From an uncultured Desulfobacterales bacterium (GTDB lineage: Bacteria; Desulfobacterota; DSM-4660; Desulfatiglandales; JALVZP01): a DNA stretch of 64,000 bases. Below the pieces are notes generated by a model. The model saw only the letters and a list, made by a program, of their open reading frames with translations. It ran no database searches and was not told where the DNA came from. The translations under genes and the position numbers were made by a program. The stretch spans positions 19,195 through 83,194 of the forward strand of contig CAYMUI010000030.1 in NCBI GenBank assembly GCA_964393645.1. The letters are read 5' to 3'. Shown piece after piece: positions 1 to 64,000 of the stretch. The number at the start of each line of letters is the position of its first letter. Position 1 is the first letter of the stretch.

Positions 1-1
1 C

Positions 2-430
2 CCAGTGCTTATAACTACCTCTATCTTCAAGGAATGGAAAAACATAACTATCTTTTTTGGAGGCTCTAACAATGCAGGAAAGGCGGCAAGGGTTGGAATA
101 GATATAGGAAAGGTTTCTGGTTTTCCTGTTTTTCTTTTTACTCAAGCAGAAGGAAAACCAAAAAGCTTTTATGAGGAGGAACTTGATAAAAGAGGGCTTC
201 TGACACCCCTTAAAGAGATCGGATTTGAGTGGCTCTTTTTTGAAAAAGGGGATATGAAGATAAACTTATACGAGGTCCCTCACGACAGTCTGCTTGTCTT
301 AGGTGCCTATGGACATGGTCCTATAAAAGATGTTCTTTTTGGAAGCAAATTAGAGCTTATTCAAAGCTATCTTCCTAACAACATCGTTGTAGTAGGGCCA
401 AATTGTGAGCCTTCGTTTGTCTTGACATGA
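2..430 (+). CDS. Universal stress protein (UspA-family) domain protein, 5' end outside window
   Basis: The frame is open back to base 2, so the track start at 5 is an internal GTG. The C-terminal LLVLGAYGHGPIKDVLFGSKLELIQ resembles the glycine-rich ATP-binding end of UspA-family domains. Confidence 0.5.
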   Translation, partial: PVLITTSIFKEWKNITIFFGGSNNAGKAARVGIDIGKVSGFPVFLFTQAEGKPKSFYEEELDKRGLLTPLKEIGFEWLFFEKGDMKINLYEVPHDSLLVLGAYGHGPIKDVLFGSKLELIQSYLPNNIVVVGPNCEPSFVLT

Positions 431-477
431 CATAATCTCATCCATTAAGCTATTTCCTAAAAGGAAAGGGGGTATAT

Positions 478-1803
478 ATGAAGACCAAAGTCGAAGATCT
501 AAGTTCTGTAAAAAAACGCCTTTTTGTTGAAATAGAGCCAGAAGAGCTCGAAAAGAGGTTAAACAAAGTTTACTCAGAGTTAAAGAAGAGGGTGAGGCTG
601 AAAGGTTTTAGGCCAGGAAAGGTGCCTATAAAAATACTGGAGACCAGATTTGGTGATATTGTTAAACAAGAAGTGATAGATGACATAATAAAAAGCACAT
701 TTCCTGAAGCAGTTAAAGAGCTGAATACCTTGCCTTTAGCAGTTCCTTCCTTTGAATATGATAAAGACAGTTTAAGGAGAGGCCAGCCTTTTCAATATTC
801 TGCGATTGTAGAGGTAAAACCAGAAATTGAGGTAAAGGACTATATAGGTATAGAGCTAAAGAAGCCGAAGGTAGAGGTTACTGAAGAGATGGTGGAAAAT
901 GAACTAAAGAAAATAAGGGAAATGCACGGAGAGATTGTACCTATATCAGAACAAAGGGAAATAAAAAATGGAGACTATGTTAGACTCAACTACCAGGCTT
1001 TTTACAAAGGAAAACCATTAGAGAATTTAAAAAAAGAGAATGCCTTGATAAAAGTTGGAGCAAGAGATACTCATCCTCTTTTTGAAGCAGGGCTGGTAGG
1101 TTTGAAAAAAGGAGATGAAACCACGATATCTGTAGATTTTGAAGAGAATTATCCTAATCCAGAACTTGCCGGAAAAAATATAAAATTTGTGGTGCAGATC
1201 TTAGAGATAAATGAGATGAAACTTCCCGAGCTTACAGATGATTTTGTTAAAGAAAAGCTCAAGCTGGGTTCTGTGGAAGAACTAAAGGAGCAGATCAGAA
1301 AGAAACTTCTTGAACAAGAGGAAAAAAAGGCCGAATCAGAATTAAAGAGGAAGATTTTAGATTATCTTGTAGATAAAGTGGAAATGGAGATTCCGGAAGC
1401 ATTGATTGAAGCAGAACTGGAAAACATGATCGAAAATTTTAAGATAGAACTTAGGATGGGAGGATCAAATTTAGAAGCTTTTGGCTTAACCGAAGAAAAA
1501 CTAAGGGAGGACTTTAGGTCAGGGGCAGAAAAGAGGGTTAGGCAGATGCTCATTCTTTCCAAGATAGCAGACAATGAAAATATAGAAGTATCAGAGGAAG
1601 AATTAGATGAAGAGATAAAGAAGATAGCCGACATGACAGGCAAAGAACCTGATGAATTGAAGAAATTGTATGAAGAAAGAAACCTAATAGGCTATTTAAG
1701 AGTCAGGCTCAGGGAGCAAAAAACATTGAACTACCTTCTTCAGAATGCTAAAATTATAGAAACTCAAAAGGAGAGTTCAAATGCTCATCCCAATAGTAAT
1801 TGA
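478..1803 (+). CDS. tig: Trigger factor
   Basis: 441 aa. The N-terminal GFRPGKVP signature is the ribosome-binding loop of trigger factor. It has an acidic helical C-terminus and the conserved position upstream of clpP-clpX. An SD (aaggaaaggggg) precedes the ATG. Confidence 0.9.
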
Positions 1804-2377
1804 ACAGACCCCCAGGGGAGAAAGAGCATACGATATTTATTCCAGGCTTTTAAAAGACAGAATCGTCTTTTTAGGTCAAGAAATTACAGATGCAGTCGCA
1901 AATACTGTGATTGCTCAACTGCTTTTTCTGGAATCCGAGGATCCTGACAAGGATATTCATCTGTACATTAACTCACCTGGAGGACACATCACCGCTGGTA
2001 TGGCCATATATGATACTATGCAGTACATAAAGCCAGATGTAGTGACTATCTGCATAGGCCAAGGTGCAAGTATGGCTGCTCTGCTTTTAGCCGCAGGTGC
2101 AAAAGGTAAAAGGTATGCCTTGCCAAATGCTCGCATACTTATCCATCAGCCTATAGGAGGAGCACAAGGGCAAGCCACGGATATAGACATACATGCAAGA
2201 GAGATACTAAAGCTTAGAGACAGATTAAATCAGCTTTTGTCTTATCATACAGGGCAGGACATAGAAAAGATAAAAAGAGATACTGAAAGAGACTACTTTA
2301 TGGATAGTCAGGAAGCCTTAGAATACGGAATAATAGACAAAATTATAACAAAGAGAGAAATACCCCAACAAAAATAA
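1781..2377 (+). CDS. clpP: ATP-dependent Clp protease proteolytic subunit
   Basis: 198 aa. The N-terminus [23 protein letters not shown] and the segments GQGASMAA and ILIHQP are typical ClpP. Confidence 0.95.
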
Positions 2378-2393
2378 AAGGAAGGGATTCGTC

Positions 2394-3662
2394 ATGGCCA
2401 GGAGAAATCATAACAATAACAACAGCAACAACGAATTGTTTTGCTCATTTTGTGGAAAAAGTCAGGATGAAGTAAAAAAGTTGATCGCAGGGCCTTCAGT
2501 TTACATTTGTGACGAGTGTATCCAGTTGTGTAATGAAATTATTGCTGAGGAATATAGTAAAGAGGCTGAAGAATTCGATACAGAAGGTCTTTTGAAACCA
2601 TCTGAAATAAAAAAGATACTGGATCAGTATGTGGTTGGCCAAGAAAGGGCAAAAAAGATCCTTTCTGTAGCAGTTTACAACCACTACAAAAGGATTAATG
2701 CTCATATAGATACAAAGGATGTGGAAGTAGAAAAAAGCAATATCCTGCTTATCGGACCCACGGGATGTGGAAAAACACTTCTTGCCCAGACATTAGCAAA
2801 AATACTGGATGTTCCTTTCACTATCGCTGATGCTACTACATTAACAGAGGCAGGGTATGTGGGAGAAGATGTGGAGAATATAATCTTAAATCTCGTGCAA
2901 AACGCCGATTATGATATAGAGGCTGCGCAAAAAGGGATAGTTTATATAGATGAAATAGATAAGATTGCAAAAAAAACCGACAGTCCTTCTATAACAAGAG
3001 ATGTTTCTGGTGAAGGGGTCCAGCAGGCACTTTTAAAAATACTCGAAGGTACAATCGCTAATATTCCTCCAAAAGGAGGCAGAAAACATCCTCAACAAGA
3101 CTTCTTAAGAGTTGATACAAAAAACATATTGTTCATATGCGGTGGCACATTTACAGGAATAGAAGAGATTATAAAGAAGAGAATAAGTGGTAAGAGTATT
3201 GGTTTTGAGGCTGAAATAAAGAGCAGCAGCAAAGAGGAAGACTACAATAGATTGATCCCTCTTGTTCAGCCAGAAGATCTTATAAAATTTGGAATGATTC
3301 CTGAATTTATAGGAAGACTTCCCATAATTGCTACCTTAGAGGAGCTGAGTCTTGAGGCTATGGTAAAAATCCTCACAGAACCCAAGAATGCTTTAGTAAA
3401 ACAGTACAAAAAGATGTTCGAATTAGAAGGAGTGGATCTAAAGTTTACAGACGCAGCACTAAAGGCAATAGCAAGGAAGGCAAAAGAGAGAAAATCCGGT
3501 GCAAGAGGTTTGCGCTCTATATTAGAGTCTATAATGTTAGATGTAATGTTTGAGATTCCGTCCAGATCAGATGTAAAAGAGTGTATTATTGATGAAGGAG
3601 TTGTGACAAAGGGGGAAAAGCCCTTGCTTGTTTACGAGAAACAAAAGATCGAGTATGCGTAA
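2394..3662 (+). CDS. clpX: ATP-dependent Clp protease ATP-binding subunit ClpX
   Basis: N-terminal zinc ribbon CSFCGK...CDEC, Walker A GPTGCGKT and Walker B VYIDEIDK. It follows clpP. Confidence 0.95.
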
Positions 3663-3674
3663 AAGGGAGGGGAT

Positions 3675-6113
3675 ATGTTTACAATAATAAAGAGAAACAT
3701 GGAGATGTCACATTATCCCCTATTGCCACTTAGAGATGTGGTGGTTTTTCCAAATGTAGTAGTCCCTCTTTTTGTGGGCAGGAAGAAGTCTATCCGGGCC
3801 TTGGAATATGCAATGGCCCATAAGAAAGAGATATTTTTGGCTGCTCAGAAAGATGCCTCTGTAGACAATCCTTCCCCAAAGGATATTTATGCATACGGTA
3901 CTATCTGCACTGTGCTTCAGCTTCTAAGATTGCCAGATGGTACGGTTAAGACTTTAATAGAAGGCAAACATAGAGGCAAAATAGAGAGATATTTAGATGA
4001 AGATAAGTTCTTCATGGTAGAAGTGATCAAACTGTCTGACGAATATGAGTTTACCAAAGAGACAGAGGCACTTATCAGGAGTATAAGAGAAGAATTTCAG
4101 GAATACGCAAAGCTTTCTAATAAAATAAATCCAGAGGTTGTAGCTACCGTTTCTGCTATTGATGATCCGGTCCGTTTTTGTGATACAGTAGCAGGTCATC
4201 TTTCTCTCAAACTGAAGGACAAACAAGAACTGCTTGAAATACAAGATTTAAACAAGAGATTGGAAAAGCTGCTGGAAAAATTAAGTGGTGAAATAGAGAT
4301 CCTTAAGTTAGAGCACAGGCTTAAGGAAAGAGTGAAAAAGCAGATGGAGAAGAACCAGAGAGACTACTACCTGAACGAGCAGATGAGGGCTATTCAAAAG
4401 GAGATGGGTACTAAAGATGATTTTGCCAGTGATTTGGATGAATTAGAAAAAAGAATAAAAAGAAAAAAGCTTCCAAAAGAGGCACATGCGAGAGTAAGGC
4501 AAGAGTTTAAGAAGTTGAAGCTGATGGCCCCTATGTCTGCTGAGGCGACAGTGGTAAGAAATTACATAGACTGGATACTCTCTATCCCATGGTATGAAAA
4601 GTCTAAGGTAAAACTGGATATAAAAGAAGCAAAGAAGATCTTAGACGAAGATCATTATGGCCTTGAGAAACCCAAGGAGAGGATCTTAGAATACTTAGCT
4701 GTTCAACATCTTACCAAAAAGAACAGAGGTCCGATACTTTGTTTTGTTGGTCCTCCAGGGGTGGGCAAGACCTCTCTGGCAAAATCTATTGCCAGGGCAA
4801 CGGGTAGAAGATTCGTAAGATTGTCTCTTGGCGGAGTAAGAGATGAAGCAGAAATTAGAGGCCATAGAAGAACCTATATTGGTGCACTTCCAGGGAAGAT
4901 AATCCAATTCATGAGAAAGGCTGGTACCAGTAATCCTGTCTTTTGTCTGGATGAAGTGGATAAGATGAGCATGGACTTTAGAGGAGATCCTGCAGCTGCC
5001 CTTTTAGAGGTTTTAGATCCTGAGCAAAATTATGCTTTTAATGATCATTACTTAGATCTGGATTATGATCTTTCTGATGTTTTCTTTATAACCACTGCTA
5101 ACAGCTTGCACGGGATTCCACTGCCACTTCAGGATAGAATGGAGATTATCAGGATTCCCGGATATACAGAGTATGAAAAACTCAATATTGCTAAACGCCA
5201 TCTTATAAAAAAGCAAATAGAACTAAATGGTCTTAAACCCGAGAACATTCATTTTACTGATAACGCTATCTTAACGATAATAAGACATTACACAAGAGAA
5301 GCCGGAGTAAGAAATCTGGAAAGAGAGATTGCTTCAATATGTAGAAAAGTAGCAAAAAAGGTATTAGAGCAGGGAAGAGATATAAGAATAGTTATTACTT
5401 CTAAATCTGTACCAAAATACTTAGGTGTTCCCAGATTCCGCTATGGGAAAAGTGAAGAAAAAGATCTGGTGGGAGTTGCTACAGGGCTGGCATGGACAGA
5501 TACAGGAGGAGAGTTGCTTCAGATAGAAACTACTATAATGCCAGGAAAAGGTAATCTTGCTCTTACCGGGAAGTTAGGAGATGTGATGAAGGAGTCTGCT
5601 CAGGCAGCATTGAGTTATGTTCGTTCAAGATCAAGACAGTTGCGTTTACCAGATAATTTTTATGAAAAGATAGATATACACATACATGTGCCAGAAGGGG
5701 CTATTCCAAAGGACGGTCCATCTGCAGGGATAACTCTGGCTACTTCAATAGTTTCTGCTCTTACCAGAATCCCTGTCAGTAAAGATGTAGCAATGACAGG
5801 CGAAATAACATTAAGAGGCAGGGTTCTTCCGATAGGAGGTCTTAAAGAAAAGATTCTTGCGGCACACAGGGGTGGTATAAAGAAGGTTATTATCCCTTAT
5901 GAAAACAAAAAGGATATAGAAGAGATTCCTAAAAATATTCTGAAAAAAGTAGAATTGATCTTGGTAGAACATATGGATGAGGTTTTAAAACACAGCTTGG
6001 TTGTAGAGGAAGGAAAAACCATATTTGCTTCTGAACAGGAAATTCAGCCTTTCTGTGTGGAAGAGTTCTTTAAGGAACAGAAAAAAGAAACCGAAGAGAT
6101 AACTGCTCATTGA
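3675..6113 (+). CDS. lon: ATP-dependent Lon protease
   Basis: 812 aa. It has a LON N-domain ([10 protein letters not shown]), Walker [10 protein letters not shown] and the protease serine motif KDGPSAGIT. The true start may be an internal Met at codon 9 or 11. Confidence 0.95.
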
Positions 6114-6151
6114 CAAGAAAACAAATAATTGTTAAAAAAAATTAACTAAAC

Positions 6152-6223
6152 AGGCGGATAGCTCAGAGGGAGAGCATCGGCCTTACAAGCCGGGGGTCAC
6201 GGGTTCAAATCCCGTTCCGCCTA
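6152..6223 (+). tRNA. tRNA-Val (anticodon TAC)
   Basis: Hand-folded cloverleaf: acceptor AGGCGGA/TCCGCCT, D stem GCTC/GAGC, anticodon stem TCGGC/GCCGG with loop CTTACAA, T arm ACGGG-TTCAAAT-CCCGT. 72 nt; CCA is not encoded. Confidence 0.9.
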
Positions 6224-6232
6224 TACAAAAGC

Positions 6233-6306
6233 GGGGGCGTAGTTCAGCTGGTTAGAACGCCGGCCTGTCACGCCGGAGGTCGCGAGTTCGAGTCTCGTCG
6301 TCCCCG
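6233..6306 (+). tRNA. tRNA-Asp (anticodon GTC)
   Basis: Hand-folded cloverleaf: acceptor GGGGGCG/CGTCCCC (one G-U), D stem GTTC/GAAC, anticodon stem CCGGC/GCCGG with loop CTGTCAC, T arm GCGAG-TTCGAGT-CTCGT. 74 nt; CCA is not encoded. Confidence 0.9.
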
Positions 6307-6696
6307 TCAATCATCTTTTTTCTTTATTAACAACCAGTTATTTTCTTTTCCCTTCATTTTTATGAGTGCAAAAGCGCCTTTTAATCTATTTCCTTTTAGT
6401 CTGAAGACGATCTTTCCGTTTTCGAGTTCTTTCAGAGGATCATCACCTTCTATCAGCTCATACTCTCCTTTATCCCATATCAATACCTTTCCGGCACCGT
6501 AATGACCCGGAGGAATTTCTCCTTCAAAATCTATGTAGTCAATAGGATGGTCTTCCACCATAACGGCGAGTCTTTTATCTTTTGGATTCATAGAGGGCTG
6601 CTTAGGTACTGCCCATGATTTCAGCACCCCTCCCATTTCGAGTCTTAGGTCATAATGTAATTTTCTTGCGTGATGTTCTTGAATTACAAATCTCAT
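6307..6696 (-). CDS. Stand-alone LigD-type 3'-phosphoesterase domain protein
   Basis: 129 aa. RFVIQEHHARKLHYDLRLEMGGVLKSWAVPKQPS matches the characteristic start of the DNA ligase D phosphoesterase (LigD_N) domain. SD aggaggataaccc precedes the ATG. Confidence 0.7.
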   Translation of the reverse strand: MRFVIQEHHARKLHYDLRLEMGGVLKSWAVPKQPSMNPKDKRLAVMVEDHPIDYIDFEGEIPPGHYGAGKVLIWDKGEYELIEGDDPLKELENGKIVFRLKGNRLKGAFALIKMKGKENNWLLIKKKDD

Positions 6697-6763
6697 AGGG
6701 TTATCCTCCTGTTGTCAGTTGTGATAAAATAGCTTTTGTAATCTTAATATATCGTGAGAAGTT

Positions 6764-8176
6764 ATGATAGCTTTTATGAAGACTGAAAACCTGAATAAAT
6801 TGGCTCTTGTTACGGAAAACGATCGGTTTACTTATAAAGAATACCTGAAGAGTGTTTCAGCTTGCAGCAAAAAACTTACTGAACTGGGCATAGGTAAAGG
6901 CAAAAAAGTTGCTATCATCTCTGAAAATAGCCCCGAATATGTACTGACAATTCTTTCTGTTCTTAACATCGGCGCTGTTTGTATTCCAATAAATGTGAGA
7001 TGGCCTGCTGTTCAAATAGAAGAGGCATTAAAAAAGGTGGGATGCGATTTATTGGTGATTGAACACAGAAGCTTGAAGGTAAATTTGCGGTGCAAGTCTG
7101 TTTATATGGATCAGCTAATCCGGTTAAAAATGGGGTCTGCTTTCGAAGGGATAGACCCTGATCTTGAAAGAGATGCCACGATTATTTTTACATCTGGTAG
7201 CTTGGGAGAACCAAAGCCCGTATTACATACCTTAGGAAATCACTACTACAGTGCTCTCGGCTCCAACTCTAACATATCTCTTGCTCCAGGGGATGTGTGG
7301 GGTGTATTTTTGCCTTTGTATCATGTTGGAGGACTGAGCATAATATTCAGAACCCTTATTTCCGGATCAGCTATAGCGATACCGTCTAAAAAGAAATCTA
7401 TTTCTGAAGCAATAAAGACAATGAATATTACCCATCTGTCCCTTGTTCCCACCCAACTCTATAGGATGCTGAAAAACAAAGAAGACATAAAGGCTCTCCG
7501 CTCTGTCAAAGCGATACTGTTAGGAGGAGCACCTGTAAGAGAATCCCTCATAAGAAAAGCAAAGGAGTATGATCTTCCTATATATACCACTTATGGATGT
7601 ACGGAGATGGCATCTCAGATTACCACCACAAGACCAAATGATACTATTTCACATCTTCTTACCTCAGGAAGGCTTCTTCCATACAGGGAATTGAGTATAA
7701 GCAAGGATGGGGAGATAATGGTGAAAGGAAAAACGCTTTTTAAGGGTTACGCATATAAGGACAAGCTTGTTCTTCCTTTTGTGAAAGACGGTTGGTTTAA
7801 AACAGGAGATCTCGGATACTTAGACAAAGATGGCTATCTTACTGTCTACGGAAGAAAGGATAATATGTTTATTTCTGGTGGAGAAAACATTCAACCAGAA
7901 GAGATCGAGCAAAGGCTTACCCAGATAGAAGGCGTGATAGATGCAGTGGTTGTTCCGGTAGAGGATGAGCAGTGGGGTCAAAGGCCTGTTGCTTTTGTTT
8001 ATAAGGAAGGAGAGATAAGTGAGTCACAAATAAAAAATGAGTTGGAAAAAGTGCTTCCCAAGTATAAAATACCTGACCGTGTATTTTTTTTGCCAAAAAA
8101 TATCTATGAGAAAGGATTAAAGTTGAACCGTGAATACCTCAAAGGAATGGCAAAGAGAATTGTGGAAAGAACTTAA
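6764..8176 (+). CDS. AMP-dependent acyl-CoA synthetase/ligase (MenE-like 2-succinylbenzoate-CoA ligase size class)
   Basis: 470 aa with adenylate-forming motifs [17 protein letters not shown] and [19 protein letters not shown]. No other menaquinone genes are in the window, so the substrate is left open. Confidence 0.6.
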
Positions 8177-9065
8177 CAAGTTTTATGGTAGAATAGGAAG
8201 AAACGATCTCTGTCCCTGTGGAAGTGGTTTGAAATACAAAAAGTGTTGTTTAAGGAAGGGATATATTTCTATAAGCAGGGAAAGGTTAAAAGAAATATAT
8301 TTCAAGCGGTATGGAATAAGACTCAAAGAAGAAAAAGATATAGAAGGTATAAGAAAAGCGGGTGAGCTCGCGTTAAAAATATTAAATGTGGTGGAAAACA
8401 GCCTCAGGGTCGGGATGCAGACAAAAGAGATAGACGAGATTGTACATGAACTTACAGTAAAAAATGGTGCGATTCCCGCTCCTTTAAATTACAGAGGTTT
8501 CCCTAAAAGCGTTTGTGTTTCTGTGAATGAAGAAATATGCCATGGGATACCAGGAGAGAGAGTGCTTCAGGACGGAGATATAGTAAATGTAGATGTCACC
8601 CCGATTCTGAACGGTTATTATGCAGATGTAAGTAAGACCTTTTTTGTGGGAACTCCTAAAGAAGAAGCAAAAAGGCTGGTAGCAATTACTAAGGAATGTC
8701 TTAAAAGGGGAATTTCCATGGTAAAACCTGGCAACAGGATAGGAGACATAGGGTGGGCTATAAGTAAGTACGCTGAAGAGCAGGGATGCTCCGTAGTAAG
8801 AGAGTTTGTTGGACATGGAGTTGGGTTTGAATTTCACGAACCTCCTCAGATACCGCATTATGGTAGAAAAGGGGAAGGGATAGTTCTTGTTCCTGGAATG
8901 GTGTTTACTATAGAGCCCATGATAAACCTTGGTGGTAGAGAAATAAGAATCCTTGAAGATGGATGGACCGCAGTGACTGCTGATGGTTCCCTTTCAGCTC
9001 AGTTTGAACAGACCATCCTTGTAACGGAAGAAGGATGCGAAAGTCTTACTCCATATGAACTTTAG
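8130..9065 (+). CDS. map: Type I methionine aminopeptidase with N-terminal SEC-C zinc motif
   Basis: It has a MetAP pita-bread core ([28 protein letters not shown]) preceded by [13 protein letters not shown]. The start is uncertain: GTG 8130 overlaps the upstream gene by 47 nt, and TTG 8160 is an alternative. Confidence 0.85.
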
Positions 9066-9960
9066 CCTCTACGAGCTTATAAAGGAAAAGGCAAAAGGCT
9101 TGGGTTTTGCAAAAGTAGGTTTTTTAAGACCTCAAAGACCTCTTTTTTTTGATAGTTTTCTGAAGTGGCTTAAAGACCACAAAAATGCCGATATGAAATG
9201 GCTTAACAAGTACTTGGATATAAGGGAGGATCCGAGCAAGCTCCTTAAAGGATGTAGAACTATTATCTCGCTCGCATACCCGTACTCTTGTGATATACCA
9301 ACAAGTCCCGATGGGTTTTGTGCTGCCAGATATACAGAGCCTCTCAAAGAAGATTATCATACGAGATTGAGAGCTTTATGTAGAGAATTGAGCAAAGTTA
9401 TTATTGACAGGTTTCCAACAGCAAAAATAAGAATATGTGTTGATTCTGCGCCTGTTTTAGAAAGAAGTATAGCTTATATGTCCGGCGTAGGATTTATCGG
9501 AAAAAATAATATGCTTATTGTACCTGAATATGGCTCGTATGTTTTTCTTTCAGAGATATTTACCACTGCACCCATTGACTTTCCTAAACCAGAACCTGTT
9601 TCCATTCAGTGTGGTGAGTGTAACAGGTGTATAGATGCTTGCCCTACAGGAGCACTTAAAGACGCTCATTGTTTTGATGCAAGACTCTGTCTCTCTTACA
9701 TTACCATAGAGTATAAAGGTGATATAAAAGAAGAATTTTCAAAAATGCTTTACCCTTTTTTCGTAGGATGTGATAAGTGTCAGCAGGTCTGCCCTTTTAA
9801 TCGTAAAGGGAGAAGATATATCTGTCTGCCCACATCTGAAGAATTCTTAAAAATGGACGAGGTAAATTTTAAAAAGCAATTTGGAAGAACTTCCTTAGCC
9901 AGAGCTGGCATAAAAAAAATAAAGAGAAATCTCTTGACAATTAAACAATATTTGGTTTAA
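9055..9960 (+). CDS. queG: Epoxyqueuosine reductase
   Basis: 301 aa. It has two ferredoxin-type clusters ([15 protein letters not shown] and [11 protein letters not shown]) and a QueG-like N-terminal region (GFAKVGF...). Confidence 0.75.
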
Positions 9961-9961
9961 T
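9934..9961 (+). promoter_or_regulatory. Putative sigma-70-type promoter of the BCAA leader
   Basis: TTGACA (9934-9939), 16 nt spacer, TTTAAT (9956-9961). It lies in the last codons of queG, about 25 nt upstream of the leader ORF. Confidence 0.4.
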
Positions 9962-9984
9962 TGTATCCTACTTAGGATCTGATT

Positions 9985-10056
9985 ATGAAAAGAACGGACG
10001 CCATTATCAGACAAGTATTTTTACTTATAGTAGGTGGGCTTAAACAGCCGGCCTGA
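9985..10056 (+). CDS. Branched-chain amino acid leader peptide (23 aa, MKRTDAIIRQVFLLIVGGLKQPA)
   Basis: Hand translation; the ORF is too short for the track. AGGA lies 7 nt upstream of the ATG. Eight of 23 codons are Ile, Leu or Val, clustered as II..V.LLIV..L. The stop codon TGA lies inside attenuator segment 2. Confidence 0.55.
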   Translation: MKRTDAIIRQVFLLIVGGLKQPA

Positions 10057-10119
10057 TAATGGCGTTTTTAAGACATTGTTAGATCCGTTATCAGGCCATC
10101 TGATAACGGATCTTTTTTT
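9998..10119 (+). promoter_or_regulatory. Transcription attenuator with alternative 1:2, 2:3 and 3:4 RNA structures
   Basis: Segment 1 (9998-10010, acgccattatcag) is perfectly complementary to segment 2 (10053-10065, ctgataatggcgt). Segment 2 (10050-10062) can instead pair with segment 3 (10085-10097; 13 bp with one G-U). Segments 3 and 4 form the terminator. Confidence 0.65.
10081..10119 (+). terminator. Intrinsic terminator of the BCAA leader
   Basis: agatccgttatcag (10081-10094), loop gccat, ctgataacggatct (10100-10113). The U-tract spans 10113-10119. It ends 14 nt before the cimA ATG. Confidence 0.7.
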
Positions 10120-10133
10120 AAGGGGGAGTGGTT

Positions 10134-11753
10134 ATGCAAAAGCAGGTTATTATTTATGACACAACACTCAGAGACGGGACTCAAGGAGAGTATATAAGCC
10201 TGTCTGCAGAAGATAAACTCAGGATTGCAAAAAAACTTGATGAGTTCGGGATTCACTACATAGAGGGTGGCTGGCCAGGTTCTAACCCAAAAGATGCCCG
10301 TTTTTTTGAAATGGCAAAGCTTGCTACTTTTAAGAACGCGAAGTTGACAGCTTTTGGAAGTACGAGAAAAGCAAATACAAAAGTGGAAGAAGATGAAAAC
10401 ATAAAGGCGTTACTGAATGCAGGTGTCAATACTGTTACTATATTTGGAAAAAGCTGGGATCTGCATGTAACAGAAATCTTAGCAACCACTTTGCAGGAAA
10501 ATCTCAACATGATCTATGAATCTGTAGCCTATCTTAAAGAAAAAGGCAAAGAAGTAATATACGATGCGGAACACTTTTTTGATGGTTACAAAAATAATAA
10601 AGAGTATACTCTGAAGACCATAGAGACAGCAATAAAAGCTGGTGCCGACTATATTGTTTTCTGCGATACCAACGGGGGTGCATTGCCTCATGAAATAGAA
10701 GCGATATTAAAAGAAGTGCTTCCTAAAATAGATATTTACACAGGAATACACGCCCATAATGATGGTGGATTAGCTGTGGCAAATTCTCTTACTGCTGTAA
10801 GATGCGGGGTAGATATGGTTCAAGGCACAATAAACGGTTACGGCGAAAGATGTGGTAATGCAGATCTCATCCCTATAATTGCTAACCTACAGCTAAAAAT
10901 GGGATACAAATGCATCCCTTCTGAAAAACTAAAGCATCTTACAGAATTATCTCGTTTTGTAAGCGAAATAGCTAACATGCCTCCTCTTCCTCAAAGGCCG
11001 TTTGTAGGAAAAAGCGCATTTGCTCATAAGGCAGGAGTTCATGTAAGTGCCATAATAAAGAATCCATCTGCTTATGAACATATTGATCCTTTTCTTGTGG
11101 GAAATAGGAGAAGAGTGCTTGTATCTGACCTTTCCGGAAAAAGCAATATAGAATACAAGGCAAAGGAGCTGGGTGTTGAACTTTCAGACAGGAAGTACAG
11201 TAAAAAGATAGTAGAAGAAATAAAAAGATTGGAAGACAAAGGTTATTATTTCGAAGCAGCAGAGGGTTCTTTATTTGTACTTATGAAAAAATTTGCCGAG
11301 AATTTTAAAGAACCTTTTAAGCTGCAGGCTCTTAGGGTAAATATTGAAAAGAATGGCTCTGAAGCGAGCGCATGTCATGCAACAATAAAGATTGCTGTGG
11401 GAGATGAAGAAGAAATTACAGCGGCAGAGGGAGATGGTCCTGTAAATGCGCTTGATAATGCGCTTAGAAAAGCCCTTTCAAGGTTTTTCCCTAATATAAA
11501 CGAAATGAAGCTTGTTGACTTTAAAGTAAGAGTAATAGACGGGGCTGATGGTACAGCAGCTAAGGTAAGGGTACAGATAGAGTCAAGAGATGAAAACGAG
11601 ATGTGGACCACCATAGGTGTTTCTGAAAACATAATAGAAGCAAGCTGGCAGGCTTTGGTGGACAGTATATTGTACAAGTTAATAAAAGACAGAGAAAAAG
11701 AATTTAGGTCTAAGAAGGAGATAGACCATGCCAGAGAAGGTAATAATATTTGA
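10134..11753 (+). CDS. cimA: (R)-citramalate synthase (LeuA-family, long form)
   Basis: [22 protein letters not shown]...[12 protein letters not shown] and a length of about 540 aa with a LeuA-dimer C-terminus fit the citramalate synthase clade. ATG 10134 is preferred over track GTG 10128 because of the SD aagggggag. Confidence 0.75.
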
Positions 11754-13266
11754 TACAACTCTCAGAGACGGGGAACAGTCTCCCGGAGCAAGCATGAATG
11801 AGGCAGAAAAATTGAGGATTGCTATGCAATTGGAAAAACTGGGAGTGGATGTGATAGAAGCTGGCTTTCCAGCAGCCTCCCAAGGAGAGTTTGAAGCAGT
11901 GAGACTTGTTGCTTCTAAGTTGAGTAATACCCAGGTTTGTGCCCTTGCCAGAACCTCAAAAGAGGACATAGATAAGGCATGGGCAGCAATTAAAGACGCT
12001 GTTAATCCGAGGATACATACATTCATAGCCACTTCAGACATCCATATGCAGTATAAGTTAAGAATGACCAAAGAACAGGTGATAAAGACAGCTGTTGAAG
12101 CTGTTAAGTACGCAAAGAAATTTACAGATAATGTGGAATTTTCTTCTGAAGATGGAACCAGAAGTGATAGAGACTTTTTATGTAAGGTTTTTGAAGCAGT
12201 CATAGATGCTGGCGCCACCACTATAAACCTTCCAGATACAGTGGGCTACATCTTACCAGACGAATATTATGAACTCATAAAATATGTAAAGCAGCACACT
12301 CCTAACATCCATAAAGTAATCTTGAGTGTCCACTGCCATAATGACCTCGGTCTTGCTACTGCAAACACTCTTGCTGGTCTCAGAGCAGGAGCAAGACAAG
12401 CAGAGGTAACTATAAATGGTATCGGTGAAAGAGCGGGTAACACTTCCCTCGAAGAAGTTGTTATGTGTATATACACTCACAAAGATAAGCTGGGACTTTC
12501 TACCGGAATAAATACAAAGTACATATATCCTACAAGCAGACTTGTGAGTATGATTACAGGTATTGTGGTTCAGCCCAACAAAGCTATTGTAGGAGCCAAT
12601 GCGTTCGCTCATGAAGCCGGGATACATCAGGATGGCGTACTTAAACATAAGCTTACCTATGAAATAATTGAACCGGAGACCATAGGATTAGACAGAAGCA
12701 AGCTCGTCTTAGGAAAGCATTCAGGAAGACATGCATTTAAGAAGAAGCTGGAGGAGATGGGATATGAATTAACAGAAGACGAGTTGAACAGGGTATTTGA
12801 GAAATTTAAAGAGCTTGCTGATAAAAGAAAGGAGCTACAAGATGAAGACATAGAAGCATTGGTGGCAGAAGAGGTTCTTAGAGTACCTGATATTTATCAA
12901 TTGGAGTACTTAAATGTTGTAAGTGGCACAGGCACTGTACCAACAGCAACGGTGAAGCTGAAGGTAAGAGGCGAGCTACTTCAAGGTGCAGGTTTTGGGG
13001 TTGGGCCTATAGATGCTACCTACAATGTGATCGCCAGTCTGACCGGCACAAAATCTAAGCTTCTGAGATTTTCGGTCAATTCTATTACAGGGGGAATGGA
13101 TGCACAGGGTGAGGTTACTGTGAGACTTCAGGAAGACGGTATCGTTGCTCTTGGAAAAGGGGCTGATCCAGACATTATTGTGGCAAGCGCAAAGGCATAC
13201 ATAAACGGATTAAACAGGTTGGAATATATGAAGACAAATCCCCCTAAGAAGGAGCAAACCCCTTAA
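11728..13266 (+). CDS. leuA: 2-isopropylmalate synthase
   Basis: 512 aa. [28 protein letters not shown] and a LeuA allosteric C-terminal domain. Confidence 0.9.
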
Positions 13267-13281
13267 GAAAGGAGCTCTTAT

Positions 13282-14541
13282 ATGGGAATGACCATCACAG
13301 AAAAGATCTTGGCGCTTCATTCTGATAAGAAAGAAGTAAGACCAGGAGAGTTGATCCAGGCTAAAGTGGATTTCGCTTTTGCCAATGACATTACCGCACC
13401 ACTTGCAATAAGAGTGTTTAAAGAGCTGGGATGGGATGATGTCTTTGATAAAGACAGAATTGCTCTTGTACCAGATCATTTTGTTCCAAATAAAGATATC
13501 CCATCTGCTCAGCAGGTAAAATTTATCAGAGAGTTTGCAAGAGAGTACTCTATTAAACACTTTTTTGAATTAGGAGAGGCAGGAATAGAACATGTGCTTT
13601 TACCCGAACTCGGCTTGATTTCACCCGGAGATCTGGTCATTGGTGCAGACAGTCACACCTGTACTTATGGAGCATTAGGGGCATTTTCTACAGGAGTGGG
13701 AAGTACGGATTTAGGTGTTGTAATGGCAACAGGAGAGATATGGTTAAGAGTGCCCGAAACAATAAAGGTGATCTTCAGTGGAAGCGTAAATAAATGGGTA
13801 GGTGGTAAAGACCTTATACTGTCGTTGCTTGGTATAATAGGGGTTGAGGGTGCTGTATATAAAAGTCTTGAGTTTTCAGGAAGTGCGGTAAAACAGCTTC
13901 CCATGTCTGATAGATTTACAATGGCAAATATGGCAGTAGAGGCAGGAGCAAAAAATGGTATTTTTGAGCCAGATGAAAAGGTTAGAGATTACTTGAGTAA
14001 AAGTGGGGCAAAGGAAGGAATATATCTTCAAAGTGATTCCGATGCAGAATATGATAAGGTAATAGAAATAGATACAACCAAGATAGAGCCTCAAGTAGCA
14101 TGTCCTCATTCACCTGACAATGTAGTTCCAGTAAGTGAAGTAAAAGGTGTAAAAATTGATCAGGCCTTTATTGGCTCTTGCACAAATGGAAGAATAGAGG
14201 ATCTAAGGATAGCAGCTCAACTCTTAAAAGGAAGAAAAGTAGCAAAAGGGGTTAGACTTATTATTATACCCTCTACCCCTTACATATATAAAAGAGCAAT
14301 AGAGGAGGGAATCATAAGTATCTTTCTGGATGCAGGGGCTGTAATTGGTCCTCCATGCTGTGGGCCCTGTCTGGGAGGCCATATGGGAATATTAGCAGAA
14401 GGAGAAACCGCAATTTCTACAACCAACAGGAATTTCAAAGGCAGAATGGGGCACCCTGACAGTAAGGTATACCTCGCGAATCCTGCTGTAACAGCAGCCT
14501 CCTCCATTGCAGGTGAAATTATTTCTCCTGAGGAGTTGTAA
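13282..14541 (+). CDS. leuC: 3-isopropylmalate / 2-methylmalate dehydratase large subunit
   Basis: 419 aa aconitase-family protein. Cluster-ligand segments are GADSHT and GSCTNGR...CGPCLG. Confidence 0.9.
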   Translation: MGMTITEKILALHSDKKEVRPGELIQAKVDFAFANDITAPLAIRVFKELGWDDVFDKDRIALVPDHFVPNKDIPSAQQVKFIREFAREYSIKHFFELGEAGIEHVLLPELGLISPGDLVIGADSHTCTYGALGAFSTGVGSTDLGVVMATGEIWLRVPETIKVIFSGSVNKWVGGKDLILSLLGIIGVEGAVYKSLEFSGSAVKQLPMSDRFTMANMAVEAGAKNGIFEPDEKVRDYLSKSGAKEGIYLQSDSDAEYDKVIEIDTTKIEPQVACPHSPDNVVPVSEVKGVKIDQAFIGSCTNGRIEDLRIAAQLLKGRKVAKGVRLIIIPSTPYIYKRAIEEGIISIFLDAGAVIGPPCCGPCLGGHMGILAEGETAISTTNRNFKGRMGHPDSKVYLANPAVTAASSIAGEIISPEEL

Positions 14542-14543
14542 TC

Positions 14544-15032
14544 ATGCATATAGAAGGAAGGGTGTGGAAATTTGGAGATCATATAGATACTGATCTTATA
14601 ATTCCTGCAAGATTTCTTAACACATCAGACGAAAGGGAGCTTTCAAAAGGCTGTTTTGCTGATCTAAGACCAGAGTTTTCAAAAAGTGTGAATAAAGGGG
14701 ACATCATTGTAGCAGGAACTAACTTTGGATGTGGATCATCCAGAGAACATGCACCGGTTGCTATTAAAGCGTGTGGCATTTCTGTAGTAATTGCAAAAGG
14801 ATTTGCCAGGATATTTTTTAGAAACGCTTTCAACATAGGGCTTCCACTTCTGGAATGTGAGGAATTGGTGGATCAGATAAAAGACGGAGACAAGCTAAAA
14901 GTAGATCTTTTAAAAGGAGAAATAATTGACTTACAAACCGGAAGGGTCTATTATGCCAAACCAATCCCTGACTTTATGATGGAGATTATTAAAGCGGGTG
15001 GACTCGTAAATTATGTTAAGTCAAAAAAATAA
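14544..15032 (+). CDS. leuD: 3-isopropylmalate dehydratase small subunit
   Basis: 162 aa aconitase swivel domain ([26 protein letters not shown]). It directly follows leuC. Confidence 0.9.
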
Positions 15033-15040
15033 GAAGGGGG

Positions 15041-16741
15041 GTGTTTTCCATTAAACTTACAGGAGCTCAAATACTATTTAAGGTTTTACAGGAAGAAGGG
15101 GTAGAGGTTATATTTGGATATCCTGGTGGAGCGGTTTTGGATATTTATGATGAAATGGGCAAGCATCAGGATATAAAACATATTTTGGTGAGACATGAAC
15201 AGGCTGCGGTTCATGCAGCAGATGGATATGCCAGGGTATCAGGAAAAGTAGGGGTTTGTATTGCTACATCTGGTCCAGGAGCGACAAATACAGTTACGGG
15301 TATAGCAACTGCGTATATGGATTCAATCCCTTTAGTAGTATTTACCGGGCAGGTTCCCACAAAGCTTGTGGGAAGTGATGCTTTTCAGGAAGTAGATATA
15401 GTAGGAATCACCAGATCCTGTACCAAACACAACTATCTTGTGACCGATGTAAATGACTTAGCAAGAATAGTGAAGGAAGCATTTTATATAGCCAGAACTG
15501 GCAGACCAGGTCCTGTTCTGGTAGATATACCGAAGGATGTTCAGCAAGCTGTTACTAAGTACGAACCTATAGGAGAAGTAAAACTTAGATCCTATAAACC
15601 TGTTTACAAACCAAATGTAAAACAGCTAAGAAAAGCCATTTCTTTGATAAAACGTTCTAAAAAGCCTTTAATACTTTCAGGAGGCGGCGTAGTTCATTCA
15701 AGGGCATACGAAGAATTAACAGTATTTGCAGAAAAGATCAAATCGCCCGTTGCTTCTACACTGATGGGGCTTGGGTCTTTCCCTCCTGACTCTCCTCTCT
15801 GGCTTGGTATGGTAGGAATGCACGGAACTTATGCTGCAAATATGGCCACAGGTGAATGTGATCTTCTCATTGGAATCGGTGTAAGATTTGACGATAGAGT
15901 TACTGGAAAAGTAGACACTTTTGCACCTAACGCAAAAATCATCCATATAGACATTGATCCTACCTCTATACAAAAGAATGTGCCTGTTACAGTGCCTGTA
16001 GTGGGAGACTGCAAGATAGCACTTTCTACACTAAATAAGCTCTTAGATGAAGAAGGCTTAGGTGATGTTGATGAAATGAGAAAAGAGTGGCTGGATAGGA
16101 TAGAAGAGTGGAAAAAAAGCAAGCCTCTCACCTATAAGCAGGAAAAAGATGAGATAAAACCTCAATATGTTATCGAGACCCTTTATGAGCTTACCAAGGG
16201 AGAAGCAATAATTGCTACCGAGGTGGGTCAGAATCAGATGTGGACTGCTCAGTTTTACAAGTTTCATAAGCCAAACCATTTCATTACATCTGGTGGTCTT
16301 GGTTGCATGGGATACGGATTTCCTGCATCAATAGGAGCAAAGGTGGCGTGTCCAGACAAAATTGTTGTGGACATTGCAGGAGATGGAAGTATTCAAATGA
16401 ACATACAAGAGCTGGCTACTGCAGTGCAAAATAATATTCATGTAAAGGTAATCATATTAAATAACAGCTACTTGGGTATGGTTAGACAGTGGCAGGAACT
16501 CTTCTATGAAAAGAGATATACCCATACATATCTTTCATATGCACCTGATTTTGTAAAATTAGCAGAGGCTTATGGAGCTGTCGGAATGAGAGCTACCAAA
16601 CCTGAGGAAGTGAAGCCTATTTTAGAAAAAGCCCTTTCTATTCAAAATGTGGTTTTGGTGGACATAAGAATACCCCCTGAAGAAAAGGTTTTTCCTATGG
16701 TTCCAGCAGGTTCCCCAATAACAGAAATGATATTGGTATAA
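15041..16741 (+). CDS. ilvB: Acetolactate synthase large subunit
   Basis: 566 aa ThDP enzyme ([44 protein letters not shown]). GTG start. Confidence 0.9.
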
Positions 16742-16752
16742 AGGAGAGGGAT

Positions 16753-17256
16753 ATGGCAATGAATAAAGATAAAAAAGAACAAAAACATATCTTTTCACTT
16801 CTTGTAGAAAATCAGCCAGGGGTTTTATCTCGTATAGCAGGGCTTTTTTCAGCCCGGGGATACAACATAGAGAGCCTCTGTGTTGCTCCTACTACAGATC
16901 CTGAAGTATCCAGAGTAAGCCTTGTTACAAAAGGGGATGAGTTTATACTTGAGCAGATAAAAAAACAGCTTAACAAACTTATAAATGTAATAAAAGTGTA
17001 TGACTATACCGAAGTCCCTTATGTACAGAGAGATCTCGCACTTATAAAGGTAAGAGCAAAGGCAGAAAATAGAGCAGAAATTCTCAGAATTGTGGATATA
17101 TTCAGAAGTAGGGTTGTAGATGTGAGTCCTGAATACTACACCGTAGAGATTACGGGAGACGAAGACAAGATAGAGGCATTTTTAAGACTTCTTAAGCCAA
17201 TGGGAATAAAGGAGATCGCAAGAACAGGCCCTGTTGCATTGGCAAGGGAAGTGTAG
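16753..17256 (+). CDS. ilvN: Acetolactate synthase small (regulatory) subunit
   Basis: 167 aa. It has an ACT domain ([24 protein letters not shown]) and follows ilvB. Confidence 0.9.
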
Positions 17257-17261
17257 AAGCC

Positions 17262-17909
17262 TTGAAAAAAGATAGAGGCAAGTTTATCACCTTTGAAGGA
17301 ATCGATGGGTGTGGAAAATCTACCCAGGCTAAAAGGCTTTTACTCCATTTAAACAAAATCGGGATTCCTGCTCTACTTACCTTAGAGCCAGGGGGTACAA
17401 AGATTGGCTCTTACATAAGAAGAATACTTTTAGATCCAAAAAACAAAGATATCTCCGAGCTAACAGAACTTTTTTTGTATTTAGCTGACAGAAGCCAGCA
17501 CTTAAAAGAGGTGATAGAGCCTTCCCTAAGAAAAGGTGTTTGGGTTATAAGTGACAGATTTTATGACGCAACTTTGGCTTATCAAGGATTTGGCAGAGGT
17601 ATATCCAAAGATTTTATTCTCATGCTGAATGACAAAATATGCGGAAATATAAAGCCAGATGTGACTTTTTTGTTAGACTGTCCCGTTGAGATCGCAATGA
17701 AAAGAAGAAGCAAGAGGGAGTTTGATCAAAATCAGCTCAGATTTGAACAGGAATCCATAAGTTTTCATGAAAGGGTAAGGAAAGGATATCTTTGGATAGC
17801 AGAGCAATTCAGAGAAAGGGTTGTTCTTGTAGATGCTACATTATCTGTGGAAGACATAGAGAGATTTGTTTTTAACAAGATAAAACAGTTTTTGGAGAGT
17901 GGAGCATGA
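17262..17909 (+). CDS. tmk: Thymidylate kinase
   Basis: FITFEGIDGCGKSTQ P-loop and DRF...AYQG motif. TTG start. Confidence 0.9.
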   Translation: MKKDRGKFITFEGIDGCGKSTQAKRLLLHLNKIGIPALLTLEPGGTKIGSYIRRILLDPKNKDISELTELFLYLADRSQHLKEVIEPSLRKGVWVISDRFYDATLAYQGFGRGISKDFILMLNDKICGNIKPDVTFLLDCPVEIAMKRRSKREFDQNQLRFEQESISFHERVRKGYLWIAEQFRERVVLVDATLSVEDIERFVFNKIKQFLESGA

Positions 17910-19501
17910 TTCTTGGTCTTATGAGAAAACATGCAAAATCGTGGCTTATAAAGTTCATGATTGCGATAATATGCCTGGTTTTTGTGCTTTATTTTGGATA
18001 TTCCTTTAGAGCTCAAAGGGGGCTTAGGATAGCGAAAGTAAATGGGGAGGTAATAACACGAGCCGATTATCAGAATGAATATGACAGGCTATACAGGATG
18101 TTCAGACGTATGTATGGAGATTCATGGAACGAAAAGCTTGCAAGGTCATTAGGACTAAAAAGGATCGCACTTGAAAACCTGATAGATCAGAGACTTATGG
18201 CTCAGGAGGCAAAGAGGCTCGGGATAACAGTAAATGTCCGAGAGATACGAGAAGCAATAATGAAGTATCCTGCATTTCAGAGAAACGGGGTGTTTGATAT
18301 CAGACTTTATAAGGCACTTTTAAGAGAAAACAGGATAGATCCAGAAGAATTCGAAGATGGAGTAAAGAAACAGATACTAAACGACAAGTTAAAAGAGTTT
18401 TTACTGTCTTTTATGAATGTCACGGATCAGGAAGCCTTTGATTATTTTAAATATAAGAATGAGAGGATTAAAGTAAGCTTTGTCCTTTTTAAACCTGACA
18501 TGTTTAAGAATAGGGTAAAGATAAATGAGAATATGGTAAAGGAGTTCTTTAAAAAAAATAAAGAAAGATATAGAGTCCCCGAAATGGTAAAGTGCGTGTA
18601 TATAGTGATAGACCCTAAGGAATTTGAGGCAAAGATAAAGCCTACTGAAAAGGAAATAAAGCAGTATTATAATTTTCACATGGATGACTACAAATTGCCC
18701 GGTCAAAAAAGCCCGCCTCCTCTCAAAGAGGTTAAAGATAAGGTGATAAGGGATCTTATAGAGGAAAAAAGCATAGAACTTGCACAAGAAAGAGGTTATG
18801 AGCTTATAGATAAAATGCCTTACGATATATCCTTAGAAGATTATGCTAAGTACAACCATCTAAAAATCGGATATACTGACTTTTTTTCTATTGAGGACGA
18901 TACAATTCCAGAAATCGGGGGAGACAGAAAAACAGTAGAGACCCTTTTTTCTTTAAAAAACAAAGACATAAGCGATCTTATAATGCTGAGAGGAAAGTTT
19001 TACATATTTCAGATAAAAGAAAGGAGGTCTTCTTTTATTCCAAAATTTGAAAGCGTGTATGATCAGGTAAAAGAGGATTTAATAGATAAGTTGGCAATGA
19101 AAGAGGCAGAAAAAGAAGCAAGATTGTTTTTAAAAAAGGTGAGAAAAAAGGATGAACTTTGGTTAGAAATGATAGAGAAAAACGGGTTAAAAGTAAGAAA
19201 AACCGATTTTTTTAAAAGATCTGAACCGATTCCCTACATAGGAGGTAACAGGGAGTTAAAAGAGATCTTATTTTCTCTTGATAAGCACAACAGATACCCA
19301 AAAGATATATATGTAACAGAAGAAGGAGCTTATGTGATAAGGTGGGAGGCAAGAGAAGAGCCGGATAAGGAAGAATTTCAAAAACAAAAGCACACCTTAA
19401 AAACAGAGCTTGCACGTATTAAAAGAGACAGAGCATTTGATCTGTGGGTAAAAGCTCTGAGAAGATCGGCTAAAATCGAATACCTGAATCCTATCGAATG
19501 A
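17906..19501 (+). CDS. PpiD/SurA-N-like periplasmic chaperone, membrane anchored
   Basis: 531 aa. It has an N-terminal TM helix (WLIKFMIAIICLVFVLYFGY) followed by a SurA-N-like helical region. I could not see a canonical parvulin catalytic segment. Confidence 0.55.
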   Translation: MILGLMRKHAKSWLIKFMIAIICLVFVLYFGYSFRAQRGLRIAKVNGEVITRADYQNEYDRLYRMFRRMYGDSWNEKLARSLGLKRIALENLIDQRLMAQEAKRLGITVNVREIREAIMKYPAFQRNGVFDIRLYKALLRENRIDPEEFEDGVKKQILNDKLKEFLLSFMNVTDQEAFDYFKYKNERIKVSFVLFKPDMFKNRVKINENMVKEFFKKNKERYRVPEMVKCVYIVIDPKEFEAKIKPTEKEIKQYYNFHMDDYKLPGQKSPPPLKEVKDKVIRDLIEEKSIELAQERGYELIDKMPYDISLEDYAKYNHLKIGYTDFFSIEDDTIPEIGGDRKTVETLFSLKNKDISDLIMLRGKFYIFQIKERRSSFIPKFESVYDQVKEDLIDKLAMKEAEKEARLFLKKVRKKDELWLEMIEKNGLKVRKTDFFKRSEPIPYIGGNRELKEILFSLDKHNRYPKDIYVTEEGAYVIRWEAREEPDKEEFQKQKHTLKTELARIKRDRAFDLWVKALRRSAKIEYLNPIE

Positions 19502-20541
19502 TTATGAGAGCAGGCATAATAGGGCTTCCTTTATCAGGAAAAAAGACAATATTTAAGGCTATAACAAAACTTAGAGGGGAAACCGACTTAGATATATCTT
19601 CCCAAACACTTCCGATTGTAGTGACCATAACTATATATGATCCAAGAGTAGAGATATTAGGAGAGATGTTTGGTTCTAAGAAAAAGGTGTTTTTGAAGAT
19701 GGAATACTTTCTTCCATCAGAATTCTCTTCTGCAAAAGGAGAAAGAGCTATTTGGTCTCAGGTTAGAACTTGTGACGAATTGATACATGTCTTAAGGAAC
19801 TTTGAGCTTGCAGGAGAAAAGCCAGACCCAGAATCGGATTTTTGGAAGATAGAAGAAGAAATGATTTTAAATGACTTAATGATAGTTGAAAAAAGGATAG
19901 AAAAGATCAGCTCTGATAAAAGAAAAGGAAAGACAGAAAGAGATTTGATTAAAGAGCTTGAGCTCTTACAGCAGTGTAAAGTATTACTCGAAAATGGCAG
20001 ACCACTTAGAGAAAAAAAGGAACTTGTAGCTGAACCTATGTTAAAAGGGTTCACATTCTTAAGTGCAAAGCCTATGCTTTTGGTGGTAAATAATGAAGAA
20101 GATGTTGTTTCTGTTCCTGAATGGAAGAGAAAGCCCATTTCAGCAAAGATGATTGCCATAAGAGGAAAACTTGAGTTGGAGCTCTTAGAAATGGGAAAAG
20201 AGGCAGAAGAATTTAGAAAACTTTACAAGCTTGAGAGCTCTGGAATTGACCTGCTCATTAAAGAATCGTTTAATGCACTTAATAAAATCACCTTCTTCAC
20301 CGTTGGAGATAAAGAGGCTAAGGCATGGGCAATTGAAAAGGGGACAAAAGTAATAGATGCAGCAGGAGAAGTTCATACAGACATGAAAAAGGGTTTTATA
20401 AGTGCAGAAGTGATCTCTTTTGAAGATTTAAAGAAATGCGGAGGTTTTTCAGAAGCAAGAAAAAAAGGTCTTTTGAGGGTTGAGGGAAGGGACTATATTG
20501 TACAGGACGGGGATGTAATTACTTTTAGATTTAATGTGTAG
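19498..20541 (+). CDS. YchF-like GTPase/ATPase family protein (divergent P-loop)
   Basis: 347 aa. N-terminus GIIGLPLSGKKTIF (canonical YchF has GLPNVGKST). The C-terminal TGS-like end is LRVEGRDYIVQDGDVITFRFNV, typical of YchF. Confidence 0.65.
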   Translation: MIMRAGIIGLPLSGKKTIFKAITKLRGETDLDISSQTLPIVVTITIYDPRVEILGEMFGSKKKVFLKMEYFLPSEFSSAKGERAIWSQVRTCDELIHVLRNFELAGEKPDPESDFWKIEEEMILNDLMIVEKRIEKISSDKRKGKTERDLIKELELLQQCKVLLENGRPLREKKELVAEPMLKGFTFLSAKPMLLVVNNEEDVVSVPEWKRKPISAKMIAIRGKLELELLEMGKEAEEFRKLYKLESSGIDLLIKESFNALNKITFFTVGDKEAKAWAIEKGTKVIDAAGEVHTDMKKGFISAEVISFEDLKKCGGFSEARKKGLLRVEGRDYIVQDGDVITFRFNV

Positions 20542-20553
20542 TGGGAGGGAACC

Positions 20554-21612
20554 ATGATAAGAGTATGTATTGTAGGTGCAGGAGGATATGGTGGATGTGG
20601 AGCAATAGAAATACTTAGCAGGCATCCGCAAGTAGAAATAGTGGCTCTTATAGACAAAGAGAACATCGGTGCAAAGATAAGTGATGTATACCCTCATCTT
20701 AAAGGCTTTTGTGATTTGAGTATTATTTCTCCTGATGCCAGAGAAATACAAGATATGGAAGTTGACATAGTTTTTTTTGCTACTCCGGATAGAGTTGCTC
20801 AAAGAGAAGCATCTAAATGGCTTCAAAAAGGCGTTAAGATAATAGATTACAGTGGAGACTTTAGATTCAATTCTTTGGATACCTATTATGGATATGCAGA
20901 AAGAATCGGTGCTGATAAGTCGCATGAATCTGCTGATCTCCTAAAAGAGTCGGTCTACGGACTGCCCGAACTTCACAGATCTGAAGTGGCAAAGGCACGA
21001 ATCGTGGGAAATCCGGGCTGTTTTGCAGTATCATGCATCCTGGGTATTGCACCGCTTGTAAAGGAAGCTCTTATCGAGCCAGAAAGTATAATATGCGATG
21101 CAAAAACAGGAGTTTCTGGCGCGGGCAAAAAGCCAAACCCTTTGTTTCACTATCCTGCAAGGTATGATTCAATGAATGCTTACAAGATTGCGTCTCATCA
21201 GCATGTTTATGAAATAGAAAAGGAATTGAGCACTTTAATGAAAAAAGAAGTAAAAATAACTTTTACTCCACATGTCGTACCTATGTGTAGAGGTATACTG
21301 AGTACAATATATGCTGAACCTAAAAGCAAGATAAATATCAAAGAGATTATAGAAGCTTATAGAGACTTCTACAAAACAGAAAGGTTTGTCAGAGTATTTG
21401 AGCCAGGCACGGTTTTGCAGACAGCTCATGTGAGAGGCACAAACTTTTGCAATATTTCTCCTCACTTAGATGAAAGAACCGGCAAGATTATAGTCATTAG
21501 CGTTATAGATAATCTGGTCAAAGGTCAGGCAGGGAATGCGGTACAAAATATGAATATAATGTTTGGGTTGGATGAGTCTTTGGGACTCAACACTCCGGGA
21601 ATCTATCCATAA
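20554..21612 (+). CDS. argC: N-acetyl-gamma-glutamyl-phosphate reductase
   Basis: 352 aa. VGAGGYGG Rossmann start, active-site context GNPGCFAVS and C-terminal DNLVKGQAGNAVQNMN. Confidence 0.9.
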   Translation: MIRVCIVGAGGYGGCGAIEILSRHPQVEIVALIDKENIGAKISDVYPHLKGFCDLSIISPDAREIQDMEVDIVFFATPDRVAQREASKWLQKGVKIIDYSGDFRFNSLDTYYGYAERIGADKSHESADLLKESVYGLPELHRSEVAKARIVGNPGCFAVSCILGIAPLVKEALIEPESIICDAKTGVSGAGKKPNPLFHYPARYDSMNAYKIASHQHVYEIEKELSTLMKKEVKITFTPHVVPMCRGILSTIYAEPKSKINIKEIIEAYRDFYKTERFVRVFEPGTVLQTAHVRGTNFCNISPHLDERTGKIIVISVIDNLVKGQAGNAVQNMNIMFGLDESLGLNTPGIYP

Positions 21613-21618
21613 GGAAAT

Positions 21619-22356
21619 TTACTTATCTTTTTTCTTATCTTTTCTAAGTCTTAAGGTAGGTTCTCCGAATAAGCCAAACTTTATCCAGTCAATGGCAAAC
21701 TCAAAAAGTTCTATATCACTTGCCATAAGTCGATTTACTTTGTGTAAATCTATGTCAAATTTGTGCAAGAATGTAGTAGTTACTATAAATTCTCTAAACT
21801 TGTCTAAGTTGTAAAGACACATAAAAAGCATATCCTGAAGCTTAGGGCTTGGGGTAGGCATTCTGGGTTCTATTTCTTTTAAAGAATCTACTATTTTAAA
21901 AAAGTCCCTGTTCATGTAATCGTACTCTGCTACCCCCTGTGCTATTATCCACTGGCTTATAAACCACTCTTTGTCTGATTTTAATCCCAGACAGAGATTT
22001 TCGTCTGCCTTAAGTCTGTAAACCTTTTCCTCAATTGGTTCTAATGGAAACATTCTGCATGCCCAAGGTCTATCTTCATATATTCTGCACCCGTGTCTTG
22101 ACACAAAAGGACATTTTTTATCTTTTTCTTTCATCTTAAGCAGTACTATGGGGAGCAGTTTCTTTTCTTTGTAAAATATTATGGTATACTGATCCAGGAA
22201 CTTCTCCGAAGATATACCGAGAGCATTTTTTATTCTGATTATATCGTAGGGAGTTAGTATGATATTTACATCTTGACAACATTTAGTAAAACAAGGAAGT
22301 TCAGGAGAGCAGTCAAATCTGATCTTATCAGAGAGGGTGAGCACATCTTTTTTCAT
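21619..22356 (-). CDS. YkgJ/UPF0153-type cysteine-cluster protein
   Basis: 245 aa. It has an N-terminal CSPELPCFTKCC cluster plus CPF...GCRIY, as in the YkgJ zinc/iron-chelating family. Confidence 0.55.
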   Translation of the reverse strand: MKKDVLTLSDKIRFDCSPELPCFTKCCQDVNIILTPYDIIRIKNALGISSEKFLDQYTIIFYKEKKLLPIVLLKMKEKDKKCPFVSRHGCRIYEDRPWACRMFPLEPIEEKVYRLKADENLCLGLKSDKEWFISQWIIAQGVAEYDYMNRDFFKIVDSLKEIEPRMPTPSPKLQDMLFMCLYNLDKFREFIVTTTFLHKFDIDLHKVNRLMASDIELFEFAIDWIKFGLFGEPTLRLRKDKKKDK

Positions 22357-22449
22357 TAAAAAAAACCTTGACTCTTAAACCTACTTTTTACTAATTGCCT
22401 ATATCAATAAAATCTTTAAGGGTCAAATAAAAAATTGGAGGGAGATAAG

Positions 22450-22869
22450 ATGCGGCAGCAAACCTTAGCAATTATAAAACCTGACGCGGTTTCTAAAAAC
22501 CTCGTTGGAAAGATAATAGAACGTATAGAAGCAGAGGGGATAAAAATAGTGGCCATGAAAATGATAAAGATGTCAAAAGAGCAGGCAAAGGGTTTCTATC
22601 ATGTACATAAAGAAAAACCTTTTTACGAAAGCCTCACAGACTTTATGTCTTCAGGACCATGTGTGGTTATGGTGCTTGAAGGAGACGATGTTATAAACAG
22701 ATATAGAAGACTTATGGGGACAACAGATCCTGCAAAAGCCGAACCTAATACGATAAGGAAAGAGTTTGGCACTGACATAGAGAAAAATGCTGTGCATGGA
22801 TCTGATTCACCTGAAAGTGCGGAATTTGAATTAAGGTACTTCTTCAGCCAACTGGAGATAGTAAGATAG
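22450..22869 (+). CDS. ndk: Nucleoside diphosphate kinase
   Basis: TLAIIKPDAV and the active-site His in NAVHGSDS. ATG 22450 is preferred over track TTG 22435 because the SD ggaggga sits at 22437-22443. Confidence 0.9.
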   Translation: MRQQTLAIIKPDAVSKNLVGKIIERIEAEGIKIVAMKMIKMSKEQAKGFYHVHKEKPFYESLTDFMSSGPCVVMVLEGDDVINRYRRLMGTTDPAKAEPNTIRKEFGTDIEKNAVHGSDSPESAEFELRYFFSQLEIVR

Positions 22870-22870
22870 G

Positions 22871-22895
22871 AGGGTGCCCAAGGAGCACCCTTTTG
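22871..22895. terminator. Bidirectional intrinsic terminator between convergent ndk and the small membrane protein gene
   Basis: gggtgc (22872-22877), loop ccaagga, gcaccc (22885-22890). T-run on the plus side, A-rich on the other. Confidence 0.5.
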
Positions 22896-22900
22896 ATAAA

Positions 22901-23191
22901 TTATTCTTCTTTTTTCTCTTCTTTTCCTTCCTCTTTTTTGCTTTTTAGTTCTTCTATCTCTTTTTTTAGCCTTTCTACTTCTTGTTTTAGATCTTCCTCT
23001 GTTTCAGTAATGGATTCCATTGCTTGTTTATCTTTGTATTCTTCATATCCCAAATATGTTGCCAGTGCACCACCAAGGATAAGCATTATAGGTACACTGC
23101 CCTTCAGCACTTCTAAGAAATCTCCCCACCACGCAAATAGACCAATTATTCCGAGTAACAAAGCAATTATTCCTCCCCCTAAAACCGCCAT
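22901..23191 (-). CDS. Small two-TM membrane protein with charged coiled-coil tail
   Basis: 96 aa. Two hydrophobic segments (GGGIIALLLGIIGLFAWW and VPIMLILGGALATYLG) are followed by an EEDLKQEVERLKKEIEELKSKKEEGKEEKKEE tail. A strong SD (ggaggagatgtcATG) supports this strand over the plus-strand shadow ORF. Confidence 0.6.
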   Translation of the reverse strand: MAVLGGGIIALLLGIIGLFAWWGDFLEVLKGSVPIMLILGGALATYLGYEEYKDKQAMESITETEEDLKQEVERLKKEIEELKSKKEEGKEEKKEE

Positions 23192-23325
23192 GACATCTCC
23201 TCCTTAGATTTTTTGTCTTCAATAACATAATGGTCTAAATGATTCAAGACAAAAGATGATTTGGCTTTCTTTTTCCTCTTTTTTTGTGTATTTTTTAATA
23301 AAAAATACACTCAGGGGTTAAAGAG

Positions 23326-24654
23326 ATGTTCGGGGTTCTCACAGAAAAATTAAACAGGGTATTTAAGAAAATAAAAGGCAGGGGAGTTTTGACAGAAGAA
23401 AACATAAAAGATGCTTTAAAAGAAGTGCGTTTGGCACTTTTGGAAGCGGATGTAAACTATAAAGTGGTAAAAAAGTTCATAGAGGATGTAAGAAGAAGGG
23501 CGATTGGTCAGGAGGTATTAGAAAGCCTTACTCCAGGGCAGCAGATTATCAAAATAGTTAACGAAGAGCTTACCAAACTTATGGGTTCTACTGCACAGCA
23601 ACTGCAGTTTAGGGGTTCTCCGCCCTATTTTTTAATGCTTGTGGGTCTTCAAGGTTCTGGAAAAACCACTACTGCCGCTAAGTTGGCCAGGTATCTTAAA
23701 AAGAAAGGCAGACACCCATTTCTTGTATCAGCGGATGTGTACAGACCCGCAGCTGTTGAACAATTGATAAAGTTAGCAAAACAGACAGATGTTCCGTACT
23801 ATTCTCCTCAACCTAAGGAATCTCCTGAAGACATATGTATAAACTCCAGAGCCGTTGCTATGCAGAAAGGGGCAGATATAGTAATTGTGGATACTGCTGG
23901 TCGTCTTCATGTGGACGAAGAACTTATGAGCGAACTTGTAAGAATAAAAGAAAAGATAAATCCGAGCGAAGTATTATTAGTAGCAGATGCAATGACAGGC
24001 CAGGATGCAGTAAATATTGCAAAGGAATTTGATGAAAAGCTGGATATCACTGGAGTAATTCTTACCAAAATGGAAGGGGATGCAAGAGGTGGGGCAGCTC
24101 TTTCCATAAAAGCGGTTACCGGAAAGCCTATAAAGTTTATAGGTGTCGGAGAAAAGATAGATGCCTTAGAGGTATTTTATCCCGACAGGATAGCCAGCAA
24201 GATATTAGGAATGGGAGACATCTTAACCCTTATAGAAAAAGCGCAAGAGGAGTTTGACCAAAAAGAGGCTCTTAGGCTTCAGAAAAAGATAAAGAGGAAG
24301 GAGTTCGATTTGGAAGACTTTTTATATCAGTTAAGACAAATAAGAAAGTTGGGTTCCTTAGAGCAGATACTTAGTTTGCTGCCGGGTTTTGATCAGATGA
24401 AGCAATTAAAAAAGTTTCAAGTAGATGAAAAAGAGCTAATAAAAATAGAAGCCATAATAAACTCTATGACGAAGGAGGAGAGAAGGAATTACAAGATCAT
24501 AAATGCCAGCAGAAAGAGAAGAATCGCTAAAGGAAGCGGGACCACGGTTCAGGATGTAAATAGACTGCTAAAGAACTTTGCACAAACAAAAAAACTTATA
24601 GAGCGTCTCTCCAAAAAAGGTTCAATTGGTGGAATAGGCTCAATATTTGGGTAG
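23326..24654 (+). CDS. ffh: Signal recognition particle protein
   Basis: 442 aa. GLQGSGKTTT, DTAGR, TKMEGDARGGAALS and a Met-rich M domain. Confidence 0.95.
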   Translation: MFGVLTEKLNRVFKKIKGRGVLTEENIKDALKEVRLALLEADVNYKVVKKFIEDVRRRAIGQEVLESLTPGQQIIKIVNEELTKLMGSTAQQLQFRGSPPYFLMLVGLQGSGKTTTAAKLARYLKKKGRHPFLVSADVYRPAAVEQLIKLAKQTDVPYYSPQPKESPEDICINSRAVAMQKGADIVIVDTAGRLHVDEELMSELVRIKEKINPSEVLLVADAMTGQDAVNIAKEFDEKLDITGVILTKMEGDARGGAALSIKAVTGKPIKFIGVGEKIDALEVFYPDRIASKILGMGDILTLIEKAQEEFDQKEALRLQKKIKRKEFDLEDFLYQLRQIRKLGSLEQILSLLPGFDQMKQLKKFQVDEKELIKIEAIINSMTKEERRNYKIINASRKRRIAKGSGTTVQDVNRLLKNFAQTKKLIERLSKKGSIGGIGSIFG

Positions 24655-24715
24655 ATATATTTCGAAAAATCTGATATAAAATTTGACAAATAAAAAGTGG
24701 AGGTTAGCAGGGCAA

Positions 24716-24973
24716 ATGGCAGTAAGGATCAGATTGACGCGGATGGGAGCAAAAAAAAGACCTTTCTACAGATTGATCGCTGCTGATTCAGAGTCACCAC
24801 GCGATGGAAAGTTTCTGGACATCTTGGGTTACTATAATCCGATAAAAGATCCACCAGAGATAAAAATAGACAGAGAAAAGGTTAAGTACTGGTTAGATAA
24901 GGGCGCCCTTGTTAGCGAGGCAGCAAGGGCTCTGCTGAAGAAAGAGGGATTTCACAATCCTTCTTCAAATTGA
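24716..24973 (+). CDS. rpsP: 30S ribosomal protein S16
   Basis: [25 protein letters not shown] is the canonical S16 N-terminus. The track TTG at 24683 adds 11 non-conserved residues. Confidence 0.9.
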
Positions 24974-25008
24974 TGTGGAGGTGAAAAGAAATGGCAGGAG
25001 GTAAAGGT

Positions 25009-25239
25009 ATGAAAGAGCTGGTTGAATACATCGCAAAGGCTTTAGTGGACAGACCAGATCAAGTTCAAGTAACAGAAATAGAAGGGGAGCAGACATCTGT
25101 TATCGAGCTGAAGGTGGCAAAAGAGGATTTGGGAAAAGTAATAGGGAAACAGGGAAGAACAGCCCGGGCTATAAGAACATTGTTAAGTGCTGCCTCCACT
25201 AAAATTGGCAAAAGAGCAGTATTAGAAATAATCGAATAA
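25009..25239 (+). CDS. KH-domain RNA-binding protein (YlqC/UPF0109-like)
   Basis: GxxG motif in [16 protein letters not shown]. It holds the conserved position between rpsP and rimM. The start is taken at MKELVEY. Confidence 0.8.
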
Positions 25240-25243
25240 AATC

Positions 25244-25813
25244 TTGAGCCGGGCAGCCAAATCAATCCCGGAAAATCTGCTCCTTATTGGGAAGGTGGTA
25301 AAACCTCATGGTATAAGAGGTTGGTTAAAAATAAAGGCCTATGCCGAATCTTCTGCCACCTTTTCAAAAGCAGGAACTATATTTGTGCATACAGCAGATG
25401 GTAAGTTAGAAGAGTGGGAGCTTGTTTCTATAAAGCCTCATAAGGGGCATTTTTTAGTAGAGTTAAAAGGAGTTGATAACAGAAACAAAGCAGAGGAATT
25501 CAGGAACGCAGACATATACATTCAGAAAGATATTCTACACAAAGAAGAAGGAGAATTTTTCTGGTACGAACTGATAGGATTAAAGGTCTATCTCGTATCT
25601 GGTAGATATTTGGGTGAGATAGTACAGATTCTTCCGACAGGCAGTAATGATGTTTACATAATAAGACACAAAGAGAAGGAATACCTTATACCTGCCATTG
25701 AGGATGTAGTTAAAGAGATAGATGTAGAAGGTGGAAAAATGCTTATAGAACCCTTGGAGGGACTGTTAGAACTGGCGGAAACCAAGAAAAAGAAGAAAAA
25801 AAAGAGGAAATGA
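25244..25813 (+). CDS. rimM: 16S rRNA processing protein RimM
   Basis: GKVVKPHGIRGWLKI start and a PRC-barrel C-half. TTG start. It has an unusual KKKKKKKRK tail. Confidence 0.85.
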   Translation: MSRAAKSIPENLLLIGKVVKPHGIRGWLKIKAYAESSATFSKAGTIFVHTADGKLEEWELVSIKPHKGHFLVELKGVDNRNKAEEFRNADIYIQKDILHKEEGEFFWYELIGLKVYLVSGRYLGEIVQILPTGSNDVYIIRHKEKEYLIPAIEDVVKEIDVEGGKMLIEPLEGLLELAETKKKKKKKRK

Positions 25814-26538
25814 GATTTGATGTTCTCACTATATTTCCCGAAGTTTTTCATCCATACTTGAAATGCGGGGTTCTGGGAAAAGCTGTAGAAAGAGGTCTGA
25901 TTCAGATAAGAATAGTAAACATCAGGGATTTTGCTTCTGGAAAGCATAAAAATACAGACGACAGGCCTTATGGTGGTGGAGAAGGGATGGTTATGAAACC
26001 TGAGCCTATTTATAATGCACTTGAATCCATAGATAGAGAAGAAAACAGTCTGGTAGTTCTTTTGTCTCCTCAGGGAGAAAGATTCGATCAGGAGATGGCG
26101 TGGGAACTTTCTAAATATGATCAGCTTATACTTATATGCGGTAGATATGAGGGAGTGGATGAGAGAGTGAGAATATTGTGTGCTGAAAAAGAGATTTCCA
26201 TAGGTGATTATATATTGACTGGCGGTGAACTTGCAGCGCTGGTGGTGATAGATGCTGTAAGCAGGCTTATTCCAGGAGTTTTAGGCGGCCAGTTTTCTAA
26301 TGTGGAAGAGTCGTTTAGTAACGGTCTTTTAGAATATCCCCAATATACCAGACCCAGAGTGTTTAAGGGATTGGAGGTTCCTGAGGTTTTACTTTCAGGA
26401 AATCATGAACAGATAAAGAAGTGGAGAAGAAGAGAAGCTATAAAGAGGACATTAGAGAGAAGGCCTGATCTACTAAAAAAAGCTCGATTGAGTGAGGAGG
26501 ATCTTTCTTTCATAGAAGAGTTGAAAAGGAGGAAATGA
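25810..26538 (+). CDS. trmD: tRNA (guanine37-N1)-methyltransferase
   Basis: MRFDVLTIFPEVF, DDRPYGGGEGMVM and GRYEGVDERV. ATGA overlap with rimM. Confidence 0.95.
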   Translation: MRFDVLTIFPEVFHPYLKCGVLGKAVERGLIQIRIVNIRDFASGKHKNTDDRPYGGGEGMVMKPEPIYNALESIDREENSLVVLLSPQGERFDQEMAWELSKYDQLILICGRYEGVDERVRILCAEKEISIGDYILTGGELAALVVIDAVSRLIPGVLGGQFSNVEESFSNGLLEYPQYTRPRVFKGLEVPEVLLSGNHEQIKKWRRREAIKRTLERRPDLLKKARLSEEDLSFIEELKRRK

Positions 26539-27101
26539 GAGTTTATATCGGTCTTGTGCATTATCCTGTTTATAACAAGAACAGAGAGATGATAGTTTCT
26601 TCTGTAACAACACTGGATATTCATGATATGGCAAGGGTTGCGAAGACTTATGACATAAAGGCCTTTTATGTAGTAACGCCTGTAGAGGAGCAAAAGAAAC
26701 TCGTTAGAGATATTATTGAACACTGGACAAAGGGATATGGAGCTCGTTACAATCCCGACAGGAAAGAGGCTGTTAATGTGGTAAGGATTGTCTCATTTCT
26801 TTCAGATGCCATCCATGAGATAAAAGAGCAGGAAAAAGTTAAACCTTGTGTTATTGCAACAGATGCTTACAGAAGAGAAGAAAAGTTTATTTCATATAAT
26901 GACGCAAAAGCTATTATTGAAAAAGGGATTCCGGTTTTTTTAATATTCGGTACTGCATGGGGACTCCACAGAGATGTATTAGAAATGGCAGACTATGTAT
27001 TAGAGCCCATATACGGGAGGTCGGGTTACAGACATCTTTCCGTAAGGACAGCAAGTGCTATTATAATAGACAGACTAATGGGGAGGGAGAATTATGGATA
27101 A
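26535..27101 (+). CDS. Conserved protein, predicted SPOUT-like RNA methyltransferase
   Basis: 188 aa. [12 protein letters not shown]...[11 protein letters not shown] recalls a family commonly encoded between trmD and rplS. This assignment is from memory only. Confidence 0.4.
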
Positions 27102-27444
27102 GATTATAGATATGCTCGAGAAGGAGCAAATGAGAACAGATATACCTGACTTTGGACCAGGGGATACGGTAAAGGTTTATGTAAAGATAAAAGAAGGTGA
27201 TAAAGAGAGGATTCAGGTTTTTGAAGGAGTAGTTATAAGAAAGCGAAAAGGGAATATGGGAGCAACATTTACGGTGAGAAAGGTGTCGTATGGGATAGGT
27301 GTGGAAAGAATATTTCCTTTGCATTCACCTGCGATAGAAAAGATCGAAGTAGTGAAAAAAGGAAAAGTAAGACGCTCAAGACTTTATTACTTGAGAGAAT
27401 TGAAAGGAAAGGCAGCTCGTATAAAAGAAAAAGGTCGTTATTAG
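27094..27444 (+). CDS. rplS: 50S ribosomal protein L19
   Basis: 116 aa. [29 protein letters not shown] and RRSRLYYLR. Confidence 0.95.
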
Positions 27445-27447
27445 TAG

Positions 27448-28014
27448 ATGATAGTTGCAGGTGTTGACGAGGCAGGAAGAGGTTCGTTAGTGGGCCCGGT
27501 GGTGGCAGCGGCTGTAATAATGGAAGAACAGTTTTTGTTATCTTATAAGGAAATAAAGGATTCCAAATGCCTCAGCCCACTTCAGCGAGAAAGAGCATTT
27601 AGGTATATATGTGATAAAGCTGTTAGTGTATCTGTAGGGGTGGTTTCTCACAAGTTTATAGATAGGTTCAATATATTGAATGCTTCGTTAGAGGCGATGA
27701 AAAAAGCGGTTTTCGGTCTTCATGTAAAACCAGATCTTCTATTGGTAGATGGAACCCATAAGGTACCTATTTCTGTGCCTCAAAGGTGTATAAAAAAGGG
27801 AGACAAAGTGAACAAGTTGATTTCTGCTGCTTCTATAGTGGCTAAGGTTTACAGAGACAGAATCATGTTAGCATACCATAACAGTTACCCTGTTTATAAT
27901 CTTGCTAAAAACAAAGGTTATCCCACAAAAGAACACTTGGATGTTCTCAAAAGATTCGGCCCATCTCCCATACACAGGCTTTCCTATAAGAGTGTAAAGA
28001 TTTATGCGGGTTAA
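27448..28014 (+). CDS. rnhB: Ribonuclease HII
   Basis: GVDEAGRGSLVGPVVAAAV, DSKCLS and SAASIVAKVYRD. Confidence 0.9.
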   Translation: MIVAGVDEAGRGSLVGPVVAAAVIMEEQFLLSYKEIKDSKCLSPLQRERAFRYICDKAVSVSVGVVSHKFIDRFNILNASLEAMKKAVFGLHVKPDLLLVDGTHKVPISVPQRCIKKGDKVNKLISAASIVAKVYRDRIMLAYHNSYPVYNLAKNKGYPTKEHLDVLKRFGPSPIHRLSYKSVKIYAG

Positions 28015-28369
28015 CCATTTTTATATTGCCAAAAAAGGGGAAGACTTTGCCTATAAGATGATAAAAAGCATGGGCTATAAAGTGCTGGAGAGAAATTACA
28101 GGTGTGGTATGGGAGAAGTAGATCTAATCGCATTAGATGGGGATGTGTTAGTGTTTATAGAAGTGAAGACCAGAAAATATTCTGTAGAATATGCAAAAGA
28201 AGCAATAGATAAGAGAAAGAAAAGAAAACTCATTCTGCTTGCTTCCTATTACATAAAAAAGAAAAGGCTTTATCATCTAAGGGTGAGATTTGATGTTATT
28301 GCGGTTCAAATAAACGGAAAGCACTTTAAGTTTGAGCTTATAAAGAATGCCTTCTCATACGATGAATAA
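28004..28369 (+). CDS. YraN-family (UPF0102) endonuclease-like protein
   Basis: 121 aa. GEVDLIALDGDVLVFIEVKTR and RFDVIAV are typical of the family. It follows rnhB as in many genomes. Confidence 0.8.
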   Translation: MRVNHFYIAKKGEDFAYKMIKSMGYKVLERNYRCGMGEVDLIALDGDVLVFIEVKTRKYSVEYAKEAIDKRKKRKLILLASYYIKKKRLYHLRVRFDVIAVQINGKHFKFELIKNAFSYDE

Positions 28370-29219
28370 CAAAGAGGGAACTCTCTATGTAGTTGCAACC
28401 CCCATTGGCAACTTGGAGGACATTACGCTTCGTGCCTTGAGGGTACTTAAGGAAGTGGACTTGATAGCTTCTGAAAATATTTCCAGAACAAAGGGACTTT
28501 TAAGTCATTATGGAATCAAAAAACCTGTGATCAGCCACAGAAGGGAAAATCAGCAAAAGTCAACAAAAAAGATAATAGACATGATCAAGCAGGGGAAAAA
28601 TGTGGCTTTAGTAAGTGATGCGGGAACTCCTGGCATATCTGATCCCGGGGCATACTTAGTAAACATGGCAAGGAGTGAGGGGATTAAAATTACTCCTATT
28701 CCCGGCGTATCAGCTATAAGCACAGCCATTTCTATTTCCGGTCTTCCTTATTCTGAATTTGTTTTCTTAGGTTTTTTGCCTTCTCAGCAAAAGAAGAGAA
28801 GAAAAAAACTTCTTTGCTTGCGTTCACTTTCTTATCCGATAATGCTTTTTGAATCACCTCATAGGTTGATATCCACATTGACAGATATTAAAGAGATTCT
28901 TGGGAACAGGAAAGTCCTTTTATTCAAAGAACTTACAAAGCTTCATGAAGAGGTAAAAGAAGCGGAATTAGAAGAACTCATAAATGAACTTAGAGCTATG
29001 GATATAAAAGGTGAGTATGTTATTATAATACTTCCACAAAATGGAACAGAGGATGAGGAGGATTGGGAAGAGGAACTTTTTTCAGAGATGGACATGATGC
29101 TTCAAAAAGGTCTTAGCACAAAAGATATTGCTAAGTATATATCAGAAGAAAAAGGGCTTTCTTATAGAAAGGTTTACAAAAAATGTTTGGAGAGGAAGAA
29201 GATCCTCTATGGAGGTTAA
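28347..29219 (+). CDS. rsmI: 16S rRNA (cytidine1402-2'-O)-methyltransferase
   Basis: GTLYVVATPIGNLEDITLRALRVLKEVDLIA and SDAGTPGISDPG. An alternative start is ATG 28362. Confidence 0.9.
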   Translation: MPSHTMNNKEGTLYVVATPIGNLEDITLRALRVLKEVDLIASENISRTKGLLSHYGIKKPVISHRRENQQKSTKKIIDMIKQGKNVALVSDAGTPGISDPGAYLVNMARSEGIKITPIPGVSAISTAISISGLPYSEFVFLGFLPSQQKKRRKKLLCLRSLSYPIMLFESPHRLISTLTDIKEILGNRKVLLFKELTKLHEEVKEAELEELINELRAMDIKGEYVIIILPQNGTEDEEDWEEELFSEMDMMLQKGLSTKDIAKYISEEKGLSYRKVYKKCLERKKILYGG

Positions 29220-29481
29220 GAAGAAGTTAAAGGTAAAGAATGAGCTGGGTTTACATGCAAGAAGTGCTGCTATGATTGTGGAATTGGCTAAAAAACACAA
29301 TGCAAAATTGTATTTTAAAAAAGGGGAACAGATAATAGAAGGGGATAGCATTTTGTCCTTACTTACTCTTGCGTGTCCAAAAGGTACAGAGCTGGAAGTA
29401 AAGGCAGTGGGAGAAGATGCTCAGATGCTTATAGACGAGCTTACAGCTTTATTTGAAAGAGGTTTTGGAGAGCTTTCATGA
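29209..29481 (+). CDS. ptsH: Phosphocarrier protein HPr (or NPr-like)
   Basis: 90 aa counted from MEVKKKLKV. The active-site His is in NELGLHARSAA. The track ORF begins 81 nt earlier inside rsmI and is unlikely to be the real start. Confidence 0.8.
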   Translation: MEVKKKLKVKNELGLHARSAAMIVELAKKHNAKLYFKKGEQIIEGDSILSLLTLACPKGTELEVKAVGEDAQMLIDELTALFERGFGELS

Positions 29482-31259
29482 GTGTGGGCAAGAGAATAGA
29501 GTTGAAAGGTATACCCGTGTCTCCAGGGATAATCATAGGAAGGGCTCATCTTATAGACAGATCTAAGATAAAAGTACCTTTAAGAAAAATAGATAAAAAA
29601 GATGTTCCATATGAGATCGAAAGATTTAAAAAGGCGGTAGAAACCGCAAAAAAACAGCTTTCTGAATTAAAAGACAGATTACCAGACAGATTGAAAGAAC
29701 ATGCTTTTATTTTAGACAGTCACATGATGATTCTCAACGACAGTATGCTTTATGAAGCCACTATAAACAGAATAAAAGACAAAGAAATAAATGCGGAATG
29801 GGCACTTAAAGAGTCGTTTGAGGAAATAAAGAATCTTTTTTCTCAAATAGAGGATGCATATATAAGTGAAAGGATAAATGATGTGGAAAATGTCGTGCAG
29901 AGGATATTGAGAAATTTAACGGGACACACCCAAAGCGAGATATCTGATCTTGGTGAAAAATCGATTATTGTTGCTCAAGATCTGTCTCCCGCAGATACCG
30001 CGGGTTTAGATACAAAAAAGGTTATAGGATTTATAACAGACGGAGGGGGAAGCACCTCACACACTGCTATACTGGCACGGGCTTTGGAACTGCCCGCTGT
30101 AATGGGACTCTGTTATGCCACGAGTCAGATAGAAGATGGAAACATCCTTATTGTAGACGGAGACACAGGAAAGGTCATAATAAACCCTGACAATGACGAC
30201 ATCGTATATTACATGGAAAAAAAGGCTCAGAGAGAAAAGCTCAGATCTTCCGTATTAAAAGAGGCAAATAAACCGGCTATAACTTTGGATGGTCACAGAA
30301 TCAGGGTTATGGCAAATACAGAATTCTTGGAAGAAGTGTACGGTCTTAGGGAGTTGGGAGCAGAGGGGATAGGGCTTTACAGAACAGAGTTTCAATACTT
30401 AAGTCATAGCGGAATTCCTACAGAAGAAGAGCTATTTGAGGATTATAAAAAAGCAGCTCAAGTAATGGCTCCGGATCCAGTGATAATCAGGACCTTGGAC
30501 ATAGGCGGTGATAAGTTTAAAGGAGAATTTGCTAAGTCAAACGAAACAAATCCTGCTTTAGGACTAAGGGCAATCAGGTTTTGCCTGAAGAATACCCATA
30601 TATTTAGATCTCAACTAAAAGCTATACTAATGGCAAGCTCTTACGGAAATGTGGAAATCATGCTCCCCATGATATCCAGCGTTGATGAAGTGTTAGAAGT
30701 AAAGGAGATTATAAGAGACATAAAAGAAGAGCTCGATAAAAAAGGGATACCTTATAACCCTGACACCAAGATAGGAATAATTTTAGAAGTCCCTTCTTCT
30801 GTAATGATAGCAGACCTTTTGGCAAATTATGTAGATTTTTTCAGTATCGGCACCAATGATCTCATACAGTACACGCTGGCAATAGATAGAACCAACAAAG
30901 AAGTAGCATACCTGTACGATCCTTTTCATCCTTCTATAATCAGAATGATAAGGGATGTAATAAGAATAGGAGAGGAAAACAGAGTACCTGTTTCCATTTG
31001 TGGAGAGATGGCAGGAGACCCACTATGTGTGCCTTTACTCATTGCACTTGGGATGAGGCAACTCAGTATGAACCCTAAGATCATTCCTTTTATAAAAAAG
31101 CTGATCAGGTCTATCTCTGTGGAGGATTTAAAAAAAGACACAGAAGAGATCTTTAAACTGAACACTTCCGAAGAAATCCGTTCTCATATGCTAACATGCA
31201 TGAAAAGACTATTTCCCGAGATAGATGCAATAGGGGATTACTTCTACATGCAAGGATAG
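29478..31259 (+). CDS. ptsI: Phosphoenolpyruvate-protein phosphotransferase (Enzyme I)
   Basis: 593 aa. Phospho-His region GGSTSHTAILARALELPAV and PEP-utilising TIM barrel GIGLYRTEF and FFSIGTNDLIQY. Confidence 0.9.
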   Translation: MSVGKRIELKGIPVSPGIIIGRAHLIDRSKIKVPLRKIDKKDVPYEIERFKKAVETAKKQLSELKDRLPDRLKEHAFILDSHMMILNDSMLYEATINRIKDKEINAEWALKESFEEIKNLFSQIEDAYISERINDVENVVQRILRNLTGHTQSEISDLGEKSIIVAQDLSPADTAGLDTKKVIGFITDGGGSTSHTAILARALELPAVMGLCYATSQIEDGNILIVDGDTGKVIINPDNDDIVYYMEKKAQREKLRSSVLKEANKPAITLDGHRIRVMANTEFLEEVYGLRELGAEGIGLYRTEFQYLSHSGIPTEEELFEDYKKAAQVMAPDPVIIRTLDIGGDKFKGEFAKSNETNPALGLRAIRFCLKNTHIFRSQLKAILMASSYGNVEIMLPMISSVDEVLEVKEIIRDIKEELDKKGIPYNPDTKIGIILEVPSSVMIADLLANYVDFFSIGTNDLIQYTLAIDRTNKEVAYLYDPFHPSIIRMIRDVIRIGEENRVPVSICGEMAGDPLCVPLLIALGMRQLSMNPKIIPFIKKLIRSISVEDLKKDTEEIFKLNTSEEIRSHMLTCMKRLFPEIDAIGDYFYMQG

Positions 31260-31265
31260 AGTCAA

Positions 31266-31745
31266 ATGGGAAAGAAAAGCCGTGATGAAGAAAACATAAA
31301 GATCGTCTGTTACAATAGAAAAGCCGCACATGATTACTTTATAGACGAGGTTTATGAAGCAGGAATGGTCCTTCTGGGGCCAGAGGTAAAGTCTTTAAGG
31401 AATGGATGGGCGAGTATATCTGATAGTTATGCAAAAATAAAAAAAGGCGAAGTCTATCTTTATAACATGTACATAAAACCCTATCCTTATGCTCATCATA
31501 TGCCCATAGATCCCACAAGACCGAGAAAGCTTTTGTTGCACAGGAGAGAAATAGACAGGCTGATAGGTAAAACAGAGGAAAGGGGATACACGCTTATACC
31601 TATAAAGGTATATTTTTCTCCGAGAGGATGGGCAAAGGTTCAACTTGCTTTGGCAAAGGGAAAGAAAAAATACGATAAAAGAAGAGAATTAAAAGAAAAA
31701 GAATTAAAAAGAGAGCTTGAGAAGATAAAAAAGAGATACGGGTAG
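31266..31745 (+). CDS. smpB: SsrA-binding protein
   Basis: 159 aa. NRKAAHDYFI, RKLLLHRREI and a basic C-terminal tail. Confidence 0.95.
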   Translation: MGKKSRDEENIKIVCYNRKAAHDYFIDEVYEAGMVLLGPEVKSLRNGWASISDSYAKIKKGEVYLYNMYIKPYPYAHHMPIDPTRPRKLLLHRREIDRLIGKTEERGYTLIPIKVYFSPRGWAKVQLALAKGKKKYDKRRELKEKELKRELEKIKKRYG

Positions 31746-31750
31746 TGAGA

Positions 31751-33610
31751 CTAAAAAAATAACATTCTTGCTTTAGATCTCTTAATCTTTATAACAGGTC
31801 CTTTTGTTCTGCTGTAAAATTCCAGATACTTTGTTACAGTGTATTTCATATCTTTTCTTTGAGATATCTCTTGTATGCCTCTTACATCATGAAAATAGTC
31901 CACCTTTTCGTATATCTTTTTTGAAATTTCGTGCAAGTGTTCAGAACGAACCCTTTTTTCGTCTACCTCAAATCCTCTTGATTTCATGACTCTTGGTCCC
32001 GTAAATATAATAAGCGCACCTGGTTCCGCAATTATGACATCTCCTAAGGCAGCGTAACTTGCTATAGCCCCTCCAGTAGAGGGATCGGCTAAGATGGATA
32101 TAAAAGGCAAGCCGTGTTTTTTCAGTTTGTTTACTGCTGCTACCACTTTTACCATTTGCATAAGTGCTGATATTCCTTCATAAAGTCTGGCTCCTCCTGA
32201 ACAGCAAACACTTACCACGGGAAGAGCCTCTTCTATTGCGTATTCTATTGCTCTTCTGAATTTTTCCCCAAAAACCACCCCCATAGAACCACCGCAATAG
32301 TAGAACGAACTTATAGCCAAAACTACTTGAAAGTGGTTTATACGGCCTGTACCGATCACAAGCGATTCCTTAAAATCTGTTCTGCCTTCTTGTCTTGCCA
32401 GAAAGTCTCTGTAGTATTCTGTTATAGAATCTTCATCCAATAGATCATCTACGCTCAGATTTCTGTCCATTTCGTGGAATGTACCCGGATCAACGAGACA
32501 ATCTATCCATCCGCTCGCATCCAGTGGATAAGAATAACCACAGTAAGGACAGACATTGTAATTGTCCACAAGTTCTTTAAGATTTATTAGCCTTCCACAT
32601 CCTTTTTTTCCTGATTCATTGCCTTTTCCATCTCCACACTTTATAAATTCCTTTTTTACCATCTTAAGGGAAACTTCCCCGTAAGAATCGCTTACTTCTG
32701 TAAGACTGGAATAGTTAATAATCTTTATGTCCAAGGGGGGCTTTTTAAAGGCTTTTTTTATCGGCTTTTCTATGTATCTCTTTAGGTCATATATGAGACC
32801 CGTTTTTTTGTATACCCCAAATCTCATGGCTCTTTCTTCTCTTCTTCTTATCAGCTTGGCTATTTTTATCTTGAACACTTCTCTTATAGATGCTGTAAGA
32901 AACTGATAAATATTGTTTGCCATCTTGTCGCAGTCAGCCACATTTTCAGGTGAAGGCACTATGTAATCTATTACACCGAGTCTCTTTAGTTCCTTAGCAG
33001 TTGGCTTTGATATGTAAAGCGCTTCTTCTATTCGTTTAGGATCACGGAATATTATAGACGCCATACTTTCTGGAGGCGCTGTAGCATACATCGCGTCTTC
33101 CATTTGACCTCTTATGTCTGTGACCTGAATAGCTAAAGCTCCGCCACTTCCTCCCTCCCCCAATATGAGAGAGATGCTTCTTAAAGGTAGCAGAAGAAAT
33201 TCTTTTATAAGATGTGCTATAAAAAATGCTTGAAATCTCTCAGCAGAATACATTGATATGTCCGCACCAAAAGTGTCTATTATGGTGAAAACGAGGGTTT
33301 CTTCTGGGTTTTCTTTTTTTGCTTCTTTTAATAAACTCAAAATATAAGAATGGTCATCTGCTGTAAGCATTCCGTAATTTAAGACTTTTAAGTCTTGACT
33401 GCTTTTGAAATCTTCTGGTTTAGGTTTTTGCTGCCCAATAACATACATCTTCTTTTCCAAGAAGGTGCACTTGCCCGCAACCAGAGACTTGGACGGGGTT
33501 TCAAAAGGTTCGTAATCAGGGAATAGTCTGTTAATTATGTCGCTTGCCCTTGGTCTCAACAGATGTCTGGTTCTTTTTTTAAAGATATCCACAAGACTTT
33601 CTTCTTTCAT
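31751..33610 (-). CDS. Acetyl-CoA carboxylase carboxyltransferase, fused alpha (N-terminal) and beta (C-terminal) subunits
   Basis: 619 aa. The N-half carries AccA-like ILGEGGSGGALAI and LGVIDYIV. The middle has a Cys cluster (KCGDG...GCG...CPYCGY). The C-half carries AccD-like GGSMGVVFGEKF, CSGGARLYEG and ADPSTGG. Confidence 0.8.
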   Translation of the reverse strand: MKEESLVDIFKKRTRHLLRPRASDIINRLFPDYEPFETPSKSLVAGKCTFLEKKMYVIGQQKPKPEDFKSSQDLKVLNYGMLTADDHSYILSLLKEAKKENPEETLVFTIIDTFGADISMYSAERFQAFFIAHLIKEFLLLPLRSISLILGEGGSGGALAIQVTDIRGQMEDAMYATAPPESMASIIFRDPKRIEEALYISKPTAKELKRLGVIDYIVPSPENVADCDKMANNIYQFLTASIREVFKIKIAKLIRRREERAMRFGVYKKTGLIYDLKRYIEKPIKKAFKKPPLDIKIINYSSLTEVSDSYGEVSLKMVKKEFIKCGDGKGNESGKKGCGRLINLKELVDNYNVCPYCGYSYPLDASGWIDCLVDPGTFHEMDRNLSVDDLLDEDSITEYYRDFLARQEGRTDFKESLVIGTGRINHFQVVLAISSFYYCGGSMGVVFGEKFRRAIEYAIEEALPVVSVCCSGGARLYEGISALMQMVKVVAAVNKLKKHGLPFISILADPSTGGAIASYAALGDVIIAEPGALIIFTGPRVMKSRGFEVDEKRVRSEHLHEISKKIYEKVDYFHDVRGIQEISQRKDMKYTVTKYLEFYSRTKGPVIKIKRSKARMLFF

Positions 33611-33663
33611 GAATTTTCTCCTGTGAAGATTTTTGGATTTTTATCAAAAAAGGCAGATTGTTA

Positions 33664-36600
33664 TCAACCCCCAATGTCTTCGAATATATGAGCTGGGGTA
33701 AGCAGGATTCTTTTAAATATGTTTAGAGTTCCATTGACAAGATTTTTGATAGGCTTTTGCACTACTTCTACATTACTCAGAGGGCCTTTTACTTCAAAGT
33801 AATAAAGCGTAATTTTTTTATCCTTTCCCGCAATTATGTAGCCCACAATAGGTAGTTTGCTTATAATCGAATCTATCGTTCCGAGAGGCTGGATCGCAAT
33901 TCCCAGATCAATCCACTTTTTGTTTAGATCTAATCTTCCTTTTCCTGCTGCATTTAGCGCTTTACTTTCAAGTATCATTTTGTCAGAGCTCACAACCCCT
34001 TCTTTTATGGAAGCCTTTATTTTTATAAAATCAAATGGAACCCCTTCTTCAAACACAGACAGCGGGTTGAATTTCCATATGTTAGCAAGACTAAAAAAGT
34101 CAAGTATCTTAAGCACAGGCTGAGCCTTGTATATCTTTCCATCTGTTATGGAAACCTTTAATTTGCCATTCATGTGAGGGATGAGCTGATTCATGTGTTC
34201 TGCTTTTGTGTGGATCATTGCTTCTGCAGTGATCTTTCCGTCTATATATTTTTTGATCTTAAGACACGAAAATATGCGTTCTAAGGGCATGTTTTTTAAA
34301 GTAAGGTGCAATCGATAATCAGTCCATCTTTTTTCGGGTATTCCGTCCACAGTAAGTTTTCCATAATCCATATTAGCCAAAAGCTTCTTTATAGAAATAT
34401 CGCCATTTCTTAAAAAGAACTCTCCAATTATTGGCTTGAAAACTATGTCTTTACAAACAGCTTTTTTTGTTTCTACATGTACATATAGATCAGAATCTTT
34501 TAAGAATTTATTTGGGCTTTTCTTTTCTTTTGTTTTATGCTTTAAAGCTCTTAGCTTATCTAAGTCAAGATAATCTAACTTCACATAAAGTTTTCCTTTT
34601 AATCCCTCCCAGCCTTTTAGATACCCTTTAACATGCAGGGGATACTTTTCTATGTTGGCTTTCAAAGAATATATACTTACCTTTTTGCCGAAGAATCCAA
34701 GTTTCATACTGCAATCTTTTATAAGGTCTTTTTGGACAAAGAGATGTTTTGCCCTAACTGTTCCGTATAAATGGGTGTTTATGGGATTTGAAAACTCATA
34801 TTCTATCTTTAGATTTGCATTTATAAGACCTTTGATTGAAGAAATCATATTTGCATATCTTATTCCCAGATCTTCTAAGTAAAGTTTTTGTGTTTTGATC
34901 TTCATTTTCATTTTTTTCTTATTGATTACAGCCCAAGCATACAAACGGGATTTTTTTGATCGAAAGTTAAAGCTTTTTATAAGAACTTTGTTTGGGCTAT
35001 ATCTCAAAGAAAACTTTATACAGAAAGGATATGGGGTTAAGGCAGCAGAATAAAAGTATAAAGGCACTCTTCTCTTAGAAGAGACCCTTCCACTGATATC
35101 CCAGAGATCTTTCTGGTTGCTGGCTTTTATCTTTATTTTAAGAGGCCCTTTTATCACTATGTTTTTTCCTAAGTATTTTCTCCAAAATCTGTCAGGTCTA
35201 ACATCTCCGGAGACATTGACTTTTATATGTTTAAGATGCTGATCAACATCAGCCATTACATAGAGTGTGGAACTTCCTAATCTGGTAGTCCCACTAAAAT
35301 GGTAGTTGCCAGTAGCGTCTATCCAGAAGCTGCCTCTTTTTATAAGAAGTGTCTGGGGTAGCTTGTTGTAAGCTATCCGGGTATTGAGAAAATGGGCAGA
35401 AGAGTTGTTAAATATTGGCATCTTCCAAGATTCTTCATACTCACATACAACTGTTGTATCCATTATTCCCGATATTTCTTTTAAACCTTTAACGGTCTTC
35501 AGTATGACTTGCGGAGTAAATTCCATGTGAAGCTGGGACATCAGGTCTTTAAGGTTGAACTTGCCTTTCAGAAACAGACAGTAGTGTCTCGAGTCATAGT
35601 AGATATCCTTTATCAGAAGAGTGGCCTTTTTTATTTTAGAAGAAGAAAGCTCTGCACTTATTTCCTTTATAAGAAGGTTTCCGTCTTTGAGTATTAATTT
35701 ACCTTTTATGTTTCTTAAAGGGGCTCCAGCACCTTTTGGCATTAAAAGAAGTTTGTCCATTAGGAGACTTCCTGAAAGCACGCTTCTATTTGCTGGGTTA
35801 TCCAGATGTTCGAGTTGCTCTACTGTGCCAGCAAGGGAAAATCTGATCTTTTTTAGTTTTCCTTTTTTTATTATCGGGAAAAGCCTGTTTTCAAGCCAGT
35901 CTGGAAGCAAGCAAGATGGAAACACTTTTTTAAACATGGCCATTTCCATCTCAGGAGAGCTTACTTTAAGAAATATTAAAGGCGATTTTTGGTTCAGACT
36001 GAGCTTAGCGTTTATATCAAGTTTGAGTCCTTCTGCAGATATGATTACTGGTCGGAAGAGAAACCTCTTTTCTTTAACATTTCCCGTAAACTGGATCTTA
36101 AGATAAGAAAATTTATATGTCTTCTTCTGACTGTCTGTTCCTATAAGCAAAAAGTTTGGTTTGTTAAGTCTTATCTTACCGCTTACTTTTATGCTCTTCT
36201 GAAAAGAACCGCTTAGGTAGAACCTGCCGGAGGCGGTTCCGTCTGAAAAGATGACGATATCTTTTTCCCTTATGCAGGAGAGAGGAAAGCCTTTTAGCTC
36301 TGTTTCGAATTTTACTTTTAGATCTCCATCTTCACTGATATATAGCCTTCCTTTTGTGTTTAAAGGGAAAGATGTTTCTTTAAAATACACCTTTGACTTA
36401 AGGTCTAACGATATAGCCTTATTTGAAAGTTTTTTAACACAGAGGTTTACACTCCTTGCACTTATAGAAAAAGGTTTAACAGATATGTCTGCATCTTTTA
36501 TGTAGGTAGACGGGATATTGGTAAACAAAAAAAGAAGCTTTTCCTTAGAGAACCCTTCCTTTTCTGCTGAAGAGAAGCTCTCTTTTTCTATTTCAATAAT

Positions 36601-36954
36601 TGGCCTGTCAAGTATGACGGTTTCAGGGATCAGTCTTCCTTTTATGAGTTTTGATATCTTGTAATTAAAAAAAAGTGTGGGGCAGGAAAAAATAAATTCA
36701 CCCTGTTTTGGCTGAATGTCTAACTGTTCTATCTTTATTCCTATTCCGTGTCGCAAGCTTATTTTTATACATTTTGCGCGTATCTCATATCCTACCTTTT
36801 CTGAGATCTTTCTTAACAGTTTTTGTTGAAAAGAAGGTCTGCTTATAAGTATACCAGCTACCACAAACAAAGAAAAAAAACAGAAAAGTAAGATACACGC
36901 TATTATTGTTAATTCCTTCTTTCTGTTCAAATTACTCTCTCGCTCTTCTTTCAA
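33664..36954 (-). CDS. AsmA/YhdP-like large envelope protein
   Basis: 1096 aa. It has a single N-terminal TM ([21 protein letters not shown]) and a long beta-rich body. The C-terminal region ([23 protein letters not shown]...[18 protein letters not shown]) resembles the AsmA-like C-terminal domain. Confidence 0.55.
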
Positions 36955-37387
36955 AATAGTCCTTTAAGATCTTTGCATGATCAAAGGCAAGCTCTTTTGG
37001 TAAGTTATCCTTGTAAAATATTCCTGTCTCTTTGGCATCATCTCCTGCTTTTGGCATTCCCTTAGCCTGCGCCACAAATACTACAGAAATTGTGTGAAAT
37101 CTTGGGTCTCTTTTGGGATCAGAATATGCTCCAAGTTGATATTTAAGCTCTACATCAAGTCCTGTCTCTTCCTTAGCTTCTCTTACTGCTGCCTGCTCAA
37201 GACTCTCTCCGTAATCCACAAAACCTCCGGGAAGAGCCCATCCGTATGGAGGATTTTTCCTTTTTATCAGAACGATAGGAACTTTTTCTATGTCTATCAG
37301 TTCTATAATAATGTCTACCGTAGGAAAGGGGTTTTTGTATTTTTCCACTACCTTACCGCAATGCGGACATATCAGTGTCTGTTTCAT
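36932..37387 (-). CDS. NUDIX hydrolase with N-terminal zinc-ribbon-like CPHCG
   Basis: 151 aa. Nudix box [24 protein letters not shown]. It overlaps both neighbours (23 nt and 35 nt). Confidence 0.8.
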
Positions 37388-39254
37388 TCTTCTCCCTCTT
37401 TTTCATATAAATCTGCAACGCAATAATAGATGCTGGTGTGATTCCAGGAATTCTGGAGGCTTGTCCCAATGTTAAAGGTCTTATTTTGGACAGTTTTTCA
37501 ATTGCTTCTTTTGTCAGGCCATGCACCTTGGTATAGTCTATGTCTTCAGGAATTCTTATTTCTTCCATCTTTTTCAACTGCTCAACTTGTTTTTCTTGCC
37601 TTTTTATATACCCTTCATATTTTATTCTTATCTCCACTTCATCTGCCACCTGAGAGTCCAAATCTTTTAATTGTTTATCAAACACGCTTAGCTGTGCAAG
37701 AGATATTTCTGCTCTTTTTAAAAGCTGAGCCAGAGAAGTCACATTTTTTATAGGAGCTGTTCCCATTGCTTTAAGTTTGTCTTGGATTCCAGGTTCGGGC
37801 CTTATCTTAAACTCATTTAACCTTTTTATAAGAGATTCCACTTTTCTTCTTTTTTCACAGAATGCTTTATATGTCTCCTCATCTACAAGCCCGAGTTTGT
37901 ATCCGATATCCATAAGCCTGAAGTCTGCATTATCTTCTCTTAATAAAAGTCTATACTCTGCCCTTGAAGTAAACATTCTGTATGGCTCATCCGTGCCTTT
38001 TGTGACGAGATCATCAATAAGGACGCCAATGTAAGCCTGAGATCTGTCTAATATAAGCGGCTGTTCCCCTCTTATTTTGAGCACAGCGTTTATTCCTGCC
38101 ATAAGACCCTGTGCAGCGGCTTCTTCGTATCCTGTGGTTCCATTTATTTGGCCAGCAAAGAAGAGCCCTTCTATTAATTTGGTTTCCAGATTTGGTTTTA
38201 TCTGCACAGGATTTATGTAATCGTGTTCGATTCCATAACCTGGTCTTATAATTCTTGCCTTTTCTAATCCAGGGATAGATCTTACCATTTTAATCTGTAC
38301 ATCCACGGGAAGACTTGTAGATATGCCGTTTGGATATATTTCAACTGTATCTAACCCTTCTGGTTCCAAGAATATCTGATGTCGTGGTCTGTCCGGGAAT
38401 TTTACTATCTTATCTTCAATAGAAGGGCAGTATCTTACTCCTCTTGCTTTTATAATCCCTGTGTAAAGAGGAGATCTGTCAAGCCCCTCTCTTATTATTT
38501 CGTGGGTTTTGGGAGTGGTGTAGGTTATATAACATGGTAACTGAGGAAGTTTTATCTCCTTTGTGCTAAAAGAGAACGGTTTAGGATTTTCGTCTCCTTT
38601 CTGGACCTCAAGATTTGAGTAGTCAATAGTTTTTCCGTCAAGTCTGGGGGTTGTACCTGTTTTAAAACGATCTATCTTAAAACCTAATTCCATCAAATTC
38701 TCTGAGAGCTTGTTAGATGGAGGATCTCCCATCCTTCCCGCAGGAAAATGGGTAAGGCCTATGTGTATAACTCCTCTTAAAAATGTTCCTGTGGTCAGGA
38801 TAACTGTTTTGGAAAAAAACTTTTCATTTATGTGAGTCTCTACTCCGTATACCTTTCTGTCTTTTACAAGAAGTCTGTCCACCATTGCCTGTCTGATATG
38901 GATGTTTTCCTGTTTTTCTAAAATCCTTCTCATTCTTCTTTTGTAAAGATACATGTCATTTTGGGTTCTTGTTCCCTGTACCGCAGGGCCTTTTTTAGTA
39001 TTAAGTCTCCTAAATTGGATTGCTGTTTCATCCGCGTTTTTTGCCATTTCTCCACCTAAGGCATCTATCTCTTTTACAAGATGCCCTTTTGCAAGCCCTC
39101 CAATAGCTGGATTACAGCTCATCTGAGCTATGTTGTCTACATTAATGGTCAACAAAAGCACTTTATGACCCATCCTTGCTATTGCAAGGGCTGCTTCACA
39201 GCCTGCATGACCAGCTCCAACAACTATTGCATCGTATGTTTCTTCAGCACACAT
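37353..39254 (-). CDS. mnmG: tRNA uridine 5-carboxymethylaminomethyl modification enzyme
   Basis: 633 aa. FAD motif [25 protein letters not shown]-like [10 protein letters not shown] and [16 protein letters not shown]. Confidence 0.95.
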
Positions 39255-42200
39255 TTTCTGCTAATAGCTCTCTTTCTTTTAAGTCGAATTTTTTTGCAAT
39301 CAAAAGCTCAAATTCTCTTCCAATGTATTGTCTGTTTTGTTTTAGATATAGTTTTATATCATTCCAATAGCTGTTCAGTTCTGAAAGACTCTTTAGCTCT
39401 GCTAATCTTTGGTCTATCTCTGAGATTTTTTCTCTTTTAAGCGTATCTCTTCTTAATTCATATACATCTATAATCCTGTTTTTTATCTCTTCTGGAATTT
39501 GCTCTGACTCACTTCTCTTTATTATGTCTTTAAGAGCCAGATAAAGCTGATGAAAGTCTTTTGCCTGATCCATCTTTTCTTTTGCTTTTGTCACTATCTC
39601 TTCAAATAGTTCCTTTGCTCTTTTTTCAAAAGCCTCCTTTAACATGATCTTGTAGTCATCTGAGTAGAAGGGATAAGAATTGAGCTCATTTAAGAGTTTT
39701 TCGTAGTAATTTCTAAGCCTTTCCATTTCTTTTATTTCTTTTATAAGAGCTATTTTTTCCTGAATGTTCAACTCTTCTTTAAACCTTACTGTCAGAACAT
39801 TTGGAAATTCTTCTTTTACGAAGAATATTCCTTCTTTTTCTGAAAACAGAGAATAAGGATCTTCCCTATAACCCCATATTTTTTCTATAGAAAGCCCGTT
39901 TAAATAATTATTTATTGCTTCATATCTTTTGTCTATTATTTGACACATATCCAAAAAGTTGATGGATACAGGAGAACGGCTCAAATCAAAGGTTTCTGCT
40001 GATATAAGACAAAGCAGAAGCAATTTTATCTGATTCTCGTATCCCATGTAATTCGTGACATTTTCATATCCAAAGAGGCGGACTTTGTCATCTACCAGCC
40101 AGTTTAAGATATAGTGTCTGATATACTCGGGAAGCGATTGAAATGTTCTGTATATCCTGTAGGCCTCAAACATCTCCTTTTCAAATGTCGAATATCCTAT
40201 GCTCAGGAATCCTTTTTGTCTGTAAATGAGATTTATAGGTTTATCCATTAAAAGCTTTGCCAGTTCTGGGAATTCCACATACCTTATACCTCTTAGTCTA
40301 AGTATCCTTTCCAAGGCATAGATCATTCTGCCCATGCTTATAAGATTTCCGTGTGTATTTTCACTGATTTTATCTTCGTCATTTGCCAGACCTTTCTCTA
40401 AGTACTCTTTTACCTGAAGGTAAAGAGCCCCTCTTTTTGAGAAGAGTTTGTTCATATATCCCATCAAGGTCATATCCTGAGCTATTATTCTGTCACATAT
40501 CTGTTTTATCTTAAAGAGCCTTCCTGCCAGATCTTCTAACAGAAGGTCTTCTCTGATAGCCGATAACATAATGAATGAAAAAATAAAGAACGCATCAAAA
40601 AGCTGTTGATCTCTTCTGTCAAGTATTTCCTTTATAGCAAAGAATGAAAACTCTCCCCTTATCATATGATGAAGCATACTGTGATATTTTACCAAAAATA
40701 CAAGATATTCCTCCTCTTCTGCTTCTATTAAGTAGAGTTTCTTCATATTTTCTTGTCTTATAAACACAGCTCCTGCATCTCCAAGGTCTGCGGGATTGAA
40801 TCTTCCTTTATACTTCTCTCTTAAGTAAGGCACTCTTCCTATTTCTTGGAAGAAGAAGGCCTTAATAAGCGCATTGAAAAGCACTGGTTTTTTGTTTCTC
40901 AGGGATTCCAGCATGTTTATCAAACTGCTTAATTGAGCATCACTTACTCCCACAGTTCCTGTAGCCATAAGTCCGAATTCCTTTTTAGCAAGCTTGTGCA
41001 AGAATTCTTTATCTTGAAACTCTTCTTTTTCATGTCTTATCAGGGCATAAAGCTTTTTTGTAGTGTTGAGGATATATTTAAGAGGAGAAAGCCTCATGTA
41101 TATATGCCAAGAGAGATTCATCTGTTGTAAGGTTTTAAAAAACGGAAACAGAAAGTTTAGCACAGATGGGGCATAGTTATATAATGCCTCTAAGTTTGTA
41201 TAAAAAGAATCCGGTTGAAACATGTTTTTTAAAAATACCTTTCTGAGCTCTTCCCTTATTTTCTCCACTTCTTTTACCCAATTTTTGTGTCTTAAAGGCA
41301 GAAGCCTTTCTTCCATAAAATGGAGAATACCTTTATGAGCTTGATAAAATAGTTCCACTTCCGAGAATCTTTTTTCCAGTTCTCTAAGTCCTTCGTTAGA
41401 GATGCGATGTATCTTTGGAGATTTTGAAAATGAGCTGTAAAATGCGTTCAGTACCTTTATGTTGTTATCCAGATCCATGTATCCGACAGCCAGAATCTTC
41501 TTTTCTGTTTCAAGTTTTAGATATAATCCCGTACCCACGATGATAGTAAATCTGTTTTTGTTTAATTGTTCTGACAGATTCCTAATGCCTTTTGAATCTA
41601 AGTGGTTCAGATTTATATGAGAAGTTTCTAAGTCGATCTTTTTGACAAATTCATCTGTTTGCTCTTGAGCAATCTCTTCTAATAATGGATTGAAATTTAT
41701 TATGTCCGCTGGCGAAGAGTTTATGGTAATCCACAAAAGCAAAAATACATTCTTACTGCTCATCTTTCTAAACACACGGGCTGTTCCGTGCAGGTCTGAA
41801 CGAAGGATCTTCCTGTAAAAGGTAGTAATTTGTAAAGGATCAGATTTAAGATATATGTCTTCAAATTGATTCATTATGTCTATTAAGGTTCTCATGTTAT
41901 AGATGTCTTTAAGATTTTCTGGATCATAATCTGCTAAGGCTTCGAGCTCTTTTTCACCCTTCTCTTTTATTTCTTGCCAGTTGTTCAGGAACCTATGATA
42001 GCCCATCATCATGAGTACCCTTTTAATGACCTTTCTTCTAAGGCCCTCTATAGAGTCTGCTCCCTCGTATACAACGGCCTGCCAGTCTACATCTTTGCTT
42101 ATAACCGCTCTTACCATGAGATCATATATTCTAAAAAGCTCTCTCACCTCTTCTGTTTCAACCGTCCTTCCAGTAGATGCTTCCATCTCTGCAAAACTCA

Positions 42201-43902
42201 TCAGCCGGAAGTATCTAAGAAAGTTAAGCGCAGTTCTTATCCCATATTTATTTGCCGCATCTATTACAGGTTTGAGGGAAGCTTCATTTATCTTTCCGGC
42301 TATTATTCTCCTTATAGGACCGTGGCCTAAGGAAGTCAGGAACAGTTCTTTTAAGAGTTCGATATTAAAGCCAAAAAGTCCGAGCAGTTCTAAGTTTTCT
42401 ATAAGCTTTGTGTTTACACCTTCTATCTGTTCAGGATTAAAATAATGAATAAGTTCGGCTATCTTATTTTTTCTTTTTACTAAACTTAGTACTGCTTTTA
42501 TTCCTTTATGTCTCCTGTTTTTATAGTACAGGGGGGTTCTTAAACGATCCATGAAAATTTTGGGTATATTCTCATATGCTTTTACATCTTCTTTAAGTCT
42601 CTTTACTGCCTCTATTACTTTTAGCACATACTCAAAAGAGTTTCTGTAATCTGGCATTAATTCTGGCGACGCCCCGTATATCCTGCTCTCTAATATGTCT
42701 TTTGTAATAACGGATAGGCTAAATGGAAGGGCTTTCTTTTTGCCTTGATAAACAAGCATGTATTCAGGCTCGTAGTCGTAAAATTCAAATCTTTTTTCCC
42801 ACTCCTTTTTTAGCGCCTCAGGAGTAATGGCGCAGAAATTCTTTTTTTCCAGATACCTGTCAAACAGTTCGATCCATACCTTCTTTTGATCTTTTGTGAC
42901 ATATTTTCTGGGTAAGGAAAATTCCAGATACGGAAGATCATTTATTTCCTCAAGGCTTAGAGATGAGATGTCTTTTCCTTTTAAGAGCTTATTTACAAGT
43001 TCTGGCTCTACATATATCCCTCTCAGATAACTGTAAAATTCAAATTCAGTTATGTATACGGGATTTCTGTTAAATCTGTATTTGTGTTTTGTTTTAAAAA
43101 GATGAGTAAAAAGCGCAAATCTTTTTTCTTCATCTTCTGTTTTAAATTTCACCTTTATAAGCCTGCATCTATCAGGAAAATATCTTTCAGAAATAACAAA
43201 CAGCTCTCCTTCCGGGACCAATGACTTATATATCTTTGTCATCACATAATTTGCGTATTCTTTTAACCGGCTTTTCTCTCTTCTTATAATCTCATATATG
43301 TCGTCGGTTATGATAAATAGATCTAAATTTTGCTTTATATCCTTTAGCTTGGCTATTGAATCTACAGGAATAAAATTGTGTTCCAAAAATATATAGGAAA
43401 GCTCTTGAAATATAAGATCTGTAGGTCTTAAAAATATGCCTATGTTATAGCTTTCTTTGGTTCGTTGCTTTCTGTACTCCTTAATAAAGCCAACTATTTG
43501 ATCCACTTTCACTTTTATGTCTGTTAGAGAGCTGGAGACAAAATGAAGAGGAATGAGATAATATGGTTTCCCCTTTTTGGAAAATCTTATTAATAGTCCT
43601 AATTTTTTGTAAATTTCGTTTAATTTTTTATAGTGCTTTTTTATAGAATTTTCATTTCTTAAGTCTATAGACAAAAGCAGGCCCAATTCTTCTTTTGTGA
43701 GCCGTTCGTATCCCTCGGTAATTCCAAACCCATAGGCATCTCCACCGAATCTGCTGGGAATCCTGGCAGGATGTCTCAAGGCCGGCAGTGTGCCTAAGGG
43801 AATGTCTTCTGGATCTATACCCAGCTCTTCAAATTCTGCCGGACTTATAAATCCAAATGGATCTTTTTCCCTCAAAAAGAGATAGGATGGGCTTGCTTCC
43901 AT
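39244..43902 (-). CDS. Giant (1552 aa) uncharacterised cytoplasmic protein
   Basis: It is an uninterrupted ORF and the only long frame across 4.6 kb. It starts 10 nt after the radA stop and overlaps the mnmG start by 11 nt. I found no TM segments, no Walker A and no canonical catalytic motif. It is highly helical with K/E/L/Y/F-rich composition. Confidence 0.85.
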   Translation of the reverse strand: MEASPSYLFLREKDPFGFISPAEFEELGIDPEDIPLGTLPALRHPARIPSRFGGDAYGFGITEGYERLTKEELGLLLSIDLRNENSIKKHYKKLNEIYKKLGLLIRFSKKGKPYYLIPLHFVSSSLTDIKVKVDQIVGFIKEYRKQRTKESYNIGIFLRPTDLIFQELSYIFLEHNFIPVDSIAKLKDIKQNLDLFIITDDIYEIIRREKSRLKEYANYVMTKIYKSLVPEGELFVISERYFPDRCRLIKVKFKTEDEEKRFALFTHLFKTKHKYRFNRNPVYITEFEFYSYLRGIYVEPELVNKLLKGKDISSLSLEEINDLPYLEFSLPRKYVTKDQKKVWIELFDRYLEKKNFCAITPEALKKEWEKRFEFYDYEPEYMLVYQGKKKALPFSLSVITKDILESRIYGASPELMPDYRNSFEYVLKVIEAVKRLKEDVKAYENIPKIFMDRLRTPLYYKNRRHKGIKAVLSLVKRKNKIAELIHYFNPEQIEGVNTKLIENLELLGLFGFNIELLKELFLTSLGHGPIRRIIAGKINEASLKPVIDAANKYGIRTALNFLRYFRLMSFAEMEASTGRTVETEEVRELFRIYDLMVRAVISKDVDWQAVVYEGADSIEGLRRKVIKRVLMMMGYHRFLNNWQEIKEKGEKELEALADYDPENLKDIYNMRTLIDIMNQFEDIYLKSDPLQITTFYRKILRSDLHGTARVFRKMSSKNVFLLLWITINSSPADIINFNPLLEEIAQEQTDEFVKKIDLETSHINLNHLDSKGIRNLSEQLNKNRFTIIVGTGLYLKLETEKKILAVGYMDLDNNIKVLNAFYSSFSKSPKIHRISNEGLRELEKRFSEVELFYQAHKGILHFMEERLLPLRHKNWVKEVEKIREELRKVFLKNMFQPDSFYTNLEALYNYAPSVLNFLFPFFKTLQQMNLSWHIYMRLSPLKYILNTTKKLYALIRHEKEEFQDKEFLHKLAKKEFGLMATGTVGVSDAQLSSLINMLESLRNKKPVLFNALIKAFFFQEIGRVPYLREKYKGRFNPADLGDAGAVFIRQENMKKLYLIEAEEEEYLVFLVKYHSMLHHMIRGEFSFFAIKEILDRRDQQLFDAFFIFSFIMLSAIREDLLLEDLAGRLFKIKQICDRIIAQDMTLMGYMNKLFSKRGALYLQVKEYLEKGLANDEDKISENTHGNLISMGRMIYALERILRLRGIRYVEFPELAKLLMDKPINLIYRQKGFLSIGYSTFEKEMFEAYRIYRTFQSLPEYIRHYILNWLVDDKVRLFGYENVTNYMGYENQIKLLLLCLISAETFDLSRSPVSINFLDMCQIIDKRYEAINNYLNGLSIEKIWGYREDPYSLFSEKEGIFFVKEEFPNVLTVRFKEELNIQEKIALIKEIKEMERLRNYYEKLLNELNSYPFYSDDYKIMLKEAFEKRAKELFEEIVTKAKEKMDQAKDFHQLYLALKDIIKRSESEQIPEEIKNRIIDVYELRRDTLKREKISEIDQRLAELKSLSELNSYWNDIKLYLKQNRQYIGREFELLIAKKFDLKERELLAENVC

Positions 43903-43911
43903 GACATCTTT

Positions 43912-45270
43912 TTAAAATAGTAGGTCAAATAGCTGTTGCACTGATTCTATTCTTAGGATTTCTATCGGAAATTCTAAGGTCATCTTTGTTTCAATCCCTG
44001 TCTTTGCGGTGATGCATTTTGAAAAACCGAGTTTTACCGCTTCCTTTATCCTTAAGTCAGGATTGCTCACACCTCGCACTTCACCTGCGAGTCCTACTTC
44101 CCCAAAAAGAACCACATCTCTGTCCACCGGTTTATCCAACAGACTGGATATGATTGCAGTAACTATTCCAAGATCTACCGCTGGCTCATCCACTTTTATC
44201 CCCCCCGCCACATTTACAAATATATCATGGTCTCCGAGCCTAAGTCCAAGTCTTTTCCACAATACAGCTACGAGCAAAGAAACTCTGTTGTGGTCTACTC
44301 CTACCGTGGTTCTTCTGGGGACCCCTAAATGAGAGGGGCTTACCAGAGCTTGTATTTCCAGAAAAACAGGTCTTGTTCCTTCCATACACGGCACCACTAC
44401 TGAACCGGAAACTCCCTCCGGCCTCTGCTCCAGAAATATACGAGACGGGTTAGATACCTGATGAAGACCAGTGTTTTTCATCTCAAACACACCTATTTCG
44501 TTGGTAGGTCCGTATCTGTTTTTCACAGCCCTCAGTATCCTGTACATATGATTTGTATCCCCTTCAAAGTAGAGCACCGTGTCTACCAGATGTTCCAGAA
44601 CCTTTGGTCCAGCAATAAGCCCTTCTTTTGTAACATGACCTATCAAAAATATAGATATACCAGATTGTTTTGCCATAATTTGCAGCCTGTAAGCTGTTTC
44701 TCTCACTTGAGCCACACTTCCAGGAGTAGAGGACAAGGTATCGGTATAAAGGGTCTGTACAGAATCCACCACTAATACAGCAGGTTTGATCAGCTTTATT
44801 GTTTCTAATAGTTCTTCTAAATTAGCACCTATGGATATATACAGCTTTGAAGCATCCACCTGAAGTCTTTCTGCCCTCATTTTTATTTGCTGGAGCGATT
44901 CTTCTCCTGAAAGATAAAGACAGGTAATTCCTTTTTTGCTGAGGCTGTTTAAAACCTGAAGCATGAGCGTTGATTTTCCAATACCTGGATCGCCTCCTAT
45001 TAGGATTACCGAGCCGGGTACTATGCCACCCCCCAAGATCCTGTCAAATTCCTCTATGTCTGTTCTTATTCTGTTTTCAGCTTCAAGGGAGATCTCTTTT
45101 ACCGGAATTGGAGGAATGATTTCCTTGGCTGCTTCTTTTTTTGTGTTTTTTTCTAATATCTTTTCCACCAAACTGTTCCACTGGCCACATCCAGGGCATC
45201 TGCCCATCCACTTTGGGGTCTGGTATCCACAACTTTCACATACAAAGACCGTTTCTTTTTGCTTTGGCAT
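43912..45270 (-). CDS. radA: DNA repair protein RadA/Sms
   Basis: Zinc ribbon CESCGY...CPGCGQW, Walker A GGDPGIGKST, KNRYGP motif and a Lon-like C-domain. ATG 45270 (AGGA 8 nt upstream) is preferred over track TTG 45300. Confidence 0.95.
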   Translation of the reverse strand: MPKQKETVFVCESCGYQTPKWMGRCPGCGQWNSLVEKILEKNTKKEAAKEIIPPIPVKEISLEAENRIRTDIEEFDRILGGGIVPGSVILIGGDPGIGKSTLMLQVLNSLSKKGITCLYLSGEESLQQIKMRAERLQVDASKLYISIGANLEELLETIKLIKPAVLVVDSVQTLYTDTLSSTPGSVAQVRETAYRLQIMAKQSGISIFLIGHVTKEGLIAGPKVLEHLVDTVLYFEGDTNHMYRILRAVKNRYGPTNEIGVFEMKNTGLHQVSNPSRIFLEQRPEGVSGSVVVPCMEGTRPVFLEIQALVSPSHLGVPRRTTVGVDHNRVSLLVAVLWKRLGLRLGDHDIFVNVAGGIKVDEPAVDLGIVTAIISSLLDKPVDRDVVLFGEVGLAGEVRGVSNPDLRIKEAVKLGFSKCITAKTGIETKMTLEFPIEILRIESVQQLFDLLF

Positions 45271-45274
45271 AAGC

Positions 45275-46108
45275 TTAGTCCTGTTTGTTTTCGCCCCCAA
45301 TCCTGCGGGGAGTTGGCTCGTATATTACAGATGGGTGCTGTTTAAGAGGTTGAGGAAACAGGTTCATGAGTTGATATATTTCTACCGGCATGTCTGTACT
45401 TACAGGAAGACCAAGTTTTTTTGCTTCCTCACATGTAATGGGATAATCGTGTGTCCATCTTCCTTGTGAAAGGATCTCTGCAAGTTCTTCCGCCTTTTGT
45501 TCCGTATATTTTCCCGAAAGAAGCTCTTTTAACTGATTTTTCATTTGATTAAGAGCCTTTTCGGATACATCCGCCATTATAAGAGTCTTGTCTTCTATCT
45601 TATCTATGGGCTTCTCTTTTTTTATCTTTACAATAGATGCTGCTGGATACTGGCCGATCTGCGGATCTACTGGGCCTAAAACCGCGTGTTCATCCATGAC
45701 TATCTCGTCAGCTGCTAATGCTATGAGTGTTCCTCCACTCATAGCGTAGTGGGGAATAAATGCTGTGGTTTTTGCTTTATGCCTTTTTAATGCCTTTGCA
45801 ATTTGAAGAGCTGCCAATACCAATCCTCCAGGAGTGTGCAAGATGATGTCTATGGGAACATCTTCATCTGTTAGGTGAATTGCTCTTATTACCTGTTCCG
45901 AATCGTTTACATCAATAAATCTCATGACTGGAAATCCAAAAAAACTCATGGTTTCTTGCCTGTGAATAAGAAGTATAACCCTTGATCCTCTTTCTTTTTC
46001 TATTTTTTCTATCATCTTCTGCCTTGCTGCCTCTAAGAATTTTTGTCTTAAGAGGGGTTGAAGGCTCATGAGTATGAAGAAAAGCCAAAATATGTCAAAA
46101 CCGCTCAT
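45275..46108 (-). CDS. SDH-family Clp-fold serine protease, membrane anchored
   Basis: 277 aa. It has an N-terminal hydrophobic segment (FDIFWLFFILMSL). LHTPGGLVLAALQIAKAL and AMSGGTLIALAADEIVM resemble the serine dehydrogenase proteinase / ClpP-fold family. Confidence 0.65.
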   Translation of the reverse strand: MSGFDIFWLFFILMSLQPLLRQKFLEAARQKMIEKIEKERGSRVILLIHRQETMSFFGFPVMRFIDVNDSEQVIRAIHLTDEDVPIDIILHTPGGLVLAALQIAKALKRHKAKTTAFIPHYAMSGGTLIALAADEIVMDEHAVLGPVDPQIGQYPAASIVKIKKEKPIDKIEDKTLIMADVSEKALNQMKNQLKELLSGKYTEQKAEELAEILSQGRWTHDYPITCEEAKKLGLPVSTDMPVEIYQLMNLFPQPLKQHPSVIYEPTPRRIGGENKQD

Positions 46109-46123
46109 TATACATGACCTCCT

Positions 46124-46909
46124 TTAGCGATTTGTTTTTTCGTGAAATAGTGCAAGTACTCCCCACGGTGATTGCTCGTCTTTGTAAACCGATGTTCTTC
46201 TCCCCCAACAGAAAAATCTATGTAACACCACCCCTGCGATAAAACCTCCCACATGTGCCCACCAAGCAACTCCTCCTGCGATCTGCTGGTGTACCACAGA
46301 AAGAGTACCAGAAAATAGCTGAAGAAAGAACCACCATGCCAGATACAGTACCGCTGGCATTTCGAAGAAAAACGGAAGGAAAAAGACGGGCACTAACACG
46401 ATTACCCTTGAAAAAGGAAAAAGCACATAATATGCTCCTAATACCCCAGAGATTGCTCCAGATGCGCCAATGATAGGAATTAGAGAATCTGGATGCATGT
46501 ATACATGAAAAAGAGATGCGGTTATTCCGCATGTCAGATAAAAAATCACAAATCTAAGGCTTCCCATGTTGTCTTCAACATTGTCACCAAATATCCAAAG
46601 AGTCCACATATTGCCAAAAAGATGTACCCACCCACCGTGCAGGAACATGCATGTGACAAGATCTATATACTTAAACCCAGGCAACAGCTCTTTCGCCACA
46701 AAAGAGTCCGTTGTGTATCTGGCAGGTACAACTCCAAAATGAAATACCACCATTTTTAATATCTCAGGTGGAAGAGATACCTCTAACAAAAAGACCCCTA
46801 TGTTTATCCCTATGAGGATGTAAGTTGCAATCGGAACCTTGCGTCTGGGAGCAATATCTTGAATGGGAAACATCGGATCTCCTCGGTTTTTGATTACAAG
46901 CTTAAGCAT
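46124..46909 (-). CDS. Rhomboid-family intramembrane serine protease
   Basis: It is polytopic, with HGGWVHLFGNMWTLWIFG and the catalytic-Ser motif GASGAISG, plus WAHVGGFIAG. The start may be the internal MFPIQD. Confidence 0.85.
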   Translation of the reverse strand: MLKLVIKNRGDPMFPIQDIAPRRKVPIATYILIGINIGVFLLEVSLPPEILKMVVFHFGVVPARYTTDSFVAKELLPGFKYIDLVTCMFLHGGWVHLFGNMWTLWIFGDNVEDNMGSLRFVIFYLTCGITASLFHVYMHPDSLIPIIGASGAISGVLGAYYVLFPFSRVIVLVPVFFLPFFFEMPAVLYLAWWFFLQLFSGTLSVVHQQIAGGVAWWAHVGGFIAGVVLHRFFCWGRRTSVYKDEQSPWGVLALFHEKTNR

Positions 46910-46986
46910 AACTTAGGCATAAGTCAAGAAAATTACTTCTCTATTAGAAAGAGCTACTTTGTGGTTGCTTGATTCAAAAAACTGAC

Positions 46987-46992
46987 TATAAT
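46987..46992 (+). promoter_or_regulatory. Possible -10 box for surE
   Basis: A perfect TATAAT lies 25 nt upstream of the surE ATG, with a weak -35 (TTGCTT) about 16 nt upstream. The SD gaggaggagg is at 47007-47016. Confidence 0.3.
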
Positions 46993-47017
46993 AGGGCTTA
47001 ATTTTTGAGGAGGAGGC

Positions 47018-51333
<4,316 letters not shown>

Positions 51334-51449
51334 TTATTTTTTATTTTCTGGATTTAAGGGGTAACGATTTGTTTAATACATTGCATATTGTATTGTCAAG
51401 CTCATGTTAATTTTGTTATAGAGATGAGCCAGATGTTAATGGAGGGATA

Positions 51450-52289
51450 ATGAGATACATATCTGCTGAAAAGATCGTGAATAAAGTAAAAGAAGCGGTG
51501 ATTGCTGCAAACTTGGAGCTTTCTGAAGATATGAAACAGATGCTTCAAGAGGCAATGAAGAGAGAGGAGTCAGAAATAGGGAAACAGATTCTTTCTCAAC
51601 TTATTGAAAATGCGAGGATAGCAAAAGAGGAAAGGGTGCCTATGTGCCAAGATACCGGCATTGTCAACATAATAGTAGAAATGGGTCAGGAGGTAGTTGT
51701 AAAAGACGGTTTTTTAATGGATGCATTAAGAGAAGGTGTAAAAAGGGGATACACGGAAGGGTACTTGAGGATGTCTGTGTGTCACCCCATTACAAGACAA
51801 AATACCATGGATAACACTCCCCCCATTGTGCATGTGGAGATTGTGCCGGGAGATAGGTTTACTTTATGGGTGCTGCCAAAAGGAGGGGGAGCAGAAAACA
51901 AAAGCAGATTATATATGCTTCTTCCCACGGATGGATGGAGAGAGATCAAGAAAAAAGTGATAGAAACAGTGATACAGGCGGGTGCCAGTGCGTGTCCTCC
52001 ACTCATTGTAGGAGTGGGTATAGGAGGAAACTTCGAAACAGCCCCTTTTCTGGCTAAAAAGGCTCTCTTGAGAAAGCCTGGTAGCAAAAGTGACGATCCC
52101 CAGATTGCTAAAATGGAACAAGAGCTTTTAGAAGAGATAAACAAAACAGGCATAGGGCCTCAGGGAATGGGGGGCAGGATAACGGCTTTTGCAGTCCATA
52201 TAAATATGATGCCATGTCACATATCAAGTCTCCCGGTTGCCGTAAACCTTCAATGTCATTCTCACCGTGCAATAAAAATAGATTTGTAG
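51450..52289 (+). CDS. Fe-S type hydro-lyase alpha subunit (class I fumarate hydratase / tartrate dehydratase N-terminal domain)
   Basis: 279 aa. VPMCQDTGI and GVGIGG are typical of the alpha domain. No beta subunit gene is adjacent. Confidence 0.75.
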   Translation: MRYISAEKIVNKVKEAVIAANLELSEDMKQMLQEAMKREESEIGKQILSQLIENARIAKEERVPMCQDTGIVNIIVEMGQEVVVKDGFLMDALREGVKRGYTEGYLRMSVCHPITRQNTMDNTPPIVHVEIVPGDRFTLWVLPKGGGAENKSRLYMLLPTDGWREIKKKVIETVIQAGASACPPLIVGVGIGGNFETAPFLAKKALLRKPGSKSDDPQIAKMEQELLEEINKTGIGPQGMGGRITAFAVHINMMPCHISSLPVAVNLQCHSHRAIKIDL

Positions 52290-52302
52290 AGAGGACAGTC
52301 CC

Positions 52303-52620
52303 ATGGAGATGAGATTAGTTTATATAACCTGTTCCGGCAGATCTGAGGCAGAAGCAATAGGAAAACAGATAGTAAAGGAAAGACTTTGTGCCGCCGTAAA
52401 CATAATAGACAATATGCATTCCTTTTACTGGTGGAAAGGAAAGATAGAAGAAAGCAGAGAGGCTATTCTCATTGCAAAGACGACAGAAGAGCTCGTTCGT
52501 AAGCTCATGAGTAGAGTAAAAGAGCTTCATAGCTATGAATGTCCGTGCATTATTTCTTTGCCAGTGGAAGACAGCGTTCCAGAGTTTCTTATGTGGTTAA
52601 GAAGCGAGACAAAAGGTTAA
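52303..52620 (+). CDS. cutA: Divalent-cation tolerance protein CutA
   Basis: 105 aa. LCAAVNII...SFYWWKGKIEE...ILIAKT is the CutA1 signature. Confidence 0.85.
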   Translation: MEMRLVYITCSGRSEAEAIGKQIVKERLCAAVNIIDNMHSFYWWKGKIEESREAILIAKTTEELVRKLMSRVKELHSYECPCIISLPVEDSVPEFLMWLRSETKG

Positions 52621-53225
52621 TTTTTGCTGAGTATCTTTTTTAGTAGGATTACAGTTACTATACCCGCTAAAAGAAGCGCAACAACTAAGTTATATCTTGA
52701 CAACAGAAAAGAAACCCTGTGCTTTATCTCTTCCCAGTTGGAACCCGCCTTTAATCCCACATACATTATCGCCATATTCCAGCTCGCACATCCTACAAGT
52801 GAGGTGATACTCACTTTCCAAAAGGAAAGCCCCATTATTCCGGCTGTTACAGATATGACCGCTCTTACTCCGGGAAGATATCTGTTTACAAGTATTACGA
52901 GGTATCCGTATCTTTTTATCCAGTTTTCTGCCTTAAGGATGTCTTCTGGCTTAAAAAAAGGGATCTTTTTCTTGATTGACCCCAGTTTAATCCCGAGCCA
53001 ATAAACAAACATAAATCCTGCCCAACTTCCAAAGGTGGTGCACAGATAAGAACTTGTAAAGTCTATCTTTTTTTGACCTGCCAAAAAAGCTCCGAATACG
53101 ATAATGGTATCTCCGGGAACAGGAGGGCATACATTTTCTGTAAATGCACTCACAAATAAAAATACATATATCAAATTCGCGGGCAGGTTTGATACCCAGT
53201 TTATTATTTGGTCTATCAGGTCCAC
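52617..53225 (-). CDS. DedA/VTT-domain membrane protein
   Basis: 202 aa polytopic protein. FTENVCPPVPGDTIIVFGAF and NRYLPGVRAVISVTAG are DedA family motifs. Confidence 0.8.
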   Translation of the reverse strand: MDLIDQIINWVSNLPANLIYVFLFVSAFTENVCPPVPGDTIIVFGAFLAGQKKIDFTSSYLCTTFGSWAGFMFVYWLGIKLGSIKKKIPFFKPEDILKAENWIKRYGYLVILVNRYLPGVRAVISVTAGIMGLSFWKVSITSLVGCASWNMAIMYVGLKAGSNWEEIKHRVSFLLSRYNLVVALLLAGIVTVILLKKILSKN

Positions 53226-53227
53226 TT

Positions 53228-54427
53228 TTAGGCTTCTATTTTAAAGACTTTCTGTTCTATACTGGTGATCCTTTCTGTGGGTTTGCCAATGAGATATATG
53301 TCTTCCATTCCAACTACTCCAAGCTCAGGGAATACAAATTTCGGTTCCAGAGATAAGACCATTTTTTCCTGAAGAGGTTCCCTAAAATGAGGAGATATAA
53401 TGGGATATTCGTCTATTTCGAGGCCTATACCATGCCCGATAAATTTTACCTTTCCATCCCCAAATCCCATAAAATATTCTTCAAGCCCCCAGTCTTTTGC
53501 AATCTGAACAGCACCTTGATAAAGACTGTCACATGTAATTCCAATCTTTGCATTTTCTAAGAAAAATTGGTGAATTTCATAAGAACACTCGTGTGCTTTT
53601 TTAAGCATATCTGTCAGATCTCCTATTACAAATGTTCTGGCCTGATCCCCTATGTATCCGTTTATACATATTCCGTGATCTATTTCTATGGGTTCATTCT
53701 TGTTTATCTTTTTGTAACTTGCTCCCTGAGCTATAGCAGGACTTATTCCCATTCCTCCTTGAGGACTGTCTAAAAAAGAAGCTACTGAACCACTTTTCCC
53801 GGAAAGCACATGTACATACATCATTTCTTGATTCCAGCCTCTCATTCTCATCATTCCTATATGACCTTTTTTTCTTATCAGATAGCCCAAGTATGCATCT
53901 ACCTCCAATTCGGTTATTCCCGGCTTCAGTATCTTTTGAACTTCATAGAGATTTTCGTCCAATATCTTTGCTGCCTTTCTTATTTGAGATATCTCGTATT
54001 CAGACTTTATCATCCTGGTCTTTCTTATGATATGAGATACATCAACTATTTCTGACAACTCAAACATCTTTTTGTATCTCAAATACATGTTTGCTGGAAT
54101 TACATCCAGTTCCATTCCTATCCTGTTAGGATCTATTCCGTAATCTTGCAGGACTTTCTTTATACTGGAAGGCTTATCTGAAATAATATTTTTCAAAGGA
54201 GATTCCTTTACTGCTCTGTCAATTGCCTTATGAACGATCAATATTGCTTCTCCTTCAGCGGGAATGAACAGGGTAGAGTTTTGAAGTGTTCCTGAAAAGT
54301 AAAATCTGTCCACATTTTGTAAAATAAGTGCTCCGGAAATATCAAGATCTTTTAGATACTTCTGAAACCTGTTGATCCTGCTGTAAATTTCCTCTTTTTC
54401 TATCCCTGACATAGCACCTTCTCCCAT
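53228..54427 (-). CDS. M24-family Xaa-Pro aminopeptidase/dipeptidase
   Basis: 399 aa. It has a creatinase-like N-domain plus a pita-bread C-domain (IDHGICINGYIGDQARTF, HGIGLEIDE, LEP...). The start may be the internal Met at 54412. Confidence 0.8.
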   Translation of the reverse strand: MGEGAMSGIEKEEIYSRINRFQKYLKDLDISGALILQNVDRFYFSGTLQNSTLFIPAEGEAILIVHKAIDRAVKESPLKNIISDKPSSIKKVLQDYGIDPNRIGMELDVIPANMYLRYKKMFELSEIVDVSHIIRKTRMIKSEYEISQIRKAAKILDENLYEVQKILKPGITELEVDAYLGYLIRKKGHIGMMRMRGWNQEMMYVHVLSGKSGSVASFLDSPQGGMGISPAIAQGASYKKINKNEPIEIDHGICINGYIGDQARTFVIGDLTDMLKKAHECSYEIHQFFLENAKIGITCDSLYQGAVQIAKDWGLEEYFMGFGDGKVKFIGHGIGLEIDEYPIISPHFREPLQEKMVLSLEPKFVFPELGVVGMEDIYLIGKPTERITSIEQKVFKIEA

Positions 54428-55884
54428 CTTTCTAAGATCGGTGTGATGCTGAATTCTCCTATACCGTTTACTCTCAAAAATTCAAAGACATCGTACTTAT
54501 TTCCCTGTGACCACCAGTTTTTTATTTCGTTTACTGCTTCTTTTTTAAACATCCAATCAGATCCATATCTTTGAGACAGGTATTTTTCAAGTATCGCTTC
54601 TGTAATCCAGGCAATAAGATAATCAAGGCAGTAGAATTCCGGCACAAGGTCAAACAAGTGACTTTCTGGCTGATAGTAAAAACCAGTATATCGGCTCATA
54701 TATTCAGAATAAAGTTTTCCGTTAGAGATGTTTTCACAAGAAAACATTTCATATTCTGTCAGAAACTTTGCTGCATATCTTCTAAATATAGAAAGATCTT
54801 TTAGTACCTTGTAAAAATAAAGCTCATCTGCCAGTTGTTTATCGAGTCCCACAACCTCCATAAGAAATGGTCTCGATAGTGCAATATTCTGCATCAAAAA
54901 AGCAAATGACTCTGACAATATGTAATTTGTGGCTAAATCTCGATCTTCTAAGGGTAGATCAGGATCTGTAAGTGTTGCTGATATCCCATGTCCTAATTCA
55001 TGAGCTATAGTTTCCAGATCTATCCAACCACCAGCTGGTCTTATGACCACATACACCTCCTCTGGAATCTGTACCATAAAGGAGATGGCCTGAGCACTTT
55101 TTTTCTTATTAAATGTCACATCCAAGTGAAGCCCGGGTAATTGTTTTGTGTCTATTCCCCATTCTTTTAAAGAGTTGAGAAACAGCTTTATTCCATTTGA
55201 TGGAGCAAGGTGATCAAACTCTTGCATACCCAGAAGGTTTATGGCATCAAATCTGGTAAGTCCTTCCAAGGTTGTGCCGTACCTTCTTTTTGTCCATTGA
55301 TTCATGAGTTTGTAGTAAAAGCTATCTGTAATAGAAAGTATCGAAAGAACTTTTTCATAAAAGAGATCATAACTTAAGCCTTTTTTCTGAGAACAGTAGC
55401 TTAGATAATTTTTGAATCCCAAATCTTTTTTGATAAGTTCCAAAAGGATTGACCAGTAGTTATATGCAAAAGGTTTCAAAAACTTACATAAAGCCGAAAC
55501 CTCTTTCTGTAAAGCACGTCTTTGGGCACAAGTGCTGGATTTTTGACAGTATGGAATAATTTCTCTCAGATATATCTTTTTCCCTTCCACATAGGCGGCA
55601 GCACCGAGCATCCAGGTTCTCATCTCTGCCTCGTAAGGCATAAGTTGGTATTGAAGATAGTGATCAATAAGACCGTGTTTTATGCATATCTTCTTCTTTT
55701 TGTCCTTGATTAAAGAGGTTTCTTCTATTGTTCGCAGGTTAAGTATAGGTTCGTACCCTCTGTATATGAAGTCGAGTTTGAATATGGAAGGAATTCCTAT
55801 CCAGGTATAAAGTGCGTGGATTTTTATTCTGCAGTTTAAATGATGCACGATATTTTCCAATTCTGTTATCTTTGTGGTTTGCAT
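54400..55884 (-). CDS. Zinc metallopeptidase, M3/oligoendopeptidase-F-like
   Basis: 494 aa, helical, with a single HExxH (IAHELGHGI). The family assignment is tentative. Confidence 0.5.
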   Translation of the reverse strand: MQTTKITELENIVHHLNCRIKIHALYTWIGIPSIFKLDFIYRGYEPILNLRTIEETSLIKDKKKKICIKHGLIDHYLQYQLMPYEAEMRTWMLGAAAYVEGKKIYLREIIPYCQKSSTCAQRRALQKEVSALCKFLKPFAYNYWSILLELIKKDLGFKNYLSYCSQKKGLSYDLFYEKVLSILSITDSFYYKLMNQWTKRRYGTTLEGLTRFDAINLLGMQEFDHLAPSNGIKLFLNSLKEWGIDTKQLPGLHLDVTFNKKKSAQAISFMVQIPEEVYVVIRPAGGWIDLETIAHELGHGISATLTDPDLPLEDRDLATNYILSESFAFLMQNIALSRPFLMEVVGLDKQLADELYFYKVLKDLSIFRRYAAKFLTEYEMFSCENISNGKLYSEYMSRYTGFYYQPESHLFDLVPEFYCLDYLIAWITEAILEKYLSQRYGSDWMFKKEAVNEIKNWWSQGNKYDVFEFLRVNGIGEFSITPILERWEKVLCQG

Positions 55885-55945
55885 TTTTTAAGAATAGTGC
55901 TATTAATAGCTTTCGGAATAGTTAATATAGAGGAGGATAGGTAAA

Positions 55946-56578
55946 ATGGCAACAATTACTATTTCCCGTAGATTTGGTGCTGGAGGAGCAACCTTGGGAG
56001 CAAGGATAGCCAAGAGGCTGGGTTACAGGTATTTGAATGACGAGCTGGTAAAGGAGGTAGCAAAGCAGGTAGGAGCATCTGTAAAAGACATTACCTCAAT
56101 AGAAAAAAGGAAAAGGCCCAGCAAGTTGATGCTTTTTTTGGAAAAAGTGATAAGAGTTGATATTATCGAAAGAAAAAGAAGATATAAACCTATAGATGTG
56201 AAAGAGTATATAGATGGGATAAGAGAGGTCATACTTAAAGAATATGAACAAGGCAACTGTGTTATAATAGGGAGAGGAAGTCACTACATACTTCAGAACA
56301 AACCCGATGTTATTCATCTCTTAGTAGTGGCGAGTAAAAGATTCCGTTTAAAGTTTTTAATGGATACCTACGGACTGCGCGAGGAACAAGCAGAACGGGC
56401 AATCGAGAGGGCAGATATGATAAGATCTGACTTTTTATATTACTTTTCCCAAAGAGAAAATCACGATGATCCTCTTTTGTACACAATCTGTTTTAACATG
56501 GACCGTATTAGTATGAATGAAGCAGAAGAGATGGTTGTGAATTTAGTTAAACAAAGGGAGAGACAAAGTGGTTTCTAA
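55946..56578 (+). CDS. Cytidylate-kinase-like family protein
   Basis: 210 aa. ITISRRFGAGGATLGARIAKRLGYRYLNDEL is typical of the AAA/cytidylate kinase-like 2 family. Confidence 0.6.
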   Translation: MATITISRRFGAGGATLGARIAKRLGYRYLNDELVKEVAKQVGASVKDITSIEKRKRPSKLMLFLEKVIRVDIIERKRRYKPIDVKEYIDGIREVILKEYEQGNCVIIGRGSHYILQNKPDVIHLLVVASKRFRLKFLMDTYGLREEQAERAIERADMIRSDFLYYFSQRENHDDPLLYTICFNMDRISMNEAEEMVVNLVKQRERQSGF

Positions 56579-57020
56579 TGTAAAAGAACTTCCCCCTTGT
56601 GAGATTCTCATAAAAGCAGACGGAAAATGGTATCACAAGGGTGTGGAGATAATAAGAAAAGATATAATAAACTTTTTCTATGAACACTTAGATTTGGATG
56701 AAGAAGGGCGATACATTATCTCGTGGAGGAACGAAAAGTGTGTTGTAGATGTGGAAGATACTGCTTTTTTTGTGCAAAGGGTTGACAAGACAAAAAGCGG
56801 GTTTTTGCTTTATCTGAGCGATGGAACCCAAGAAGAACTTGATCCTGAGACATTATATGTGGGTAAAGAAAATGTTTTATACTGCAGGGTAAAGAAAGGT
56901 AAGTTTCCAGCTAAGTTTTTAAGGCCTGCTTACTATCAGATAGCAGATTACATAGAAGAAGAAAAAGGAAAATACTTTATTACCGTGAATGGAAAAAGGT
57001 ATTTCATAAAGAATGATTAA
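56568..57020 (+). CDS. DUF1285-like protein
   Basis: 150 aa. DGKWYHKGVEIIRKDIINFFYEHLDLDEEGRYII...VDVEDTAFF fits the pattern I remember for DUF1285. Confidence 0.5.
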   Translation: MVSNVKELPPCEILIKADGKWYHKGVEIIRKDIINFFYEHLDLDEEGRYIISWRNEKCVVDVEDTAFFVQRVDKTKSGFLLYLSDGTQEELDPETLYVGKENVLYCRVKKGKFPAKFLRPAYYQIADYIEEEKGKYFITVNGKRYFIKND

Positions 57021-57747
57021 AATCAGCATCCTGTACGATAACAGAAGCAAAAACAGAAAGTTTACATACGGATGGGGATTTTCCTGTCTTATTTCTGGCT
57101 TAGAACAGAGTATTCTTTTTGATACAGGCGCAAGAGGAGATATTCTGTTTTACAACATGGAGCAGATGGGAATTGAGCCAGAAATACTGAAACACATATT
57201 CTTATCACATATTCATGGCGATCATACGGGCGGGCTGATTTCTATATTGGAAAAGAAACCAAATGTTACGGTATGGTTGCCCGAATCTTTCCCTGAATCT
57301 GCAAAGTTTGACATCGGAAGCTATGGAGCAAGGGTAAAAGCTGTAAGCAAAGCAACCCGTCTTTTTAGCAATGTCTACTCTACCGGCGAACTTGGAAGAT
57401 CTCCAAAAGAACAGGCACTTATCATAGACACAAACCTTGGGCTTATCCTGATTACAGGATGTGCTCATCCGGGAGTTGCAAACTTTGCTATTAAGGCAAA
57501 GAACTATCTGAACAAAGAAGTATATCTGATCTTAGGTGGTTTGCATCTGAGAGGATACACAAAAAAAGACATCAACCAGATCATAGCTCTTTTAAAAGAC
57601 ATAGGCGTAAAAAAGATAGCACCGTGTCATTGCACAGGCGAATATGCCATGCAACTTTTGCAAGAAGAATACAAGGAAGACTACATTGATGTATCAGCAG
57701 GTTCTCTTATACAGCTCGAGCCTTCATCCTTAGATACGCATTTATAA
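57013..57747 (+). CDS. MBL-fold metallo-hydrolase
   Basis: 244 aa. HIHGDHTGG metal-binding motif and GCAHPG. Confidence 0.7.
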   Translation: MIKISILYDNRSKNRKFTYGWGFSCLISGLEQSILFDTGARGDILFYNMEQMGIEPEILKHIFLSHIHGDHTGGLISILEKKPNVTVWLPESFPESAKFDIGSYGARVKAVSKATRLFSNVYSTGELGRSPKEQALIIDTNLGLILITGCAHPGVANFAIKAKNYLNKEVYLILGGLHLRGYTKKDINQIIALLKDIGVKKIAPCHCTGEYAMQLLQEEYKEDYIDVSAGSLIQLEPSSLDTHL

Positions 57748-58811
57748 AAGGATCGAGATCTCCATCCATTACTCTTTCTAAATCCCCAATTTCTAAATTT
57801 GTTCTGTGGTCTTTTACTAATCTGTATGGATTAAAGATGTAAGATCTTATTTGATTTCCCCAAGATATCTCCTTCTGGGACTCGTGGATCTGTCTTTTCT
57901 TCTCTTCCAGCTTTTTCTTTTCCAGTTCGTAAAGCTGTGCTTTCAGAATTTTTAGAGCCATTTCTTTGTTTCTGTGCTGTGATCTTTCGTTCTGACACTG
58001 GACCACAATCCCTGTGGGGATGTGAACTATTCTTACTGCAGAGCTCGTGGTATTTACATGTTGTCCACCCGGACCACTTGCTCTAAAGGTGTCTATTCTC
58101 AGGTCTTTTTCGTTTATTTCTATCTTTATGTCTGTGTCTACTTCGGGATAAACAGATACAGAGGCAAAAGAGGTATGTCTTCTTCTTGTAGCATCAAATG
58201 GCGAAATCCTCACCAGTCTGTGGATTCCATGTTCTGCCTTAAGTCTACCATAAGCGTAAGGGCCTGTAACAGTGAATGTTACGCTTTTAAGTCCAGCTTC
58301 TTCTCCCGGCAGCATATCTATTATCTTGGTTTCCATTCCCTTGTCTTCACACCATCTGAGAAACATTCTTAGAAGCATCTGAACCCAATCTTGTGCATCC
58401 GTGCCTCCGGCTCCGGCGTTTATGGAAACAATGGCATTTCTTGAATCGTCGGGGTCTGTAAATAAAGCCTGAATCTCCATTTCCTCTACCTGCTTTTCTA
58501 AGGCTTTCAGCTCCCTTGAGATCTCTTGCAAAGCAGAACTATCCTCTTCTTCTACCGCTATTTCTGTGAGCAAAGCCAGGTCTTCCAGTTCTTTATTTAA
58601 GTGTTCCCATTGTTCTATTTTTTCTTTGTTTAGAGAAAGGGTTTTTGAGATCTTAGAAATTTCTTCCTGGCTTCTTTCCCAGAAGGAAGGGGAAGCCATT
58701 ATCTTTTCCAATCTTTCCGTTTCGTTTCGCAGGTTATTTAAGTCAAAGATACTCCTTTACTTCTTCTACTTTTTTCTTCAGCTCGTTGATCTTTTGAATG
58801 AGATCGTCCAT
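57707..58811 (-). CDS. prfB: Peptide chain release factor 2, requires +1 programmed frameshift
   Basis: The track ORF (57707-58711) contains SPF and GGQ (GPGGQHVNTT). Hand translation upstream gives frame-0 MDDLIQKINELKKKVEEVKEYL ending in CTT TGA C at 58748-58742. A +1 shift joins it to DLNNLRNETERLEKIMASPSFW. Confidence 0.9.
58742..58757 (-). other. prfB +1 frameshift site with internal Shine-Dalgarno
   Basis: The minus strand reads aAGGAGtatCTTTGAc, which is the same TAT CTT TGA C context as E. coli prfB. Confidence 0.85.
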
Positions 58812-58873
58812 AATCTATACCTCGTGAAGGTCGTTTTTTTACTATTTTAAATCATTTCTTTATTATTTCAAGA

Positions 58874-59644
58874 ATGGCTATTACGGCTTTATCAGCTATT
58901 GTAATGGATACAAAAGAGATAGGGGAATCAGATCTATTAGTTACTTTTTTCACAAAGGAAAAAGGAAAACTGACAGGAATTGCTAAAGGAGCAAAGAGAA
59001 GTAAAAGGAGATTTTTCAACTGCCTCGATCTATTTTGCCTTGTTTCGGTAGAGTTGGAACTGAAGAAGAATAGTAACATCTGTTTTCTGCACTCTTGTAA
59101 GCTGATTGAACCTTTTACCAATATAAGAGAAAGTTACACATGCTTTGTAACGGCTAATTACATGATAGAACTTGCAAGTCTTTTATTTCCAGTGGGAGTC
59201 ACAGATGATAATATGTTTCAGCTTATAAGGGATTCTTTTACCCTTTTAAATAAAGGGTTTGATCCTGAAAAAGTGCTTGTCAATTACGAAGCAAAAGCAA
59301 TGTCAATAGGTGGGTATAGAATAAATCTGGAAAAGTGCCAAGTATGTGGAAGGACATATAAAGGAGAAGGAAGCGGTGCGTTCTTGGTGTACAAAGGAGG
59401 TATAATCTGCCTCAGATGTGTTAAGAGCTCTTCGTGTCTTATTATTATGCATCCCCAAGAAATAAAAATGTTGCGTCTTCTTCAATCTCCCTCTTTTCGA
59501 ATAGAATCTGACACCCAGCTAACTCCTTCCACACTAAAAAAAATAAGAAATGTACTTCAACTACACATAACCTACATACTTGGGAACAGACTTAAGACGA
59601 AGAGGTTTATTGATTCTCTTTTCCCATCTGTTCAAGCTGTCTGA
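58874..59644 (+). CDS. recO: DNA repair protein RecO
   Basis: 256 aa. It has an N-terminal OB-fold pattern (GESDLLVTFFTKEKGKLTGIAKGAKRSKRRF) and zinc motif CQVCG...CLRC. Confidence 0.85.
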   Translation: MAITALSAIVMDTKEIGESDLLVTFFTKEKGKLTGIAKGAKRSKRRFFNCLDLFCLVSVELELKKNSNICFLHSCKLIEPFTNIRESYTCFVTANYMIELASLLFPVGVTDDNMFQLIRDSFTLLNKGFDPEKVLVNYEAKAMSIGGYRINLEKCQVCGRTYKGEGSGAFLVYKGGIICLRCVKSSSCLIIMHPQEIKMLRLLQSPSFRIESDTQLTPSTLKKIRNVLQLHITYILGNRLKTKRFIDSLFPSVQAV

Positions 59645-59753
59645 GAATCCGAACGTTTTCTTGGAGTCTTTTCATGTACTTTTTTAGGTTCTCTTTGTTG
59701 GGTTTTCTCTTATTTTTTCTTATTGTTCTGGTCTTTCGGGTCTTGGATGCCAT
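59607..59753 (-). CDS. Candidate small basic protein (48 aa, MASKTRKTRTIRKNKRKPNKENLKKYMKRLQENVRILRQLEQMGKENQ)
   Basis: Hand translation; the ORF is below the track threshold. A strong SD (GAGGAGG) lies 6 nt upstream of the ATG. It occupies the otherwise empty recO-rdgB spacer, and its 3' end overlaps the recO 3' end by 38 nt. Confidence 0.4.
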   Translation of the reverse strand: MASKTRKTRTIRKNKRKPNKENLKKYMKRLQENVRILRQLEQMGKENQ

Positions 59754-59869
59754 TTTTGTCCTCCTCGAGTTTTGGCTTTAGATACCATTACTGGACATAT
59801 ATATCAAGTGGGGGTATATATAAAATTTACAACGATGTGGCTTTGAGGACAAGACAAAAACTTTCAGGA

Positions 59870-60496
59870 TTGAAAAAAGTGAAGTTTGTGCTTGCAACAA
59901 AAAACAAAGGGAAACTGATTGAGTTTAGAAGGATGCTCGATCTTCCCGAGGTCGAACTTTTAGGTATGGAAGAAATTCCACAGTTGAAAAATGTAGAGAT
60001 AAGAGAAGATGGAAAAACATTTTTAGAAAACGCATTAAAAAAAGCAAAAGAGGTTTCCCGGCGTTCAGGAATGCCGGCCATAGCAGATGATTCCGGTCTT
60101 GTGGTCTATGCACTTGGAGGAAGACCGGGTGTCTACTCAGCCCGTTTTGCTGGAGAGTCTGCCACTGACGAACAAAACAACTTAAAGTTGCTCCAAGAGA
60201 TGCGTGGCAAGACTAATAGAGAGGCGGCTTTCGTCTGTGTTCTTGCTGTAGTATCGCCAAAAGGTAGAACATTTATTTATGAAGGCAGATGCGAAGGGCT
60301 TATTACAGAAGCCCCGCTCGGAAATAAAGGTTTTGGATACGATCCTGTTTTTTACTATCCTCCTTTGAAAAAGACCTTTGCCCAAATGGATGTGGAAGAG
60401 AAGAACAGGGTAAGTCATAGAGCAATGGCTATAAAAAAACTAAAAGATGATATACAGAATATCCTCTCTGCTTTTAAGGAAGAAGGATGCTTGTAG
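59870..60496 (+). CDS. rdgB: dITP/XTP pyrophosphatase (RdgB/HAM1 family)
   Basis: FVLATKNKGKLIEF, DDSGLVVYALGGRPGVYSARF, GFGYDPVF and SHRA. The conserved core begins near TTG 59870 or GTG 59879. The track N-terminal 49 aa looks non-coding. Confidence 0.8.
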   Translation: MKKVKFVLATKNKGKLIEFRRMLDLPEVELLGMEEIPQLKNVEIREDGKTFLENALKKAKEVSRRSGMPAIADDSGLVVYALGGRPGVYSARFAGESATDEQNNLKLLQEMRGKTNREAAFVCVLAVVSPKGRTFIYEGRCEGLITEAPLGNKGFGYDPVFYYPPLKKTFAQMDVEEKNRVSHRAMAIKKLKDDIQNILSAFKEEGCL

Positions 60497-61461
60497 ACAG
60501 TTACGGAAGAAAAATAACCTACCTAAGAGTATCCGTAACCGATAGATGTAATCTTAGATGCATCTACTGCAGACCAGTGGGTCATGCGATTCCAAGATTG
60601 AGTCACGATCAGATCTTAAGATACGAAGAAATCCTAAGAGTCGTGAAACTGGCAGCAACTCTTGGTATAAAAAAAGTGAGGATTACCGGTGGCGAGCCTT
60701 TTGTAAGAAAAGACATAGATGTGTTCATAAATGAGTTGTCCAAGATCTCAGGGATAGAAGAAATCGCCGTCACTACCAATGGCACATTATTGTCAAAGTA
60801 TTTAGGTGTATTAAAAAGTGCAGGTGTGAAGACCATAAATGTAAGCTTAGATACATTGAGACCTGATAGATACAGGGCAATTACGGGAAGTGACGATTTT
60901 TTCAAAGTCTGGGCTGCTATTTGTGAAGCAAAAAAAATGGGTTTTAGAGCGATAAAGATAAATGTGGTTTTGTTAAAGGGAATAAATGAGGATGAAATAA
61001 TAGATTTCGCTCTTTTAAGTGTAAAAGAGCCATTTTATATAAGATTTATAGAGCACATGCCCGTCTGCTCCGGGAATGAAAGCTTTTTTTTAGTATCTGG
61101 AAAGGATGTGAGAGGATATCTGAAAAAAAGATTTGAGATGTCAATGTTAGAGGAGGACAAAAGTACCTCTTATCCTGGACCAGCAAGGTACTATAAACTT
61201 AAAGGAGCAAAGGGTGTGCTCGGTTTTATAGATCCTATAACCTCGCATTTCTGCAACGCATGTAACAGAATCCGGCTTACTGCAGACGGTCATTTAAAAC
61301 CTTGTCTTCTTTCTTCTTACCAGATCGACATAAAGTCTTATTTGAGATCCGGTGCAAATGATGAAGATATAAAAGCGCTTATTATTAAGGCAGTCAAAGA
61401 AAAACCAATATTTCACGAAAACAATGTTATAGGAAAAGCCATGTCTACCATTGGTGGTTAA
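60487..61461 (+). CDS. moaA: GTP 3',8-cyclase
   Basis: Radical-SAM CNLRCIYC, GGEPF, and the C-terminal auxiliary cluster CNACNRIRLTADGHLKPCL. Confidence 0.9.
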   Translation: MLVDSYGRKITYLRVSVTDRCNLRCIYCRPVGHAIPRLSHDQILRYEEILRVVKLAATLGIKKVRITGGEPFVRKDIDVFINELSKISGIEEIAVTTNGTLLSKYLGVLKSAGVKTINVSLDTLRPDRYRAITGSDDFFKVWAAICEAKKMGFRAIKINVVLLKGINEDEIIDFALLSVKEPFYIRFIEHMPVCSGNESFFLVSGKDVRGYLKKRFEMSMLEEDKSTSYPGPARYYKLKGAKGVLGFIDPITSHFCNACNRIRLTADGHLKPCLLSSYQIDIKSYLRSGANDEDIKALIIKAVKEKPIFHENNVIGKAMSTIGG

Positions 61462-61476
61462 AAAGGAGGATTCGGT

Positions 61477-61896
61477 ATGGCAGACTACTCTAAAAAACAC
61501 CCTGAAGTGAAAGAATTGAATGAAGAAGTCGTGCGGGAGATAAAAAACAGGATGAAAGATGGAGAGATAGCGTGTGCAGTTGCCCATGCCATTGCTGAAA
61601 AGCTGAAAGTTTCTCCAGCAGAAGTGGGGCTAACAGCAGATATGTTGAACATACCGATAGTAAAATGTCAGTTAGGACTGTTCGGATATAAGCCGAAAAA
61701 AAAGATTATAACAGCTAAAAAAGACATCCCAGAGGAGCTAAAAAACGAGATCCAAAGAAACTTAGAAGCAGGGAAGCTGTCCTGTAAGAAGGCTTGGGAA
61801 ATAGCAAAAAGACTCGGGATTAGAAAGACAGAGGTTTCTTCAGCTTGTGAGGGCTTAGGAATAAAGATAACCAAATGTCAGCTTGGCGCATTCTAA
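61477..61896 (+). CDS. Uncharacterised protein with two tandem copies of a roughly 43-aa KCQLG-ending domain
   Basis: 139 aa. Residues about 27-69 and 97-139 align, with shared G, C, IA, L, EV and KCQLG.F positions. SD aaaggagga precedes the ATG. Confidence 0.6.
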   Translation: MADYSKKHPEVKELNEEVVREIKNRMKDGEIACAVAHAIAEKLKVSPAEVGLTADMLNIPIVKCQLGLFGYKPKKKIITAKKDIPEELKNEIQRNLEAGKLSCKKAWEIAKRLGIRKTEVSSACEGLGIKITKCQLGAF

Positions 61897-62622
61897 CAGT
61901 ACTTGAAATGCAGGAGATGAAGAAGGAAATTCCAGCAATGATCTTCCTGTAAGGTCATACTCTTTCACTGTTTTATCAGAAGGTACATACCCTATGACGG
62001 GAATATCTAACTGCTCTTTAAGTTTTTTGGTACTACTAAGTTCTTCTACCATGTTGAATATAAGTTTTATGCTCAACTGCTTTTTTTCAGACAGCTCATA
62101 GGCTATTTTGCTAAGATATTTTACCGTTTGAATCCCTCTTATTGTGGGATCAGAGACCAGCAGAAGAATGTCTATATTTCTCAGGACTCTTCTGTTTACC
62201 TGTTCAAGTCCTGCTTCACAGTCAACAATCACCGCTTCGTATTCTTTTGCAAGGGAATCAATGGCGTATCTGAGCAGTTCGTTTATGCTACAAAAACATC
62301 CGGGTCCTTCAGATCTTCCCATGACTAAAAAATCGAATCCGTCTTTTCTTAGAACAACATTCTTCCTTATAACTTCTTTCAACGGAGGATCTTGATCTCC
62401 GAATAGCTTCTTTCTACCAGATCCCTCCTTTAGCGCCTCTCTTATGTCCCATATAGTTTTTATCTGTTCTGGAGAAACGCCGAGTGCATGAGTAAGGCCT
62501 AAGGAGGGATCTGCGTCTATAGAAAGAAGCCTTACCTTGCCTCGTAATATCTTCGTAAGTATTGCTGAAATAAAGGTTTTTCCTACCCCGCCTTTTCCAC
62601 CCACTGCTATTACTTTTCCCAT
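61855..62622 (-). CDS. cooC: CooC/AcsF-type MinD-superfamily nickel-insertion ATPase
   Basis: 255 aa. Deviant Walker A GGKGGVGKT and the metal-binding CxC in EGPGCFCSINE. Confidence 0.7.
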   Translation of the reverse strand: MGKVIAVGGKGGVGKTFISAILTKILRGKVRLLSIDADPSLGLTHALGVSPEQIKTIWDIREALKEGSGRKKLFGDQDPPLKEVIRKNVVLRKDGFDFLVMGRSEGPGCFCSINELLRYAIDSLAKEYEAVIVDCEAGLEQVNRRVLRNIDILLLVSDPTIRGIQTVKYLSKIAYELSEKKQLSIKLIFNMVEELSSTKKLKEQLDIPVIGYVPSDKTVKEYDLTGRSLLEFPSSSPAFQVLLECAKLTFGYLYS

Positions 62623-62629
62623 TATTAGC

Positions 62630-64000
62630 CTTTCCTCAGGTATTCCCTCTGACTACCAGATGTGTCAAGATGTAGTTACACACACCTGGCAGCTTTTGGG
62701 ACTCAACCCTGCACTAAGCGAACCACTACTCCCTATCCTTCTTTTGAAGGACTCAGGAGATACTTTGTAAAGAAATTCAATCAACTTCATCTTAACAGGA
62801 TTGCACAGCTTGATAAACAAAAGTTTTAAGTTTTTTATCAGTCCTGGGGAGTTTTCTCCCACTCTTGCTATGTTGTATGCTCCTACAAGATCAGCATTAA
62901 AAATTCTGTTTAGAACTTTACACTTAAGCAATCCTTGTGATCTTCTCACAGCTTTTCGGAGTTCTTTTAGTTTTTTAAGCAAACTGCTGTCTTCTTTGCT
63001 TTTTGCTTCTAAGTATTTCTGTCCCACCTTTCTGACTTCAAGTATGTCTGCAAGTGGTGAAGTCTTTGAAGTAAAAGCTTCATCTATCTCTTTAACTTCT
63101 ATCCCTGCTTCTTCTGCTTTGTATTTAATTAGCTCTATCAGTCTTCTGAACGGAACTGATACAAAGTGCTGGTTGTTCTTCTTTCCTATGTTTATTTCGT
63201 CCTTACTTTCTGTTGCTCCTTTTCCTATGTAGAGTTTTTTATGTTCAGTTGCTACAAGCAGGTCAATGAGCTTTCTGCTTATCTTGTGAAAGTCATTATT
63301 AAGTTTTCTTTTTCTGTATGCTGATAGCTCTTTAAGTTTTACGATTCTTTTTGTGATAAGCTGTTTTAAGCTGTGTGCTTCTTCTTTATCTTTTACCTGT
63401 GAAAGCTTACCCTTGAGTGTATCTATTTCAGATTGTAGCTTGGCCTTCTTTTTGTTAAACCACTGGTTGAATGCCTTTATCTCTTTTCCTGAAACTATAA
63501 AGCTTTTAAGCTCTGGATTCGTGGATATTAAAGCTATCAGGTTATTAAGTCCTAAATCTATTCCTGCTTTGTATTTTCCTGTTGCTCCTTCCGGAATTTC
63601 TATTTTGTAAACGGTATCTATGAAAATGTCTGTTCCAAAGATTTTAAGCCTTATGCTTTTTACTGGATGATTGAATCCTCTGGGTAGTTTTACTTTCAGA
63701 AACTCTTTGTTGTGGATTCTCAGCTTAATCTGTATGGAATCATCTAATTGTTTGAATGTGTTCACGTTAAGCTCTACTGAGAAGTTCATCAAAAACTTCA
63801 GTTTCTTTGGTTTTGGTGGGCTTGGAATTCCTTTAAACTTTTCTGAGTTCTTCTGATACTCCCTGTATGCTTTCCTGTAGTCGCTAAAGCTTTTTACTAT
63901 ACCTCTTATTACCTGCTGAAACAGGTAGTTGTTATCTGTTCTTTTCTTCTGCTCTTTTAAAGTTTTTAAAAGTTCTGTTAGCTTTCCGTTTTTCAGAATA
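62630..64000 (-). mobile_element. IS200/IS605-family element (tnpB part and right end), truncated by the window edge
   Basis: It comprises the TnpB gene plus a subterminal hairpin (62656-62689) spanning the tnpB stop codon. The exact right boundary is not determinable. No tnpA is visible within the window. Confidence 0.55.
62665..64000 (-). CDS. tnpB: TnpB (IS200/IS605-family OrfB) RNA-guided nuclease, 5' end outside window
   Basis: RuvC-like D in KAGIDLGLNN, E in IDEAFTSKTS and D in FNADLVGAYNIARV. Hand translation shows the frame stays open from the track start (TTG 63792) up to base 63999 (…YREYQKNSEKFKGIPSPPKPKKLKFLMNF), so the gene continues beyond the window. Confidence 0.85.
   Translation of the reverse strand, partial: ILKNGKLTELLKTLKEQKKRTDNNYLFQQVIRGIVKSFSDYRKAYREYQKNSEKFKGIPSPPKPKKLKFLMNFSVELNVNTFKQLDDSIQIKLRIHNKEFLKVKLPRGFNHPVKSIRLKIFGTDIFIDTVYKIEIPEGATGKYKAGIDLGLNNLIALISTNPELKSFIVSGKEIKAFNQWFNKKKAKLQSEIDTLKGKLSQVKDKEEAHSLKQLITKRIVKLKELSAYRKRKLNNDFHKISRKLIDLLVATEHKKLYIGKGATESKDEINIGKKNNQHFVSVPFRRLIELIKYKAEEAGIEVKEIDEAFTSKTSPLADILEVRKVGQKYLEAKSKEDSSLLKKLKELRKAVRRSQGLLKCKVLNRIFNADLVGAYNIARVGENSPGLIKNLKLLFIKLCNPVKMKLIEFLYKVSPESFKRRIGSSGSLSAGLSPKSCQVCVTTS

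Follow-up and report, generated by a model that had tools for sequence, protein, structure and literature searches.

The ilvGMEDA operon of E. coli and Salmonella is controlled by multivalent Ile/Leu/Val attenuation, and its leader (ilvL) contains a short open reading frame (ORF) in which Ile, Leu and Val all serve as control codons, and four segments forming the mutually exclusive helices 1:2, 2:3 and 3:4, with the terminator placed directly before the first biosynthetic gene of an operon supplying more than one branched-chain amino acid (BCAA). All of these features recur at the locus described here. In other phyla, T-boxes or different RNA sensors regulate ilv-leu operons. Further cases of BCAA genes attenuated through a leader peptide are the ilvBNC leaders of Corynebacterium (PMC11857589, PMC10272879) and the ilv-leu operon of S. 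aureus, which possesses a leucine-rich attenuator peptide (PMC5794164). No leader peptide 5' of cimA or in Desulfobacterota is described in the searchable literature, and an earlier prediction is possible. The survey of Lopatovskaya et al. from 2010 is said to be the one likeliest to have covered the delta-proteobacteria.

The window (the whole 64,000-nucleotide stretch of DNA analysed here, from an uncultured Desulfobacterales bacterium) contains a leader of this kind between queG and cimA. Read-through into cimA-leuA-leuC-leuD-ilvB-ilvN is very probably governed by a ribosome-mediated transcription attenuator that works through a leader peptide and belongs to the trp/his/ilv type. A preliminary description had proposed a leader-peptide attenuator (trp/leu-style), and the reading is supported by the leader, frame and helices kept in 25 relatives. 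It is based on the sequence elements, on the energies of three helices that exclude one another, on pairs that are conserved and covary among relatives, on a reading frame that is likewise conserved, and on leader codons that correspond to the genes of the operon. The parts of the leader, all on the + strand, are as follows.

9934-9939, +: -35 hexamer TTGACA, within the queG 3' end
9953-9961, +: -10 region, TG at 9953-9954 and TTTAAT at 9956-9961, with a 16-nt spacer from the -35 hexamer
9974-9977, +: Shine-Dalgarno sequence AGGA of the leader ORF, 7 nt 5' of the ATG at 9985
9985-10056, +: leader ORF, 23 codons and TGA, product MKRTDAIIRQVFLLIVGGLKQPA, with homologous ORFs in 25 relatives
9996-10010, +: segment 1 (5' arm of the anti-antiterminator), with Ile codons 7-8 (ATT ATC, 10003-10008) inside
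10015-10032, +: hydrophobic control-codon block V F L L I V, codons 11-16
10032-10054, +: inner hairpin of the minimum free energy (MFE) fold, 10032-10035 with 10051-10054 and 10037-10040 with 10046-10049
10050-10067, +: segment 2, pairing with segment 1 (via 10053-10067) or segment 3 (via 10050-10062)
10081-10097, +: segment 3, comprising the terminator 5' arm (10081-10095) and the antiterminator 3' arm (10085-10097)
10100-10119, +: segment 4 (10099/10100-10113) and the U-tract T7 (10113-10119)
10120-10136, +: cimA ribosome-binding site AAGGGGGAG and start codon ATG at 10134

This region is far more structured than chance would give. Positions 9968-10125 fold with an MFE of -56.5 kcal/mol, compared with -31.7 +/- 3.7 for shuffled sequences (z = -6.7; 0 of 200 as good), and four copies of the 11-mer CCGTTATCAGG or its complement lie within 110 nt (10001 and 10085 on the + strand, 10052 and 10099 on the - strand), about nine loose matches to it being expected across the whole 64 kb. 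Helix 1:2 contains an exact reverse complement between 10053-10065 and 9998-10010 (ACGCCATTATCAG), helix 2:3 joins 10050-10062 with 10085-10097 through 13 bp including one G-U, and the terminator, helix 3:4, joins 10081-10094 with 10100-10113 through 14 bp, with a 15th pair (G-U) possible. The 7-nt U-tract begins on the last paired base and ends 14 nt before the cimA ATG (10134), while the leader stop codon TGA (10054-10056) falls within segment 2. The preliminary description had reported the ORF at the same coordinates, with its Shine-Dalgarno sequence, together with the perfect complementarity of segments 1 and 2, the alternative pairing of segments 2 and 3, the terminator with its U-tract and the position of the stop codon, and all of these are found again. 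In the MFE fold the inner hairpin, which RNAalifold predicts across all 8 close relatives, stacks within helix 1:2 and sequesters the GGCC of segment 2.

A predicted sigma-70-type promoter would drive the leader. The near-consensus promoter claimed earlier inside the queG 3' end is present as TTGACA-N16-TTTAAT, the latter hexamer overlapping the queG stop codon TAA (9958-9960), but TTTAAT is a 5/6 match to TATAAT that lacks the A at position 2 (-11 A) and is thus absent from the list of the promoter scan. The TG at 9953-9954 constitutes an extended -10. A perfect TTGACA is present in 25 of the 26 leaders, 51-103 nt 5' of the leader ATG, and the T and A columns of the -10 region are invariant among the 8 close relatives. 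GGAG or AGGA is found at the Shine-Dalgarno site in three relatives (L169, L173 and L174) and in weaker form in two others (L161 and L167). Transcription would start at about 9968.

The genes under putative control carry, together with queG, the names that the preliminary description had given them, and all seven are above the NCBIfam cut-offs.

10134-17256, +: controlled genes together, cimA to ilvN
10134-11753, +: cimA, NCBIfam equivalog above cut-off, matched from residue 5 of the product
11728-13266, +: leuA, NCBIfam equivalog above cut-off
13282-14541, +: leuC, NCBIfam equivalog above cut-off
14544-15032, +: leuD, NCBIfam above cut-off at subfamily level
15041-16741, +: ilvB, NCBIfam equivalog above cut-off
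16753-17256, +: ilvN, NCBIfam equivalog above cut-off

After the cimA start, no + strand terminator was found before 21843, and thus tmk, a ppiC-like gene, ychF and asd may be co-transcribed, in which case the transcription unit may extend past ilvN.

The predicted energies are -29.8 kcal/mol for helix 1:2, -21.5 for helix 2:3 and -21.1 for helix 3:4; a comparison of terminator and antiterminator had been proposed in the preliminary description, and equilibrium favours the terminator. A ribosome placed on the stop codon masks segment 2, and folding with this mask forms helix 3:4, which agrees with the earlier statement that a ribosome finishing the peptide blocks the antiterminator. The companion statement was that a ribosome stalled at Ile, Leu or Val codons frees the antiterminator. 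Nascent RNA extending to 10098-10105 with segment 1 masked folds into helix 2:3, which uses up 10 of the 14 bases of the terminator 5' arm, but at equilibrium, even with segment 1 masked, the terminator is still favoured over the antiterminator by about 6.6 kcal/mol; antitermination must thus be kinetic and co-transcriptional. When a 30-nt ribosome mask is laid on the full leader, its equilibrium fold flips to the antiterminator at one mask position only. A 30-nt footprint masking segment 1 is reached only from I7, I8 and V11 (perhaps L13).

In the proposed mechanism, RNA polymerase would start near 9968 and transcribe the leader, and helix 1:2 with the U-rich stretch after it, the U-run 10066-10070, probably pauses the polymerase until a ribosome loads on the ORF. 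When charged tRNA-Ile, tRNA-Val and tRNA-Leu are plentiful, the ribosome would reach the TGA and cover segment 2, while in an untranslated leader segment 2 would stay trapped in helix 1:2; with segment 2 covered or trapped, segments 3 and 4 would form the terminator and transcription would stop at the U-tract (10113-10119). A stall at the Ile codons (10003-10008) or in the V-F-L-L-I-V block would occlude segment 1 and open the inner hairpin, and the freed segment 2 would pair with segment 3 on its emergence, so that no terminator forms and the polymerase reads into cimA. For stalls 3' of the footprint-masking codons to act, helix 1:2 would have to be excluded sterically. From the arrangement of these elements we infer the pause, where the ribosome sits on the leader and how the switch reacts to amino-acid supply.

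A homologous leader is present directly 5' of cimA at 25 related loci (CimA 64-91% identical), all of them in metagenome assemblies. The CimA-guided scans of genome and metagenome contigs gave nearest relatives at 71%, while the relatives at 82-91% CimA identity were obtained from a protein search and contig look-ups. The peptide and the alternative pairings, whose lack of conservation in relatives the preliminary description would have taken as a refutation, are conserved at these 25 loci, and the covariation analysis that it had suggested for the region 5' of cimA/leuA finds all three helices kept with compensatory changes. In an alignment of 27 sequences, pairing in helix 2:3 reaches 92.0% (15-48% in slid controls) with 4 pairs showing compensatory change, a result matched by 0 of 500 shuffles; for helix 3:4 the figures are 96.8% and 5 compensatory pairs. 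When 19 leaders were aligned at full length with MAFFT, segments 2-4 came out well but segment 1 was put in the wrong place for the window, and the pairs of helix 1:2 were thus counted on a motif-anchored extraction, where it is 77% paired (16-58% in slid controls), and on the alignment of the 8 close relatives, where its sub-helices are each 91.5-100% paired. The comparative data settle that the predicted leader is real.

The upstream neighbour gene differs in every relative, and the element thus travels with cimA and not with queG; the leader is absent in relatives where cimA is an internal gene after ilvC. A plain queG terminator was considered and rejected, as helix 2:3 is conserved with compensatory changes and the element is tied to cimA. 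In one close relative (L171/L172; CimA 83%) the promoter and terminator are kept while the leader ORF and segment 1 are lost, and the terminator can thus persist without the peptide. When the window and 160 loci were searched with a covariance model spanning segment 2 to the U-tract, the window yielded no further copy and no member turned up outside the CimA clade. The model's extra matches were dismissed as reverse-strand echoes of the palindromic terminator, and further ones as weak terminators 3' of cimA in Paenibacillus.

The ORF is itself conserved as a reading frame. Indels are 3 or 6 nt long inside the leader ORF and 1, 2, 4 or 5 nt long outside, and two of the leader ORFs (L005 and L083) differ by 5 synonymous codons and 1 non-synonymous codon. 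The C-terminal frame through segment 2 varies by subfamily (GCC TGA or CTG ATA ATG ACN TAA) while the RNA of segment 2 is kept, and in the other subfamily, by reading of the sequences, the leader stop lies 2-5 nt past segment 2.

The earlier count of 8 Ile, Leu or Val codons among the 23 of the window ORF is correct, but the enrichment in this peptide alone is not significant (8 of 22 residues after Met, compared with a background of 25.2% in the proteins of the window, P=0.17; Ile 3 of 22, P=0.31), and its codon bias is thus no evidence by itself. In the pooled leaders, Ile accounts for 21%, Leu for 17.6% and Val for 9.7% of residues, giving 48% I+L+V compared with 25% background, and the highest Ile content is 11 of 25 residues (P=4e-6). 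The control block of close relatives consists of 6-8 I/L/V codons in shuffled order. Leader codon content tracks the downstream genes in the relatives, which agrees with the earlier suggestion that the mixed Ile/Leu/Val content of the window leader fits its operon. Ile-only leaders are found 5' of cimA alone (L011, L089) and also of cimA-leuC(-leuD-leuB) without leuA (L086, L091), Ile+Val leaders 5' of cimA-ilvD-ilvB (L008, L090), Ile+Leu leaders 5' of cimA-leuA-leuC, Leu-rich leaders 5' of cimA-leuA, and Ile+Leu+Val leaders 5' of cimA-leuACD-ilvBN as in the window. Leu makes up a fraction of 0.20 in leaders of operons that include leuA and 0.057 in the others (P=3.6e-4, uncorrected for phylogeny), and the correlation with operon content comes from about five clades. 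Isoleucine is the predicted universal signal of the family, with its codons in segment 1, to which Leu and Val codons appear to be added according to the products of the operon.

Among the 26 leaders, the peptide of the window has the lowest I/L/V enrichment (36%, P=0.17). It has F where relatives carry I, L or V, its block is 6 codons long, compared with 7-8 in L163, L167 and L174, and it offers only three BCAA codons from which the footprint covers segment 1. These features would suit a real structure whose sensor is partly decayed here and reports general leader translation, such as a global slowing of ribosomes or Ile only, instead of a multivalent Ile/Leu/Val supply. This is nonetheless unlikely, as both Ile codons in segment 1 are intact, eight I/L/V codons are still present, the RNA segments are all identical to those of relatives with richer peptides, and two control codons suffice for the function of the E. 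coli trp leader. The coding constraint on the ORF, the resemblance of the leader peptides, especially the 37-41-aa forms, to single hydrophobic helices, and the position of the terminator 3' of queG would also be expected of a small hydrophobic (membrane) peptide that is functional and has a terminator to itself, the hairpins being incidental or ending the small gene or queG. However, the hydrophobic residues are nearly all I, L and V (F+M+W together 4.7% of the pooled residues) in an order that is not conserved, the amino-acid make-up follows the operon products, the C-terminal frame changes between subfamilies over conserved segment 2 RNA, helix 2:3, useless to a plain terminator, is conserved with compensatory changes, the element always lies directly 5' of cimA beside varying upstream neighbours, and no Pfam or NCBIfam family matches, all of which makes such a peptide very improbable. 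It is hardly credible that a translation-independent switch operated by a small-molecule ligand, a protein or, T-box-like, a tRNA acts here with a fortuitous ORF, as might be imagined from the RNA sensors of ilv-leu operons in other phyla and from L171/L172 with its terminator and no ORF, since a search of Rfam gives no matching family, T-box or riboswitch, even at E<=10, on which ground the T-box and riboswitch readings were rejected, the RNA between the helices is short and unconserved except for the amino-acid class of the ORF, and the frame, start codon and I/L/V content of the ORF are conserved in 25 relatives.

On this evidence the element is a predicted real leader-peptide attenuator with a textbook mechanism, from a conserved family in Thermodesulfobacteriota, bacteria of the sulfate-reducer type, that is absent from the curated databases searched. 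Between 9000 and 11000, Rfam gives no amino-acid leader family (Leu_leader, Trp_leader, His_leader, Thr_leader, leu/phe leader) or T-box at E<=10, and over the whole window only two tRNAs reach the gathering score; Pfam-A and NCBIfam give no leader-peptide family at E<=10 for seven leader peptides including that of the window. We tentatively suggest, with a little less than even confidence, that the window holds a member of an undescribed 'cimA leader' attenuator family, widespread in Thermodesulfobacteriota, in which the RNA switch is conserved and the control codons are repeatedly re-tuned to the genes of the operon. If so, the family would represent a natural series of attenuator specificity evolving by few codon edits in a fixed RNA scaffold, and a compact, testable case in which codon swaps change specificity as genes join or leave the operon. 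The finding enables annotation of a regulatory element and a 23-codon gene missed by gene callers and Rfam, and places the citramalate route to isoleucine under predicted Ile/BCAA-responsive control in a phylum for which metagenomes are nearly the sole source of knowledge. The covariance model from segment 2 to the U-tract, or a full-length one, is usable for mapping the family and for an Rfam entry. The understanding of the attenuation mechanism is unchanged.

Compared with ilvL, the leader of the window shows no homology that can be detected in sequence or structure (Rfam, Pfam and NCBIfam give no leader match), encodes a peptide of 23 codons instead of 32, has as its first gene the one for citramalate synthase, on the pyruvate route to Ile, where ilvL has ilvG, and occurs in Thermodesulfobacteriota instead of Gammaproteobacteria. 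It shares with E. coli trpL control codons placed within segment 1, a stop codon that falls in or at segment 2, a helix 1:2 that is the anti-antiterminator and likely pause hairpin, and a kinetic competition of helices 2:3 and 3:4 in which thermodynamics favours 3:4. However, the amino acid sensed, the sequence and the lengths of the helices differ from those of trpL, Rfam Trp_leader does not match, and the helices of the window, at 13-15 bp, are much more stable (-21 to -30 kcal/mol). Leu_leader (Rfam RF00512), the leu/ilvB leaders of Proteobacteria and the leaders of Corynebacterium and S. aureus likewise have a regulatory codon run before a terminator, but these are independent families of other phyla and mostly Leu- or Val-specific, whereas the leaders of the window family are matched by no family model and have Ile as the predicted universal signal and cimA as the first gene. 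T-box leaders of ilv-leu and aminoacyl-tRNA synthetase operons, the former being the same operon type, also convert the sensing of uncharged tRNA into a terminator/antiterminator switch; a T-box binds the tRNA directly via a specifier loop and a conserved T-box sequence, both of which this leader lacks, while the predicted sensor in the window is the translating ribosome.

The region 9934-10127 may be assigned as a leader-peptide attenuator of the cimA-leuA-leuC-leuD-ilvB-ilvN operon, as proposed in the preliminary description, every listed part of which was found in place on reading of 9700-10400:

9055-9960, + strand: queG ORF, ending in a TAA shared with the -10 hexamer
9934-9939, + strand: -35 hexamer TTGACA
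9953-9954, + strand: TG of an extended -10
9956-9961, + strand: -10 hexamer TTTAAT, 16-nt spacer from the -35, overlapping the queG TAA stop
9974-9977, + strand: Shine-Dalgarno AGGA, 7 nt upstream of the ATG at 9985
9985-10056, + strand: leader ORF, product MKRTDAIIRQVFLLIVGGLKQPA
9998-10010 with 10053-10065: helix 1:2 (anti-antiterminator), exact reverse complements
10032-10054: inner hairpin of the MFE fold, stacked inside helix 1:2 and sequestering the segment-2 GGCC
10050-10062 with 10085-10097: helix 2:3 (antiterminator), complementary with one G-U
10054-10056, + strand: leader stop TGA, within segment 2
10081-10113, + strand: terminator hairpin (helix 3:4), then T7, 14 nt ahead of the cimA ATG at 10134

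The promoter is embedded in the final 27 nt of queG; a promoter scan did not list it, because the conserved A is missing from position 2 of its -10 hexamer. A single 11-mer and its complement make up four copies within 110 nt. Directly 3' of helix 1:2 lies TTTTT (10066-10070), and a U-rich stretch follows this helix in most close relatives (GGCGTTTT in 5/8), which may be a transcriptional pause site keeping polymerase in step with the ribosome, or a first, weak terminator.

The leader fold is far from random, with an MFE of -56.5 kcal/mol versus -31.7 +/- 3.7 for dinucleotide shuffles (z = -6.7), and the isolated hairpins 1:2, 2:3 and 3:4 reach -29.8, -21.5 and -21.1 kcal/mol, respectively. 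Helix 2:3 consumes 10 of the 14 bases of the terminator 5' arm, thus helices 2:3 and 3:4 are mutually exclusive. With segment 1 masked, nascent transcripts that stop at 10098 or 10105 adopt helix 2:3; including segment 4 puts the terminator state ahead by 6.6 kcal/mol, so that antitermination, on these modelled energies, would have to be a kinetic trap. The equilibrium fold is still the terminator under a 30-nt ribosome mask on the Ile codons. A ribosome within the V-F-L-L-I-V block would open the inner hairpin, and a mask at the stop codon covers segment 2, so that helix 3:4 can form in folding. Antitermination in the classical trp leader is a kinetic trap.

Scans guided by CimA, covering one genome per species plus JGI metagenomes, reached loci of at most 71% identity; in 18 of them cimA is directly preceded by a clear homologue of the element. 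Carriers include MAGs labelled Desulfobacteraceae, Desulfatiglandales, Syntrophales, Smithella and Thermodesulfobacteriota. A protein search added CimA proteins of 82-91% identity, whose metagenome contigs bear leaders of exactly the window type, all seven ended by a TGA within segment 2:

L161: MRERSAIINRALLIIVVGRLKLPA
L163: MRKISAIIRRVLLVVIIGGLKQPA
L165: MRRNAIIIMLLVVIGGLKWPA
L167: MFNKNAVIKIILLLVIIGRLKWPA
L169: MITKNAIIIIKMILLWVLVGRLKWPA
L173: MSTKNAIIEVILLLVLVGRLKWAA
L174: MITKNAIIKIILLLVLVGRLKWPA

The upstream neighbour gene differs in each of these contigs, which ties the element to cimA rather than queG. All but one of 26 leaders (25) have a perfect TTGACA, 51-103 nt ahead of the leader ATG. 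In one close relative (L171 1860-2000, same in L172; CimA 83%), cimA is still preceded by the TTGACA promoter and by the terminator CCGTTATCAGG, but segment 1 and the I/L/V ORF are lost, leaving ATGTTTCAGAAAGGAGGTTAA and the segment-2 remnant CTGATAGC; the attenuator there may have decayed or be under different regulation. Where relatives lack the element, cimA is an internal operon gene 11-80 nt downstream of ilvC. The leaderless loci L007, L009, L010, L014, L017, L092 and L095 (about 1.1 kb upstream of cimA) are ilv...ilvC-cimA operons of the next-closest CimA clade (60-64% identity).

All three helices are conserved. Across eight aligned close sequences, there is almost no variation in the -35, in segments 1-4 or in the inner hairpin; the block from segment 1 to the inner hairpin varies freely in sequence and remains I/L/V, and the RNAalifold consensus comprises helix 1:2, the inner hairpin and helix 3:4. 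In 27 sequences, aligned with a model that contains the terminator alone, helix 2:3 is 92.0% paired (slid controls 15-48%), with compensatory changes in four pairs and observed values reached by 0/500 shuffles. For the terminator the figure is 96.8%, with compensatory changes in five pairs, and there is one segment-3 column that covaries with its segment-2 as well as its segment-4 partner. Helix 1:2 is 77% paired in 19 diverse leaders (slid controls 16-58%; 77% reached in 2/2000 permutations), and its sub-helices in the close group are 100% and 91.5% paired, changing only via G-U. Long-type leaders (37-41 codons; L001 250-280, L004, L081, L003 and others) contain an internal conserved hairpin GCAACAGGGATAC..GTATCCTTGTTGC, which encodes A-T-G-I-L..S-L-L-L, stands where the window type has its inner hairpin and shows, by eye, compensatory changes in L081 (GCGGTAGGGA..TCCCTACTGC) and L004 (..CCCCTGTTGC). 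In two of this type (L002 2789-2800 and L003 150-170), the best segment-2 partner is a stretch overlapping the leader SD/start (UCAGGAUUGGG and ACCAGGCAUGG, -16 to -18 kcal/mol), not the Ile-codon segment; the modelled pairing hints that helix 1:2 in some members could also gate leader translation.

Several observations indicate that the ORF is translated and that the identity of its codons counts. Within it, indels measure 3 or 6 nt, those in untranslated parts 1, 2, 4 or 5 nt, and the leaders L005 and L083 differ by five synonymous codons and one non-synonymous codon. Segment 2 is read in different frames by the two subfamilies (GCC TGA in the window type, CTG ATA ATG ACN TAA in the long type), yet its RNA sequence is kept in both, thus the C-terminal residues are dictated by RNA and not by protein function. 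Over all leaders pooled, I accounts for 21%, L for 17.6% and V for 9.7%, and F, M and W are scarce. Ile is the probable core signal. The window peptide is the weakest of its family; its 8 I/L/V among 22 residues after Met are not significant against the 25.2% background of the window's proteins (P=0.17). Leader composition and downstream genes compare as follows:

L011, L089: 8 and 11 Ile, 1 Leu each; cimA alone, next genes tsaC and rne
L086, L091: 7 and 10 Ile, 0-1 Leu; cimA-leuC(-leuD-leuB), no leuA
L008, L090: Ile and 5 Val; cimA-ilvD-ilvB
L001-L005, L081, L083, L085, L087: Ile run and Leu run; cimA-leuA-leuC
L006: Ile-rich, only 3 Leu; cimA-leuA-leuC
Window group: mixed I/L/V; cimA-leuA-leuCD-ilvBN

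Leu makes up a fraction of 0.20 in leaders that have leuA downstream (n=18) versus 0.057 in those without (n=6; Mann-Whitney P=3.6e-4, ignoring phylogeny). Codon content appears to follow the operon, which, together with the missing leader at internal cimA genes, is as expected if ribosome stalling at control codons is the signal, and the Ile signal fits CimA as the Ile-committed enzyme of the pyruvate pathway.

Family matches bear out the gene names first given to the flanks: cimA is a citramalate synthase (TIGR00977, 768 bits versus a cut-off of 450), with queG, leuA, leuC, leuD, ilvB, ilvN, then tmk, a ppiC-like gene and ychF as neighbours. The 26-nt overlap of cimA and leuA (11728-11753) recurs in L161 (3610-3635) and L163 (1948-1973), which suggests translational coupling. 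On the same strand 3' of ilvN (17256-21612), tmk, the ppiC-like gene, ychF and a semialdehyde dehydrogenase gene (asd/argC family) are joined by gaps of a few nt or overlaps. The attenuator-influenced transcript may extend past ilvN, as a simple terminator scan saw no + strand terminator ahead of 21843. The upstream context (478-9960) comprises tig, clpP, clpX, lon, an AMP-binding enzyme, a methionine aminopeptidase with a SEC-C motif and queG, together with tRNA-Val(TAC) (6152-6223) and tRNA-Asp(GTC) (6232-6308).

The attenuator interpretation is therefore supported, refined by an Ile core, the weakest peptide of the family, a kinetic switch and possibly a longer operon. The element is solid and useful for annotation, its operon-matched codon repertoire being the sole feature likely of specialist interest. 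Rfam contains no family matching it at E<=10, seven leader peptides of the family, the window's among them, have no match in Pfam-A or NCBIfam, and the covariance model spanning segment 2 to the U-tract, searched over the window and 160 loci, finds members only within the window's CimA clade. Full-text literature searches returned no leader peptide described upstream of cimA or in Desulfobacterota; an earlier prediction may exist, as the survey of Lopatovskaya et al. (2010; cited in PMC4833913) may have covered delta-proteobacteria. Naville and Gautheret (2010; PMC2965389) wrote that, as far as they knew, the existence of leader peptides had, until their own Firmicutes cases, been demonstrated in Proteobacteria and Actinobacteria alone. 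The proposed mechanism is the one at work in the trp, his, leu and ilv leaders; in function, the multivalent ilvGMEDA leader comes closest.

What the first reader, a model, noticed from the sequence alone, without database searches (positions are those of the whole stretch)
39244..43902. 1552-aa orphan protein translationally wired between radA and mnmG
A single uninterrupted 4.66-kb ORF encodes a protein with no TM helix, no P-loop and no catalytic signature that I can recognise by eye. It is nevertheless embedded in a tight housekeeping operon. Its start is 10 nt after the radA stop, and its last 11 nt overlap the mnmG start. The composition is helical and repeat-like (K/E/L/F/Y-rich), but no long internal repeat is visible. 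Two weak hints exist. The N-terminal third has a segment resembling the distal half of a class I methyltransferase fold (NLDLFIITDDIYEIIRRE...LVPEGELFVISERYF) without a glycine-rich SAM loop. The C-terminal third has an HD-domain-like segment with substituted metal ligands, reported separately. A giant conserved-context protein of unknown function is the best candidate here for an undescribed activity, plausibly linked to nucleic-acid or tRNA metabolism given its neighbours.
Basis: partly seen in the sequence, partly recalled or inferred. Interest (0 to 1): 0.7.

Follow-up and report, generated by a model that had tools for sequence, protein, structure and literature searches.

The report
Giant decayed methyltransferase/HD-like protein family
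The 1552-residue gene between radA and mnmG is real and evolves as slowly as its housekeeping neighbours, but it is not an orphan: it belongs to an undescribed protein family of sulfate-reducer-type bacteria (Desulfobacterota) that is built from worn-down copies of known enzyme folds and whose function is still unknown.

Summary
No model in Pfam, NCBIfam, PADLOC or PHROGs matches it.

It is not an orphan. More than 130 full-length homologues of about 1,550-1,600 aa exist. The family is in 181 species-level genomes, almost all Desulfatiglandales-type Desulfobacterota MAGs. dN/dS is about 0.05, like radA and mnmG.

The rhomboid-protease-radA-X-mnmG-NUDIX-YhdP block is kept only in relatives with at least 58% identity. 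Elsewhere X usually follows an ABC-transporter/acyl-CoA-synthetase operon. So the neighbours say little about function.

AlphaFold models are confident (pLDDT 88-91). With profile comparisons they give this layout:
- a conserved N-terminal domain;
- a class I methyltransferase-like domain that has lost the glycine-rich SAM loop and the alphaB-beta3 segment;
- two diverged copies of a module made of an HD-like helical domain and a small alpha/beta domain;
- a helical tail.

HD-like copy B matches true HD proteins and the HD region of the Aquifex CC-adding enzyme, but HD has become QD and the last Asp is gone.

A roughly 780-aa sister family carries one such module plus an intact methyltransferase.

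Best reading: a constrained pseudoenzyme-like binding scaffold derived from such a methyltransferase. A non-canonical catalytic activity is not excluded.

The parts
39244..43902 (-). Whole ORF X, 1552 aa plus stop
   Evidence: full-length homologues; dN/dS about 0.05
43543..43902 (-). Residues 1-120: the most conserved part of the protein. It has the motif GT..A..HP..L.SRFGGNAYGFG..E, then three helices and a beta-hairpin (LGLLIRFS..GKPYYLIP). It looks winged-helix-like; its role is unknown.
   Evidence: Invariant columns; secondary structure of the model. A search with an N-terminal profile found only fragments of the same family. The PDB hit 1o54 at E 0.75 is not significant.
43033..43542 (-). 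Residues about 121-290: degenerate class I methyltransferase-like Rossmann domain. Kept: D181/S182 (post-I), LDLVIL (motif II), LKPxGE (motif III). Lost: motif I is reduced to IG..T..DD, and alphaB-beta3 is deleted.
   Evidence: Foldseek PDB hits to Rv2258c, 4htf, 3dtn, 9fcy and others, probability 0.97-1.0, target TM 0.43-0.50. hhalign to the sister-family MTase, E 3.1e-5, E 4.6e-4 with the motif alignment shown. Column counts.
42613..43032 (-). Residues about 291-430: alpha/beta region after the MTase-like core; not assigned
   Evidence: Model secondary structure; aligned with the C-terminal part of the sister MTase region
41833..42612 (-). Residues about 431-690: helical domain 'HD-like A', with invariant E519, G526, H527, R532, G536, K537, E572. 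It is the diverged duplicate of HD-like B and has no HD dyad at all.
   Evidence: hhalign 482-625 vs 1029-1164, E 3.3e-4; module A vs module B, E 2.8e-4 over 360 columns; columns
41413..41832 (-). Residues about 691-830: small alpha/beta domain A (EFHGTGH ... IINFNP ... GTGF ... Y.D.D; G706, T707, N736, N738 invariant). Its topology resembles a nucleotidyltransferase head; this is not proven.
   Evidence: Secondary structure; columns; hhalign 735-810 vs 1314-1376, E 1.6e-3; no significant match to the E. coli Cca, GlnD or GlnE heads
40933..41412 (-). Residues about 831-990: helical linker, including the conserved LH.LAQREFGPMATG.VG
40423..40932 (-). Residues about 991-1160: 'HD-like B' (FQ[DE]IGR ... 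NPAD..AGA ... LV..H.LLHH.IRGE ... SAIREDL.LEDLA). HD has become QD, the third His is Asp in the main clade, H1074 is kept, and the terminal Asp is lost.
   Evidence: The profile hits P0256 (E 1.1e-5 in 1.84e9 proteins), which carries Pfam HD at 7e-11. PDB profile hit to the HD region 318-377 of the CC-adding enzyme 3wfo, E 0.018. The same entries are the Foldseek top hits. Ligand columns.
40108..40422 (-). Residues about 1161-1265: helical region with invariant G1191, E1198, R1199
39763..40107 (-). Residues about 1266-1380: small alpha/beta domain B (D.VRIFGYE ... ENQIKLLL ... LNFL ... G....VLSV.F.D)
   Evidence: conserved in the sister family (WY.E ... QIKLL ... LDF)
39247..39762 (-). Residues about 1381-1552: bundle of long helices, a coiled-coil-like tail
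   Evidence: Model; only weak coiled-coil-type PDB sequence hits (F-BAR, prefoldin)
43912..45300 (-). radA, upstream gene; its stop lies 9 nt before the X start
37353..39254 (-). mnmG, downstream gene; its start overlaps the last 11 nt of X

Best explanation
X is a member of an undescribed family of cytoplasmic proteins of about 1,570 residues, confined to Desulfobacterota (mainly Desulfatiglandales-type lineages).

Shown:
- The family shares its building blocks with a smaller, equally uncharacterised sister family of about 780 aa. That family has one HD-like helical domain, one small alpha/beta domain and an intact class I SAM methyltransferase.
- In X the methyltransferase-derived domain sits at the N-terminus. 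It has lost the glycine-rich SAM loop and the alphaB-beta3 segment.
- The HD-like/alpha-beta module is present twice.
- The canonical H...HD...D ligand set is broken in both copies.
- A helical tail has been added.
- The whole length is under purifying selection as strong as that on radA and mnmG.

Inferred:
- X no longer performs the canonical methyl-transfer or metal-dependent phosphohydrolase reactions. It acts as a rigid pseudoenzyme-like scaffold that binds a ligand or partner through the surviving conserved pockets: the GGNAYGFG loop, H527/R532/K537, N736/N738/D810, the cluster QD/H1074/H1079/RGE/E1118-D1124, and E1198/R1199.
- It probably oligomerises through the tail.
- Because HD-like B resembles the body of class II tRNA nucleotidyltransferases, a nucleotide or the 3' end of an RNA is the most plausible ligand class.
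- Its place in the radA-mnmG operon is a clade-specific arrangement. It ensures co-expression with housekeeping genes but does not define the function.
For: Family and constraint: more than 130 full-length homologues; 181 species genomes; only 134 hits at E<=1e-3 among 1.84e9 representatives; dN/dS 0.046 against 0.030 and 0.058 for the neighbours; conservation is even along the protein.

Structure: confident models with pLDDT 87.6/90.9 and pTM 0.84/0.82, which indicate a compact multidomain body.

MTase-like domain: Foldseek; homology to the sister MTase (E 3.1e-5; motif-level alignment showing the lost GPGGG loop and the roughly 18-residue deletion); column counts; no GxGxG.

HD-like domain: (probability 95.6, E 1e-8 to P0257).

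Module B against the sister module: E 4.3e-21.

Duplication: (E 2.8e-4; negative controls 0.3-0.44).

Synteny is not conserved. It is conserved only within the window's own clade.
Against: - Loss of activity is inferred from motifs only. HD-like B keeps D/E1020, H1074, H1079, E1118/D1119 and E1123/D1124, which could still form a metal site.
- Very strong constraint over 1,552 residues would also fit a true enzyme.
- No ligand, partner or oligomeric state was tested.
- Net charge is about neutral in every domain, which gives no support for general nucleic-acid binding.
- The module A/module B duplication rests on moderate E-values.
Confidence: 0.45

Rival explanations
1. X is an active enzyme with non-canonical centres. 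The QD/H1074/H1079/E1118-D1119 cluster in HD-like B would bind a metal, or the NxN...D set of the alpha/beta domain would bind a nucleotide. X would then process a nucleotide, a second messenger or an RNA end by new chemistry.
For: Near-invariant polar clusters at exactly the former active-site helices. Housekeeping-level dN/dS over the whole length. The more distant clade and the sister family keep more of the HD ligands. The same HD-like domain is fused to radical-SAM, B12-binding and PHP domains in giant proteins, which suggests a catalytic setting.
Against: The first His of the HD dyad and the terminal Asp are replaced throughout the family. There is no DxD. No Pfam HD, NTase or MTase model reaches even E 5 in 29 members.
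Confidence: 0.25
2. X works with its neighbours. It would be an accessory factor of tRNA U34 modification (MnmG) or of RadA-dependent recombination, translationally coupled to them.
For: 9-nt gap and 11-nt overlap, with no terminator-like site on the coding strand between the genes. The same wiring is found in relatives of 58-87% identity. mnmG lies downstream of X in 6 of 84 loci from several subclades. HD-like B resembles the body of a tRNA nucleotidyltransferase.
Against: 78 of 84 loci have no mnmG and 82 of 84 have no radA within 6 kb. The commonest neighbours are a Liv-type ABC ATPase (34 loci), an acyl-CoA synthetase (13), and oligoribonuclease or HdrB-like genes on the opposite strand. 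MnmG and RadA are universal, whereas X is confined to one bacterial lineage.
Confidence: 0.1
3. X is still a SAM-dependent methyltransferase. The conserved N-terminal GGNAYGFG loop would replace the lost motif I in trans, and the two modules would serve as substrate-recognition arms.
For: The MTase-like fold keeps the acidic post-I residue (D181), motif II and motif III. The sister family pairs the same module with an intact MTase. The glycine-rich N-terminal loop is the most conserved element of the protein.
Against: Motif I is reduced to a single Gly, and the alphaB-beta3 adenine-binding segment is deleted relative to the sister MTase. No MTase Pfam model matches any of 29 members. Target TM-scores are only 0.43-0.50.
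Confidence: 0.1
4. X is lineage-specific filler, a mis-called or decaying ORF.
For: No family annotation anywhere; low-complexity-like K/E/L-rich composition.
Against: Full-length conservation from 87% to 25% identity. dN/dS is about 0.05. High-confidence compact fold.
Confidence: 0.01

Closest known systems
Uncharacterised sister family of about 780-890 aa (P0257-like; sources name it only 'SAM-dependent methyltransferase'; MAGs of Myxococcota, Deltaproteobacteria and Proteobacteria)
   Same: It has the same HD-like helical domain plus small alpha/beta domain (X 900-1380 against sister 8-430, E 4e-21). Its methyltransferase domain is homologous to X residues about 80-330 (E 3e-5).
   Different: The sister has one module, not two, and the MTase is C-terminal rather than N-terminal. 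Its SAM motif I is intact (Pfam Methyltransf_12/25/11), and it keeps four of the five HD ligand positions. It has no conserved GGNAYGFG N-domain and no helical tail. It is itself unstudied, and its gene context is not informative.
Class I SAM-dependent methyltransferases (structural neighbours Rv2258c 5F8E, CmoM 4HTF, MM_2633 3DTN, NodS 3OFK)
   Same: Rossmann-like fold; acidic residue after beta2; FDxV-like motif II; LKPGG-like motif III.
   Different: No glycine-rich motif I, alphaB-beta3 deleted, not detected by any Pfam MTase model, and embedded in a 1,552-aa protein.
HD domain (body region) of class II tRNA nucleotidyltransferases: Aquifex aeolicus CC-adding enzyme, PDB 3WFO-3WFR (the identity of these entries rests on my own knowledge and on PMC3925840)
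   Same: These entries are the top Foldseek hits for the C-terminal half (probability 1.0, about 400 aligned columns, 14-17% identity). An independent sequence-profile hit aligns FHDIGK...EHDKVGA...LVRHH with FQDIGR...AD..AGA...LVR.H (E 0.018).
   Different: HD has become QD and the terminal Asp is lost. There is no GG/DxD head signature and no PolyA_pol Pfam match. The E-values are weak. Domain order and number differ.
GlnD (PII uridylyltransferase/uridylyl-removing enzyme) HD domain
   Same: The pattern and spacing around FHDIAKGRGGDH..GA....LVAWLVRQHLLM align with the X/sister consensus.
   Different: Pairwise hhalign reaches only E 0.0055-0.18, which is not significant. X has no ACT domains, and the NTase motif is not detectable.

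Membership tests
Class I SAM-dependent methyltransferase | Rossmann-like seven-stranded MTase fold | tested here: inconclusive
   Foldseek probability 0.97-1.0 to many MTases, but E is only 1e-3 to 3e-2 and target TM 0.43-0.50. One strand region (alphaB-beta3) is missing relative to the sister MTase.
Class I SAM-dependent methyltransferase | Glycine-rich motif I (E/DxGxGxG) forming the SAM loop | tested here: not met
   The consensus is IG[LIV][LVF]T.xDD, with only G155 conserved. There is no GxGxG in the protein. It aligns to the sister family's IVEIGPGGG.
Class I SAM-dependent methyltransferase | Acidic residue at the end of beta2 (ribose contact) and motifs II/III | tested here: met
   D181 (D34, E5 of 43), S182, D194, LKPxGE with G232
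Class I SAM-dependent methyltransferase | SAM binding and methyl transfer | not testable with these tools
   Needs biochemistry
HD-domain metal-dependent phosphohydrolase superfamily | Sequence/fold homology to HD domains | tested here: met
   The profile of X 430-1400 hits P0256 at E 1.1e-5 in 1.84e9 proteins, and P0256 matches Pfam HD at 7e-11. PDB profile hit to the HD region of 3wfo, E 0.018. Foldseek hits to 3wfo-r and, weakly, to phosphodiesterases. No direct Pfam HD hit for X.
HD-domain metal-dependent phosphohydrolase superfamily | H...HD...D metal-ligand set | tested here: not met
   Copy B: the HD dyad is Q33/R5/H2 followed by D31/E9; the terminal Asp column is S/L/A; the third His is Asp in the main clade. 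Copy A: no dyad at all.
Class II nucleotidyltransferase (CCA/CC-adding enzyme, poly(A) polymerase) | Pol-beta-type head with GG...DxD and a third carboxylate | tested here: not met
   The alpha/beta domains carry HGT...NFN...D810 and FGYE...[ND]F...D1376, with no DxD. No PolyA_pol Pfam hit. hhalign to the E. coli Cca head is not significant.
Class II nucleotidyltransferase (CCA/CC-adding enzyme, poly(A) polymerase) | Head-neck-body-tail architecture | tested here: inconclusive
GlnD/GlnE-type nucleotidyltransferase regulators | NTase domain + GlnD_UR_UTase helical domain + HD (+ACT) | tested here: not met
   No Pfam or NCBIfam match. hhalign to E. coli GlnD gives E 0.0055-0.18, restricted to the HD motif; GlnE gives E 0.5.
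Functional partner of RadA/MnmG (conserved operon) | Gene neighbourhood conserved across the family | tested here: not met
   radA is adjacent in 2 of 84 loci and mnmG in 6 of 84. The arrangement is conserved only at 58% identity or more.
Anti-phage defence or phage protein | Match to PADLOC or PHROGs models | tested here: not met
   0 families at E<=1

The most novel reading that the evidence does not exclude
The replaced residues are not decay but a new active site. X, and with it the sister MTase family and the giant radical-SAM/PHP proteins that share the domain, would define a new branch of the HD superfamily with a Gln/Asp/His/Glu centre. This centre would work next to a methyltransferase-derived domain on a nucleotide or RNA substrate. 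That would give Desulfatiglandales-type bacteria an essential, lineage-specific nucleic-acid or nucleotide-processing enzyme of 1,550 residues.
Probability: 0.2. Interest if true: 0.7.

Novelty: new variant of a known kind. Interest (0 to 1): 0.5.

Why it matters
X is a 4.7-kb gene kept under the same constraint as radA and mnmG in a whole order of sulfate-reducing, aromatic-degrading bacteria. It must therefore do something important, yet no curated family covers any part of it.

This work turns 'no recognisable signature' into a concrete domain map. It identifies a smaller sister family with an intact methyltransferase and lists the conserved residues to mutate. That makes the family experimentally approachable.

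X is also a clear example of how enzyme folds (MTase, HD) are recycled into large, probably non-catalytic proteins. And it shows that tight operon wiring can be clade-specific and can mislead guilt-by-association annotation.

Tried and rejected
- Curated family searches on X, and Pfam on 29 family members at relaxed thresholds, found nothing consistent (Pfam, NCBIfam, PADLOC, PHROGs).
- PDB sequence searches with the single protein and with the full-length profile gave only coiled-coil noise.
- hhalign of X profiles against E. coli GlnD, GlnE and Cca was not significant. Only the HD motif of GlnD aligned as expected.
- A ribonucleotide reductase R2 hit (E 0.004) was judged a chance helical resemblance, because Foldseek did not support it.
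- Functional inference from synteny was rejected after surveying 84 loci. The context of the sister family is also uninformative.
- An N-terminal-domain profile search returned only fragments of the same family.
- Per-domain net charge is about neutral, so it gives no support for general nucleic-acid binding.
- The promoter/terminator scan was at or below chance. tRNA and Rfam scans found nothing near the gene.
- Literature searches found no description of the family.


Full report
**Observation.**
The window carries an uninterrupted ATG-initiated ORF at 39244..43902 on the minus strand, encoding 1552 residues.
- The gene upstream (43912..45300) is radA (TIGR00416, E 7e-178). The gene downstream (37353..39254) is mnmG (TIGR00136, E 1.7e-278).
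- The radA TAA is followed by 9 nt and then the ATG of X. The mnmG ATG at 39254 lies 11 nt before the end of X, stop codon included.
- These three genes sit in a co-directional array: rhomboid, SDH-type ClpP-like protease, radA, X, mnmG, NUDIX, YhdP/AsmA-like, fused AccA-AccD.
- A consensus scan shows no terminator-like site on the coding strand between radA, X and mnmG. The scan as a whole is at or below chance.
- X has no Walker A, no GxGxG, no HD dipeptide and no convincing TM segment. It is L/E/K/I/F/Y-rich.
- Pfam, NCBIfam, PADLOC and PHROGs return nothing.

**Not an orphan, and strongly constrained.**
- A search of 5.8 billion clustered proteins returned 132 hits. The 120 listed are nearly all full length (about 1,520-1,600 aa) and run from 87% to 29% identity. 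All are unnamed or 'hypothetical', and where a name exists they come from Deltaproteobacteria/Thermodesulfobacteriota MAGs.
- A scan of one genome per GTDB species found the gene in 181 species. The 80 loci returned are almost all labelled Desulfatiglandales, Desulfatiglans, Desulfatiglandaceae, Ca. Desulfacyla, or loosely 'Desulfobacteraceae/Deltaproteobacteria'.
- An exhaustive HMM search with a profile of residues 430-1400 against 1.84 billion representatives found only 134 proteins at E<=1e-3. The family is real but narrow.
- Conservation is even along the whole protein.
- Against the closest relative (87% identity), dN/dS is about 0.046, compared with 0.030 for mnmG and 0.058 for radA in the same pair of genomes. 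dS is near saturation, so the numbers are approximate.
- A 1,201-aa variant aligns from residue about 15 to about 1300 at 25% identity, E 1.5e-90.

**Gene context.**
- In relatives of 87, 74, 68 and 58% identity the whole block rhomboid-protease-radA-X-mnmG-NUDIX-YhdP is kept, including the short X/mnmG overlap.
- Outside that clade it is not. Among 84 loci with up to 6 kb of flank, radA is adjacent in 2 and mnmG is downstream in 6.
- The commonest upstream neighbour is a co-directional Liv-type ABC ATPase (34 loci) or an AMP-binding acyl-CoA synthetase (13 loci) from one transporter cluster.
- The commonest downstream neighbours are oligoribonuclease (12 loci) and an HdrB/CCG-like gene (10 loci), both on the opposite strand.
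- The distant subfamilies sit near iPGM and HtrA-like genes.

X is typically the last gene of whatever co-directional operon lies upstream. The radA/mnmG association is a clade-specific arrangement and does not support a shared pathway.

**Structure.**
Two AlphaFold2 models were built on 98-sequence alignments. Both are confident: residues 1-800 have pLDDT 87.6 and pTM 0.84; residues 751-1552 have pLDDT 90.9 and pTM 0.82. The high pTM points to a compact multidomain body.
- Foldseek against the PDB with the N-terminal half returns only class I SAM-dependent methyltransferases. These include Rv2258c (winged helix plus MTase), CmoM 4HTF, 3DTN and NodS, with probability 0.97-1.0, E 1e-3 to 3e-2 and target TM 0.43-0.50.
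- With the C-terminal half, the top thirteen meaningful hits are all chains of 3WFO-3WFR (probability about 1.0, best E 7e-3, about 330-420 columns, 13-17% identity). Weak hits to cyclic-nucleotide phosphodiesterases, which have the HD fold, follow.
- From my own knowledge and from PMC3925840, 3WFO-3WFR are the Aquifex aeolicus class II CC-adding tRNA nucleotidyltransferase.

**The HD-like domain.**
- In the exhaustive profile search, the hits outside the family all match profile positions about 555-720, which correspond to X 985-1150.
- One of them, P0256 (248 aa, E 1.1e-5), is a bona fide HD protein (Pfam HD, E 7e-11).
- A profile of this region built without P0256 or GlnD hits the HD region of 3WFO (residues 318-377) at E 0.018. 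FHDIGK...EHDKVGA...LVRHH aligns with FQDIGR...AD..AGA...LVR.H. These are the same PDB entries that Foldseek found independently from the model.
- E. coli GlnD aligns over the same motifs, but only at E 0.0055-0.18.
- Column counts show how the ligand set has changed. The His of the HD dyad is Q in 33 of 43 sequences (R5, H2, M2, S1). The Asp is kept as D31/E9. The next His is Asp in the main clade but His in the 29%-identity clade. H1074 is kept (41 of 43). The terminal Asp column is S/L/A.
- New near-invariant acidic pairs appear one helical turn further on: E1118-D1119 and E1123-D1124.

So this is an HD-superfamily domain whose canonical metal site is broken. A different site cannot be excluded.

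**Internal duplication.**
- Profile self-comparison aligns 482-625 with 1029-1164 (E 3.3e-4) and 735-810 with 1314-1376 (E 1.6e-3), colinearly.
- As whole modules, 400-870 against 871-1400 gives E 2.8e-4 over 360 columns. Unrelated segment pairs score 0.3-0.44.
- Each module is a helical HD-like domain followed by a small alpha/beta domain.
- Copy A has no HD dyad but keeps the His equivalent to H1074 (H527), inside an invariant GH....R...GK motif.
- The alpha/beta domains have the order beta - G[T/Y] - alpha - alpha - beta - helical insert - beta hairpin. Conserved residues are HGT...NFN...D810 in copy A and FGYE...[ND]F...D1376 in copy B.
- This order, and their position next to an HD-like 'body', recall the head of class II nucleotidyltransferases. 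But there is no DxD, and no significant similarity to the Cca, GlnD or GlnE heads was found.

I leave the fold of the alpha/beta domains unassigned.

**A sister family links the pieces.**
- Three of the distant hits (P0253, P0257, P0258; 730-806 aa) combine the HD-like region with a C-terminal class I methyltransferase that Pfam recognises (Methyltransf_12/25/11, E 1e-8 to 1e-13).
- A search with P0257 found 45 relatives of about 720-895 aa. They are named at most 'SAM-dependent methyltransferase' and come from MAGs of Myxococcota, Deltaproteobacteria and Proteobacteria.
- Profile-profile comparison gives E 4.3e-21 (probability 99.4) for X 900-1380 against sister 8-430.
- It gives E 3.1e-5 (probability 73) for X residues about 80-330 against the sister methyltransferase. 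Cross-controls score 0.3-0.44.
- In that alignment the sister's IVEIGPGGGVVLDLL...IIGLDxS lies over X's xxIGxxTxxDDLIxxEL...FIxIDSx. X also lacks about 18 residues that form alphaB-beta3 in the sister.
- X keeps the acidic post-I residue (D181), motif II (LDLVIL) and motif III (LKPxGE).

X and the sister family therefore share the same two building blocks in permuted order. In X the methyltransferase has lost the elements that bind SAM, the module has been duplicated, and a conserved N-terminal domain and a helical tail are present.

The same HD-like domain also occurs in proteins of 3,000-5,000 aa, together with B12-binding, radical-SAM and PHP domains.

**Interpretation.**
What is shown:
- the family, its distribution and its constraint;
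- the domain map;
- the homology of the N-terminal third to methyltransferases and of residues 991-1160 to HD domains;
- the absence of the defining catalytic motifs of both families;
- the lack of conserved synteny.

What is inferred:
- X no longer carries out the canonical reactions and serves as a rigid binding scaffold whose conserved pockets hold a ligand or partner.
- By analogy with the nucleotidyltransferase body, that ligand is possibly a nucleotide or an RNA end.
- I give this reading 0.45.
- A non-canonical enzyme (0.25) is the main rival. It is favoured by the very strong constraint and by the conserved polar clusters at the former active-site helices.
- A role tied to MnmG or RadA (0.1) and a still-functional methyltransferase (0.1) are less likely, for the reasons given above.
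- Near-neutral net charge in all domains gives no independent support for nucleic-acid binding.

**Novelty and verdict.**
- No curated family, solved structure or paper found here covers this protein.
- It is built from known folds, so I class it as a new variant of known kinds rather than categorically new.
The labels 'orphan' and 'conserved context', and the functional link to the neighbours, are not.
- Interest is moderate (0.5). It is an essential-looking, completely uncharacterised 1,550-residue family that now has a testable domain map, but there is no evidence yet for a new mechanism.

Noticed in passing
window 31751..33610 (-): A single 619-aa ORF combines an AccA-like carboxyltransferase alpha region (residues 14-265) with the AccD zinc ribbon and beta region (residues 337-544). 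It is a fused AccA-AccD acetyl-CoA carboxylase carboxyltransferase. The same fusion follows YhdP in relatives L005 and L093.
   Followed up: partly
X residues about 1060-1130 (window about 40513..40725, -): A profile of the HD-like B region hits the ribonucleotide reductase R2 small subunit in the PDB at E 0.004-0.03 over 72 columns. X E1118 falls on the column of an R2 iron-ligand Asp. Foldseek did not list R2, so this is probably a chance helical resemblance.
   Followed up: partly
P0231 (3010 aa), P0246 (3318 aa), P0252 (5075 aa); no loci fetched: Giant proteins from metagenomes carry the same degenerate HD-like domain together with B12-binding, radical-SAM and PHP domains. This architecture is not described in the libraries searched.
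   Followed up: partly
P0257-like proteins; loci L087, L090, L091: A small sister family (45 hits) of proteins of about 720-895 aa has an HD-like domain, an alpha/beta domain and an intact class I methyltransferase. It is annotated only through the methyltransferase, and the first His of its HD dyad is replaced by L/S/M. Its gene context is variable.
   Followed up: partly
X residues 1-120 (window 43543..43902, -): The most conserved element of the protein is a glycine-rich loop, SRFGGNAYGFG..E, which the model predicts with lower confidence (pLDDT 67-74). It occurs in no other protein architecture. The PDB match of 'GKPYYLIP' to the TrmI-like methyltransferase 1O54 is not significant (E 0.75).
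   Followed up: partly
window 10128..11753 and 11728..13266 (+): Two adjacent, slightly overlapping LeuA/HMGL-like synthase genes (HMGL-like + HCS_D2 + LeuA_dimer). They are presumably an isopropylmalate synthase and a citramalate/homocitrate-type paralogue.
   Followed up: no
L075 and L077 (long-read Desulfatiglandales MAGs): The X homologue is split or shortened in these loci (for example P0116, 1225 aa, on a 1.15-Mb contig). This is most likely frameshift error in the assemblies rather than real pseudogenes.
   Followed up: no
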